From NCBI GenBank assembly GCA_964187785.1, contig OZ076409.1:12710001-12774000 (forward strand): a DNA stretch of 64,000 bases, given 5' to 3'. The notes beneath the pieces were generated by a model. That model did no database searches. It was not told the DNA's origin and was given only the letters and a program-made list of their open reading frames with translations. Shown here piece by piece: positions 1 through 64,000 of the stretch. A program made the position numbers and the translations under genes. This DNA is from Amphiscolops sp. MND2022 (lineage: Eukaryota). Numbering within the stretch: position 1 is the stretch's first letter; every line of letters starts with the position of its first letter.

Positions 1-1336
1 CGCACAGTCCAAAGTGTAAGTCTTTTCCACAATTATTCAGAAAACAAACTCTAAGTTCAACACTTCCTAAAATTCAAGAAAGCAAGCACCCCAGAACTTT
101 CAAGTATTACATTCCTACAAAGTAGTAGATATGGTAATGATTCCCAACTTCGTTAAAACCATTTCTATTCTTTTAACGTACCAAAACTATAGATTATATG
201 TTGAATAAAATAATTTATTGAAATTTATTCATTTTTTCATAGGAAGGATCATCGTGCGTCAATTTACAATCGTGTCAATTTACATAAATGAAGCACATGA
301 CACATACATGCTGTAATAGGGGTCAATTGCAGAAAGCCTTAAAAAATTAGATTCATACTACTTGTAAACGCATTAAAACACTTTCCTTAAAACACCCTCC
401 GTAAGAATCCACCACGCAAAATGATCACGAACTCTTCGACAAAATTACATCTGTTTTGGCATTTCATTTTGAAAGAAAGCACTTTCAGAAAAAGTGTTCA
501 ATATAGAAGTTCAATAACGGTGTCAAGGCTACAAAAATGATTGAAGACGGTTTTTCTTCCGACCAGTGGTATTTCAGATATTGCGTAATGAAGTTTAAAA
601 AATTCAAAAAATGTCTGAAAAACAATGTACAAACAACTTTTTAAAATAATTTCATTCGATTTCAGAACAAAAAATATCGTTGTAATTCTGATCAAAACCT
701 AAGAAACGTTTGCTCCTGGGACTTTTTGTCCAACGCATGTCCTGGGAAAAAATGCGCCTTCATTATGATATTAGCTGTCTCTAACTTTTTGGTACCATAG
801 TGTATTTCAATCACCCCCTTTTATTGAGGATTACAGGAAAATTCAACTCCAACTGAGCTTCCTGGGCCAATATCTGAAACTTGTTAACAGTCCGTTGACG
901 CCATTCAAGCGAAAGACTTGAATACAATGAAACAACCCGGGCGCGAAAGTAAGTCTACCGGCCTCAGAGAGAAATTAGCGTAGGTAGAATGACCAGCAAG
1001 TTCGAGCGAGATAAGCATCATTTGAGCAAAGCAGAAAGAAAAGAAATGAGGGAAAAAATCAACCAAAAACTTGAACGGACGACTACTAGAATAACGACCA
1101 CTAAAATGAGATTTTCTGAGTAACCGGATGTTTTGCATTGTAAATTTTTTTTGTCCCCTGGTATGAATTATTTTTCATAATCTGAAGTAAGGACGATTTT
1201 TATTGAAATCGAAAAAAGTACATATATAGAATAACTGGAAGGCATTCAATCAACTTCCGAAGCTAAAGCACTGTACACAGCACCTTCCAGCACTCCTGCA
1301 AATGCCAAAAGGACCAAATAAATAGTGATGTCTTAC

Positions 1337-2861
1337 CTTCAAAAGCTGATTTTATGAACTCCAGACGAAATTTATCAGGTATGAAAAACGATGACGGGAA
1401 CTTGTGCCACTCGCGTCCGACGCAGATTATGTTCTCTCGATTTGTCAAGAAGTACCTCTGGTCAACAAGTTCTTGGTGCTCCACCCATGCGGAAAATTCT
1501 CCGTATAAGTCCATGGGCGCATGATACCCTAAAAATTGGGAAGCAATTCTGGAAGCAGCCAAAACGGCGTTCAGGACAACCAGCAAAAATGTGAAGTAGG
1601 ACAAGCATGTGTTAAAAGTCTTCCAGTTGAAACGACGAACAACTTCTGTTATCAAAGAAAGCGACACTGCAGCCATCAGACATATGAGGGGGTATATTGG
1701 GTATAAAAAGCGCTCCTCTTTGTGAGGTTGAGCGAAAAAGACTATAAACCAGAGATAGAGTCCAATAAAAGGGAACCACTTTCTGTAATAAGACGTGATC
1801 AAGTTACGGGATGTGATGAAAGTTATCACAAAAACCAGCGGGAATGTTAGACACAGGATGAAAGGTAACAAAAAGTTAAGAAAACCATTTTTCAGGTAAA
1901 ATGACAAAGGCTCTATTCCGTAAAGACTGGGTCCATGTTGTGTGAATACATTGTAGGAAACAATATTCCAAACTGCGATCACAACTTTTTGGTAGTAATA
2001 GTAATCAATGGCACACATAACGGACATTATAGCAACGAACGCTATTCCTGAAACACTGATGAATTTTTGAACTTTTCGTTGTACCGTAAGTATGTCTAAA
2101 GCAACAGGCAGTCCAATTATTGCACTGAAAGGCCAAGCAACCAAAACTGAGAACGCGACTGATAAAATTGCTGTCGTGTTGGCTCGCAGAAGCACTGAAG
2201 CTGTGGCCAACATTGTCATGTACATGCAAAAAGAGCTGGGCAGAAAAGCTACGGAAGCATGAAACATGCCGGGGCTGGAAGCCAAAAATATCAACAGCAA
2301 GGATGCAACACGCCTGCCGTAAATTTTAACTACGGCTCTGTAAAAAATCAGCTCACAAAAAGCACAAACAATTCCCATCGATAGCCGCAATAAGAAAAAC
2401 AGAACAAGGCGTGACTCTATGACGTGTTTGAGAATCCAAATGAGCCAAGCATACATCCACACGAACGAGTAAGATCTGAGAGCGAATTGGGGCGAATATT
2501 CCCACGTCTGGAACCCGCGCTTGTAAATGACAAAATGGGCCGGCTCCCAGTAGTTGTAAGTTTCGTCACAGTCGTTAATATTCGCCATCATTGCTGAGCA
2601 GAAGCGGCAAATAAGAAGCAGTTTGAACGCAAGGGATTTCACAGGCGCGTATTCCGAGTCGTTCCCTGTCCCACAGGCGAAATCTGTAGTGCTACCAAAG
2701 AGTGAGCTCAAGCAGTTTTCAACGGCAACTGATAAATGCTTTGACACCTGGTCTTTCTTAACTGTGGGCACGGCTTTGGCATTAACAATCACAGGGGGAG
2801 CGCTTTTTCTATTCCCAATATCTCGTTTTCGGGTGTGATTACCCATTGTGTCTGAAAACAT
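1337..2861 (-). CDS. ALG9: Alpha-1,2-mannosyltransferase ALG9 (GT22), single large coding exon; C-terminal exon(s) not located
   Basis: 532-aa ORF with GT22 motifs DCDETYNYWEP, QTWEYSP, FLPSSFCMY, HGPSLYGIEP, QPHKEERFLYPIYP and CVGREWHKFPSSFFIP, plus multiple TM segments. Similarity stops at FIKSAFEG, where a donor GAAG|GTAAGA lies (GT at 1336-1335). Start is ATG 2861 or in-frame ATG 2846. Confidence 0.93.
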
Positions 2862-3239
2862 TTTTCATGGAGCAAATCAAACCCAATAGTCACCAAGTAC
2901 AGTGTATCCCGGGTATCAATGATGCTGTATTAAATCTTTAAGAGATTTTTTAACAATAACCAATTGAAAATTTTAAAAACCAAATCTGTTGAACCAATTT
3001 TTGCCATGAATCTGAATTTAACAACTTTTTCCGCATAAGGGTTTACCTTTGTGACCATTTCCTCAAAGTTCTTGAAAACACAATCGGATGAGTGGTTGGG
3101 AGTTCAGAAAAGGCGCGGAAACTAGGCATGACTGCCTGGCCTTACTTGAACTCCTAAACCATTTCTGAATTTTGTGTTTGGGGCTTTGAGTTTTGAACAC
3201 AGTAATGACAAAACTTTTATTGTAAAAATTGGTTTAACA

Positions 3240-3530
3240 CAGAGGCGAAGCGGTGCTTCGCAACACATGACGAAGACACCGATTATTTTAATATGCGTAT
3301 ATATATTATTTTAATCGCATGCGTATATATTCAACAGTTCAACTTTGTTCAATAACGTCCCCATGTCACAGTGGTCAACACTTATGCCGTGCAATCGGGA
3401 GGCTACAGGTTCGAATCTCTCTGGGGTTTTGGCTTTATTCTAAAAAGCGCTCATTATGAAGTTGACTATAGTGGAAAAAAAACATTCTTAGCTGGACTGC
3501 AATGCACATTGACTTCGTCATGTGCAAAAA
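3240..3530 (-). mobile_element. Non-autonomous Helentron/HINE-like element, family H1 (copy 1)
   Basis: Sub-terminal inverted repeats CACATGACGAAG (3264-3275) and CTTCGTCATGTG (3513-3524), with the hairpin GCGAAGC-GGT-GCTTCGC just outside one of them. A near-identical copy lies at 33757-34078. Confidence 0.7.
3357..3427 (+). pseudogene. tRNA-derived sequence (A/B boxes) inside H1
   Basis: A-box-like TGTCACAGTGG and B box GGTTCGAATCT at tRNA spacing; CCCCA/TGGGG partial acceptor stem. Other stems are poor and the anticodon position differs between copies (TGC here, TAC at 33.9 kb). Confidence 0.6.
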
Positions 3531-4069
3531 TTAGGTTTTTTAACAGAATCTGTTCAACAGATTGGTTAATGGTTGAAAATGTTCAACAAACAATTTTTAA
3601 CCCATTTGTTGAACCAATGGTTCAAATGTAATCACTGCAGGGTATGAGAACCCCGCCCATAGTCAATGCGTATCTTGGCCCCGACTGCCAATTTGATTCC
3701 TCCTGAAAACCCGCATGTAAGAACCGACCATACGAAACATCACTAATCGTTCCGCCGCTTACGTTGATTATATCCGGGATCCATTGTAACATTTTCTGCC
3801 GCGAAACAAGACAACAATTGTATTAAGAAAACATGAAAGCCTATGGTGTCAAGATGGAAACTTAAGATGAATGACTTAGGGTGAGCCACTTTTTGCCCCA
3901 ACAACAGTTTAATTCAACTTTGAAACAAAAAAAGTGAATTTTCAATCGTACGTTGAAGTCTGACATGTCCAACGAAATTTCATATTGAAACAAGACGCCC
4001 GCTAAGGAGCGGGATATTTGCCGCCAAAAATGTAACGCATCAGCACGGGTGCGAATCCACGACCTCGTG

Positions 4070-4469
4070 TCAGCCAGGCAGACGCACTATTAACTGCGCC
4101 ATGGCCACTAGAATATCCAAATTAGTATTTAGAATTTGGAAAAAAACGCAAGACAGTTTATGATCCCCCTTAAATAAGGGCGGAAAATTTTTAAGAAACA
4201 CAGAAACGCGAAAAAATGAGAAGTTACCAAAGTCCTTAAAAACCGTATGCGGCAATTCAAATTTTCTATCAAATGAAAGAAATGCTGGAAATGGAAACAA
4301 ACAATTCTCAAACAATCGGGATTTTTTCCGGAGACGTTGGCAAACTGGCCCCAAATGATTCAAAGTTTCTTCAGCAGAAACGATTAGTTGCAGAATAGAA
4401 TTGCTCAATTTCGGGCGATAAAAGTCATCTATCATTTCCAGAAACGTTTTCGGGATTAAATCAATTTGA
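4070..4469 (-). other. Possible coding exon of an unidentified gene
   Basis: Stop-free ~133 codons preceded by an acceptor-like TTTTACCTGTAG; a second 91-aa ORF lies at 4623-4898. No family recognised. Confidence 0.25.
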
Positions 4470-4530
4470 AACTACAGGTAAAATGCTTTCACACATCACC
4501 GACGCACCTGCTGTCTTGACAAATAATTGC

Positions 4531-4568
4531 TGGCCGAAGGAATTTACTGGCCGAAGGAATTTACTGGC
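4531..4568. repeat. 17-bp tandem duplication
   Basis: TGGCCGAAGGAATTTAC x2 plus TGGC. Confidence 0.9.
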
Positions 4569-5092
4569 GCACGGACAAGCATTCAAAAACTATGCTTCCT
4601 TCAAACAAGTTTCTCGGTAAACCTATAGGTAATTGAATAAACTATAACTGCATAAAACAGATTCAATGAATTCAATCACGAACTTCGATTTGGGTTCATT
4701 AGCAAAAAATTGATGAAAAATTCCGGATAAAAAACTTTGATTGTAAATAGAAGTGACATTACTCGCTACTTCCGATCCAACATTTCTGGAAAAAAGTACA
4801 AAATCTTTAAAATGGGCACCTTTTGAATCAATTAAATCTTTCTTTGGAATCATTCTCACGGAAATTAAGAAAAACGTGAAAATTCGTCGATTCTCCATTT
4901 AGTGCCGCGTTTCCGACTATAACTTCTCAACAAAAAAAGTAAAACACGAAAATTGACCGCTTTCAAAGCATTAGTTTCGAAAACTGAGGTATTTTTGAAA
5001 ATTTTTACTGCCTGAAAACGTTCAAGCAGAGAACTCATTGATGTGTTTTTGTCTTTTAATTCATTTGGTTCTCACTTCATTTTCAAGAAAGG

Positions 5093-5561
5093 ATTTCTGC
5101 TTTTAGGCTTTGATGTTCAATAATAGAAGCATATCTTAATTAAATTAAACAAAATTAATCACTACCAGTTTACACCGCCTTTAATTCTTCTCGGACTAAA
5201 GAAATAATAACTACTAAGCGTAGACGAAGTTTCGCATTCGCAATTGAATGCAGGCGAAGCTCTCGGCGAACGAATAATTAACACTCTTTCGTTCGCTTCA
5301 TCTCAATAACTCGGCGTACGAAAGCATAACTACGCACATTCGCTCGCTTCATCTCAATGGATTCGATGTACGAATGCATAATTACCACTCGCTCGTTTCA
5401 TCGCACGAGGAACTAATTGTCGGCAGCTTGAGAAATTCACGCTTACCACTCACTGCCGAACAAATTGTCTACATTTTTCAGTAGGTACTCGAAACCACGA
5501 AAAAAATTGAACTGAAAAAAAGTTGAATTGTTGAGATTTTATTCTTGCTATTGCAGAAATA
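5093..5561 (-). mobile_element. Helentron/HINE-like family H2 copy (hairpin end missing)
   Basis: ATTTCTGC...GCAGAAATA sub-terminal IRs; body (CCAGTTTACACCGCCTTTAATTCTTCTCGGACTAAAG..., ~50-bp internal repeats) shared with 36231, 58357 and 62385. Confidence 0.75.
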
Positions 5562-5617
5562 AATGGGAGTTTTTCATTGCAATTTTAGGACCTTTTTGCT
5601 TGAAAATACATTCGCAG

Positions 5618-5893
5618 TCACTGAATCATATCCAGGGCCTGGGACGGCGTCGGAAGAGTTAAAATTTCGGTCTTTTCGACATGCAATTTCTGGAAATTAA
5701 TGTTTTTCTTTTTAAATCGTTCAAGCCATGAGGCGTTTGGAATAAAATCTGAGTGTATTTGTATCTCAATTTGATGAGCTTTTTCTAAAAGCATAGGTCC
5801 GTGTAAAGGAACGTTTTTGAACCGCGTTGAACGTCTTCGCCTCCGCATTTCAAGTATGCTATTACACGGAGTGCAATTAAACGGAGTCTACTG
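5618..5893 (-). mobile_element. pogo/Tigger (CENP-B-type HTH) transposase fragment with one TIR
   Basis: VPLHGPMLLEKA...DFIPNASWLERFKKKNINFQKLHVE matches the HTH_Tnp_Tc5 pattern (PISGPMLKEKA...GWLxRFKKRH). The element starts TA|CAGTAGACTCC at 5895-5883 on the minus strand, typical of pogo ends. Confidence 0.8.
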
Positions 5894-6881
5894 TACAGAA
5901 ATTGCGAATTTTAGATGAAGAAGACAAAAAAGTTGCCCTGTCAATGTTTCAGGTTACGTAGTACCCTTGACACATTCAACTACAGCTTTCTTATTTTCGG
6001 ATACCCTAATTAGTGAAACAATTCGCCAGTTAGCACTCAGAAAATTACACGAGCTGAGTAAAAACTGACTTTCACTTTTAACATTTTGGCCGCAAAGCAG
6101 TTTGTAAAATTAAAAGTGTAGAAATGTCTTAGTCAAATTTCATGCAGATGACTTCCCTGTTTCCTGCGTTCCAAAATAGTACAGCTTCTTCGACATTTCT
6201 TTCCAAATGAATGTGCGACTTCTTCGGGCGACTTACAAGATTAAATAGAACACTATTGAGAATGTTACCGTCCTTGAAATAGTTGTAAAAATGTATTGCA
6301 ACACGGATTCCCCTAATGCAAGCATATTCTAGTTTGAAGCATCCATCTTGAGTTTGTAACTAACATTTCAACCTCAAAAAGTAATTGAATTCGTTCCCAA
6401 TCGAACGCCACCTAGCAAAAACCTGAACTTAGTTATATTGAAAATCAAGTGCATTAAGACTCACAAGTTCGCAAAAGCAATTAGGTATTTCTTTACGGTT
6501 ACAATGTAGCTTGAAGCTCTGTTTTAAAACAGAAGAATTCCTTAACAATTTAATACACAACACAATACAGTTGCAAAATCAATTTAATTCACAAAATTCA
6601 ATTATCGAACAAAACCATCGTAAGACAACAGAAAAAAAACCACGAACAGAGGAAAACTGCATTTTCGTCCTTTGGGAAGACAGAAAAAACAATTTGGAGA
6701 AAACATTTCACACAATACCTACATTTTTTCATAATGGACGTTTTATCAGCCAATCAAAAGAGGCATTTGTCAATCAAACTTCGTTGTCTATTAGGAAATT
6801 TGTTCTTAACTGTTATTTAATAGGAAAATAATCCATTTGGAAACCAAATCAACGTCACAAAAACAATAATGTTAGAGTCAA

Positions 6882-7199
6882 CTACATGGAAAACACGGTT
6901 AGTTCGGTGTCTACAGTCATCTTCAATTGGGCTAGTTGATCTACTAATTGCTCCAGCTGCGTATCGTAATCATCATGGCTCTGGGAATTCGACGTAAAAC
7001 TTTGGTTGGATTCTAATTGTTCCTTATACAGCTCCAGTGCTAAATTGGAATAAGACAACAGAGAACACATATTGAGCGTGTCTGAGGAAAACAATTCTGA
7101 GGAGTCCTTTTCAAGGGGACCACTGTGTTTTTCTAGATAGTCGGTCAATGTTGAGGGCATCTGAACATTCAAAGTCTGCAAGTTGACACAATACGGTTC
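6882..7199 (-). CDS. HAUS6: HAUS6 coding exon 4 (3' boundary uncertain)
   Basis: Acceptor TCTTGTTTCAG|GAA in phase 0, matching the phase-0 end of exon 3. EPYCVNLQTLNVQMPSTLTDYLEKH...TLNMCSLLSYSNLALELYKE resembles the human HAUS6 segment QYALDGTNVAINIPRLLLDKIEKQ...KLNLLTVIQLLNEVLKVMKYE (recalled). Confidence 0.7.
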   Translation of the reverse strand, partial: EPYCVNLQTLNVQMPSTLTDYLEKHSGPLEKDSSELFSSDTLNMCSLLSYSNLALELYKEQLESNQSFTSNSQSHDDYDTQLEQLVDQLAQLKMTVDTELTVFSM

Positions 7200-8206
7200 C
7201 TGAAACAAGATTGTTGCGTTGGAAAAATGTTTGTAAACATTCCATGGAAAAAGAGATTGATTTTCGAGCCATTCAAAAATCCAGGATTAGAAACTAAAAA
7301 CTTTATGAGCAGCATGTAGAAGGCAACACCCCGCAAAAATTTTGCTACTTTTTGCAGGTAAAACGAGAGTGTATGTCTGCTCACACGCTAATTTTCACGT
7401 AAACAATATGTTAACGTGTGCCTGCGAGGTGAAAATAATTGTGAAAATGGAATATTTGTAGAATGGAATTTGTGGGAATGGAAATTTGAGAATTTTTTAG
7501 TATGCAACCTGTTTTCAAATTTTTGTCCCGTTACGGTTTCAAGACAAAAATCGGCATGTAACGTTTAGTAGACGCCCGCTCAAGAGTAAAACATTAGTCT
7601 CTTGAATAATCTCAGGCGCTGTTTTTAAAAAATTTTTCATAATTGAAATCGATAAAAAACCCAGGAGGACTCGTCCAGCTCATTATTTACGTAGAACTGT
7701 CAGCAAATCACAGGGGACACTTTGGCTGCTTTCGATGCTCTTAGGCGCAAATTATAATTTTGTAGAACTATTTTGGCCACAACGAGGGAGTTGAAAAAAA
7801 ACTGATGAAAAATAACAAGCATGGTGTAAGTGGTTTAGAGCACTCTAAAGGTTCAAATCTTTCAACTCACCGTTGGGCTTTTAACAAGTTCTTCACCTAT
7901 GGCTTAGTGGTATGGTCATGGCATGACAAAACGTATATGACAAAAAGCAAAATCAAAAGAGCAAAGGCGGGTGGCCACCCCTTTGTAAGGGTGAACAAAT
8001 CACTTCAAAACTGCAGCTTCAAAACGCCCATCGCTTGACCACTTGGCTGCAGAGATGGTAACATAGCTTGCCATGGGGAGATAACCCGAAGGGCTTAGAA
8101 AAACAACAGCTTAATCGGCGTCCACCCCGCGAAATTAAAGAAATACATTGTGTTGTTCTTCTAATAGCAGACTTTGTAATTTATACCATTCCAAGTTTTA
8201 GATTTG

Positions 8207-8492
8207 AACAAGCCCAAAACCGCTCAAGTTGGCGCCCGCTCAAGGTTCAAAAAATGCAAAGTGTTTCACATATTTAAGGGACAACTATCGCGGAATTTCG
8301 TTTTCAATAATCATGAAAATGTCAAAAATACCCGAAGGCGTACCCTTGAGCCCGGAAAATCACCTTTTCCTTAACTGGAAACATTTAAAAACCCAACATT
8401 AAAAAAATCTTGTAGCGCCTAAAAACCCAAATGTCACTTCAGGCTCGCAAAACGCTTTTTCCGAACAGAAAACTTGGAAAAATTTAAAGAAT
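8207..8492 (-). mobile_element. Family H3 (HINE-like) copy, hairpin-side half; apparently continues at 31036-31275
   Basis: AACAAGCCC...CAAGTTGGCGCCCGCTC head typical of H3; the family body stops abruptly at 8492. Confidence 0.55.
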
Positions 8493-8619
8493 CCGAGTGT
8501 AAAATTTCTTGGATTTCTCACCAAGATCTTGGATTTTCCTACAAAATCCTGCTACCTTTTAAATTTCTTGATAAGATCTTAGAAAGTCTTACTTCTTCCA
8601 AAAAATCTTGAATTTCTTC

Positions 8620-9000
8620 GCATGATGAGGCAACTGTTTACGTGCTCCACGTGTACGAGTTATTCAAGTTCATCGTTGATTGTTTGCGTCAAGATCATTC
8701 CGCAAATATACTGAACAACATCCTGAAGCAAGTTCCAGAACGTGGATACGAGTTACGTAGCTATTCGCAGAGAGCCTCTATGCCAGCATCGTGTTCTGAG
8801 AAGTTCGATCGCTGCCTGTCGAAATGAATCCCGGCGTTGTTCGATCAGTTGATGTCATGGAGCGCGTTGCCGGATCCGCATTTCGTATCTAGCCTCCATC
8901 ATGAGGGACAAACTGCTTTATGCCATAACTTCTTCAAAGGCTACATCCTCGCAAATGAGCAACTAATCCGTATCGTATACGGCCTTGAATCGTTCTAGAG
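8620..9000 (+). pseudogene. Degenerate ORF remnant of unknown family
   Basis: About 120 codons in one frame interrupted by a single TGA (YVLHVYELFKF...CLSK*IPALFDQL...IVYGLESF*); locally higher GC. Confidence 0.25.
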
Positions 9001-9249
9001 GCTCAGGTTTCGCACTAATAACTATTTTCTCAGAAGGTTTCCTCTAGTTCTTTTGTTTACATTTGCACATTTGTCCAGTTCGCCCCCTCGTTAATTTCCT
9101 ATCTAGCTAATTTGATAAGATTACTGTTATATTTGATATTTAATTGCTTGCTCAAATGATAACTTGGATTTCTTCCCAAAACAGTCCTATTACTATCCCT
9201 GATTCATTTGATGCTCCTGCTGACTCAACGCTGTTTTTAATGCTCTCAT

Positions 9250-9410
9250 TTTGTCAAACCGATGGGGGTATGAATATTATCGTACCCCTGCTTCTGCCCC
9301 CGATGCAAAAATCCCGAGTTAGTGTTCCCAGGAGTCTATATCCTTGCTCCCTGTGACGATTGCAGACTCCTGGGGCCAGTAAAGTCGGGCATCGGGTGTG
9401 CAGAAGCCTT
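9250..9410 (-). repeat. Dispersed repeat, diverged copy at 33325-33460 (+)
   Basis: Reverse complement GCACACCCGATG...CAGGGAGCAAGGATATAGACTC...TTTTTGCATC matches 33327 onward. Confidence 0.6.
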
Positions 9411-10045
9411 AAATAAAGACATGTTCACCAAAGGTACGAGATACGAGTTTTCGGCCAAAATTTGACTTTTTTCACATTCTCTTCCAAATTTTCACAACGT
9501 CTATGCAATGATGTCCTCTCCCCACATATATGATGAAATCTGCTGCAGTCAGCACGTTCATTGTAACGCTTCAAACAGTTACAGGATTAGTGTTAACGAG
9601 GTTTTTTCGTCTTACATCACGACATTTTGTCATAGAGATCTTTTTTACTCAACGCCTTATTCAAATTCAAATTGTTTTTGTTGGTGAAAATTTGAGCCTG
9701 CAAGTTGTTCAGGATAGGCTTTCATCAAGCGGGCTTTTGCGCCATTGGAAGTCTCTTTTGGTCATAAATTTGTTTATTTATATACTGTATTTGTAATAAG
9801 AATGACCAAATGAAATAAATTATCATTATTATATTATTTTTCTTGACAAGAATCTTGCGAAGATTCTTTATTAAGAAATCCGGGAGGTGAAAATTTCGAT
9901 TAGTTCAAAATTTAGTGCGATTTCATAAATTGTTGAATCAGGCCTGTTTACAGTAATTTTCGGCCATGTTATGGAAAAATTATGGAAAAATCAATAAAAT
10001 TTACCCTTTTGTCAGCAAATTTACGGCCAATTTCGGAGACCAATT

Positions 10046-11088
10046 GTGAGAGAGCAGAATTCAATGATTTTCCAACTTCATCTGCATTTTTTGGATCTTT
10101 CAAGCATCAATTTTAGGACTGAAACATGTCATGTACTTTTTAGATCCTTGATACATACCGATTGGATCTTGTTTTCAATCCTTTTGATTCATTATTTTGC
10201 TCAACTCAGATCTAAAACTGCCACTATGAGAGCAGAATTTAATGATTTTCCTACTTCATCTGCATTTTTTTTGGATCTTTCAGGATCAATTTTAGGTCTG
10301 AAACATGTACTTTTTAGATCCTTGATACATACCGATTGGATCTTGTTCTCAATCCTTTTGGGTCGTTATTTTGCTCAATTCAGATCTGAAACTGGCATTG
10401 AGAGCAAAATTTAATGATACTCCTCCTTCATCTGCATCTTTTTGGATCTTTCATGATCAATTTTAGGTCTGAAACATGTACTTTTTAGATCCTTGATACA
10501 TACCGATTGGATCTTGTTTTCAATCCTTTTGGGTCATTATGTTGCTTAATTCAGATCTTAATTTGCAATTGTGAGTGCAAAACAATGATTTTCCAACTTC
10601 AGCTGCATTTTTAGATCTTTCATGATCAATTTTGGGTCTGAAACATGTATTTTTTAGATCCTTGATACATACCAATTGGATCTTGTTTTCAACTCTTTTA
10701 GATCATTATTTTGCTGAGATCAGATCTGAATTTGCAATTATGAGAGCAGAATACAAAGATTTCCCAACTTCATCTGCATCTTTTTGAATCTTTCATGATC
10801 AATTTTAGGTCTGAAACATACTTTTTAGTTCCTTGATATATAGCAATTGGATCTGATTTTCAATCCTTTTGGGCCATTGTTTCGCTCAATTCAGATCTTA
10901 ATTTGCAATTGTGAGAGCAAAACCCAATGATTTTCCAACTTCAGCTGCATTTTTAGATCATTTTTGGGTCTATAACATGCATTATTTAGATCCTTGATAC
11001 ATACCAAATGGTACTTGTTTTCAATCCTTTTGGGTCTTTGTTTGGCTTAAATCAGATCCTAGTTTGCAATTGTGAGAGCAAAACCCTT
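10046..11088 (+). repeat. ~172-bp tandem satellite, about 6 units
   Basis: GAGAGCA(G/A)AA anchors recur at ~10049, 10228, 10400, 10573, 10742, 10913 and 11074; the unit contains GATCCTTGATACATACCGATTGGATCTTG. Confidence 0.92.
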
Positions 11089-11749
11089 TGTCAATTTATG
11101 CGTATCCCTTCGGGTATTTTTGACGCTGTAAAATTGATGAAATGTCGTCATTTTACCATTGGTTCTCCGTATGATAGTGCTTATTTGGTTTTTTTCAGAA
11201 GTTCGCAACTTTCTTTGCAAGTGTTTGCGAAGCACGGCTTTGCCTCTGTGTATTAATTAGCCTCCACTTACTGAGGTTTTCACATTTATTTTCACGGGAC
11301 CGTTTTTGACACTGCAAGGAGGCTCTGCAGCTTGCAGCGTATTGACACCTTCTCACCTTTTTAACAAGCCCTCTACAACCTGGGCCATGCATACGTAGAC
11401 CACTAACTTTTTGGTTTCGATGCGCACGGACCTTATTGTAGAATAAAAACAAGAGCTGGTTCTCACTGTGGTCCACTTTTTGTACAATCTCCGCCAATAT
11501 TAGCGGCAATATGAAAGAATAAACGGTTTACCTTAATGGCCGGGCTAGCATTAAGGACGCTTTTCGGCACCGCGTTTCCTGAACCCGCTAGATAGGTTAA
11601 GAATTTTTGGAAATTGGGATTTCAAGTTTTTGTTTGTCTCGTAGTCTAGATGGTTCTTAATTTCTATTGACGTTTCTTGTGAGAAGTGATTTCGGGACAT
11701 TCGATTCAACCTTGATTGTTTTCAGATTTATCCGCGTTAGCCAGCCCTT

Positions 11750-12240
11750 CCGAGTGCAGTTTTTTCACCGTCAGTTGTTTTGCATCAATTGTTTTCATCG
11801 TTGGTGCAAGTTCTCTCGACAGGGCCATCAAAGCTGCCGAAGGGTCTTTCAGATTATCCATTCAATGATGATCATTTTCAGTCCCTGGTCTCTCTTAGAA
11901 CCCGAGGAGTAAAACCAAATTCAAATATCTCGGTTTTCTACTTGAGCGAGGTTCGCTCAAAAACAGAAGAAATATTGTTTAATGGCAAGATGTCAAAAAA
12001 TAACTCGATTACGTCACACAGATCGAACAACAACGAACCTTGTGATATTGGAGAGTTGACGTAGATCTTACGAAGTACGCCCATTGTTTTTCAGCTATCC
12101 TGTACTGTCGAAGAATAGGAACTGAAAACATATTCGACGAATTGCGCCGTCTCAGTTTTCTCATTGTAGATGTTAAGCGGAGATTCCTCTCCAAACGGAA
12201 ACAGAAAATACTGTATTTTAAAACTGAGCTTCTGAAACTT
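11750..12240 (+). pseudogene. Highly degenerate C-terminal part of a second CACTA/EnSpm-like transposase
   Basis: LHQLFSSLVQVLSTGP...SDYPF...LVSLRTRGV resembles the family pattern HQLxHLxxQVxxxGPLxxxSAYPFExxNxxLxxxxxGTRGV; downstream KTYSTNCAVS...KYCIL fits the C-terminal NSxV..YGxI pattern. It does not match the 23.7-kb copy at nucleotide level. Confidence 0.45.
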
Positions 12241-13521
12241 CATCCTTCTCCTGCAATGGAAGCTGAGTTCATACGAAAAATTTCGAGGCACGCTAATTAC
12301 TCATACAGCATGGAACTGCTGTGGTCACAGTCGCGTAGACGAATTAGGAATAAGTCGAGACGGAGAAAAATTTCGACTGATTGGAGCCAACATCTTTAAT
12401 GACTTGAAATTTTACATTGAAAATATTGACTTTGTTTTTTGAATTTTTCTAATCGGAAATACGCCTTTCACTTTGTTTTTAATGATTGCTTCCTTGATCT
12501 GATGACTTGTTCTTTTAACTTCTGATTGTCGAATTTAATTTGTGTTCATAAATCAATTGAATCGTGAGTTTCAAGTCGATACTTTTAGTGTTGCGAATCA
12601 GTTTAGGTCCATTTCTTCCAGAATGTTTTTGCTTCTTTGAAAAAGCAGTTTGTTCCATCTGAAATTCAAATAAAATGGCCTAAAAATGCCATTTGGAACA
12701 TGAAACCAGAGTCGATGCTTTTGAGGTTTCATTACTTTGGAGCTGGTACTTTGGTATGAGAAAATTAAAACAATCTTTTTGAAATTTTCCAATCAGTAAG
12801 ACTTCATTCACCTTGTTCTTAACGCTTCCTTGATCCTATAGCTCGTTCTTTCTTCTTTAGTTGATTGCCAAAGTTGATTTGTGTTAATAAAACGAATGAA
12901 TCCTGAATTTGAAGTCAATGCTTTTAGGGTTTGATCAAGTTTAGGTTTTTCCTTTCAGGATGTTTTTGTTTCTCTGAAAAGGCAGTTTCTTCCATTTGAA
13001 ATTCAAATAAAAATTCCCTAGGAAGGCTATTTGAAACATGAAATCAGAGTCGATGCTTTTGAGGTTTAGTTACTTTGGAGTGGTCATCTGGTTAGAAGTT
13101 TCAAGTATGCATTTCATCACGCTGTCGCTACTGCAGATCGGTTTTTGCGAAGATTCTGTCAAAATATTCGTTTCTGATTTTTCCACTGTGTGAAAATAAC
13201 TTGAAAGTGTTTGAAATATCGCCCCCGATGCGCGGCTAGAGTTAAAGGTAACCGCTAATTTCTTTGAACTTCAAGTAAAAAGGACACATGACACCCAATG
13301 GAAATGGAGCTTACATTGCAGCTGATACTTTGGTTTGAGCTTTCAATTTTTTGAAGTACATAGTTCTGAAGTGGTACTAAATCTTAGCGCATTACTCTAG
13401 ACTCGAGTCATTTTTTCCATTAGATCTCATGTGTCCTTTTCAGCAAAACATTGATGCATACCAGTTTTATTTGCCTCCCTTCAACTAGAATAAGAATTGC
13501 GCGAATGACAATTCATAGTGG

Positions 13522-15009
13522 ATGTTTCAGATTCCTTCTTCTGCTATGGAAAATATTTTCAAAAAAGGAAGACGAGTGCCTGGGATTTCTCTGCCTTTCT
13601 CCCGGTCGGAGAAAAGTACTAAATTTCTTTTCTTTCAAGAAGACAGTACTTACGAAGTGATAAATTTGAATAGTACAATGTGGCCGAAGGATTTCACTGT
13701 GGAGAGGAAACTGTCTCTTTGCCGCGGAGATATTGTGGATCTTTGCTGGGAAGGCCGGAATTACAGTGGCCTGATTGTTGAAAAAAGTGACGACCTGCCG
13801 AGCCTGGAAGCGAAAATGCGGGAGTTGAAGAAGAAAATCAGCTCTCGCCGCTCAGAAAATCAATGCGCTCCAGATTCCCAGATGCAATCAGTTCTTAATG
13901 TCAGTATGGCCTCAGCTGTCGAAACAGGACTTCCTGGTGTTTCACTAACAATCGGTAATCAACAGGAGGCATCTTATTGCACGCCTGATATGAAGAGGAG
14001 GAGAGAGAGCGACTCTGATGCCAGCGATGAAGAGGAAATTGCGTGTTCCGTTGCTGGTGAACTTTTGTTGGTTGTTTATTCTCTTGCATTTTGACCAGCA
14101 TTTCTTTCTAGTGTCTGGTTCTTCCAACAGCAAGGCGATGAAAAACAAAGCTAGTGATCTTCAATCAGAAACGCTCGAGGTTCTGGAAAGAATTTGCAAA
14201 TCTCTAGATAAAACCAGGAAAGCAGCGCAGACAGCGACTACCTTTTGAGAAGTTCTCGTCAACATTACGTCAAATCAACACACAATTCACCCCACAAACA
14301 GGGTTGGCGACATGGATATTCCATCCGAAACGGAGTCCTTTTAACAAAGCGCTGGTTCCTACGCAAGATCAAACTTTCAAGCGATCTTTTAATCAACGTT
14401 GGATGGTTTTTCGCATCAATTTTTGAATAAGTCTAGAATGGTTTTCGACTTCAGACGTAAAAAGGGCGAAGGTTGGATAAAGTTTATAAAGTAAAACAAT
14501 TGAAAAACCACAGTTTTGCTTTCGGTGAGAAAGACAGTCAAATGGTAGCATTTTCTAAAAATTTTTCCTGGACCTCAGAATTGTTCTTGGATGACTGAAA
14601 TAAAAATTTAATGCGAGGGATTGGACGTTAATTGACAACCCTTGTCAACAAGCCCTATCACTCCTGGATCGAGTAGCAGTAACACGCCGATCAGTTCTGT
14701 CAGATCTGTGATGTACAACGGGAAAACCTTCTGTTACTAACTGGCGGCCAGGTCGGTAAGTTTGCGGTGAATGTCGCTCGGACGTTGTTTTCGGACGACG
14801 ATCTGATGTACCAGCTGTTATCACCACAGAAGGACGTGAGCATGCGGGCAAAAATGGACCCTGAGAAGGTCCGTCTCATCAAAGATTGCATAGCCGAAAG
14901 GTTCCCTGATGAGTGACATGGAGCTCGAGAAGCTGTCAGTCAACACGACCGGGATATTAAAAGCGGCAAAGTAAAACGACAACCTCTCTCTGATGTGAGA
15001 AACAAATGA
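13522..15009 (+). pseudogene. Transposon ORF2 copy 1: Tudor/SH3-like N-terminus, coiled coil and C-terminal BEN domain
   Basis: ORF 13522-14056 (GDIVDLCWEGRNYSGLIVEKSDD), a 55-nt GT-AG intron (14057-14111), in-frame exon to TGA 14248. BEN core ENLLLLTGGQVGKFAVNVARTLFSDDDL...KMDPEKVRLIKDCIAERFP at ~14720-15009 with a frameshift and an in-frame TGA. Confidence 0.7.
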
Positions 15010-15017
15010 GGAGACCT

Positions 15018-15410
15018 GTTCATCAACCCTTGATATCTTTGAAAAACTTATTCCAAATAACTCTTCGAAAGTGTTGATCTTCCAAGTCTTTGCTCATATA
15101 TATCAACTTTCCTGTGAAAACAAAGCTTGATGCATAATTCTTAGGGTTTGATTAAGTTCAGGTATTTCTCTTTCAGGATGTTTTTGCTTCTTTGAAAAGG
15201 CAGTTCCTTCTATCTAAAGCTCAAATAAAAATGCCCTAGAAAGGCCATTTGAAACATGAAACCAGAGTCGATGCTTTTGAGGTTTAGTTACTTTGGAGCT
15301 GGTACTTTGGTTGAATGTTTCAAGTTTGCATTTCATCACGCTGTCGCTACTGCAGATGGGTTTTTGCGAAGATTCTGTCAAAATATTCGTTTCTGATTTT
15401 TCCACTGTGT
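15018..15410 (+). repeat. Shared ~400-bp spacer A (copies ~15018, 17241, 18951, 20661, 25509; diverged partial copies 12520-13195)
   Basis: TTCATGAACCCTTGATATCTTTGAAAAACTTATTCC...CATCACGCTGTCGCTACTGCAGAT...CACTGTGTGAAAAT precedes every module. Confidence 0.92.
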
Positions 15411-15727
15411 GAAAATAACTTGAAAGTGTTTGAAATATCGGCTAGAGTTAAAGGTAACCGCTAATTTCTTTGAACTTCAAGTAAAAAGGACACATGACAC
15501 CCAATGGAAATGGAGCTTACATTGCAGCTAATACTTTGGTTTGAGTTTTCAATTTTTTGAAGTACATAGTTCTGACGTGGTACTAAATCTTAGCGCATTA
15601 CTCTAGACTCGAGTCATTTTTTCCATTAGACCTCATGTGTCCTTTTCAGCAAAACATTGGTGCATACCAGTTTTATTTGCCTCCTTTCAACTAGAAAAAG
15701 ATTTGCGCGAATGATAATTGATAGTGG

Positions 15728-16201
15728 ATGTTTCAGATTCCTTCTTCTGCTATGGAAAATATTTTCAAAAAAGGAAGACGAGTGCCTGGGATTTCTCTGC
15801 ATCTCTCCCAGTCGGAGAAAAGTACTAAATTTCTTATCTTCTTTCAAGGAGACAGAACTTACGAAGTGATAAATTTGAATAGTACAATGTGGCCGAAGGA
15901 TTTCACTGTGGAGAGGAAACTGTCTCTCTGCCGCGGAGATATTGTGGATCTTTGCTGGGAAGGCCGGAATTTCAGTGGCCTGATTGTTGAAAAAAGTGAC
16001 GACCTGCCGAGCCTGGAAGCGAAAATGCGGGAGTTGAAGAAGAAAATCAGCTCTCGCCGCTCAGAACATCAATGCGCTCCAGATTCCCAGATGCAATCAG
16101 TTCTTAATGTCAGTATGGCCTCAGCTGTCGAAACTGGACTTCCTGGTGTTTCACCAACAATCGGTGATCAACAGGAGGCATCTTATTGCACGCCTGATAT
16201 G

Positions 16202-16246
<45 letters not shown>

Positions 16247-17232
16247 CTCTGATGCCAGCGATGAAGAGGAAATTGCGTGTTCCGTTGCTGGTGAATTTTT
16301 GTTGGTTGTCACTGTTTATTCTCTTGCATTTTGACCAGCATTTCTTTCTAGTGTCTGGTTCTTCCAACAGCAAGGCAATGAAAAACAAGGCTAGAGATCT
16401 TCAATCAGAAACGCTCGAGGTTCTGAAAAGAATTTGCAAATCTCTAGATAAAACCAGGAAAGCAGCGCCGACAGCGACTACCTTTTGAGAAGTTCTCGTC
16501 AACATTACGTCAAGTCAACACACAATTCACCCCACAAACAGGGTTGGCGACAGAATATTCCATCCGAAACGAAGTCCTTTTAACAAAGCGCTGATCAAAC
16601 TTTCAAGCGATCTTTTAATCAACTTTGGATGGTTTTTCGCATCAATTTTTGAATAAGTCTAGAATGATTTTCGACTTCAGACGTAAAAAGGGCGAAGGTT
16701 GGATAAAGTTTATAAAGTAAAACAATTGAAAAACCACAGTTTTGCTTTCGGTGAGAAAGAGTCAAATGGTAGCATTTTTTAAAAATATCTCCTGGACCTC
16801 AGAATTGTTCTTGGATGACTGAAAAAAAATTTAATGCGAGGGATTGGACGTTAACTGACAACCCTTGTCAACAAGCCCTATCACTCCTGGATCGATTAGC
16901 AGTAGCACGCCGATCAGTTCTGTCAGATCTGTGATGTAACACGGGAAAACCTTCTGTTACTTACTGGCGGCCAGGTCAGTAAGTTTGCGGTGAATGTCGC
17001 TCGGACGTTGTTTTCGGACGACGATCTGATGCACCAGCTGTTATCACCACAAAAGGACGTGAGCATGCGGGCAAAAATGGACCATGAGAAGGTCCGTCTC
17101 ATCAAAGATTGCATAGCCGAAAGGTTTCCTGATGAGTGACATGGAGCTCGAGAAGCTGTCAGCCAACACGACCGGGATATTAAAAGCGGCAAAGTAAAAC
17201 GACAACCTCTCTCTGATGTGAGAAACAAATGA
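15728..17232 (+). pseudogene. Transposon ORF2 copy 2 (Tudor-like/BEN)
   Basis: Tandem duplicate of 13522-15009 at ~2.22-kb period; (GA)18 expansion at 16207-16242 shifts the frame; same TGA in BEN. Confidence 0.7.
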
Positions 17233-18037
17233 GGAGACCTGTTCATGAACCCTTGATATCTTTGAAAAACTTATTCCAAATAACTGTTCGAAAGTGTTGA
17301 TCTTCCAAGTCTTTGCTCATATATATCAACTTTCCTGTGAAAACAAAGCTTGATGCATAATTCTTAGGGTTTGATTAAGTTCAGGTATTTCTCTTTCAGG
17401 ATGTTTTTGCTTCTTTGAAAAGGCAGTTTCTTCTATCTAAAGCTCAAATAAAAATGCCCTAGAAAAGCTATTTGAAACATGAAACCAGAGTCGATGCTTT
17501 TGAGGTTTAGTTACTTTGGAGCTGGTACTTTGGTTGAATGTTTCAAGTTTGCATTTCATCACGCTGTCGCTACTGCAGATGGGTTTTTGCGAAGAATCTG
17601 TCAAAATATTCGTTTCTGATTTGAATATTCATTCTTCCACTGTGTGAAAATAACTTGAAAGTGTTTGAAAAATCACCCCCATGCGCGGTTAGAGTTAAAC
17701 GTAAACGCTAATTTCTTTGAACTTTTAGTGAAAATGACACAAGACACCCAAGGGAAAAAATTGCTCGAGTGTAGAGTAATGGGCTATGATTTAGTACTTT
17801 TTTGAGAACTACGTACTTCAAACAAGTGGAAGCTTTTGAGGTTTCATTGCTTTAGAGCTGATCTTTTGGTAGGAGTTCCTTGCTACTAAAACCCTTCGAA
17901 ATGTCTTTGTCTTTAACTAAAAGCATTCTAACTGTTACGGTCGGTTTTGTGGATGAGTTTTGGGAGTGTTTCTAACAGACTTTTAGCTTCAGTTGGATCC
18001 ACGGAAATGAATTTCACTTGGCAACAATTAGCAGATT

Positions 18038-18942
18038 TTGACTCGAAAATCACAGCGTCCTTGCTTGATAGACTCTTGTCGCAGTCACAAAGTTACTCCT
18101 GTTCCTGATCCTCGGATATTAAACAAAAAACTCTATACTTCTATGAAATGCTGTTATTCTTCGGCTATGGAAAAAGTATCTTTTCAACCATTGGAGCAGA
18201 GCTTGGTTCGAGATTCAAATTACACTAGCTTCGGCGTGTTTGCGAAAGTAGTCCTCGATAATAATAGTGTTATTGCCGGTCTTGTCCGTTGCCTTGCTCC
18301 AATATCAGAGAGCGAGATCATCGACGGAGTGAATGATTTCTCAATTTTCCGAAGCAACACGAGAAGGAAAGGGAGCAAAATGATGCTTGGTCCTGGTTCT
18401 TTCATCAAATTCTGCTGCAAGCACAATTGCATCTATGACTTCGATAGAAAGACGAATCAACTGCGCATAAAGGTATTCAAGAAAGGTGGTATACAACCTG
18501 GGGAAGAAGTTACTGTCAAGTATGCCGATGATTACTTCGGAGAAAAATCAATTTTTTGTTGTTGTCCTTTTACCGAGTATTATGGGAAAATAGCTCCTGG
18601 ATCGATTAGCAGTAGCACGCCGATCAGTTCTGTCAGATCTGTGATGTAACACGGGAAAACCTTCTGTTACTTACTGGCGGCCAGGTCAGTAAGTTTGCGG
18701 TGAATGTCGCTCGGACGTTGTTTTCGGACGACGATCTGATGCACCAGCTGTTATCACCACAAAAGGACGTGAGCATGCGGGCAAAAATGGACCCTGAGAA
18801 GGTCCGTCTCATCAAAGATTGCATAGCCGAAAGGTTCCCTGATGAGTCACATGGAGCTCGAGAAGCTGTCAGTCAACACGACCGGGATATTAAAAGCGGC
18901 AAAGTAAAACGACAACCTCTCTCTGATGTGAGAAACAAATGA
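18038..18942 (+). pseudogene. Chimeric module 3: Suv4-20-like SET ORF (18038-18649) joined to a BEN segment (to 18942)
   Basis: 203-aa ORF with IAGLVRCLAPISESE, NDFSIFRS, LGPGSFI, IQPGEEVTVKYADDYFG and CCCP. Junction CTC at 18594-18596; BEN core 18700-18942 is open (TCA instead of TGA). Confidence 0.8.
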
Positions 18943-19709
18943 GGAGACCTGTTCATGAACCCTTGATATCTTTGAAAAACTTATTCCAAATAACTCTTCG
19001 AAAGTGTTGATCTTCCAAGTCTTTGCTCATATATATCAACTTTCCTGTGAAAACAAAGCTTGATGCATAATTCTTAGGGTTTGATTAAGTTCAGGTATTT
19101 CTCTTTCAGGATGTTTTTGCTTCTTTGAAAAGGCAGTTTCTTCTATCTAAAGCTCAAATAAAAATGCCCTAGAAAGGCTATTTGAAACATGAAACCAGAG
19201 TCGATGCTTTTGAGGTTTAGTTACTTTGGAGCTGGTACTTTGGTTGAATGTTTCAAGTTTGCATTTCATCACGCTGTCGCTACTGCAGATGGGTTTTTGC
19301 GAAGAATCTGTCAAAATATTCGTTTCTGATTTGAATATTCATTCTTCCACTGTGTGAAAATAACTTGAAAGTGTTTGAAAAATCACCCCCATGCGCGGTT
19401 AGAGTTAAACGTAAACGCTAATTTCTTTGAACTTTTAGTGAAAATGACACAAGACACCCAAGGGAAAAAATTGCTCGAGTGTAGAGTAATGGGCTATGAT
19501 TTAGTACTTTTTTGAGAACTACGTACTTCGAACAAGTGGAAGCTTTTGAGGTTTCATTGCTTTAGAGCTGATCTTTTGGTAGGAGTTCCTTGCTACTAAA
19601 ACCCTTCGAAATGTCTTTGTCTTTAACTAAAAGCATTCTAACTGTTACGGTCTGTTTTGTGGATGAGTTTTGGGAGTGTTTCTAACAGACTTTTAGCTTC
19701 AGTTGGATC

Positions 19710-20652
19710 CATGGAAATGAATTTCACTTGGCAACAATTAGCAGATTTTGACTCGAAAATCACAGCGTCCTTGCTTGATAGACTCTTGTCGCAGTCACAA
19801 AGTTACTCCTGTTCCTGATCGTCGGATATTAAACAAAAAACTCTATACTCCTATGAAATGCTGTTATTCTTCGGCTATGGAAAAAGTATCTTTTCAACCA
19901 TTGGAGCAGAGCTTGGTTCGAGATTCAAATTACACTAGCTTCGGCGTGTTTGCGAAAGTAGTCCTCGATAATAATAATAGTGTTATTGCCGGTCTTGTCC
20001 GTTGCCTTGCTCCAATATCAGAGAGCGAGATCATCGACGGAGTGAATGATTTCTCAATTTTCCGAAGCAACACGAGAAGGAAAGGGAGCAAAATGATGCT
20101 TGGTCCTGGTTCTTTCATCAAATTCTGCTGCAAGCACAATTGCATCTATGACTTCGATAGAAAGACGAATCAACTGCGCATAAATGTATTCAAGAAAGGT
20201 GGTATACAACCTGGGGAAGAAGTTACTGTCAAGTATGCCGATGATTACTTCGGAGAAAAATCAATTTTTTGTTGTCCTTTTACCGAGTATCATGGGAAAA
20301 TAGCTCCTGGATCGATTAGCAGTAGCACGCCGATCAGTTCTGTCAGATCTGTGATGTAACACGGGAAAACCTTCTGTTACTTACTGGCGGCCAGGTCAGT
20401 AAGTTTGCGGTGATCGTCGCTCGGACGTTGTTTTCGGACGACGATCTGATGCACCAGCTGTTATCACCACAAAAGGACGTGAGCATGCGGGCAAAAATGG
20501 ACCCTGAGAAGGTCCGTCTCATCAAAGATTGCATAGCCGAAAGGTTCCCTGATGAGTCACATGGAGCTCGAGAAGCTGTCAGTCAACACGACCGGGATAT
20601 TAAAAGCGGAAAAGTAAAACGACAACTTCTCTCTGATGTGAGAAACAAATGA
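19710..20652 (+). pseudogene. Chimeric module 4: Suv4-20-like SET ORF (19748-20359) joined to a BEN segment (to 20652)
   Basis: Near-identical to module 3 at 1710-bp period; junction CTC at 20304-20306. Confidence 0.8.
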
Positions 20653-21409
20653 GGAAACCTGTTCATGAACCCTTGATATCTTTGAAAAACTTATTCCAAA
20701 TAACTCTTCGAAAGTGTTGATCTTCCAAGTCTTTGCTCATATATATCAACTTTCCTGTGAAAACAAAGCTTGATACATAATTCTTAGGGTTTGATTAAGT
20801 TCAGGTATTTCTCTTTCAGGATGTTTTTGCTTCTTTGAAAAGGCAGTTTCTTCTCTCTAAAGTTAAAAAAATGTCAGAAAGGCTATTTGAAACATGAAAC
20901 CAGAGTCGATGCTTTTGAGGTTTAGTTATTTTGGAGATGGTACTTTTGTTGAATGTTTCAAGTTTGCATTTCATCACGCTGTCGCTACTGCAGATCGGTT
21001 TCTGCGAAGAATCTGTCAAAATATTCGTTTCGGATTTGAATATTCATTCTTCCAATGTGTGAAAATAACTTGAAAGTGTTTGAAATATCACCCCCATGCG
21101 CGGTTAGAGTTAAACGTAACCGCTAATTTCTTTGAACTTTTAGTGAAAATGACACAAGACACCCAAGGGAAAAAATTGCTCGAGTGTAGAGTAATGGGCT
21201 ATGATTTAGTACTTTTTTGAGAACTACGTACTTCAAACAAGTGGAAGCTTTTGAGGTTTCATTGCTTTAGAGCTGATCTTTTGGTAGGAGTTCCTTGCTA
21301 CTAAAACCCTTCGAAACGTCTTTGACTAAAAGCATTCTAACTGTTACGGTCTGTTTTGTGGATGAGTTTTGGGAGTGTTTCTAACAGACTTTTAGCTTCA
21401 GTTGGATCC

Positions 21410-24392
21410 ATGGAAATGAATTTCACTTGGCAACAATTAGCAGATTTTGACTCGAAAATCACAGCGTCCTTGCTTGATAGACTCTTGTCGCAGTCACAAA
21501 GTTACTCCTGTTCCTAATCCTCGGAAATTAAACAAAAAACTACACTTCTATGAAATGCTGTTATTCTTCGGCTATGGAAAAAGTATCTTTTCAACCATTG
21601 GAGCAGAGCTTGGTTCGAGATTCAAATTACACTAGCTTCGGCGTGTTTGCGAAAGTAGTCCTCGATAGTAATAGTGTTATTGCCGGTCTTGTCCGTTGCC
21701 TTGCTCCAATATCAGAGAGCGAGATCATCGACGGAGTGAATGATTTCTCGATTTTCCGAAGCAACACGAGAAGGAAAGGGAGCAAAATGATGCTTGGTCC
21801 TGGTTCTTTCATCAATTCCTGCAGCAAGCACAATTGCATCTATGACTTCGATAGAAAGACGAATCAACTGCGCATAAAGGTATTCAAGAAAGGTGGTATA
21901 CAACCAGGGGAAGAAGTTACTGTCAAGTATGCCGATGATTACTTCGGAGAAAAATCAATTTTTTGTTGTTGTCCTTTTACCGAGTATCATGAGAAAAGAG
22001 CTCGGATGTTGCAAAACTGGACGCTATCCCGTTCCAGCTCACGAAATTGCGTCGAAGTTTCAGCCCAGATCGATGAAGCAGTGACTGAGGATGTCAATTT
22101 TGAGACGGTGAATAACAGTTCGCTACCTTTCACTTCGCCGAATAGTAAGCGGTGTCGCGTAAGGGGAAAAACTGATGGTTACGCTTCCCGTCGCTACCTC
22201 AGAAAAATTCCTAAAAAGTCATATCGTCGACGTCGTTCGTCTTCCGCAACAATGTTCTTCCGTCAACTCCAGCTCAAGTCCCGATGGAGGCGCTGTGGTG
22301 CCTACTAGTATTGCCGAAGTGTCATCTGTTGAGTGCCAACCGATAACATCCACACCAGTACATGAAGCCAATTTTCCAGACTTCGTCGATTTCTACGACC
22401 AATTACAGACCTCTGTGTACTTTGATCAATCGGAAACTTCCAGCATTGACACGGCTCCATCTAGTACGTCAGATGACGAGCTTTTTCCGGGATCGAGAAC
22501 AACTGTCAAAATTTGAGGATGGTTTGTCGCTTGTTGCATCTAAAGGTGCTATGAGCGACGCAACGGTGAAGTTAGTTTCGAACCTATTCGAAGCGTCTGT
22601 TACGTTTGTGAACAATGTCCCACCATTTTCAAGTTTCATGAGCCGCGAGAAAATATTTCACGAAAATAATGTGGATTTACTTGTGAGTAATGGTAAAACG
22701 ATCTTTCTGGATTTAGAACCTCAAATTCGACATCTGCTTACTTCAAACGAAGATTTATTTCTCACCGATAGGTTTTGGAGTCCTCAAGAGTTTTCATTCG
22801 CACCTCGTTCAGTGTACCAGGAGACAGTAATTCAATTTATAATGAACACAGATGGGATTTCGCCAATAAAGTCTTCAAATTTTTTGTGTATCCTCTGTGG
22901 TTGATGATGGCCAATCTACCTGAGAGACGCAGATGCTCCTACAGCTATCTCATTTTGGCTCCTTCTTTTGGTGGTGAAGGGAAATGATTATTCGCGGTGT
23001 TCAGTTGAAGGTTGTTGTGGAAGTTGCCTTCGGAGTTTGTGACATGGTAGCTAAAATTTCATTGCTGAATCAAACTCAATTTAACGGACGTTATGGTTGT
23101 CCCAATTGTTTGTCAAAAGGTAGAACTTCCAGCAGTAAAAAGGTTTGGATTTATCCCAGCGATGAAGATGACTGCTTAAGAATTCGAGCGTCGAGGGTCA
23201 CCGACCTGGACACGGATCCCACTCAAGCTGCTCCGGTTTTCGGCATCAAAGGTAAAGTTTTCTCAAATTGATCAAAACACGAGTGAATTTCTCCGAGTGG
23301 TAATTTAACCTTTTACACAGGTCACACCATTCTTGAAAAGTTATTCGACGACTTACCGAATGGCGTATTGATTGATTATATTTTACTGGATCCCATGAGT
23401 GACGAAGCAATTGAAGTCGCGGGGATTCTAATCAGACATTTTCCTACCGATATGAGCCAACTCTAAGGAGAACATAGGCAGGCAGAGTTTCCCGAACTAA
23501 ATTTTGACCTGATCTAGTACGATGAAATTTGAGAAAAGTTTCCAACAATTGAATCAAATTTCTTTTGGTGTGCAATTATTCCATTCTTTCATTGATGTTT
23601 CGTCTTTCACAGCATTTTTGAAAATTAAGCTCGACAATAGGATTTTGTAAGATTTTCGGGAACCTCTGTTGCAAGGTCTATAACTTCCTTTCACGTTCCC
23701 ATCTTCGCGATCAAATGCGCCATTGCGGGTCACTTTCTTCGTTATCGGCCATGCCTTTTGAGTCAGCTAATTATCATCTTATACGGTGTTTCGAAAAGTA
23801 CTTCCAAGCAAATCTCGCTGTGATAAGGTTTCTTCGACAATTTCATCAGAAAAGGAAAACAGCAATCAATTTCAAAGAACACAAGGTTTCGACACTGAAA
23901 ATCCGAAATCCAAAAATGATTGCTGTCGATCCGTCATGTCCACCGAACTTTTGTTCAATAACTGGAGAAGAGTTATGTACCACCAAAACTTCCTTCCGAG
24001 GGAGAGGCTTAACAATCTACTGTCACAACGAGAAATGTGGATTTCCAAGAACAGGCAGTTGCTATCACTTACTGAGTTTTAACCAAGATGGTTACTTGAG
24101 AACTGACATGGCTTTGAATCTTAACGTTCTCCTCTCTACAGGAGAATCATATGTCGCAGTGATGGAGTTTCCAGTCCGACGTACACTTCCAACTTGCCTC
24201 TCTCTGAAACCTGCCGCTGTGGATATTGACATTGACGACAAAATACGATCGTGTTAGGACTTTGGTAGCTTCCATTATTATCTGAAACCAAGATCTGAGA
24301 GTGTCACATTCATTCTAGTTGATGATATCTTCGCAAAGTGCGCAACATTGTCATCTCCTGGAAAACAAAATTGTTTTGAAATTTGCTATTAA
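21410..24392 (+). mobile_element. Suv4-20-like SET domain fused to a CACTA/EnSpm (Transposase_21-like) DDE transposase, copy 1, frameshifted
   Basis: SET core in ORF 21550-22308. Then ELFPGSRTT...SKGAMSDATVKLVSNLF, MNTDGISPIKSS..YPLWLMMANLP, CDMVAKISLLNQTQFNGRYGCPNC, GIKG|HTILEKLFDD..IDY and GSLSSLSAMPFESANYHL, all characteristic CACTA motifs with D, D, E in NTDG, CDM and FES. 69-nt intron at 23252-23320. Confidence 0.85.
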
Positions 24393-24806
24393 TTCGAGAT
24401 TGAGTATTTTACTACAGAGTCTTTTCCCATAAATTTAACCCACGCTCGCATAGCGGCAGATGAGGGCAATAGGTGTAACCCGAAGGCACCCTTACTGTGG
24501 GAAATCTACGTATTCTTTTTTTTAAAGACTAAAACTTTTCGGAAACAACGTGTCAATGTCGAAAAAACTGAAATGGGGACCCTTGGGGATTATATCCATT
24601 CTGTTGCAAAATATCAAAATATGAAGGATGGCCCTTTGGAGACTTTAAAAAAGTCCACAAGGGGGTTGTGCTTTTAGTATCACTCGTTGAATAAAGATTT
24701 TTCGACAATCCTAAAACGCCTTATAGTACTGAAAACCTGACAAAGAAGTTCTACATTGGACGCGAGTTGTAATATTTTGGGGAAAATCGATAGTTATACG
24801 AGAAAT

Positions 24807-24942
24807 GAACGTTATATCGCAACTTTGAAAACGTTACATTAGAACTTTGAAACGTTATATTCGAACTTTGAACCCGTTACAAAAGAACTTTGAAACCGTC
24901 ATATACGAACTTTAAAAACGTCACATCCGAATTTCAAAAAGT
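24807..24942. repeat. ~21-22-bp degenerate tandem repeat (second copy 29648-29783)
   Basis: GAACTTTGAAACGTTA(C/T)A... repeated about 6 times. Confidence 0.8.
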
Positions 24943-26254
24943 TTATATCCCGGTTAAACTCTCGGCTGAGGTTGAACAAAAAGTGGAACATTCAGAATGA
25001 AGTGAAAAAATACCCATTGTAAGAGTAGGGCACTTTTCTTTGGAGAAACGCTGACTAAAAATGGATCCCTCCGATGATTTTAACAAATACTTTGGCCGTT
25101 CTAACAATTGGTTTCCGTTCACCAATTGGTTTTAGTCCTTTTGAATAGATGAAAGTTTGGTCTATTCCTGCGTTTGTCATACATCTTTTGTCCCCATATC
25201 AGTTCATTTTCTTTTGTGATGAATGCGTCGAAACTGGACTCTGATTAGGTATTCGTAGGTCACCGATTTGATGTTATTCGTTCAATTTGAAGTTGAGTTG
25301 TTAGTTTCGTTTCAGCTTTTGATTGTTTTCCAGTATTCGTTTTTTCTCTGGTTTCCTATCGTGTTCGTGATCTCTCCCTGTCAGCGTTGGTTTTTGGACC
25401 TTTTGAACCTTTTTGCTTTATGATCTTCAACATTCTGGGACCCGTTGGAGGCCACGTTCCCGTCGTGTTCCTGTCATATGGACCATTATGAACCTGTCAT
25501 TATGACCTATTCATGAACCCTTGATATCTTTGAAAAACTTATTCAAATAACTCTTCGAAAGTGTTGATCTTCCAAGTCTTTGCTCATATATATCAACTTT
25601 CCTGTGAAAACAAAGCTTGATGCATAATTCTTAGGGTTTGATTAAGTTCAGGTATTTCTCTTTCAGGATGTTTTTGCTTCTTTGAAAAGGCAGTTTCTTC
25701 TATCTAAAGTTTAAAAAAATGCCCTGAAAGGCTATTTGAAACATGGAACCAGAGTCGATGCTTTTGAGGTTTAGTCACTTTGGAGCTGGTAATTTTGTTG
25801 AATGTTTCAAGTTCGCATTTCATCACGCTGTCGCTACTGCAGATCGGTTTCTGCGAAGAATGTCAAAATATTCGTTTCTGATTTGAATATTCATTCTTCC
25901 ACTGTGTGAAAATAACTTAAAAGTGTTTGAAATATCACCCCCATGCGCGGCTAGAGTTAAACGTAACCGCTAATTTCTTTGAATCTTTTAGTGAAAATGA
26001 CACAAGACACCCAAGGGAAAATTGCTAGAGTGTAGAGTAATGGGCTATGATTTAGTACTTTTTTGAGAACTACGTACTTCAAACAAGTGGAAACTTTTGA
26101 GGTTTCATTGCTTTAGAGCTGATCTTTTGGTAGGAGTTCCTTGCTACTAAAACCCTTCGAAATGTCTTTGACTAAAAGCATTCTAACTGTTACGGTCTGT
26201 TTTGTGGATGAGTTTTGGAGTGTTTCTAACAGACTTTTAGCTTCAGTTGGATCC

Positions 26255-29235
26255 ATGGAAATGAATTTCACTTGGCAACAATTAGCAGATTTTGACTCGA
26301 AAATCACAGCGTCCTTGCTTGATAGACTCTTGTCGCAGTCACAAAGTTACTCCTGTTCCTAATCCTCGGAAATTAAACAAAAAACTCTACACTTCTATGA
26401 AATGCTGTTATTCTTCGGCTATGGAAAAAGTATCTTTTCAACCATTGGAGCAGAGCTTGGTTCGAGATTCAAATTACACTAGGTTCGGCGTGTTTGCGAA
26501 AGTAGTCCTCGATAATAATAGTGTTATGCCGGTCTTGTCCGTTGCCTTGCTCCAATATCAGAGAGCGAGATCATCGACGGAGTGAATGATTCTCGATTTT
26601 CCGAGCAACACGAGAAGGAAAGGGAGCAAAATGATGCTTGGTCCTGGTTCTTTCATCAATTCCTGCTGCAAGCACAATTGCATCCATGACTTCGATAGAA
26701 AGACGAATCAACTGCGCATAAAGTATTCAAGAAAGGTGGTATACAACCTGGGGAAGAAGTTACTGTCAAGTATGCCGATGATTACTTCGGAGAAAAATCA
26801 ATTTTTTGTTGTTGTCCTTTTACCGAGTATCCTGAGAAAAGAGCTCGGATGTTGCAAAACTGGACGCTATCCCGTTCCAGCTCACGAAATTGCGTCGAAG
26901 TCTCAGCCCAGATCGATGAAGCAGTGACTGAGGATGTCAAGTTTGAGACGGTGAATAACAGTTCGCTACCTTTCACTTCGCCCGAATAGTAAGCGGTGTC
27001 GCGTAAGGGGAAAACTGATGGTTACGCTTCCCGTCGCTACCTCAGAAAAATTCCTAAAAAAGTCATATCGTCGACGTCGTTCGTCTTCCGCAACAATGTT
27101 CTTCCGTCAACTCCAGCTCAAGTCCCGATGGAGGCGCTGTGGTGCCTACTAGTATTGCCGAAGTGTCATCTGTTGAGTGCCAACCGATAACACCCACACC
27201 AGTACATGAAGCCAATTTTCCAGACTTCGTCGATTTCTGCAACCAATTACAGACCTCTGTGTACTTTGATCAATCAGAAACTTCCAGCATTGACACGGCT
27301 CCATCTAGTACGTCAGATGGCGAGCTTTTTCCGGGATCGAGAACAACTGTCAAAATTTGAGGATGGTTTGTCGCTTGTTGCATCTAAAGGCGCTATGAGC
27401 GACGCAACGGTGAAGTTAGTTTCGAACCTATTCGAAGCGTCTGTTACGTTTGTGAACAATGTCCAACCGTTTTCAAGTTCATGAGCCGCGAGAAGATATT
27501 TCACGAAAATAATGTGGATTTACTTGTGAGTAATGGTAAAACGATCTTTCTGGATTTAGAACCTCAAATTCGACATCTGCTTACTTCAAACGAAGATTTA
27601 TTTCTCACCGATAGGTTTTGGAGTCCTCAAGAGTTTTCATTCGCACCTGTCGTTCAGTGTACCAGGAGACAGTAATTCAATTTATAATGAACACAGATGG
27701 GATTTCGCCAATAAAGTCTTCAAATTTTTTGTGTATCCTCTGTGGTTGATGATGGCCAATCTACCTGAGAGACGCAGATGCTCCTACAGCTATCTCATTT
27801 TGGCTCCTTCTTTTGGTGGTGAAGGGAAATGATTATTCGCGGTGTTCAGTTGAAGGTGTTGTGGAAGTTGCCTTCGTAGTTTGTGACATGGTAGCTAAAA
27901 TTTCATTGCTGAATCAAACTCAATTTAACGGACGTTATGGTTGTCCCAATTGTTTGTCAAAAGGTAGAACTTCCAGCAGCAAAAAGGTTTGGATTTATCC
28001 CAGCGATGAAGATGACTGCTTAAGAATTCGAGCGTCGAGGGTCACCGACCTGGACACGGGATCCCACTCAAGCTGCTCCGGTTTTCGGCATCAAAGGTAA
28101 AGTTTTCTCAAATTGATCAAAACACGAGTGAATTTCTCCGAGTGGTAATTTAACCTTTACACAGGTCACACCATTCTTGAAAAGTTATTCGACGACTTAC
28201 CGAATGGCGTATTGATTGATTATATTTTACTGGATCCCATGAGTGACGAAGCAATTGAAGTCGCGGGGATTCTAATAAGACATTTTCCTACCGATATGAG
28301 CCAACTCTAAGGAGAACATAGGCAGGCAGAGTTTCCCGAACTAAATTTTGACCTGATCTAGTACGATGAAAATTTGAGAAAAGTTTCCAACAATTGAATC
28401 AAATTTCTTTTGGTGTGCAATTATTCCATTCTTTCATTGATGTTTCGTCTTTCACAGCATTTTTGAAAATTAAGCTCGACAATAGGATTTTGTAAGATTT
28501 TCGGGAACCTCTGTTGCAAGGTCTATAACTTCCTTTCACGTTCCCATCTTCGCGATCAAATGCGCCATTGCGGGTCACTTTCTTCGTTATCGGCCATGCC
28601 TTTTGAGTCAGCTAATTATCATCTTATACGGTGTTTTCGAAAAGTACTTCCAAGCAAATCTCGCTGTGATAAGGTTTCTTCGACAATTTCATCAGAAAAG
28701 GAAAACAGCAATCAATTTCAAAGAACACAAGGTTTCGACACTGAAAATCCGAAATCCAAAAATGATTGCTGTCGATCCGTCATGTCCACCGAACTTTTGT
28801 TCAATAACTGGAGAAGAGTTATGTACCACCAAAACTTCCTTCCGAGGGAGAGGCTTAACAATCTACTGTCACAACGAGAAATGTGGATTTCCAAGAACAG
28901 GCGTTGCTATCACTTACTGAGTTTTAACCAAGATGGTTACTTGAGGAACTGACATGGCTTTGAATCTTAACGTTCTCCTCTACAGGAGAATCATATGTCG
29001 CAGTGATGGAGTTTCCAGTCCGACGTACACTTCCAACTTGCCTCTCTCTGAAACCTGCCGCTGTGGATATTGACATTGACGACAAAATACGATCGTGTTA
29101 GGACTTTGGTAGCTTCCATTATTATCTGAAACCAAGATCTGAGAGTGTCACATTCATTCTAGCTTGATGATTCTTCGCAAAGTGCGCAACATTGTCATCT
29201 CCTGGAAACAAAATTGTTTTGAAATTTGCTATTAA
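26255..29235 (+). mobile_element. SET-CACTA transposase copy 2 (more 1-bp indels)
   Basis: Duplicate of 21410-24392 at ~4.85-kb period; same motifs (FINSCCKHNC, NTDG, CDMVAK, PFESAN) and same intron. Confidence 0.8.
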
Positions 29236-29937
29236 TTCGAGATTGAGTATTTTACTACAGAGTCTTTTCCTTAAATTTAACCCGCGCTCGCATAGCGGCA
29301 GATGAGGGCAATAGGTGTAACCCGAAGGCACCCTTACTGTGGAAATCTACGTATTCTTTTTTTAAAGACTAAAACTTTTCGGAAACAACGTGTCAATGTC
29401 GAAAAACTGAAATGGGGACCCTTGGGGATTATATCCATTCTGTTGCAAAATATCAAAATATGAAGGATGGCCCTTTGGAGACTTTAAAAAGTCTACAAAG
29501 GGGGTTGTGCTTGTAGTATCACTCGTTTGAATAAAGATTTTTCGACAATCCTAAAACGCACTTATAGTACTGAAAACCTGACAAAGAAGTTCTACATTGG
29601 ACGCAGAGTTGTAATATTTTGGGGAAATCGATAGTTATTCGAGAAATGAACGTTATATCGCAACTTTGAAAAACGTTACATTAGAACTTTGAAACTTTAT
29701 TTCGAACTTTGAACCCGTTACAAAAGAACTTTGAAACCGTCATATACGAACTTTAAAAAACGTCACATCCGAATTTCAAAAAAGTTTATATCCCGGTTAA
29801 ACTCTCGGCTGAGGTTGAACAAAAAGTGGAACATTCAGAATGAAGTGAAAATATACCCATTGTAAGAGTAGGGCACTTTTCTTTGGAGAAACGCTGACTA
29901 AAAATGGATCCCTCCGATGATTTTAACAAATACTTTG

Positions 29938-30137
29938 NNNNNNNNNNNNNNNNNNNNNNNNNNNNNNNNNNNNNNNNNNNNNNNNNNNNNNNNNNNNNNN
30001 NNNNNNNNNNNNNNNNNNNNNNNNNNNNNNNNNNNNNNNNNNNNNNNNNNNNNNNNNNNNNNNNNNNNNNNNNNNNNNNNNNNNNNNNNNNNNNNNNNNN
30101 NNNNNNNNNNNNNNNNNNNNNNNNNNNNNNNNNNNNN
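29938..30137. other. Assembly gap (200 N)
   Basis: Run of N. Confidence 1.
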
Positions 30138-30436
30138 AAATCCGACATCATTCTGCTTTTATGTCATATCAATGGTTCTTTTGGTTTTATTTGGTTTTAG
30201 TGTTTTTGAATAGATGAAATTTTGGTCTGTTCCTGCTTTTGTCATACATCTTTCGTCCCCAGATCAGTTCGTTTTTTTGTGGTCAATGCGTGAAAACTGG
30301 ACTCTGATTAGGGATTCATGGATCATCGATTTCATGTTATTCGTTCAATCTGAAACTGTGCTGTTCTTTCGTTCATTTCAGCTTTTGATTGTTTTCCCGT
30401 GTTTTTTTCTCGTTTCGCTCTCTGGTTTCGTATCAT

Positions 30437-30860
30437 TTCATGATATATCTTAGGTCTGAAGCGTACCTTTTATATCCTTGATACATGCCAATTATTGGAT
30501 CTTGTTTTCGATCCTTTTAGATCATTATTTTGCTCAAAATCAGATCTGAATTTGCAATTATGAGCGCAGAATTCAATGATTTCATCTGCATCAATTTTGG
30601 GTTTGAAACATGTATTTTTAGATCCTTGATATATACCAATTATTGTATCTTGTATTCAATCCATTTAGATCATTATTTTGCTTAATTCAGATCTTAATTT
30701 GCAATTATGAGGGCAGAATTCAATGATTTCCCAACTTCATCTGCATCTTTTTGGATCTTTCATGATCAATTTTGGGTCTGAAACATGTGTTTTTTAGATC
30801 CTTGATACATACCAATTGGATATTGTTTTCAATCTTTTTGGGTCATTATTTTAGCTCATT
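30437..30860 (+). repeat. ~172-bp satellite, ~2.5 units (same family and orientation as 10046-11088)
   Basis: GATCCTTGATACATACCAATTGG, CAGATCTGAATTTGCAATTATGAG and CCAACTTCATCTGCATC recur. Confidence 0.88.
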
Positions 30861-31035
30861 TGCCGAGACTTCTGAAGGTTTTATGATGACTGGTTCTAAA
30901 CGGGAATCTTGAATCCTCTTGCCTTTTCTTGCCTATTCTTGGTTTCTCTTGAATCTCTTGATAAGAATCTTGGGATTTCTTGAATTTCTTGGCACGATCT
31001 TGCAAAATCTTGGATTTCTTGGTAAGAGTCTTGGG

Positions 31036-31275
31036 ATACCTTTGATCAAATTAAATAAAAACAAAGGGGGACCGTTTAGTCTCGTTTACTTTTGCAAACT
31101 GGAATTTGAACCCACGTACCTTTGCTTTACACCCACGCATTCATCCACTATGCCAACTTTTTTGGCGATGTGTTTTTGCAACCGCCAAAGTATCACCCTT
31201 TGCCTATACGCTAACTTGGCTTCGGTTTAAAACAGATGAGGTCCAGAAAACTTGGGAAAAATAACTTAGTCAGTG
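31036..31275 (-). mobile_element. Family H3 remaining half, with tRNA-like boxes (31095-31160, minus)
   Basis: AAAGGGGGACCGTTTAGTCTCG body motif; A box TGGCATAGTGG and B box GGTTCAAATTCC on minus; ends GTACTAAAAACG like other H3 ends. Confidence 0.55.
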
Positions 31276-33756
31276 ATTTCGTACTAAAAACGCTTTAATC
31301 GATCTGAAAAAATTCTAAAATTTGGCGGAACCTCTCGACATGGTCCAAATTTCCCCCTTTGACCCTATACCAGCGAGATTCCATTTGGAAGAAAAAATTC
31401 GGAAAATTTTTGAAAGGTCGCACGAAAAAGCGTTTATACCGGAAGTGATTAAAATAACTAACCCGAATATTGCTTCAAAAAATTTGAAATTTTTCCGACG
31501 TTCTTAATACAGAAAACACCTGGAACTGTTCTAGTGGTGATATTCATTAAACTAAAAAGGGCTGACTACAAAAAGTAGTATTGAGAACTTGCTGTCATGA
31601 ATCATGGCGCTTTTTCTAGCCATGACACTTGAGCAAATTTTGCATCGTATTTTTCGCGTGTATGATCAAAGAATAATATTCCAAGCGCTGTGAATCAACA
31701 ATTTTATTTTTTCGTTCCAATATCAATAAGACGAGATGTTAGCAACAACTCTCGAGAAATTGTGAACCACTTCAATCCAGGTGTCTCTGCATCAGTAGTT
31801 TTATTCGATTTTTTAGTCTAGTCAGAAGCCAATTAGTGTAAAACCAAATACACAGCTTTCTGGAGCTCAATAATAGAGTGAGCCGATAGAGACAATGTCT
31901 GAGATATATTGATGCAAAATGCCAAAATCAATTTCTTACCACAGATGCTAACAATAATAAAGTGAAATACTTGATTAAGAAAAATTGCAATGAGAGCTAT
32001 GCACAAAAACCCGTGGAGCTACAAGGAGTAAGCTGCTGATTTCGACTCCTCCTTTTCCGCTTCTGCGTCAACAAAATGGAAGGGTCTCTTTAAAGGGACG
32101 ACAGTACAACGAAATAATTGTCATCGCAGAAGAAAACAGAATTTACAGCAGCCCACACCGCATTTGTCATGACGTAGCTAGTATTTCACTAGCTTCAATC
32201 AACCGAATTCAGCCCGTTCCGACCGACACACCGTGGCCTGCAAGGGACTAGGAAGTTAAAATCGCTGGTACGATTAGGCGGCCAAGTAGCAAACAAGACT
32301 CTATGCTTTGAGGCAAAGAACTCGCTTTTCCATTTCCTATAGCCGAGTAGTGCGTGAAGCAAACACAGGAAGTGAAGTTGACAGGTTTTATTAAGTAAAT
32401 TTGAATGGATGACGGGCCAGCCCATTTGAAAAATTGAAATAGCGAACATGAAATTGAAAATTTTCTATTGGAAGACGCAATCAACGTAAAACAGAATTCG
32501 TAAAATACCCCAGTGAGAAAAACTTCGAATCGCTGTGAGCTTTTTGCGTAGAAATTTCATTAATTCTCTCCAGTCTCATTCTTAGAGCATTTTGTTCGTT
32601 AGAAGCAATTATATAGAAGTATGCAAAGCAGTTGGTAAGTGAAAAGCCATGAATGGTTAAATTTGCAAAGAAAAACGAGGACAAGAAACATCTTGATCTG
32701 CAGATGGAACTTTGTAAGTTTGAAAATTGGTCAATGTATCTACTTTTTGGGACTTGGTCCCTAGTAAGCGAGTTTTTCGAAGGGAAAATCATAGCTACAC
32801 CCAATTCACAAAACTAACTGTCGCTCACCCAAGTTTCAGTATTGAGAGCTATATGTAACACTAACTGTGAATGAGAGTTCCAAAGGTCCCCTTTAACAGT
32901 TCGGTTGAATTTTCAAAAATTGAGGCCTGGACCTCAAAATCTAAGAGCCGACCGAAAAATGTCTAAATAACAATCCTGAAAAATCATTCGTTTTTCCTAA
33001 AGTTTTCTTAAGTTTTTTCGAAACTCAAAACTGGAGACAAAATGATTCTGCACGCAACCGAGGAAAATGTTTGTTGACATTTAATTGCTTGCTTAAAACT
33101 GCTATCCAGAATGTTGTCAGCTCTCAAAACCTTTCACAATGCATTTTTGACTGAAAACAACGAAAGTTTCTCAGGAATTCAAGATCAAAGGCAATGAATG
33201 AGTATCGTTTAAAGCAATTAAACATGCTTTGTAACTAGCTTATTTCAGGTAAAATCCGCGGCTGGGCAATCATGCCTGATAGCTTCGAGAAAAAAAAACA
33301 AAGTTGAAATATTCTCTAATATGGGATTATGCACACCCGATGACCAAATTTACAGGCCTTAAGTCTTCGATCTCGCAGGGAGCAAAGATATAAACTCATC
33401 AGAACACAATGGATTTTTTGCATCAGGTGGTAGAAGCGATTGTAGGTTTGATCAAGGTTTGACAGATCGAAATATATTTTCCATAATTGCTATTTAAAAG
33501 TTGAAATCATTGGATATATTTATCACAAGCTCTTCGATTACGCTTCAAATTTTCGACTTCAAATAGAACTGACACTCCTAGTTTCTGTCAATCGAAATTT
33601 TAAGTTTCTATGCAGAAAAGAAAATGCAGAAATCCATACCTTGTTTCAATTGTTTTTTCAACAAAGCGCCAATATTTGTATATTCGATTCCAAAATTTAA
33701 CAAGGCTTAAGTCTAAAGTCGGCGCTGTACCTAAAGCTCAAAAAGCGCGAAGTTTT

Positions 33757-34078
33757 TACACAGAGGCGAAGCGGTGCTTCGCAACACATGACGAAGACAT
33801 CGATTATTTTAATATATACGAATTTATAAATTAAAAATTTATATACGAATGCGTATATATTCAATCGCATGCGTATATATTCAACAGTTCAACATTGTTC
33901 AATAACGTCCCTATGGCACAGTGGTCAACACTTATGCCGTACAATCGGGAGGCTGCAGGATCGAATCTCTCTGGGGTTTTGGCTTTTTTTTTAAAAGGCG
34001 CTCATTATGAAGTTGACTACAGTGGAAAAAAAACTTACTTAGCTGGACTGCAATGCACATTGACTTCGTCATGTGCAA
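33757..34078 (-). mobile_element. Family H1 copy 2, inserted into an H3 copy (33695-34600)
   Basis: Same hairpin and subTIRs as 3240-3530; tRNA-like segment 33907-33977. The H3 host reads ...GAAGTTTTTA|H1|AATATGCTCAGG with no TSD (compare the uninterrupted host at 34650-34680). Confidence 0.72.
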
Positions 34079-34604
34079 AAATATGCTCAGGACGTTTATG
34101 AAAAACTTTTGAAACTCCAAGAGGAGCCGAACGTTCGACGAATATTCGAATGTTACTAGCAAATGTTCGAATGCTAATTTTGAACGAATGTTGCACCATT
34201 ATTAGCTTGTTTTCGAACCTCCGCCTCTTTTTCTCCGCTTTAGTAAAACGCAATTCATTTCGTACATAACCTCTAAAATTCGAAGTGTTGAAAAAATTTA
34301 TTGGTGGTATTTATTGACAAAACCTAATTTCAGACGAAAAAAGAATTTTGAAACTGTCTTTAGTGCCGAAAATGTAAAAGGGACCGTTTGGGCTTTTTTA
34401 AACATCCAATTTGTTGCAAAATATCAAAAAAAAATCAAAAGGGGGACTTTAGTCTCGTCCGGTTTTGTATGTTACGTTAAAAAGTGAAAAAAATGAAGAG
34501 GGGGACCTTTTGCAATAAGTTATATGCGTTTCCCAAATATTCGTTTAGTTGATTAAACTGAACAAAAATTTCGTCGCATTCGAGTCTGTCTTGAAGAAAA
34601 ACAA

Positions 34605-35385
34605 AACAAGACGGGAACGTCTAAAGTCGGCGCTATATCTAAGGCTCAAAAAGCTCAGTTTTCTAAATATGCCCAGGATGTATTCATGAAAAGCTTTGAA
34701 AACACTTTCGAGACACCCAAAGTGTGCCTTTCATGCTCGCTATGACTGGAAAATCACTTTTCTCGACTGGAAACAAAAAAAATTTTGAAAATTTTTTTGA
34801 AAATTTTTTTTGAAAAAAATTTTTGAAAAAAAACTTCGAAAACGTCGCATACTGCCGAAAAATGAAAAGGGGGGACCCTTTGGGATTCATTAACATATTT
34901 TCTGTTGCAAAATATCAAAAAATCAGAAGGGGGGACTCTTTTGAAAAATTGAAAATTTTCGAAAAAAAAATTCGCACAGTGCCGAAAAAAAATTGAAAGG
35001 GGGGACCCTTTGGAGTCTTCCGGTTTTGTAGGTTACGTAAAAAAGGTAAAAAACGAAAGGGGGACCCTTTGCAGTAAGTTTGCATTGGTGGAACTTGGCC
35101 TGAGTGAACTTATCAGTTTCTGTAAAAAGTGGTACATACGCGATGAGCTCTGTGGTCTGACGAAAAAAAAAAACTAGCCACTGTAATAGTCGGGCTTTTT
35201 TCCTTAAAGGAAAATGCGCCGACTAAAAACGAGTGACTGTAATTGTCGCACTCTTTTATTTTATAAAGCGCCGACTTGAAAAACGGGTGACTGTAATAGT
35301 CGGGCTCTTTTTATTTGATAAAAGCGTCGACTAACGAGTGACAGTAATAGTCGGGCACTTTCATTTTATAAAAGCACCGACTAAT
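34605..35385 (-). mobile_element. Family H3 full copy with four tandem termini
   Basis: Hairpin AGACG-GGAA-CGTCT plus AGTCGGCGCT at one end; AGTCGGGC...GCGCCGACT repeated 4 times at 35181-35385. Confidence 0.8.
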
Positions 35386-35513
35386 AATACAAAAATTGAA
35401 TTTCGTTTGAAAGCTGGAAACACCAAAAATTTTGACAAGAAGCGCAGCTAAATCTCGATGATGACAAACCAAGCTAAAGCGAAACAAGAAACGGTGCCCA
35501 TAATGGCAATTAC

Positions 35514-35660
35514 CTGTTTTTCATTTTTCTTCTGAACAGTGAAGGAAACATTTTCAGACGACTTAGACATCTTCTCCAACACGAAATTCAACTCAGATAT
35601 GTCACTGGCTAACTTTTGAATTCGTTCCTCCAGTGCAGTTTCGTCTATCTTTGTGATACC
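35514..35660 (-). CDS. HAUS6: HAUS6 coding exon 3
   Basis: GACAG|GGT...CAG|GTAATT, 147 nt, phase 0/0. EERIQKLASDISELNFVLEKMSK resembles human EEKIQKVRSLWASVNETLMFLEK (recalled). Confidence 0.8.
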
Positions 35661-36230
35661 CTGTCAAACAAAGACACCTAATGAAAAAATTGAAATGAAA
35701 TCCCATCAGATGCAGAGTTTCGTTTTGAACTAAGTCCCAGGTTTGAGTGTTACTAAGAAATTTACCCTTCCTCGAGGGGTTAGATAAGAGCTTATTCTAA
35801 AAAGGGGGTTTTCTGAATACTATGCTTACTCTGTTTCATATGTGATCTTCTCAAGAAAGTTCACCTTCCCTGGCAGATGCCTCGATTACATCTAAAATCA
35901 GAGCAATATTTGTTTTAAGACAGTCTTTCGACTTCAATGATGGCACCAATGGCGGCATCAACAACTAAGTCCTAAAGGTGTTATAATCAAGACAAATCAG
36001 CACTTGAATTGTCTCAGTAAAGCCTCCATATCCTCGACAGTACACCGAGAAGACGAAAAACTGACAAAAAATTGGCAACATTTTTTCAAAGCTCAATTTC
36101 TCCACGAATAATAGCCGCAGCTTTGCCGGGTCTTTCAAAACAAAACTTCTATATGCGTTTTCATTGGTGGCAAACTGCGTTACTAGAGTGTGACAGTAAC
36201 ATAGCAAACAGTTGCTGTTATTGAGAAAAT

Positions 36231-36701
36231 AGGCCCCTCCGGGGCTCAGTACTATTTCTGCTTTAATCTTTATTTTTTTAAAACAAAAAATCATTAATAA
36301 AAGAATCATATCTGGAATACCAATACACTCCTGTTTAATCATTACTTAGAGCACAATTAATCACTGTACAAGTTTACACCGCCTTTAATTCTTCTCGGAC
36401 TAAAGAAAATATAACTAAGCGTAGACGAAGTTTCGCATTCGCATTTGAATGCAGGCGAAGCTCTCAACGAACGAATAATTAACACTCATTCGCTTCATCT
36501 CAATGACGTCAGCATACGAATGGATAATTACCACTCGCTCGTTCTATCGCACTAGAATTGAATTGTTGTCGGCAGCTTTCCCACGCTTACACTCACTGCC
36601 GAACAAAATATCTGAATTATTCAGTAGGACGAAATTTGACGACTGAAAAAAAAAAGGACCAACTTTGAGGTTACAATAACATTCCTGCTAAAGCAGAAAT
36701 A
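36231..36701 (-). mobile_element. Family H2 full copy
   Basis: Hairpin GCCCC-TCC-GGGGC (36233-36245), TATTTCTGC (36253-36261) and GCAGAAATA (36693-36701). Confidence 0.8.
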
Positions 36702-37583
36702 TTAAAAAAACGAATTTTCTGAAATGTACTTTTTTGCAAATTTTCACTTTTTTCCAGTTAATTTTTTGCCGGTGGTTCGAAAAACAAACTATATTGACAC
36801 AAATAACAAATCGCCGCAACGAGTCCAATAGATTGTTAAGACAAATTTTTGTTTTCCTATATGCTTTTTGCGTTTCATATTTTTATAGATGGTGAAAAAA
36901 ATCGCTGTCCTCATTTGAGGACGAAATCACTGTCAAGGATATAGTCCTGTGATTTAAAAAAAGGAAACCATGTTTGGTAAGTTTGGAGCGCCTGCTAATT
37001 TTGCGAATTTCTCAAAAACTGACAAACTTTCCAAAATATGATATAAACAAACATTTCTCGTAGTACACATTCCTCTAATTTTGGAACTTCTTCTACCACC
37101 GTTATGAGACAAGTTTGTGAACAACACATTTTGAGTGTAAATATTGGGAATATCTTTCCGAGTCTAAATTAGGAGCAGAAGCTGAGTCATTATTTGTTTT
37201 GCGTCAATGATAAAAGCGCATCTTTTCTGCCACAGTGATATAAATATTCACAAAAACAAAAAAGCAGGCCTTTGCCCGGCAAATGAGGCGCAAATAACGA
37301 GGTTGCGGTCTTAGACCAGTCTGTATTTACATTTGCACTAATGCTTTACGATCTGGAAGTGATCAACTTGGTTAATGATGCGCGGGGAAAAACAACAGAC
37401 ACAAAAAATTGCCAAGGTGGCTAAAGTCGACTTGAACAAAAATCGATCGAAATTTGATAAGATAATTGTTTAGAGTGACTCAGACGAGGGTGTGAATATT
37501 ATCATCACATTATAAAAGATCCCCCTCGTTTGTTTCTCGAAAATGAATAAAAGTAGTCATATCATGGAACTACATTTAACTAC

Positions 37584-37690
37584 CTTCATTTTATTGGTTC
37601 TTGTTGCGAAATCCTTGGAAAGTTTCTTGTACTGCTGGATTAAATCTTGATAACAAGCATTTAGCATGTCATTTTCTTTTTTGTAGAAGC
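37584..37690 (-). CDS. HAUS6: HAUS6 coding exon 2
   Basis: TTTCCAG|GC...AAG|GTAGTT; in frame after a 78-nt intron; coiled-coil FYKKENDMLNACYQDLIQQYKKL. Confidence 0.8.
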
Positions 37691-37768
37691 CTGGAAACAT
37701 AGTTCACAGAATATCAATTGAAAGTTCACCAGAAGGAAGAAGTATTCCAGGTCATTCCAAACTCCAAC

Positions 37769-38207
37769 CTATCATTTTCAAAGTTCTATTCTCTTGATAA
37801 GAAGCTAGAAGGTTTATTTTCTGTAGAACAATGGTACCAGCATCCAACTCCGGCCGATTCCAGCTGGGGTCTAAACGCCTTATTTTCGCCTCAAGCACGT
37901 ATTGTGTGAAAGTAAGCAGAAATTTGTGGCATTTTGGACCCCGAGGACTTAGCATCAATGCAGTAACTTCGGCGGCAACAAAGAGTGGCTCGTTCAATGT
38001 CTTGAAAAAGTTAGATACTTCTTTTCTGAAAGGAACTTGGTCTTTCTTCACCAAAATGGGCCATACTGTGACAGCAGAACAATCTAGCTGGGAAATCAAA
38101 AAGAACAAAACTTTCTCGAAAAGCTTCACGTTTGAGGCGTCGAAACTGTTGACATGAACTGACTCTTTAAAGCCGAGGACAAGTAAATTGTCAATTACAA
38201 CATCCAT
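37769..38207 (-). CDS. HAUS6: HAUS6 (augmin subunit 6) coding exon 1, N-terminal domain
   Basis: LLVLGF...NSFDASNVKLFEKVLFFL...WPILVKKDQVPFRK...LMLSPRGPKCHKFL matches the HAUS6 N-terminal pattern (LGF, MFDKLN..F, WP....D..FRK, SPGGPKF). Confidence 0.88.
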
Positions 38208-38784
38208 AATCTGAAAATATACTAGAATTTAGCTTTATTCGGTAGAAAAAAGACAAGATTTGACACTTTAATAACAAAGAAAAAGCATAGGTCATTCAGA
38301 AAATTCCAAGATCCTATTTGAAAAAATTCGAGGTGAATGAATGATTTTCGAAAGCACTGGTATCTAGATTACATGATTGGGGCTTTGCTATCTCTAGCTT
38401 CATATATTCTTGCCAACATAAAATTTGTTTGTTGATATGATGTTAACATCATGGTATATTATGGTGCAAAAAAAACATTTTAGCTTTCCGAAACATTTAG
38501 CGTCGTGACTTTTACATATGCAAGCAAGACTGATCGTTTCATCCTACACCATAATTGAAGTCATAAAAACACATGGCAAAAATACAACGATAATGTGAGA
38601 ATCAAAAAGTATCACAAAAATGAAAGCTTTGGCAACAGAAATTCTATTATGGAACAAATATTGAGAGAATTGCGAAAAGTTACAAATGACAGTGGGATCC
38701 CACAAGTTTTATTACTAGCAGTTCTACTTTAGTACTGATGAAAACTATGATAATTGTGAGACTGTTCTCGTTGGACAACCTTGT

Positions 38785-38928
38785 TCACATGATTTTACAC
38801 TCTTCTGAGTCAGTTTGATCATCTGCCATGACGGCAAGGGGTGTAACGGGGGCCACCGGTTTCTTTTGACGGTAGAAACTAGAAGACAGTCGTCTGCCAT
38901 AACCAGCTATCCCCCGAGAGCCTTTGCC
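38785..38928 (-). CDS. Rhes/RASD-like GTPase exon 5 (CAAX)
   Basis: GTTTTCAG|GGC phase 0; encodes GKGSRG...DSEECKIM*. Confidence 0.82.
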   Translation of the reverse strand, partial: GKGSRGIAGYGRRLSSSFYRQKKPVAPVTPLAVMADDQTDSEECKIM

Positions 38929-39339
38929 CTGAAAACATTTCAACTCCATGTAGTTCCTACACCTTTCCCTTGATTTTGCAAGCGCAAAAGAAGCAAACCG
39001 ACCAAGTTCATATGAAAGCATACAAGTCGCTAACTTCGGTACACGAGCAAGCGATAATGAGCTTTTGCATTCACTCCTTTGAAGGTAGCAGTTAGAAATC
39101 TCTCAGCAGACAAGTTCTTAGACAATCGTGTACTCGTCGCTTTCAGTCAGTAAAATCTCTCAAAAGGCTAGTTGCTTAAAAAACATAGTGTTCAGATTTA
39201 GTTGAGAACAGCGTTACCTCTCCTTATAATTTACTGGAGTGTACGCGTTAACTCAACTACAACTGTAGAATAAATGATAAACTAAATTAACGGTCAATGA
39301 GTGGTCAATCGCGCGGAACGCGCGCAATAAGCCGGCAAA

Positions 39340-39640
39340 CATCCATTCTGTTGCAAAACCAAAAAAAATGAAGGGCTTTCGTGGGGAAAAAAGTTTTTTT
39401 TGAAAAAAGTCGCACAGTGCCAAAAAATGGACCCTTTGGTCTCGTCCGGTATTGTATGTTACGCGGGAAACCTTTTTGGTTCAGTTCCTTGGGCCAACAG
39501 GTACATTTTGGCGTCTTCTGAAATTTTTTTTAGAACTTTTGGTAGAACTATTTTGGTCAGTTCAGGTGGTCTTAAAAAAACACTGACGAAAAGCCATGGG
39601 TATAGTCGACTCTTTTCTAAAGAAAAGCGCCGACTAAAAA
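39340..39640 (-). mobile_element. Family H3 partial copy (further copies: 41000-41290 reversed, 42515-42988, 48229-48630, 52915-53560, 57900-58275 reversed)
   Basis: GTCGCACAGTGCC / GGACCCTTT..GTCTCGTCCGG body and AAAAGCGCCGACTAAAA end. Confidence 0.75.
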
Positions 39641-40188
39641 AGGCGAAATCCATTATCTGATTGGTTGAAAAATATCCAGTCTGAGCCAGGGTCTGACCCA
39701 ATAAAAAACGTTTTAAAACAATTCCTTTTTCCAGATATTCGAATGGGAGGAAACAAGAGTGACATTTGGGCTCACTTTACAGATAAGAAAATTGGGAAGC
39801 ATCATCTGGCCTGGGAAGAAACTTCGCAAGCTTAGGGCTAACTTACGGGAAACTTCGCGCCCAGCTGGAGCCCGAAAAAGCTGGAAAACTGGCTTTTTTG
39901 TATCGCCAATACAACAAAAAATTAAAAATACTTGTGTTGTGATTTGTTCAATTGAATTGAGCTCTTGAAACAAATTCGTTTTTTTTTCTCGACGGATAAA
40001 AAACAAAAATACATGTTTTTTACTATAAAAAAACTGCTTAATATGATAAAAAACTGTTTTTTACCAACCTTGGTCTTAGCAACTGGTTTCAATACTGATC
40101 GACCGTGCCACGAAATAATCGTTTTTGTCGACCGAATGGCTTGTCGGTTCAATTGCCTGTCGGCTTAACGCACTCGTGCTGTGCTCAC

Positions 40189-40399
40189 CTGTTTGTCGGA
40201 AGATGCAGCACGAGAGCTGGCTGATGAATCCGCCGACCACACTTTCATACTGACAGTTCGGTGCAGCTTCAGATCTGAGTCATCCTTGTTCTCCTCGCTT
40301 CCCTTCCACCACTGTTTGAACAGAACTGTGAAGATGTCCGAGATGTTCACGTCCTTCTTCGCACTCACTTCAACCACGGCCCAGTTTAACCTCTTCTTT
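40189..40399 (-). CDS. Rhes/RASD-like GTPase exon 4
   Basis: TTTTTTCCAG|A...CAG|GTGAGC; contains G5 EVSAK; phases 2/0 are consistent with the neighbouring exons. Confidence 0.85.
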
Positions 40400-43352
40400 C
40401 TGGAAAAAAATCTCAAAGGGTTTAAAAGTAATATCGTCAAGCACTTTTGAACAAAATCCATAAGGCCATATCATTTTGGTTAGACTACAAAAATCTTCAA
40501 CAACTAGTATCCATTGAAAAATAGTCTAAAAACTTAAATGAACAATATTTATTACTTCAACGATAGAAAATACTACTACTAAAAGGTAAATGACCTTTTG
40601 CATTCTCGATTGAACGCAGGCGAAGCTCTTGGCGAACCATTAATTAGTGAACACTCGTTCGCTTTATTTTAAAAAAGTGACCAAAAAAAAGAGAACAAAC
40701 GAGGGAAAAACTCTAATTTGCTAGCAAAAAGGAAACTTCTAATGGTTCAAACCCAACTTGAGGTTTAATGGTTCAATGGCTTAACCATAATGGTTGAAAA
40801 TTAATTGTTTGGACAACGGGCTAAAACAAGTAACACTGATGTTACTATACCTAATACGTAACAAGTGCCCGACTCTTACAGTTTTTCTTCGTCAGACCAT
40901 TGATTTTACGCTGGATGGTCTTTTTTCACAATTTTTACACCTAAGTTCTAAAGGGTATCTAAAGAGGCTAAAGGGCATCCAAAAAGGTCAAAAATAGCCC
41001 TTTGGGTATTTTAATTTTACCATTTCCTCGAAACTATGTGAGTTTTATTTTTTGAGCCTAAAGGATCCCCTTTGGGCTTTTCGCAACTGTGCGATTTTTC
41101 GAGAGAATTCGAAAATGATTTTCCACAATTTTGCAGATTTTGATGTTTTTAGTTAGAGAAAAGAAATTTTCTAGCCCATAGGGCGCTTTTCTAATTTTCG
41201 GCACTCTGAAATCTAATGGAATTTCATAAAAATCTACATGAGCACTTCAATGAGTTTTAAGCTGGGCGCCGACTTGAGACGTTGTCTACTTCAAATGTTA
41301 CTTACATAATTCATCATCATTCTTTGTTTGATTTCATTAGGGAAGTGTCGCCTGTTAGTGCTAGAATCCTTCAGTAAATTTTTCGTCGCGAACAAAAAAA
41401 GTTCATTGAACTCCTAGAGGAACGAACACCCGTCGTGACTGTTTTGCAGAAAATTTGACTTTCAAACGAAATTCTGAAATCGATACCTCCATTCAGTCCT
41501 GAATCTATGCGTTAAAAAGGACCACAAATTGAATTGAAGAAAACTCTGAATTCATTGAAGTCTTTCAAACATTTAGCGCATATTTTTGGTGAACATCAAA
41601 TTAATAAGGGTCACAATCAGAGTTTTGAAACCGCCGATTATTTAGAGGCCGCGCATGAATGCGTTAAGAATTCAGTGAAATAGCGAATTTGACATTAGCG
41701 ATTTAAGGATTTGCGAAAAAATAGCGAAATTTCACAAAACGGTTGGCTGCCACTAAGTTCGGGCTTATCCGCGTATGCACAAGTATCCGAGAAATGCTGT
41801 CATTAACCATATACGTGTGACATTTCTTTAAGATAATAGAAGGGCATTTTCATAGCAACTAGGTTGCATTAATAAAGTCAACCAATTTTCGCTGTAGTAT
41901 AGTAGCGAGTTGGTCATTCAATTCCTTCTTCTGTCTACGAAAACATGCACTACCCACCAGTCGCCCATAATACTTTCGATGCGACCGATGCTTTAATAAG
42001 GTAATGCATCAGGTCCACGGATGGTCAAACAAGAGAATCCGTTCAATTATCGATCAAACACAATTTTCAAATTGGATCGAGCGCTGAGTCAATAAAATCA
42101 AATGGATTTACAGTAAAACGTTTTTCGCTATTGGAGCATATGAAATAATACCATTCTGACAATTTTCATTGACCAATCCTTCAAAGCTGGACCTGTTGAC
42201 GTTTCTTCAAATCTACCAAGTGTGTTCGGAGATGATTTCAACAACGAACACTTGAAATGTTGGAGTCTTTTTTCTTTACCAATTCCATACACCAAATATC
42301 ATTTCGGGATTATTAAATCACATGTATAGGCATGGATGGAACGCTACTTTCAGTTATAGCTGCGGAAAAGCTTAGACTAAACAATTTCTTTATATTCACA
42401 AAGTACAGTAGTGACTCTATAGTCCTGTGATAAGAAAATGGAACACCTATTTGATATTAATGTTTGGAACACTCCAAATGTTAGCCCATATCTCTATAAC
42501 TATTGATAATCAAGAACAAGCCGAGAAAGGCCCAAGTCGGCGCCCCGCTCAAAATTCAAAAAAAGTAAAGTATTTTAAATATTCAAAAGTTTCAACATTT
42601 TTACATTGTCAAAAAATACATCGAGGGATCTGTTCGGCTAATTTGAAAAACTAAGGTTCCACATCTCATAATACCGAAAAAAATCCAAACTGGCCCTTCA
42701 ACTTCAAATGATTTTGTATCAACTCTAAATATCCTAAAAATCAAAAAGGGAGCCTTTTGTAACATTGAAAATGCTCCTAGAAACATTATATCCGGAATTC
42801 GTTATATCCACTTTGCGTTAAAACCGGTATGGGTTGCGTTATTGTCGATGGGGACTCCTTTACAGCTCAAATGTAGTACGTAGGTGACCAAAAGAGACTT
42901 TGCCGAAATTGAAGAACTTTTGGTAGAACAGTTCGTTAGTCTTGAAAAATTTTGGTTTCCTTGGTATATGAAAGCGCCCGACTAAAAACGTCTTTTATAA
43001 AAATTCATTGAAAGTTAATCTAGTTTATATTCGTGTTTGCTCAAAACTTACATGAAAAATATTGCGGAAATGAGCTTTTAATACCTCTGTTATTTTGTTT
43101 GAAAACCAAATTTTTGATTATTGCCTAATTCAAAAACTAAGTTGATCAGTTTTCATTTACCTTCCGATCGCTGTCCATAGATTGCACTGACGAACCTTGA
43201 GACTCTTAGTATTCACACAGCCGAAGCAAGTCGACAATCTCCACTGAATTTATTTCGGTACAGGTATTAGGGTATAGATTCACGATTACAGATTTGTCAT
43301 TATCTTTTTCCATGTACACTTCAGATAGCTCGCAATTTTCGAGTAGAACTAC

Positions 43353-44481
43353 TCAATGATGAGCACCTTGAACCATATTAAAAAGTAAATTAACGACCAG
43401 CTTTTGCTCCCAACTCAAACTCTGCTACTGAATTTGCAAAAATTGGCAAATTTTCAAAATTACAGGAATGTAAACTAGACCAAAATACAAGAAATTTTTG
43501 TGCCTATATTTTGGAAAAAGTGACAAATTGAAAAAATCTCAAAATCATTAGGCGCCAAACAATTACCAAACAGGGTTCCATTTTTTTATCACAGGACAGC
43601 ACGCGGAGACCTAATTAACAAATGTCATTGGCTAATTGGTCGAGAGTTATTTTCAAAACACCATTTTCAATTTGACCCACTTACATAATTTTGATTAGTT
43701 CTTCCAATTAATTCTGACATTTCGAATGCGACAAAAAATTACAAGAAATATTGTGAATGTATTAGTAGAGCTTGTGTTAAGTTGTTTCAAAATCGTATCT
43801 TTATACATGCAGTTTCGAAGAGGCCCAGATTTACAGCTCAATTTTCCCCAAGATTTTAGAATGATTTGTAAATCAAAGCATATCACGGCTTCGGTAAGTT
43901 CATGGGGGTTGATTGAACTTTTTTCAAATATTTTGGGCAAAAGTAGATCAAAAGTGAGAAAAACCTTTTGACTTGAATTTGGCTGAAAATGGCCTATTAT
44001 ATCTTTTGTAATTTTCATGGCAGTTTTCAAACAAGCGGATTTGTAAACAAGATAAAAATCTAAGAAACTTTTCTTTTCACTATTTCTCAAAAATCACTGC
44101 CGTTTTTGAGATGTTCGATTTTGAGATTTGCCGTATGTTGCTTGCTCTAAAATCACTACTGTACAGACGCAGCTTTTGAAACAGAAAATACTAATAAGTG
44201 CACGTGGCCAAACGGTCCAAGATGGCGCCAGTAGAACCACTTTAGTAATTAAGTTTGGCGCCTAATTATTTTGCAAGTTTCTCAAAAACTGTCATTTTTT
44301 CCAAAATATGATAGGAACAAAATGTTCTTGGATTTTTGTCCAGTTTACATTCCTCTAATTTTGAAAGTTTGCAGATAATGTTTACAAGTAAAAATTGGAA
44401 ATTCAGTAGCAGAGTTTAAATTGGGAGCATAAGCTGGTCATTTATTCACTTTGTAATACTGTTCAAGGTGCCCATCATTGA
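43353..44481. repeat. Pair of ~210-230-bp inverted repeats (43353-43560 and 44253-44481)
   Basis: The reverse complement of the left arm matches the right arm (GTTTGGCGCCTAAT...TTCAGTAGCAGAGTTT...TTCAAGGTGC.CATCATTGA); a third solo copy lies near 36980-37190. Confidence 0.7.
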
Positions 44482-47400
44482 AAAATTACACTTGAAATTT
44501 TTGATCTACCTAAAGTTTTAACAACGAATTTTTTTTCTGCAAGATACCATCTTGAAAGCATCAACTATGTTCCGATTTTTTATTTTCTTCTTAGAAGATG
44601 CGACAAAAGAGCGGAGATAACGCTATTCAGGTCCAAAAATCTTGTTTTAAATAAATTAATCAAACCTCAAATGATGTTGCAAACTCGAAAACCAATTCAA
44701 TGGTTAAACAATTGATTTGACTTCTTGCTTCAGAGACAACAAAATGCTTGTACGCAATGTACGTGAAACATGAATGAACAATCGCTAGTCTTAATCCATA
44801 CTCGAGCAGTTTTCGCACTGATTTTTAGATTAACCACCGATTCAAGTTTCTTGAAGGCCATCCAACCATTAAAATCACCGTCACAATGACAATATCAGCC
44901 ATGGAACGAGATTTCAACCATCGCTTTTCCGTCAACTCAATGTTGGAAAAGCGCAAGGCTTGACTATTGAACCCGACATTCGATTTGGGAAGGCTTTCAC
45001 ATATTATATCTTAATGGATTTTACGCAACTGCTAAGAGCACGTCTAAGAGTTTAAAACGATTACTCGAGCAATAGATTTGACAAAATTGATTGTCAAGAC
45101 GGGTATTCTTCCGAGCTGTTCGTCCTGACGTCATTAAAACTCTAATTAGCAGAAACATTACGTGCTCTTTGAATTCACAAGTGGCAAAAATCATTACTTT
45201 TTCAATTTTTATTCAATCAACGAAAGAGACTTTTTCAAGCGCATCTTGCGTCAATTCAAAGAACCTTTCCCGCAGCCTTCATTTGCAAAAGTACACTTCC
45301 TGTTTTTTCGGCAGCAGAATACTTGCTTACGCGAAATGTACACGCGAATTTTAAATATGAAATACGCTCAAGCATTTACATAATACAACTGATAAACAAG
45401 CGAACCAAAATGGTTTCGACGTGTGACCTTTCATGTCAATTTTTTTACAGCTGCGAAATGATTGCTCTTGAATTTAAAATTTCGAGGCACGCAGCGAGCG
45501 AGGCAAAAACAAATCAGCAACTATTGAAACGTGCCAGTTTTCTCTAGAACTAGTACAAAAATGAACTAAATTGGGGCATGATTACTTCCGACAGCTACTC
45601 TACTCATCAAATACTGATGTTTCTGAATTCTTCTTAATCGCTCGTTGCTTTTCCGTTGAAATGAAGATTCGACTGCACAAGGTCGAAACAGGCAGATCCT
45701 GAAATGACTTGACTGCTGACAACTGAGATTAACGAAGCCAAAGAAAGGTCGGACCATGTTTCTTGTTCCTCCGGTCAGGTACACCTTGTTTCAAATCCCT
45801 CAACACGGAAGCGCATTATACTCTCGAAAATATATATATATTTCACGGATAAAGAATTTTATATAGTTACAAATACTTGTAGGATTATCTCCACAGCGGT
45901 TTTGACACTACCAGCAAAATGACCCTAATTTTTCGATATCATTGTCCAAAGTAGCAAAAATTCACGCTTGGAACGAGCTAAAATCGTTTAAAAAGGCCCC
46001 TATTTCAACGCAAATTTTCTCCGCCATAACACCTAATGAGCCACTTTTAACTGGCAGTCAATGTAAAAGATGGGATTATGTCGACATCAATTGGACCAAA
46101 GTTTCAACGCAAACGATGTTGACATAATGATGTAATGGTATTTAAACCTTGTTCCTTATTTTCCCCCGTGGCCGTTTGGGGGGTAAACATGGGCGGAAAG
46201 TTCAAGTGAAAATGAACAAAATCTGTCGCAGCCAATGTTATTTTAAAAAAGAAAAAATGTTTTGCTGGGGGATAAAACTTGACATCATTTTCAATTAACA
46301 GCGTCAACAACAACAGTTCATTGGAAAATAGGCAGCCACCTCTTTAGCGTTTAGCTGCACTTGAATAAGTGATTTATCTAATGATGATAAATCTCAAGTT
46401 CTCCATCGCTTCCATCGGCGATGGAATACTCAGGGGCATGAGCGCTTCAATGATTGTCAATTAAAACATCACAAGTCTCAGCGGAATCGGACTTACTAGT
46501 GAACGGTAATATCAACCTTTTTGTCTTCTCGTTTCTAATTTAAATAATGGCTTCCGTCTAACTTGTCAGAAGCTGAGGAGACTCAGTACTTCAAAAATGA
46601 CTCCCCAAATGAAAATGCATTCTATCTCAACGTCACTTTTTCAAAACTAATTCATCATAGAAACGGTATAATAATGACGTAATCGAATAAATAATTTGCG
46701 AAATTGATTGTGCATTCGCACAATTTACAGGTCTACAAATTACATACAGCAAAACAAAAGACGTTCCTATGATATTGAATGAATAAAAATGTCAGAACAC
46801 GGAGGAACCTATAAATAAAACGCAATTGGTTTTAATCATAAGCTAGTTTCATAAATGGGTAAAAACATGCCTAACTCAACCTTTCAGACATTACGGCGCC
46901 AATCGGGGAATTTTGTTTTTTTTTCAAGAATTGAGGAAAATTGGCTTTTGCGACTACTAAAATGTGTTTTCAAGAAATGAGGAAAAAGTGAACTTCAAAG
47001 TGCCGCCAATAATATTGGCAGTGCAAAATTGAAATTTCTCGGAGACTAATTACCAGCGTTTGGATTCAATTTTGAAAAAAAAATCAAGTGTGGAATAGAC
47101 GCGGAAATTCAGCATAAGAGCGCAAAGAACTTACAAATGTTGAATTTTTCACTTTCGATAGCGGATAGCGCGAAAAAGGAGTGATAGGTTGAAGGCAGGA
47201 GAACGTGGGTTCGAATCGGTTCAGGGGTTTCAATATTCACTACTACTTGGATACTTTGCCGTCTCTTGCACCTTTAGCAATTACATGGAAACACATGATG
47301 TTTTTTGAACTATCATTTTTTGGCAATACAGTAGTTCAGTTCGTCTTTTACAAGTTCTATGGTATTTCATATCAAAGTCATGTTGTGATGATGTGCTATA

Positions 47401-47777
47401 ATGCTCGAAATGTATCGATTCAATACATCTGAGAAATCTTTTGCAACAACATGACGTAGTATTATTATTATTAAACAAAGTGATATGCGCATGTCAAGCA
47501 GTTTAGAAACCCACGGTGAGGAAGGCTAATCATCAAATCTGTTTGAAACAATTGGATCAAGGAAAAAATTCCCGACTCATTTGCAAATTCCAAAAAATTG
47601 ACGACCTCGGATTTAATCTAACATTGAGGACGGTTTACAGCCAAACAGAGAAAAGACTTGGGACAACAGATTTGTCCTGGTCCTGGCTGGGTAATAGCTT
47701 TGTTTAGAACAGAACAGCCTGAAAAGCTCGTTAAGCAGAAAGCTTAAGCAGAGGAGAAAACCCGTCTTCCTTCTTAC

Positions 47778-47884
47778 TTGAGATAAGCTTCCACGTCTTC
47801 CTTCATTATTTCGTGCCAGATCTCCTGGTCAATTTTGTTGCCCACTACCACCACCGGAATTGCATTAAAATCAGCGGATCGTTC
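47778..47884 (-). CDS. Rhes/RASD-like GTPase exon 3
   Basis: TCTCAG|GAA...AA|GTAAGA; IPVVVVGNKID (G4). Confidence 0.9.
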
Positions 47885-47968
47885 CTGAGATAACAAAAGT
47901 AAATACATTACTTAATGCACTTCGTTTTGTTTATTGAACAACGTATTGAATGACACCGCGGCGCTCAC

Positions 47969-48139
47969 CGTCATTATCTCGTCTATCAGGGCCTTGAGCT
48001 GTAGAAGGGTGTTCGGTTCCGTTACTTCATAAACAAGTATAAAGCCTTGAGCAGTGGTAATGGAGAGTTTCCTCATCGCAGGAAATTGGAGCTCGCCGGC
48101 GGTATCCAAAATGTTGACTTGATAATTCTTCGAATTGAA
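47969..48139 (-). CDS. Rhes/RASD-like GTPase exon 2
   Basis: TTGCAG|TTC...ACG|GTGAGC; ILDTAGELQFPAMRKLSITTAQGFILVY (G3; FPAMRxLSI is typical of RASD/DIRAS). Confidence 0.92.
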
Positions 48140-48645
48140 CTGCAAATACATAATTAACTCAACACCACTAATCTTATTATTACCCAACAACCCACGCAAT
48201 GTTTCATTTCTTCCAAAAAGTTTGATTAACAAGCCGGGAACGACATAAGTCGGCGCCCCGCTAAAAACTCAAAAATAGCAAAAGAACTTCAAAGCGTCAA
48301 GTATTCTCTTTAATAGGACCCAAAAAACCCAAAAGAGGGACCTATTCTGTTGCAAAATATCAAAAAAAAACGAAGGGGGACATTTAAAAATTTCGGAATA
48401 AAAAAGTCTCACAGTGCCGAAAAAAAATCGAAAGTGGGACCCTTGTCTCGTCCCGTTTCGCATGTTACGCTAAATTGAACAACTATTATGGTTCAGTTCC
48501 CTGGGCCAAATGGTACAGTTTGGCCCCGTAAAATTTTGTAGACTTCTAGAGCTTTTTTGGTCAGTTCGTGTGGATTGGAAGAAAAGCCACTATTATAGTC
48601 ACGTTTCACTTCATGAAACGCGGACTAAAAATACAAGCAACCAAC

Positions 48646-48789
48646 CTTATAGTTTCGGTTGTGCAAATCCTCGACAGTCTCCACGTATTTCTCAGGGAAA
48701 GAGTCGTAGAGGAGCCTGGAGATGATCGAAGTCTTGCCCACCCTTCCGGCACCAAGCACCACCAGACGAAACGTGTAGGTATCCGCCAT
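48646..48789 (-). CDS. Rhes/RASD-like GTPase exon 1 (258 aa total)
   Basis: MADTYTFRLVVLGAGRVGKT P-loop, KYVETVEDLH switch I; donor AAG|GTTGGT. Confidence 0.92.
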
Positions 48790-49410
48790 TCCCAAGTCTC
48801 TACTGAAACATGAAGCACATTTCAACAAAACAAAAATGCTACTTCTTATGGTTACATCTTAACGTTACATCTAGTTGGTGGCGATGTAGACATTTGAAAA
48901 AGAAAATGGCAACAGCTATCTGCCTCATCTTGACCAACCCAGCGAAATTAACATTGTGTTTTGATTTTTGAAGCCAGTTTGACGATTTTTAAAACACACA
49001 ATAGTGTGATTAAATATCCGTACTGCTGTTAGAGCGTAATTGTTTTTTCAAACTTCTAGAAAAAAAATCACAGTGAAATCTACATATAGTTCTCAAAGTA
49101 CGAAGATAGGAGAGAAGTTCGATGGCGCAACTATCTTAGTTTCAACATCCAAATCATATTCTAAGGTTTGCATTTCCCTAAATACCATGATGTCTATCAC
49201 TAGCTGAAAGAAATTTCAAAATTTCAGCTAGTTATTTCGCCAAGTTATTCAACATTTCCTGAAATTATTCTCAATACCCAATCTTAATACATGTAAGGTA
49301 ATTATTTTTGCTCATGATGTCGATGAAAATTCAATAGACACTTACAAAAGAGATCAAGACTTTTCAGAATATTTAGTAGATGATTCGAAGCTTAGCAAAT
49401 AAATGCAAAT

Positions 49411-49858
49411 CAGGCATGTCATTATTATTCGACGAGTATTTCCGAGTAAATCGACCAACTACAGTTTAGCGAGTAAAACTGCGTAATTAGCCGGTATTTT
49501 TGAGAAATAGCCTGTACATCCAAGCAATAACCCGTATTTCAGAGAAATTCGCGAGTTTTGGGAAGGAGTTGCCGCTCAAATCCCGAAGATGTATTCTCTT
49601 GCGATGACATACGGATTTATAGTTCCATCTTCTGCCTTAGTTGAGAGAGTATTTTCTTATTTCAACGAGGTTTTAAGCGAAGATGGACAAAAATTTGCTC
49701 CTGAAACTCTTACTGTTACTGTTTCTGTATACCAACGCCGAAAAATTCAAAATTTTTGTGGTTAATTTCGTTTTTTCCCGAGTAATCCACCCACATCCGA
49801 GCCTGTGCCGAGTCTAGTATTTTTTAGGGTTTTGCTCCGAGTAATTTTGACATGCTTG
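49411..49858 (+). mobile_element. Internally deleted hAT transposon retaining the C-terminal dimerisation domain
   Basis: TIR CAGGCATGTC / GACATGCTTG (9/10); decayed 8-bp TSD ATGCAAAT / ATGTAAGT; CCGAGTA subterminal motifs; EFWEGVAAQIPKMYSLAMTY..VPSSALVERVFSYF...ETL. Confidence 0.78.
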
Positions 49859-49891
49859 ATGTAAGTAATGAAGCAGATTTTGGGGTTTAGT

Positions 49892-50567
49892 ATCATTTCA
49901 CCCCACGTTCATTTCACCCCATATCAATTCACCCCACATTCATTTCACCCCAGGTTCATTTCACCCCAGGTTCATTTCACCCCAAATTCATTTCACCCCA
50001 AATTCATTTCACCCCACATTCATTTCACCCCACACTTAAATTATCAAATGCGTCTCAGATTAATTACTAAAGCCATCCAATTTCAATCTTAGCGCTAATA
50101 GAAAAGCGTCTTGAATCTAATTACCAATTAGATAAGCAAACGATGCTTTCTATGTGAACCACAAAATCAGAACCGAAAAATTTCACTTACCGGAATTGTA
50201 ATACTTCTTAACAAGGAGCTCAGAAAAATCTTTTTTTTTCTGTGAATCAAATTCTACAATTTTGGATCCTATATTCAGCAAAAAATGTTCTATTCCGTTT
50301 TCCTACTTCAAAAAAATTTCCTACAGGCCAGAAACCTCAAAGCTAACTCAAAGACAGTGGCATCAAAGTTTAATTGTTAGTTGACTAATTAACGTGAGAC
50401 GCTTTTGTATAATTACAATATGGTGTGAAATGAAAGTGGGGTGAAATGAACGTGGGGTGAAATGAATGTGGGGTGAAATTAACGTGGGGTGAATTGAACG
50501 TGGGGTGAAATGAATGTGGGGTGAAATGATACGGGGTGAAATGATATGATTTTGGGGTGAAATGAAC
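49892..50567. repeat. Two 15-bp minisatellite arrays in inverted orientation (foldback-like)
   Basis: (..TTCATTTCACCCC)n at 49892-50031 and (GGGGTGAAATGAA..)n at 50421-50567. Confidence 0.85.
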
Positions 50568-53196
50568 GCACACCGATTTTGGAACAAAATTGGTCAAAAT
50601 AGTAAGCACAAATTAATTCCGAGAAATTTTACATGTATTTTGCAATCACTAACTTCCGCACATTTGGTCGCATCGTTTTTCAATCAACTCAAATGTAAGT
50701 ATTTTCAAATTTCAAAAAATTTAATTTCAACCATATTTTTTTAAAACAATTGGTTTTTGAAATTTCAGGAAAAACCCAAATTTTCTCGAAACAATGCCCT
50801 AGACAACAACTCTGAAAAATAATTGCTTCAAAAAATAATTGCAATTTTACCGTTTCGAGCTATTTGCAAATCATCGGAAGTAATAAAATCTAGTGCCGTA
50901 AAACAGTTAACCGTTTGACACAATTCTTATCGTCCTTTTCCTCGATGTAGAAATGATGTTTGCCCGAATAATTACAAAATACGGCTGTCAAATTGCTTCG
51001 AACTTGAAAGTTAATGACTGAGTTAAGGACTGTTTAAACTAATTCTGAGAGGTATTACTGAATAATTCAAGTTTGTCTAGAAACAGTTTCATTTTGGAAA
51101 AAATTGCAATTAACAACACCGGTCCAATACAATATAATTTCACTTCTCATATTTGATTGCAAGGGCAAAAAATTAATTTTCGCACTGGCCTAAGAACCAT
51201 ACCGTTTTTGTACCAGCTTTTCATTCGTTCCAACACAGTTTTTCGGATAAATTGTTCCAATGAAATTCAAATTATTTTAGGTATTCGATGAAACAATGCA
51301 CTAGTGTTGCGTATGAGAAAATAGACACCGTATTATTTCTGCTGTAATATATATAGCGCAAAATCATTCACTGTACCAGTTCACACCGCCTTTGATTCAT
51401 CTCAGACCAGTGTTGTGCATTTCTATTTTAAAAGGATTTTTAAAGGAAAAAAGTTTTCATTAAAAAATTATAAAGGATCATTTAAATTATTGCATACTTT
51501 CAACACACATTTCAGACTAAAACTATATTTCGCATTAAGATCTAAGCTTAATGTTATTCATGGACAATCGATTTTTCCGATTTTCCGTGAAGTATTAAGC
51601 CCTTGGAAATGCCGTTTTCTTATAATTGAATACTTTAACCTCAAAAGTCTGAATAATAGTTAAAACTTCCCAAAAAATAGATCGAGTTGACTCCCGTCTC
51701 TACCCCCGAGGTTTGATTCACATTGAGAGTACAGTTTCTTTTTATTTAAACTATTACTATTCATTTAAATGATTCTTCCTTTAAATGAATCGCTTTTAAA
51801 GGTTTGAAAATTTATATGATCCTTTATATTATCCTTTAAGTGTACAACACTGTCTCAGACTAAAAAAAATACAACTACTAAACGTATATGACGTTTCGCA
51901 TTCGTATTTGAATACAGACGAAGCTCGGCGTAGGAATAATTCACACTCGTTCGCTTCTTCATTTCAATGAAAGCGCTGCTACGAGAAATATATGAATAAA
52001 CTAGCTAAAGACATGGATCAACAAATCAAAATTGGCTAACAAATTGGGTCGACAAATAGGTCTTGAAAGAAATCTCATTTACGGCTTCTATACTATTTCA
52101 GCTTACGCAGAACTGCTAAAAATCAGCTTCTAACATTCCGTACCAGGAATTTTCATCATTTTCACATTCTGTCAATTATTTGCATCTGAATAACAGCCGT
52201 GTTAGCTACTCATCAGAGTACTACCATCCTTTTTGATAGTTTAAAAATCATTTATATACAAATGAAATGAAAAACATTCTGAACAAGACTGAAGAAGTGG
52301 CTCGACTGTTTTCTTCTACATTTTGATTTGATTTTGATCGACCTGATTTAGTTCAAAGTATTATCACTGAATATTGCAAATTTAGAAATAAACATCTATA
52401 GCGACACAGAAAACAAAAACGCAGTAGCTTCAATAGTATTGCAAAAAATTTTCCGAAGTCCTTAAATGGTACGCTACCGAAGGCCAAGAAAAACACATGT
52501 TTCTTTTCGGGCGGGTGGTGACGAGGTATAAATTAGCAAAATGGTCGATTGATTGATACTGCCGAAAGCACTTCCTCTTATCAATTAGGCCACTCGTTAA
52601 GCGGTAAGTTTCTCGGATTGTGCATTCACCAAAGTTACTCTTGAAAAAATCTTACTGACGTCTTTGAAATATTTTTCCAAGGACACTAATTTTCCGCTCA
52701 ATTCAACTCAACCGCGTGATGTAATTTATTTTGAACACTGATACATGCAAAGTGTACTAGAGTTAAAACAAAACAGGATGTCCAAAAGTCTGTGCCCCGC
52801 TCAACGGACCAGCGCTGGCCACGCTCACTAAACTAGACCAAGAAAGCAGCGTGAACAAAGTCTAATCAAATAGTGGAACTTTCAGTGGGAACTTAGTTTC
52901 CTGAAGAAATGAAAGTATCACGAAAGTCTCAAGTCGGCGTCCCGCTCAAGGCTCAAACAAAAAAGTTTTTAAAAGACGCTCAGGGCTTTCTCAAGGAAAA
53001 ACTCACTAATATATGAGTGACGAAAAATACTCTAAGTGCGCCTTTCGTGCTCGGAAAACGTCTTCCTCAACTGAAAACATTTTTAAAATCGAGAAAAGTC
53101 GCACAGTGATGAAAAACCTGCAGGAGGAACACTTTACTCTCTTGGAACATATTGTTCGAACTCAAAACAGCAGAAAAAATTTTAAAATTCTCAAAT

Positions 53197-53444
53197 CACA
53201 GTGTTCGAAGCCATGGTATCCTTGCCAAGATCCATCGCAAGATCTTGGCAAGGATATCATGACCATGCAAGATCGTGCAAAGTCTAACCATGATCTTGGC
53301 AAGGATGCAAAGATTAACCATGTTCTTGACAAGGGTTCCATGTATCATGATTTGCCATGATCTCGACAAGGGTACCATGGTTAACCATGATTTAGCAAGA
53401 TTAACCATGATCATGGCAAGCATTCCATGGCTTCGAACACTGGG
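53197..53444. mobile_element. EnSpm/CACTA-type MITE (248 bp) nested in an H3 copy
   Basis: TIR C(A/C)CAGTGTTCGAAGCCATGG, AT dinucleotide on both flanks (2-bp TSD), internal CAAGATCTTGGCAAG / AACCATG repeats. Confidence 0.8.
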
Positions 53445-53649
53445 ATTTCATACACTGTTTTTGGGGAAAACGAAATCATCTTTAGACGGCACTTTTAGTT
53501 AAGACTGAAGTCGTCCGACTATTACAGTCACTTCATTCTTAGTCGGTGCTTACAAAGCAAAAGGCGAATAAAGTAGTGACTTCAAGAAACGCGATGTGGC
53601 TGATTAAATTAATGCTAATAACTAGTCTATACTAAGATTCTTTCTTCCC

Positions 53650-53726
53650 ACTGCACTTGGCATAATGGATTACTCGAATTTGAGGACTGAGAAGCAGGAG
53701 GAATACGTGGGTTCGATTCTCGCAGT
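53650..53726 (+). pseudogene. tRNA-like sequence in a reversed H3 copy
   Basis: ACTGC...GCAGT paired ends, A box TGGCATAATGG, B box GGTTCGATTCT; a similar 3' motif occurs at ~47195-47225. Confidence 0.5.
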
Positions 53727-54367
53727 AAAACAAAAATTTCTGCTTGCAGAAACACAGGGGAGACCAAAGCGTCCCCTTTTTTTCGGCACTGTGTGACTTT
53801 TTTTCGTTCTTGGACCTCATGATGTTCAGCAGAAACAAAGCGTTCGGCGAGCATAAAGGGCCATCTAGGGATTTTTCGACACAATGCGACTTACCGGAAA
53901 AAATTGGTTTCCTACATTTTTTGGTTTTTTGTAATTTTCTGTGAAAGAAAATCATTTTCAGAGTCGTAAGGGTGACCTCTTTGTGTATGTTTTGGTCCTG
54001 TGTGACTGATGAGCGTTCTCAATAACTGTGGAAAAGACCTACGGGTCGTTCCCGGCTTGTTGAAGACACGGACGCGAAGAAAACGGACACTGCGGCCGAT
54101 ACAAAACTTATATAGCATGTATTCACGGTTCACGGAATTTACATAGATGCGTAGACTTTACGCACCTCTCGGCTTTTTTCCAGATTCCTTCGATAAAGCA
54201 GTCGCAAAAAAGCTTCAAATAAATTTGAGATTGTGATTTTCGAAGTCATGAAAAAATGTTAGGCTATTTCAAATAATGAACAACATAATTCAACAAAAAA
54301 TATTTTAAGGAAATTTTTCCAGTGGTATATTGGGTACTTAGTACAGGGGACATAGTAGAACGATTAG

Positions 54368-57310
54368 TTAACCAGTCGAAACTAGTTTGATGACCATTGC
54401 AAAAGGTCTGACTGTTATATTGCCTGGTATTTTGGAGACGTTTATTAGTCGGCGCTTTTCCTTTTTCGAGGCCACACGGCACCCCCTTCGGATACTTACT
54501 GGCACTCTGGAATTTATGAGATTCTTGAAAGCGAGTCTAAGCATATTTGGAGTTTTGCGCTTTTCGAGCCTTGGGCGAGGTGCCAACTTCTCACCGAGAA
54601 CGAAGTTTTTGGACGAGATACTCAATTTTTTTTTGGTAATTGGCATTAGCCAGTAGGTTTTTGAATTTGCATCTAGTTATTTTTTTCATTAAACAATAAA
54701 AAAATTATATTTGCGCTCCAAAATGATTTTCAAATATACTTTTGACAAAACTGATTCTGCTTATCATCACTGACTGATATGAATGCGAAGTCTGGACAGT
54801 TTCAATATAACGAGAAACAGGTGAAAGGGTGCTTTTTCATGAAGACGGTCGTTGATCGACAGGCAACAAAAATTATTTGCAATTCAACTTTGCGTGAAAA
54901 ATATCCAACGTCTAATACGAAGCAGATGACGCTTATAAGCGAACGGGAACAAAGTGGTACCATAAAAAGGCACTTTAATGATCATGAAAAAGTAATAAAA
55001 ATTCTCAAATTTACGACTTCTATAGACCAACAATCGCCCATGATCCGATTAGCTAATCAGTGAAGCATTGCATTTCAAAAGGAAAGCAGCTCAACCCAAC
55101 ACCAAACCATACCCCCTCCCCAAAGCCGGATGACGTATATTGCACCAATGACAACTTCATAATTGTGAATTCCAGCTAGATTTGAGAAGTTTAAAATAAC
55201 AAACAAGTTGATCGTGATCACAGTTCCTATTCAATTTCCTCCCAGCATTGACAGGCTATTCTCAGCATTTGATAACACGAACCCGCGGGCTTTGATTAAT
55301 GGGCCATTGGCTGCTATTTTGACACATACGTCAGCATAATATACCGTGATTGATGGAGTTCATTTCTAAACCGACCGGCGTTTCATTCAAATATTTTTAT
55401 CAGTCGCGGGGTAGAAGCAATCCATGTATATCAAAATGCGAAATATTTGGTGCTCGGTAGGTTCTCAAAACCAACCCAAGTCACAAGCGGTCATAATTGA
55501 CGCCGCAGCCGCCATTTTCAAGCTCTTATCTCATATCAGTAGACGGGTGGCCTTTCGGTGCATTAACGCTTTTCTTCAGTCTACTTTTCTGAACCAACAA
55601 AGAGAACAGTAATATCTATGAAAATCGCTCCCTAATTTTGCCGCAACATCAAAAAAGTTGCAGAATTGCAAAAATTCATCCATCATTTCTGCACAATTTT
55701 TTCGCGATGGAACCTATTGACAAAAGAATTAAATTCCAAACAATTTCTTGGAAATTATTTTGATTCTTGAACGTTTCTTGAGTGCAATATCAGTAATTTT
55801 GACAGAAAGCATCCAAATCTTGGACTGAGAATTTGCCACTTGAAAAATATATTTATTACCGTAGAACGATAATGACCTTTTGCATTTTCATTTGAAAAGA
55901 GGCGAAGCTCTCAGCGAATGATTAAGAAAAAACACTCATTGGCGTTATTCCTAAAAAAGTGTAAACCACCACTGAGAGTTAGACTAGCTACTAAAAGATA
56001 ACAGTTTGTAATTGCGATGAATCTGCAATCGAAAAAATTGAAGAGAAAAATATTCATTCCTTCACACTATTGTAATTTTCCACAAGTTTTCTCGGTAGAT
56101 CTTTCAAATGACAAAATAAAGTTCTTTCAGACACCGCTGCAAAAAGTCCGCCAGGCCAGTTTCAATAATAATCAAACTAACAATAAAATATGCATATAGG
56201 TCCGAAAACTGTCCAGCCTTATACCGTTGAAGAACTCTTGATACCGTTAACACACTCTTTAAGCACTATAACACTGTGCCAAAACTGAACTATCATATGG
56301 TTTTTTTAAATTATGCATAAAACAAAAATGTTCGACGTTTCCATTTCTCATAATGGTTTTACAGGAAAAATCTACAGAAATATTTGAACATTATTGAACA
56401 AAAAAGCGCTTTTACACAATTTTTCTCTGAAATCAAAAAAATACAGAGCTGACGTGGAGAGCACTTGTTACAAAACAACGTGAGTACACACGGAGTTTCG
56501 AAATGAATTCCTCTGAATATATATATACACGGAGTTTCAAATTTAATTAATAAAATTCCAACTCTTACCCTTGTAGAACCCAGCATGAAAAATTCCAGTC
56601 TTTCTCGGAAACACTGAATTGTCATTCAATTTTAAAACATACTTGAAGTCAAAAAATGTTTAAAAGCTTGAAGAAAAAGTATTTCAGCGAAATAGCGATT
56701 TCGCGAAGAAAAAATAGCGGTCAAAACTCTGGTGTAAATGTCTTGCTCATTTTAAAAACATTTTTACATGTCGAGATACGAGAGCCGGTCGTCGGAATTA
56801 TTGGTTGTTTTTACCTGATGGACTGCTTTCATGTCTCCCACCATTCGAGGCGTGAAATTACGACCAACGAAGTACCAACAACGTTGAACAATCAGGCTTT
56901 TTATTGAAAATTCTGGGATGGGCGGAACCAACTTCGCTTCTTTCTACTAAAGGGGCTTTTGCTTCATTATCATTTTTGCTGATCTAAGAAGCAAAAGTGA
57001 TTAGCAAATGCAACAGAAAACTGCATAGTTTCAGTTTTGAATTCAATGCAGGCAACAATGAGCTGGTTGAAAATTCAAGGCCTAATGACTGTCTTTTCAG
57101 CAAATTTTGAACGGAACAGACACCGTTATTTTTCACTATTTTCATTTTTTTCTCTAGGAGAAATCTTGTTGTGATTGAAAACAAGAATGATTTTTGACAA
57201 AAGATTTGTGCTTGCAAAACACGTGGGGGCATTGGGAGGAAGCCTTGCAGAAAAATTTACCCTCCCGGCGAAGCTTAATTGGGAGTGACAATGGAGCTCA
57301 CTGGAATTCA
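54368..57310 (-). other. Possible exons of an unidentified gene
   Basis: Splice-like signals and short open frames (e.g. ...PRMVGDMKAVHQ|GTAAAA near 56810; strong acceptor CTAATCACTTTTGCTTCTTAG near 56985; ORF 54368-54646). No consistent model. Confidence 0.2.
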
Positions 57311-58356
57311 CTTGAAAAAGCATAGAACGTGCATGGACAAACCTTGTGTTGATTACGGCTAATTTGCTGCAACAAAATCACAGCCGAGAGGCTTTCAACA
57401 AAATTAATTACTACCTACTCCTCATTTCTGCACCGCAACAGAACCGATACTGATGATGCATCCGTACATACAAACAACATAAAGGCTTTTAGTACAGAAA
57501 AATTTTCAACAGATAAGGAAAAATTCGGTTCTTGACATTTTACAAAGCTTCCTTGGTCTACTAAAGTTGAAATTTAAAAAAGACCATTAAGAAAGTTCAA
57601 CAAATTCAACTCATTCTGCAACGCATTCACGTTGGAGAAGTAGCTTTAAGAAGAGTCAATAAAAAGGGAATAAACGTTAGGAAAAACAGCGCTCAAAGTT
57701 AAAATAAAACTAAGGGGAGTTTGGTTTGCGAGAGCCAATTATTATTAATTGGCATTCACATCAACTTCAAAACAGCAGTTAAAAGGGTAAACACAACCCT
57801 AAGGCATTAATTTAGGGATTTCTTCTGATTTTTAAGCGTACATAAGAAGAAAGTACATTTTTCTCATATATACCAATTTATGCTCTTAACAGGGTTGGCT
57901 GACATTAATCAATTGATAATCCGACTAAAATCAACTTGCTTAAAACTCAGCAATTTTTCTTGAAAAATTTCATTTTGCTGAAGGGTCCCTCATCTGAGTT
58001 TTTCAATATTTTTACTGAGAAAAAACGTTTTTCGAACCTGAAGGGTCCATTTTTTATGCACTATAATACCTTTTTCAATTTTTAAAAACTTTCAAGTATT
58101 TTTGCACTATTTTGGGCTTTAGTTATTTTCAGTTAGAGAAAAGCTTTTTCGAGCTCAAAGTGCCTTTTCGGATAAGTTCCGCACTGTGAGCTCTTCCAGA
58201 ACCAGAACCTCTTTTCAAAAGCCACTCCTGCGTATATTCAAACGGTTAGCGCTTGAGCCTTCAACGGGGCGCCGATTTTTGATGGGTCCGTTTCATTTCA
58301 TCACCTGGCAAAAAAATTCATCTGGGTCGGCATTTTAACAAATTTTGAAAGAATAG

Positions 58357-58886
58357 GCCCCTGCGGGGCACAGTATATTTCTGCTTTTAGGCTTTCATGT
58401 TCAATAATAGAAGCATATCTTAATAATTCAAATAGCGCAAAATTTATCACTCTACCAGTTTACACCGCCTTTAATTCTTCTCGGACTAAAGAAAATATAA
58501 CTACTAAAGCGTAGACGAAGTTTCGCATTCGGATTTGAACATGGCGAACGAATAATTAACACTCGTTCGCTTTAGCTCAATAACTCGGCGTACGAATGCA
58601 TTGTTACCACTCGCTCGTTCCATCCCACGAGAAACGAATTGTTGTTGGGAGCTTGAGAAATTTAAATCTCACGCTTATACTCACTGTCGAACAAATTGTG
58701 TACATTTCTCAGTAGGTACTCGAAATCACGACGAAAATTGAATTGAAAAAAGTTGAATTGTTGAGATTTTAACATTATTCCTGAATATCTGAATTTTTCA
58801 GTAGGTACTCGGAATCAAGACGAAAATTGAGCTGAAAAAAAGTTACATAATTCAGATTTCTAAATTATTCCTGCTATCGCAGAAAT
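58357..58886 (-). mobile_element. Family H2 full copy
   Basis: GCCCC-TGC-GGGGC hairpin, TATTTCTGC ... GCAGAAAT. Confidence 0.8.
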
Positions 58887-59640
58887 GATAATAGAAATGT
58901 TATAACTTTATACTTAAAAGATAGGACTTCATCTATAGAATTCAATGACAAGAAAAAAGGTTTGTATTGTAGTACATGTATTCGAAGAGATTTGAACTTT
59001 TCCAGAAGTGCCTAGGATTTTTTTAATTTCAAGAAACCTGAGATTTACAAGTTGCATGTTTTGAACAATTTTTTCAATGTTTGTTGCCAAGATAGTCCAG
59101 GGCAGAGAATATACCGGTGCCTAATTGGCACCATGCATCTAATTTGTAACTGAGGGCTAAAGCCGAATACTAAGTATCAAAAAACCGAACAATTGACCTC
59201 AATTGAACCCGTTTTCGGAACAACACACGGAGTTAATTGGTCGCTAGAGGCCGCTACTAGTACATGAAGCTTGCGAAAAAGTCGATAACATGGTAAAATT
59301 ACTAAAAATCAGCAACAGGAAAAGCAATTTGCACAAGCATCTCAAGTTTTGATTGATACCGGAAGGGTACTTTTGGAAAAGAAGGATTCAACTTAACATA
59401 TACATAAGGGCCAAACAAACTACTTCACATTCTATTCATTCACGACAATTGGCTGTTTCAAAAGCTCATTGGCGATAATTCTTTCCTCTCACGTTGCACG
59501 ATAGAGAGCGAAGAACTTCTTCACAACTAACGAAACAGCTAATATTCAAAAATCACCTCTCTAGAGATAAAATTATGAACGTGAAACCAATCAAAGCTAC
59601 CGAAAACACGCAAAAACTATCTGAACCAATTACTATTTCT

Positions 59641-60311
59641 AACAAGCCGAGAACGGCATAAGTCGGCGCTCCGCTGAGAGGCTCAAAAACGGAAAAACAG
59701 CAGAGGTACTTCAAAGCGCAAGGAATCTTCTTTGAAAAAATCTCATTCATAGTGCCGAAAACACCAAACGGAGAGACCTTTTGGGCTCAAAACTGCTTGT
59801 TTTGCTTTTTCTATTACCAGAAATACAAAATCAAAGCTTTTCGTATTTTTTATCGCCCGAATTATCAAAGAACCAAAGCGAGAACATTTTTGTGAAATGA
59901 AAATTTTCCCACAGCAGTGCCGAAAAAAAAACTCAAAGGGCTTTGGTCTTTAAAATAATTTCCTATCCAAAAAACATCAATGGAAAATCAAAGGGGGACA
60001 ATTTTGACAAAAAAAAACGAAAAAAAGTACACAGTGCCGAAAAACCCCAAAGAGGTCCTTTTGAAAAATTTCAAAACCATTATTTCAAATCTCACAGAAC
60101 CGAAAAAAAATCAAATTCCTTTTAATCCGAATAAGTATGTGAAAATACGAATATGGAGACTACCCTACCGACCAATTTGCTAATTTGTAGAATTTTGGAA
60201 ATTGGCCATTTGGACACCGGGCACGAAATGATCACGTCGAGCGGATCGAAAAAAACTACGACGAGAAGTCACTATAATAGTCCCGTTTGGAATCATAAAA
60301 CGCCTACTAAA
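59641..60311 (-). mobile_element. Family H3 copy
   Basis: GCCG-AGAA-CGGC hairpin plus AGTCGGCGCT head; CGCCTACTAAAAA end. Confidence 0.7.
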
Positions 60312-61218
60312 AATGGGGAAAACAAGCGTTTCCGAACTTCACATTTTCGAAAAAAATCTGCACAAAACAAAGGTTCAGAATTGGAGTCAGCATAAATGGA
60401 AGAGCCTTTTGAAAGATCCAAAAAGAATAGTGGGTTAATTCTGCACAAAATTCACTTCCTCGATGTCAGTTGCCGTGACATGACAGCTTCAAGAAATTTG
60501 GAAATACTATTATACTTTCAATTAGCTCTCAGGAAACTGATGAAGCCTAAGCAGTGACAGTTACGAGCTAGGAAATACTAGTTGCTCATTGACGATGGCA
60601 ATGAGGCCAAATGAAATTTCAATCTTCCAGAACCGGGAAACTTCAATTTTAATGACAACTCCACCAAATTGGGTTTCCAGTTGCAAATTTGGGAATTACA
60701 AGGCCACGAGTGGCCTTTTACAAAACTGGCTCTCAATTTCTGAACACGAGGAACTTCCATTTTTGATGAAGATTGCCGACTACCTATCATTACTGCCCAT
60801 ATTTCACGTTTTTTTGCTAATTTTGCCATCTTAATTCATACTTCAAAAGAGCGCCTGTTCCGAAAAACTTTACAATGGAAAAATCACTTCGTGGCATATA
60901 TTATTTTCCACCCATGAATCCATGTGGAAAAGGAAAATTACGAACCGCATTTTTTCAAAAATTGTTATGTTCCAATTTAATCATATGAATTGAAGGGGTT
61001 GACCCATAAAATACAACTGACATGAACTTAGTTTCGTGCGATATGCTTTTGTACAAATTTTTGGACTTCTTGGTTATTCAGGGCGCTTTTTCGTACGAAT
61101 ACTGGAAATGTTTTGCTCAAAAAATGTCTTAAAATCATCCCAAAAAAGTTTCAATTCTGCTATTCCGTACGCCGTTACGATGTGTTCTTTTCGAAGAAAA
61201 TGCCTCAAATTTACCACA

Positions 61219-61522
61219 AACAAGACCGGAACGTGTAAAGTCGGCGCTATATCTAGGGCTCAAAAAGCGCAAAGTTTTTAAAAATGTAAAAGGAGGGACC
61301 CTTCGGGCGTTTTGAAAATCCAGTTTGTTGCAAAATATCAAAAAATTGAAGGGACCCTTAGGACAAAGCAAGGACTCGAACCCGTGACCGCTGGGTTCAC
61401 CGTAAACCAAGTAAAGTATGTACGAAAAAGTGGTACATCACGATGAGGTCTGTGGTCTGATGAAAAAAAAACTAGCCACTGTAATAGACATGCTCTTTTC
61501 ACTAGAAAAGCGCCGACTAAAA
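61219..61522 (-). mobile_element. Short family H3 copy with tRNA 3'-half-like insert (61362-61410, minus)
   Basis: Head AAGTCGGCGCTATATC, end AAAAGCGCCGACTAAAA; GGTCACGGGTTCGAGTCC B box on minus. Confidence 0.72.
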
Positions 61523-61863
61523 ACATACCCGAAAGTATCTGAAGTATTCGAAATATGGACTTTCTAACTTTTCGGACGCTTCGAGGGATTGAAACACCCA
61601 CAGATTTCAAAGACGAAGCAGTTATCTGGTACTCTTTTACGACAAGGAATTGAAAAGCCTCGGAATGACACCAACAAAATCCTATTTTTAACCATTAAGT
61701 CGCATTTTCAATCAGTTTTGAAAATTTTCAAGGGTTAGAATACCCAGAACTCCACGTCGACACAATACGTTATCCAACATGTTTTAAGATTTGCACATTT
61801 GCCCCCCCCCCCCCCCCCCCGAAAAAAATTCCAAAATCAATGAGTTTGAACATCTACAGATTT

Positions 61864-62341
61864 AAACAAGACGGGAACGTCTAAAGTCGGCGCTATATCT
61901 AAGGCTCAAGAAGCGCAAAGCATTTTTGAACATTTTTTCTTTCAGAAATAGTGGCATAGTGCCGAAAAATGTAAAAGGGGGACCCTTTGGGCTTCATCAA
62001 CATATATTCTGTTGCAAAATATCAAAAAACTCGAAAGGGGGACTCTTTTGATACATTAAAAAATTTTTGAAAAAAAGTCGCACAATGCCGAAAAAAATTG
62101 AAAGGGGGGACCCTTTAGTCTCGTCCGGTTTTGTAGGCTACGGTAAAATAGTAAAATATGAAAGGGGGGACCCTTTTGCACTAATTTCCGCTGACCGGAC
62201 TCGGCCTTAAGCTAGTAGTTTTAGTAGTTTCGATTGTAAGAAAAGTGGCCCAATCAGAGTGAGATTGTAGTCTGACGAAAAAAAAGAAAAAAAACTAGCC
62301 ACTGTAAGTGTCGGGCACTTTTCACTAGAAAAGCGCCGACA
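61864..62341 (-). mobile_element. Family H3 full copy
   Basis: AGACG-GGAA-CGTCT hairpin, AGTCGGCGCT ... AGCGCCGAC. Confidence 0.82.
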
Positions 62342-62384
62342 ATAACATAACATTCATTGATTAGAAGACCTTTAAAAGAAAATT

Positions 62385-62877
62385 GGCCCCTTCGGGGCAC
62401 ACTGTTATTTCTGCTTTAATCTATCATTAATAATAGAATCATATCTGGAATACCAATTCACGCCTGTTTATCACTATTTAGTGCACAATTAAACACTGTG
62501 ACAGTTTATACCGCCTTTAAATCTCGGACTAAAGCAAATATAACAACTACGTAGACGAAGTTTCGCACTCGCATTTGAATTCAGGCGAAGGAATAATTAA
62601 CACTCATTCTCTTCATCTCAATAACTCGGCGTACGAAAGCATAATTGCGAACATTCGCTCGTTTCATCTCAATGATGTCAGCGTACGAATGCATACTTAC
62701 CACTCGCTCGTTCCATCGCACGAGAATTGAATTGTCGTCGGCACCTTGAGAAATTTAATTCTCACGCTTATAGTTACTGCCGAACAAAATATCTGAATTT
62801 TTCAGTATCACGACAAAAATTGTAGTAAAAAATAGAATTCTTGAGATTTCAGTAACATTCCTGCTATCGCAGAAATA
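62385..62877 (-). mobile_element. Family H2 full copy
   Basis: GCCCC-TTC-GGGGC hairpin, TATTTCTGC ... GCAGAAATA. Confidence 0.8.
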
Positions 62878-63069
62878 ATAAAAACCGTTTATTATCCAAA
62901 AAAGCCTTTTTGTGCAAAAGAAAAGCATGAAATGCTTTTTTTTTCAAATTGACACTTCGATGCAAATTTTCTCCAACTTCTGGATATTTCCGTGAGGTAT
63001 TACTACACGCAGGATTCAGGAAAGTAATGAGTATCTATGTAGCATACTCTCCAGGATAGAAACTAAAAT

Positions 63070-64000
63070 AACAAGACAGGAACGTCTAAAGTCGGCGCTA
63101 TATCTAAGGCTCAAAAAACGCAAAACATTTTTTTGGAAAAAAACTTGAAATTTTCGAAAAATTTTCTCTTTCGGAAAATGTCGCACAGTGCCAAAAATGT
63201 AAAAGAGGGGACCCTTTTTGATTCCCAAACATGCATTCTGTTGCAAAACAACAAAAAATTCAAGGGAGGGACCCTTTGGGGACATTAAAAAACTTTCGAA
63301 AAAAAGTCGCACAGTGCCGAAAAAAAATCAAAGGGGGGGACCATTAGCCTCGGCCGGTTTTGTAGGTTACATTGAAAAAAAAATGAAAAGGGGGACCCTT
63401 TGGAGACAAAAAACTTTTCGAAAAAAAGCACAGTTCCGAAAAAAGAATCGAAAAGGGGGGACTCTTTAGTCCCGTCCGGTTTTGTAGGTTACCTTGAAAA
63501 AGTAAAAACTGAAAGGGGGACCCTTTGCACTAAGTTTGCCTTGGCCCCTTTGCCCGATTGGGCGCCTTAGGTGGTTTCAGGATTGTTTCTAAAAAGTGGA
63601 CCGATCAGTGTGAGGATTGTAGTCTGAAGAAACAAGACGAGAACGTCTAAAGTCGGCGCCATATCTAAGGCTCAAAAAGCGTAAAACACTTTTTTTGGAA
63701 AAAAATTGAAATTTTTGAAAAATTTTTTCTTTCAAAAGAAGTCGCATAGTGCCGAAAAATGTAAAAGGGGGGACCCTTCTAGATTTATTAACAAACATTC
63801 CGTTGCAAAATATCAAAAAACTCAAAGGGGGGACCCTTTGGGGACATTAAAAAATTTTCGAAAAAAAGTCGCACAGTGCCGAAAAAAATCCAAAGGGGGG
63901 ACCCTTTGGGCACGTCCGGTTTTGTATGTTTCCTTGAAAAAGTAAAAAATGAAAGGGGGGACCCTTTGGAGTAAAGTTTGCCTTGGGCGGACTTGGCCTC
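63070..64000 (-). mobile_element. Two head-to-tail family H3 copies (63070-63630; 63631 to window end)
   Basis: Two AACAAGAC.GGAACGTCTAAAGTCGGCGC-type heads; the second directly abuts the truncated first. Confidence 0.8.

Follow-up and report, generated by a model that had tools for sequence, protein, structure and literature searches.

The window, a stretch of 64,000 nucleotides from the genome of Amphiscolops sp. MND2022, contains tandemly duplicated, broken copies of a DNA transposon of the cut-and-paste type, with a module resembling the H4K20 methyltransferase Suv4-20 at the N terminus of its transposase (Table 1). In copy 1, every motif on which the original prediction rested was located within 21410-24392, on the plus strand and in colinear order, with the reading frame changing at small indels. 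The prediction had ascribed these frame changes to single-base shifts; relative to sister copies they are mostly 2-bp deletions (at 21478, 21539, 22250 and 22503), together with a 1-bp deletion at 22886. Copy 1 also has a 67-bp deletion at 22983 and a 273-bp deletion at 23380 that takes out the DYMHQ segment, with more small indels beyond. The transposase part, frameshifted at 22503 and 22886, retains its D, D, CxxC and E motifs. The open reading frames (ORFs) of all copies end at KVFSN and a stop codon at a predicted intron, a stretch through which P0230 stays in frame. The copy 1 stretch is also covered by contigs assembled from four public runs, all of one sample, and the only indels by which these differ are of 2 bp, at 21539, 22058 and 24395; as these differences restore no open frame, there is no sign that the frameshifts are assembly slips. 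The copies in the window are dead.

Table 1. Positions of transposon features within the window, counted from its first nucleotide
Feature	Position	Strand	Remark
Element 5' terminus (CCGAGTGTAAAATTTCTTGG...)	8493..8618	+	92% identical to the 5' terminus of a chromosome-6 copy
CCAAGATCTTGG motif within the 5' terminal sequence	8521-8532	+	
1.2-kb insertion	8619-9838		Splits the 5' terminus from the remaining element
Subterminal region, ~170 bp tandem repeats	9839..11090	+	Colinear with chromosome-6 and C1:77.5 Mb copies
Three truncated 1710-bp tandem units	17236..21354	+	From repeat maps
Copy 1, Suv4-20-like module	21410..21990	+	N-terminal helices, SET, post-SET C-C-C...H
MEMNFTWQQLADFD, SET region	21410-21451	+	
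SHKV, SET region	21492-21503	+	
IAGLVRCLAP	21679-21708	+	
NDFSIFRS, SET region	21739-21762	+	
LGPGSFINSCSKHNC	21793-21837	+	
GEEVTVKYADDYFGEKSIFCCCPFTEYH	21907-21990	+	
Copy 1, Ser/Thr/Arg-rich linker	21991..22477	+	Frameshift at 22250
Copy 1, CMC/Mirage-like DDE transposase remnant	22478..24392	+	Frame ends near 24392
ELFPGS, transposase motif	22478-22495	+	
NTDG	22845-22856	+	D1
CDMVAK	23038-23055	+	D2
FNGRYGCPNC	23080-23109	+	C(2)C
Predicted 69-nt GT-AG intron (G/GTAAAG ... ACAG/GT)	23252..23320	+	Inferred, no RNA evidence
PFESAN	23754-23771	+	E
Unit 1 3' repeat region	25136..25490	+	
Unit 2 upstream region	25504-26254		Follows unit 1 3' repeats
Copy 2, SET-transposase remnant	26255..29237	+	4845 bp downstream of copy 1, 99.1% identical
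3' repeats, ~170-bp repeats and CTTGG-motif-rich stretch	30204..31040	+	Homology stops here

Copy 2 carries the frameshifts of copy 1, along with its 67-bp and 273-bp deletions, and adds approximately 16 private 1-bp indels; because the lesions are common to both, the tandem duplication postdates inactivation. Upstream of copy 1, the truncated units start at about 17236, 18946 and 20657, and each contains the upstream region, no more of the gene than its SET part, and a fragment of a BEN domain (for example, 20410-20652; E 1.4e-4, 22.4 bits, slightly below the 23.2-bit cutoff). The SET parts of the first two lie at 18004-18595 and 19711-20305 (tblastn with P0203 residues 1-199). 5' termini of the window family beginning with CCCAGT(G/A) were found at four places, of which window position 8493 is one, and the boundaries are sharp in both chromosome-6 copies and in the copy at C1:77.5 Mb. 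No 3' terminal inverted repeat (TIR) of the window's own family could be recognised in the window, and a search of the window for the TIR of a sister family, described below, gave no match. A scripted scan of the window and six other loci for CxAGTG/CACTxG TIR pairs also found none, the scanned pieces being probably shorter than the elements. A 46-nt inverted repeat (9374-9419 and 33313-33358) was considered as a pair of element TIRs and rejected: similarity extends past its arms, and with 255 candidates genome-wide the sequence belongs to a high-copy repeat, so the arms are two copies of another repeat.

The N-terminal part of the fusion was identified by profile and by fold. Pfam SET (PF00856) matched a 252-aa ORF at 21550-22308 with an E value of 6.4e-7 and intact relatives with values from 1e-5 to 2e-11. 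Searched against solved structures, a single window ORF hit SUV420H2/H1 at 2e-13, compared with 9e-5 for the next family; chance cannot account for either of these window matches. A profile built from 22 transposon SET modules hit SUV420H2/H1 at 3e-30 to 2e-28 with KMT2D next at 2e-9, placing SUV420H1/H2 ahead of the next SET family by 21 orders of magnitude. A structure model of the module (pLDDT 84) has helices at 6-20, 37-45 and 47-59, and Foldseek aligned its residues 1-232 to residues 1-288 of KMT5C with TM scores of 0.64-0.71, N-terminal helices included. The top 16 fold matches among solved structures and the top 25 in Swiss-Prot were all KMT5B/C, Set9 or Suv4-20. Together, profile and fold show that the N-terminal ~200 residues constitute a complete module of the Suv4-20/KMT5B-C/Set9 type, in line with the Suv4-20 likeness that had been claimed; the assignment rests on profile and fold, without a tree that includes host Suv4-20 proteins.

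Whether the module could still catalyse methyl transfer is less clear. In Suv4-20, Ser161, which lies in the NDFS motif, bonds the lysine amine, Tyr217 lines the lysine channel and Phe191 forms the pocket for the substrate methyl group; an F-to-Y change in Suv4-20h1 led to dramatic loss of activity (PMC3874154). Across the 22 sequences, the position equivalent to Ser161 of Suv4-20h2 (S117/S118) was invariant and Y174/Y175 was at least 90% conserved, and the window SET reads NDFSIFRS and VKYADDYF, matching the Ser161 and Tyr217 positions. S117, N136, C139, N142, Y174 and C186 are conserved even across proteins that are 21-29% identical. By contrast with Suv4-20, the Phe191 position (PNCxY) is an invariant Tyr (Y146; the window reads HNCIY), and in the NH(D/S)C motif the Asn and Cys are conserved and the His is replaced by Ser in most members. 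For the post-SET motif, members of the acoel clade have CxCxxC and those of this genome's clade have CxCx5H. The replacements of His by Ser and of Phe191 by Tyr mean that catalysis is possibly weak, altered or lost.

It is possible, accordingly, that the module has lost catalysis and serves only for docking, keeping the fold and the H4-tail groove to tether the transposase to nucleosomes, for example those bearing H4K20me1, and to steer integration as the chromodomains of chromoviral integrases do. Both replacements, and the reported effect of the F-to-Y change, favour this explanation, as does the retention of the fold and of the FS(I/V) residues of the substrate groove. Against it, residues linked to catalysis or to binding of the cofactor (G100, N137, S118, Y175 and the post-SET cysteines) show at least 90% conservation although the proteins themselves are just 21-47% identical, and the canonical NH is retained in a few members (P0002 and P0024). 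Nor do all SET-like enzymes need this His.

We then assigned the transposase. A Pfam search of the pieces in the window matched none of them to a transposase family. On better-preserved copies of the window family, Transposase_21 scored between 27.9 and 29.2 bits; with the cutoff at 28.6 this is at threshold, and a single piece passed (L011:7932-8627, 29.2 bits). DUF1258, the domain of the Mirage group (PMC3985635), scored 38.2-51.2 bits (cutoff 33.1) on P0007, P0031, P0121 and P0133 and outscored Transposase_21 in most members. D538, D620, C639/C642, H847/H851 and E871 were invariant in 12 full-length proteins and conserved even across proteins 21-29% identical. The elements encode a second ORF with a BEN-like domain. 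The strict criteria for CACTA/EnSpm, namely CACTA...TAGTG termini and a 3-bp target-site duplication (TSD), were not met, as the sister family has CCCAGTG...CACTGGG termini and 2-bp TSDs. On the basis of the DUF1258 match, the 2-bp TSDs and the CCCAGTG termini, the transposase is better called Mirage-like CMC than strict CACTA/EnSpm; the CACTA/EnSpm label of the original prediction thus held at the level of the CMC superfamily only.

Intact and nearly intact relatives show that SET, linker and transposase were once encoded by one ORF. A sister copy on another chromosome has a stop-free ORF of 499 aa running from the C terminus of SET to the C(2)C motif (L017:4923-6419, minus strand), the plus-strand copy on chromosome 6 keeps a single frame over approximately 643 codons with just two stops, and first-exon ORFs reach 653 aa in L015, where the frame starts with ATG, and 645 aa in P0203. 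Intact proteins of 1035-1108 aa that join SET to DUF1258/Transposase_21 were found in other samples (P0007, P0023, P0027, P0096, P0110, P0121 and P0133). P0027 has approximately 30 relatives, among them a shorter one (672 aa) named from the acoel Convolutriloba macropyga. The colinear SET-transposase arrangement recurs at no fewer than five independent loci (63-88% DNA identity). In this genome, at least 151 matches to this SET type were found among 487 candidates, which represent all stages of decay; six of these matches stand at the start of frames of 934-1099 aa, and intact copies include one at C2:18569766-18572990 on the minus strand and the C9/C8 copies. The claim of a single ancestral ORF was therefore upheld, with its proposed length of ~950 aa corrected to ~1000-1100 aa.

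We also examined selection on the parts of the fusion and the phylogeny of its transposase. Between subfamilies, dN/dS was 0.12-0.17 for SET and 0.12-0.25 for the transposase, and the linker, at 0.19-0.33, was looser than both domains. For two young dead copies, dN/dS was approximately 1 over SET and linker. We dropped dN/dS values obtained with copy 2 or with the L013 SET region, since frameshifts corrupt the codon maps there, and dS was saturated (>1.3) in the informative pairs. In the transposase tree, all 30 SET-bearing rows fell inside one clade of 34 rows, with an SH-aLRT of 88 that does not amount to strong support. Of the four rows without SET in that clade, one (P0206) comes from a SET-bearing protein whose call was truncated, and it is possible that the other three (581-724 aa) are truncated calls too. 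These data show that the fusion is old, ancestral to one transposase clade and under purifying selection, with the reservations that clade support is modest and dS saturated.

These results bear on the possibility that a fragment of a host Suv4-20 gene came to lie beside or within a transposase gene by chance juxtaposition or passive capture. In its favour, the window copy taken alone is frameshifted, and joining SET to transposase there needs assumed corrections. Against it stand the ORFs that run unbroken from SET into the transposase, known here from several families and organisms, the recurrence of the colinear arrangement at independent loci, selection on SET as strong as that on the transposase and the confinement of SET-bearing rows to one clade. 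We consider this explanation all but excluded.

Evidence for mobility came from the sister family, the SET of which is 47% identical to that of the window family; for the window family itself, only 5' termini are available. Four sister copies, more than 99% identical, lie at unrelated loci with sharp ends and a 20-bp TIR, CCCAGTGACACGAATCTTGG (CCCAGTG...). Three of the four are flanked by 2-bp TSDs (AT, TT and AG), and the fourth has damaged ends. SET-transposase elements have thus moved recently in this genome. The claim that the SET domain is borne by a transposon held on this evidence, and the proposed search for intact fusion copies with TIRs and TSDs yielded intact fusions, with the TIRs and TSDs coming from the sister family. 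Alternatively, these genes might form a domesticated host family of the SETMAR kind, with the window holding decayed paralogues of cellular chromatin factors. Consistent with this, the locus in the window is arranged as tandem segments and has no 3' TIR, and the genes have short introns of the spliceosomal type. These introns, among them ones of 67 and 69 nt, are predictions without RNA evidence, the run searches having returned just four DNA-like runs from a single sample. However, the family is multi-copy, with near-identical copies that sit between TIRs and 2-bp TSDs in unrelated parts of the genome, it comprises hundreds of candidates at every stage of decay, and its young copies evolve neutrally. 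Introns are, moreover, common in CMC elements. We regard a host gene family as very unlikely.

The closest known systems each match part of this architecture. With Suv4-20/KMT5B-C/Set9 proteins, the module has in common the N-terminal helices, the SET fold, the Ser of the NDFS strand, the Tyr217 position and the post-SET Cys cluster, but it is part of a transposase fusion without the C-terminal heterochromatin-targeting regions of the host proteins, besides having Tyr at the Phe191 position, mostly NS in place of NH and, in the clade of this genome, a CxCx5H post-SET motif. With Mirage/CACTA/Chapaev elements, the transposons described here have in common DUF1258 and Transposase_21, large size, subterminal repeats, a second ORF, short TIRs and 2-bp TSDs (the CMC group ranges from 2 to 5 bp; PMC12730594), and they differ in the N-terminal histone-methyltransferase-like module, the CCCAGTG rather than CACTA termini and the BEN-like second ORF. 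SETMAR (Metnase) likewise joins an N-terminal SET domain to a C-terminal DDE-type transposase in one polypeptide. SETMAR, however, is a single primate host gene that arose when an Hsmar1 mariner copy was captured as an exon (PMC6326780); its transposase is of the Tc1/mariner type, and methylation of H3K36 has been reported for its SET domain (PMC2847698), whereas here multi-copy mobile elements combine a Suv4-20-type SET with a CMC transposase. The independence from SETMAR that had been proposed therefore stands, and the fusion offers a natural, independent parallel to it.

The further remark that no description of the architecture was known needs narrowing. SET coding in DNA transposons is known from HarbingerS and MuDR of Phytophthora, from Helitrons and from the red-algal Plavaka PAG2 (PMC12730594; bioRxiv 10.1101/2025.02.11.637652). 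In PAG2, for which the structure is given, and in HarbingerS, as worded, SET is instead a separate accessory gene, and the hosts named are oomycetes and red algae. As such separate SET genes were already known, the novelty lies in the in-frame fusion and in the Suv4-20 type, and we found no description of a SET-CMC or SET-Mirage fusion in the literature searched, which did not cover Repbase.

Taken together, these results make it very likely that the sequence at 21410-24392 was once the main gene of a large Mirage-like CMC transposon and is now dead, and that the active form of this gene encodes a single SET-transposase protein of ~1000-1100 aa. The order predicted from the sequence is a helical N-domain, SET, a post-SET zinc site, the Ser/Thr-rich linker and the transposase part, which comprises DNA binding and DDE catalysis. 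In the mechanism we propose, the transposase is inferred to bind its element at the CTTGG/CCAAGATCTTGG-rich ends, and would thereby place the SET module on neighbouring nucleosomes. The module would then bind the H4 tail and probably methylate H4K20 in cis, although this is inferred and the evidence does not decide between writing and docking. The element would thus determine how chromatin is marked where it leaves or inserts, with consequences that would touch transposition control, break repair or target choice. The suggestion that the module modifies or evades silencing likewise remains only a proposal. A bolder reading is that an old animal Mirage-like clade has a transposase that is itself an active H4K20-type methyltransferase and marks donor or target chromatin during transposition; the activity is inferred, and we lean slightly against this reading. 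If it were true, a mobile element still active in this genome would combine a chromatin writer and a recombinase in one polypeptide.

Transposons are usually viewed as targets of histone-based silencing, and a few are known to carry chromatin- or DNA-modifying accessory genes (TET/JBP, SET and the VANDAL anti-silencers). Here, a complete Suv4-20-type module resides inside the transposase polypeptide, has been selected through deep divergence and is found in elements that still look mobile. These elements provide a natural system for asking whether a histone-modifying or histone-binding module guides transposase targeting, self-control or break repair, and how such a module would work without the targeting regions of the host enzyme. 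The fusion also accounts for hundreds of 'SET-domain genes' that automatic annotation would, in genomes like this one, count as host chromatin regulators.

Originally, a CACTA/EnSpm transposase fused at its N terminus to a Suv4-20-like SET domain had been predicted at 21410-24392 of the window, as the remnant of a single ancestral ORF. Three-frame translation of 21300-24500 and a motif scan recovered all of the quoted SET and transposase motifs, colinear on the plus strand between MEMNFTWQQLADFD (21410) and PFESAN (23754), with the frame ending near 24392 and switching at small indels. The single ancestral ORF also held, as uninterrupted ORFs were found in sister copies and related families, and the in-frame fusion is real. 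Two copies of the window's family on chromosome 6 share 88% DNA identity with the window copy; one has a 499-aa stop-free ORF that extends from the SET C terminus across the linker and up to the C(2)C motif, and the other keeps a single frame across ~643 codons with two stops. SET and transposase were colinear at all five other loci of this family (63-88% DNA identity), and a public protein collection contains 645-aa ORFs of the same family (P0203, P0228 and P0229). A more distant family with a 47% identical SET, hereafter the sister family, has a 653-aa ORF with an ATG start and the same layout. With the SET module as query, the genome gave at least 151 matches out of 487 candidates; six of these matches stand at the start of open frames of 934-1099 aa. 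The 499-aa ORF, used as a query against 1.8 billion representative proteins, retrieved many SET plus DUF1258/Transposase_21 clusters of 982-1108 aa. About 30 relatives of one such protein were found, including one from the acoel Convolutriloba macropyga whose sole annotation is "uncharacterized protein".

The copy in the window is only a dead remnant; what is of interest is the transposon family. Aligning this copy to its two chromosome 6 sister copies revealed the lesions listed in the table and several more small indels. Nothing suggests that its frameshifts are assembly slips, because contigs from four public runs of one sample differed from it in indels only by 2 bp, at 21539, 22058 and 24395, and these differences did not restore an open frame. 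The two 4845-bp tandem units, one holding this copy and the other its twin, are 99.1% identical and have the disabling lesions in common; the duplication therefore postdates gene death. The twin (26255-29265), which adjoins an N gap at 29938-30137, has ~16 private 1-bp indels despite 99.1% substitution identity, and these may be assembly consensus errors rather than real mutations.

Features of the window, with strand and basis
Feature	Position	Strand	Basis
Host gene, intron-less 532-aa ALG9-like mannosyltransferase	1263-2861	-	Glyco_transf_22, 1.8e-100
5' terminus of the element, split from the remainder by a 1.2-kb insertion	8493-8618
2.2-kb units with upstream accessory ORF (n = 2)	13522-17232		repeat maps
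1710-bp truncated units, SET part only, joined to BEN fragment (n = 3)	17236-21354	+	repeat maps
4845-bp units (n = 2)	21172-26018; 26018 to N gap at 29938	+	repeat maps
2-bp deletions	21478, 21539, 22250, 22503	+	alignment to sister copies
1-bp deletion	22886	+	alignment to sister copies
67-bp deletion	22983	+	alignment to sister copies
273-bp deletion, conserved DYMHQ segment lost	23380	+	alignment to sister copies
Host gene exon, HAUS6 N-terminal domain	37752-38207	-	1.1e-13

The assignment of the SET part to the Suv4-20 type was upheld by structure-profile scores and by the fold of a sister-family model. A 252-aa ORF at 21550-22308 matched Pfam SET (6.4e-7) and, among solved structures, SUV420H2/H1 (2e-13; next family 9e-5), and a profile of 22 N-terminal modules matched SUV420H2 at 3e-30, compared with 2e-9 for the best non-Suv4-20 SET. 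An AlphaFold model of residues 1-232 of a sister-family member (pLDDT 84) aligned over ~230 columns to SUV420H1/H2, which accounted for all of the top 16 solved-structure matches. Its top 25 matches among Swiss-Prot models were all KMT5B, KMT5C, Set9 or Suv4-20, and these alignments take in the N-terminal helices. The serine of NDFS is invariant in the transposon modules; it corresponds to the Suv4-20h2 residue Ser161, by which the target lysine is held (PMC3874154), and the position of Tyr217 is likewise kept. In contrast to Suv4-20, the Phe191 position is an invariant tyrosine, and the histidine of the NH motif is serine in most members.

The downstream part matched Pfam Transposase_21 at threshold, with one piece (29.2 bits) above the cutoff of 28.6 bits and others at 26.2-27.9 bits. 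Relatives matched DUF1258 well over threshold; DUF1258 represents the Mirage group and is closely homologous to the CACTA family (PMC3985635). Across 12 full-length proteins that are only 21-29% identical, the two Asp, C(2)C, H(3)H and Glu, hallmarks of this transposase group (PMC12730594), are all invariant.

Carriage by a transposon is established for the sister family. Four copies, each on a different chromosome, are >99% identical over 13-21 kb and share sharp ends formed by a 20-bp inverted repeat, CCCAGTGACACGAATCTTGG; 2-bp direct repeats (AT, TT, AG) border three of the copies, and the ends of the fourth are damaged. For the window's family, only 5' termini support the claim: CCCAGT(G/A)..., related to the sister-family end, occurs at three other loci, and no 3' TIR was recognisable within the window. 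Apparent TIRs at ~9333-9560 (+) and ~33220-33400 (-) proved to be a high-copy repeat, with 255 candidates across the genome, present in opposite orientations at the two sites; the first of these lies inside the 1.2-kb insertion. A second ORF in both families has a weak BEN-domain match (E about 1e-4, just below the Pfam cutoff). ORFs are broken at conserved places by short stretches with canonical GT...AG ends, of 67 nt (sister family) or 69 nt (window's family), whose removal regains colinearity with intron-less relatives; we infer from sequence, without RNA data, that these are introns.

Between subfamilies of the window's family, dN/dS (Nei-Gojobori) was 0.12-0.17 for the SET module, 0.19-0.33 for the linker and 0.12-0.25 for the transposase; the ratios are only rough, because dS is saturated in those pairs that are informative. 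The two young chromosome 6 copies gave about 1.0 for SET plus linker and 0.6 for the transposase. A maximum-likelihood tree built from the transposase core (74 rows, 619 columns) placed every one of the 30 SET-bearing rows inside one 34-row clade (SH-aLRT 88). Among the four SET-less rows of this clade, one represents a SET-bearing protein that was called in truncated form (P0206), and the other three, which are short (581-724 aa), might be truncated too. Sister to the clade are ordinary Mirage-like transposases, about 720-900 aa long and lacking SET. The simplest reading is that of a single old fusion that then diversified.

SET domains occur as accessory genes in HarbingerS, MuDR, Helitrons and red-algal Plavaka (PMC12730594; bioRxiv 10.1101/2025.02.11.637652). 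The predicted independence from SETMAR held, as SETMAR is a host gene with another SET family and a mariner transposase. In the full-text literature searched, which did not include Repbase, no in-frame fusion between a Suv4-20-type module and a CMC/Mirage transposase was described.

The data show the architecture, that it is conserved and that elements carrying it moved recently; the mechanism is inferred. The transposase would bind the CTTGG/CCAAGATCTTGG-rich ends and would thereby set the Suv4-20-like module onto neighbouring nucleosomes. The conserved cofactor and lysine-channel positions speak for a working methyltransferase, an activity inferred only from sequence. It is possible, given the Phe-to-Tyr and His-to-Ser changes, that the module instead has altered specificity or purely docks on the H4 tail. 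Self-limitation, repair-pathway choice after excision and target choice are all conceivable downstream effects, among which sequence cannot decide.

Several further observations concern related loci. On chromosome 6 (60.966-60.997 Mb; L018, L011, L017 and L019), two window-family copies lie tail to tail in a ~31-kb palindrome with arms 92-97% identical, a central N gap and 5' termini (CCCAGTG...) at both outer ends; the flanking dinucleotides do not pair up as a TSD. Just beyond the element end in two copies (window 31090-31160; locus L013, 30-110) is a similar stretch, containing TGGAATT(C/T)GAACCCACG, that recalls a reverse-read tRNA 3' end; ARAGORN found no tRNA genes in the window. In a sister family represented by locus L023, two 409-410-aa copies of an ORF resembling the window's accessory ORF sit on the downstream side of the transposase gene, whereas the window's lies upstream. 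Contigs of 3.3-3.7 kb tightly enclose 1034-1038-aa SET-transposase ORFs in ERR13770114 (L042), SRR14219478, SRR14219490 and SRR14219491; for two of the three SRR runs the contig ends nearly coincide. They resemble transcripts, although repeat boundaries might produce a similar picture and the type of library is unknown. Finally, window 53197-53400 (+) starts with CACAGTG, followed by many CCAAGATC and GATCTTGG motifs, and resembles the terminus of another CMC-type element, of a different family.
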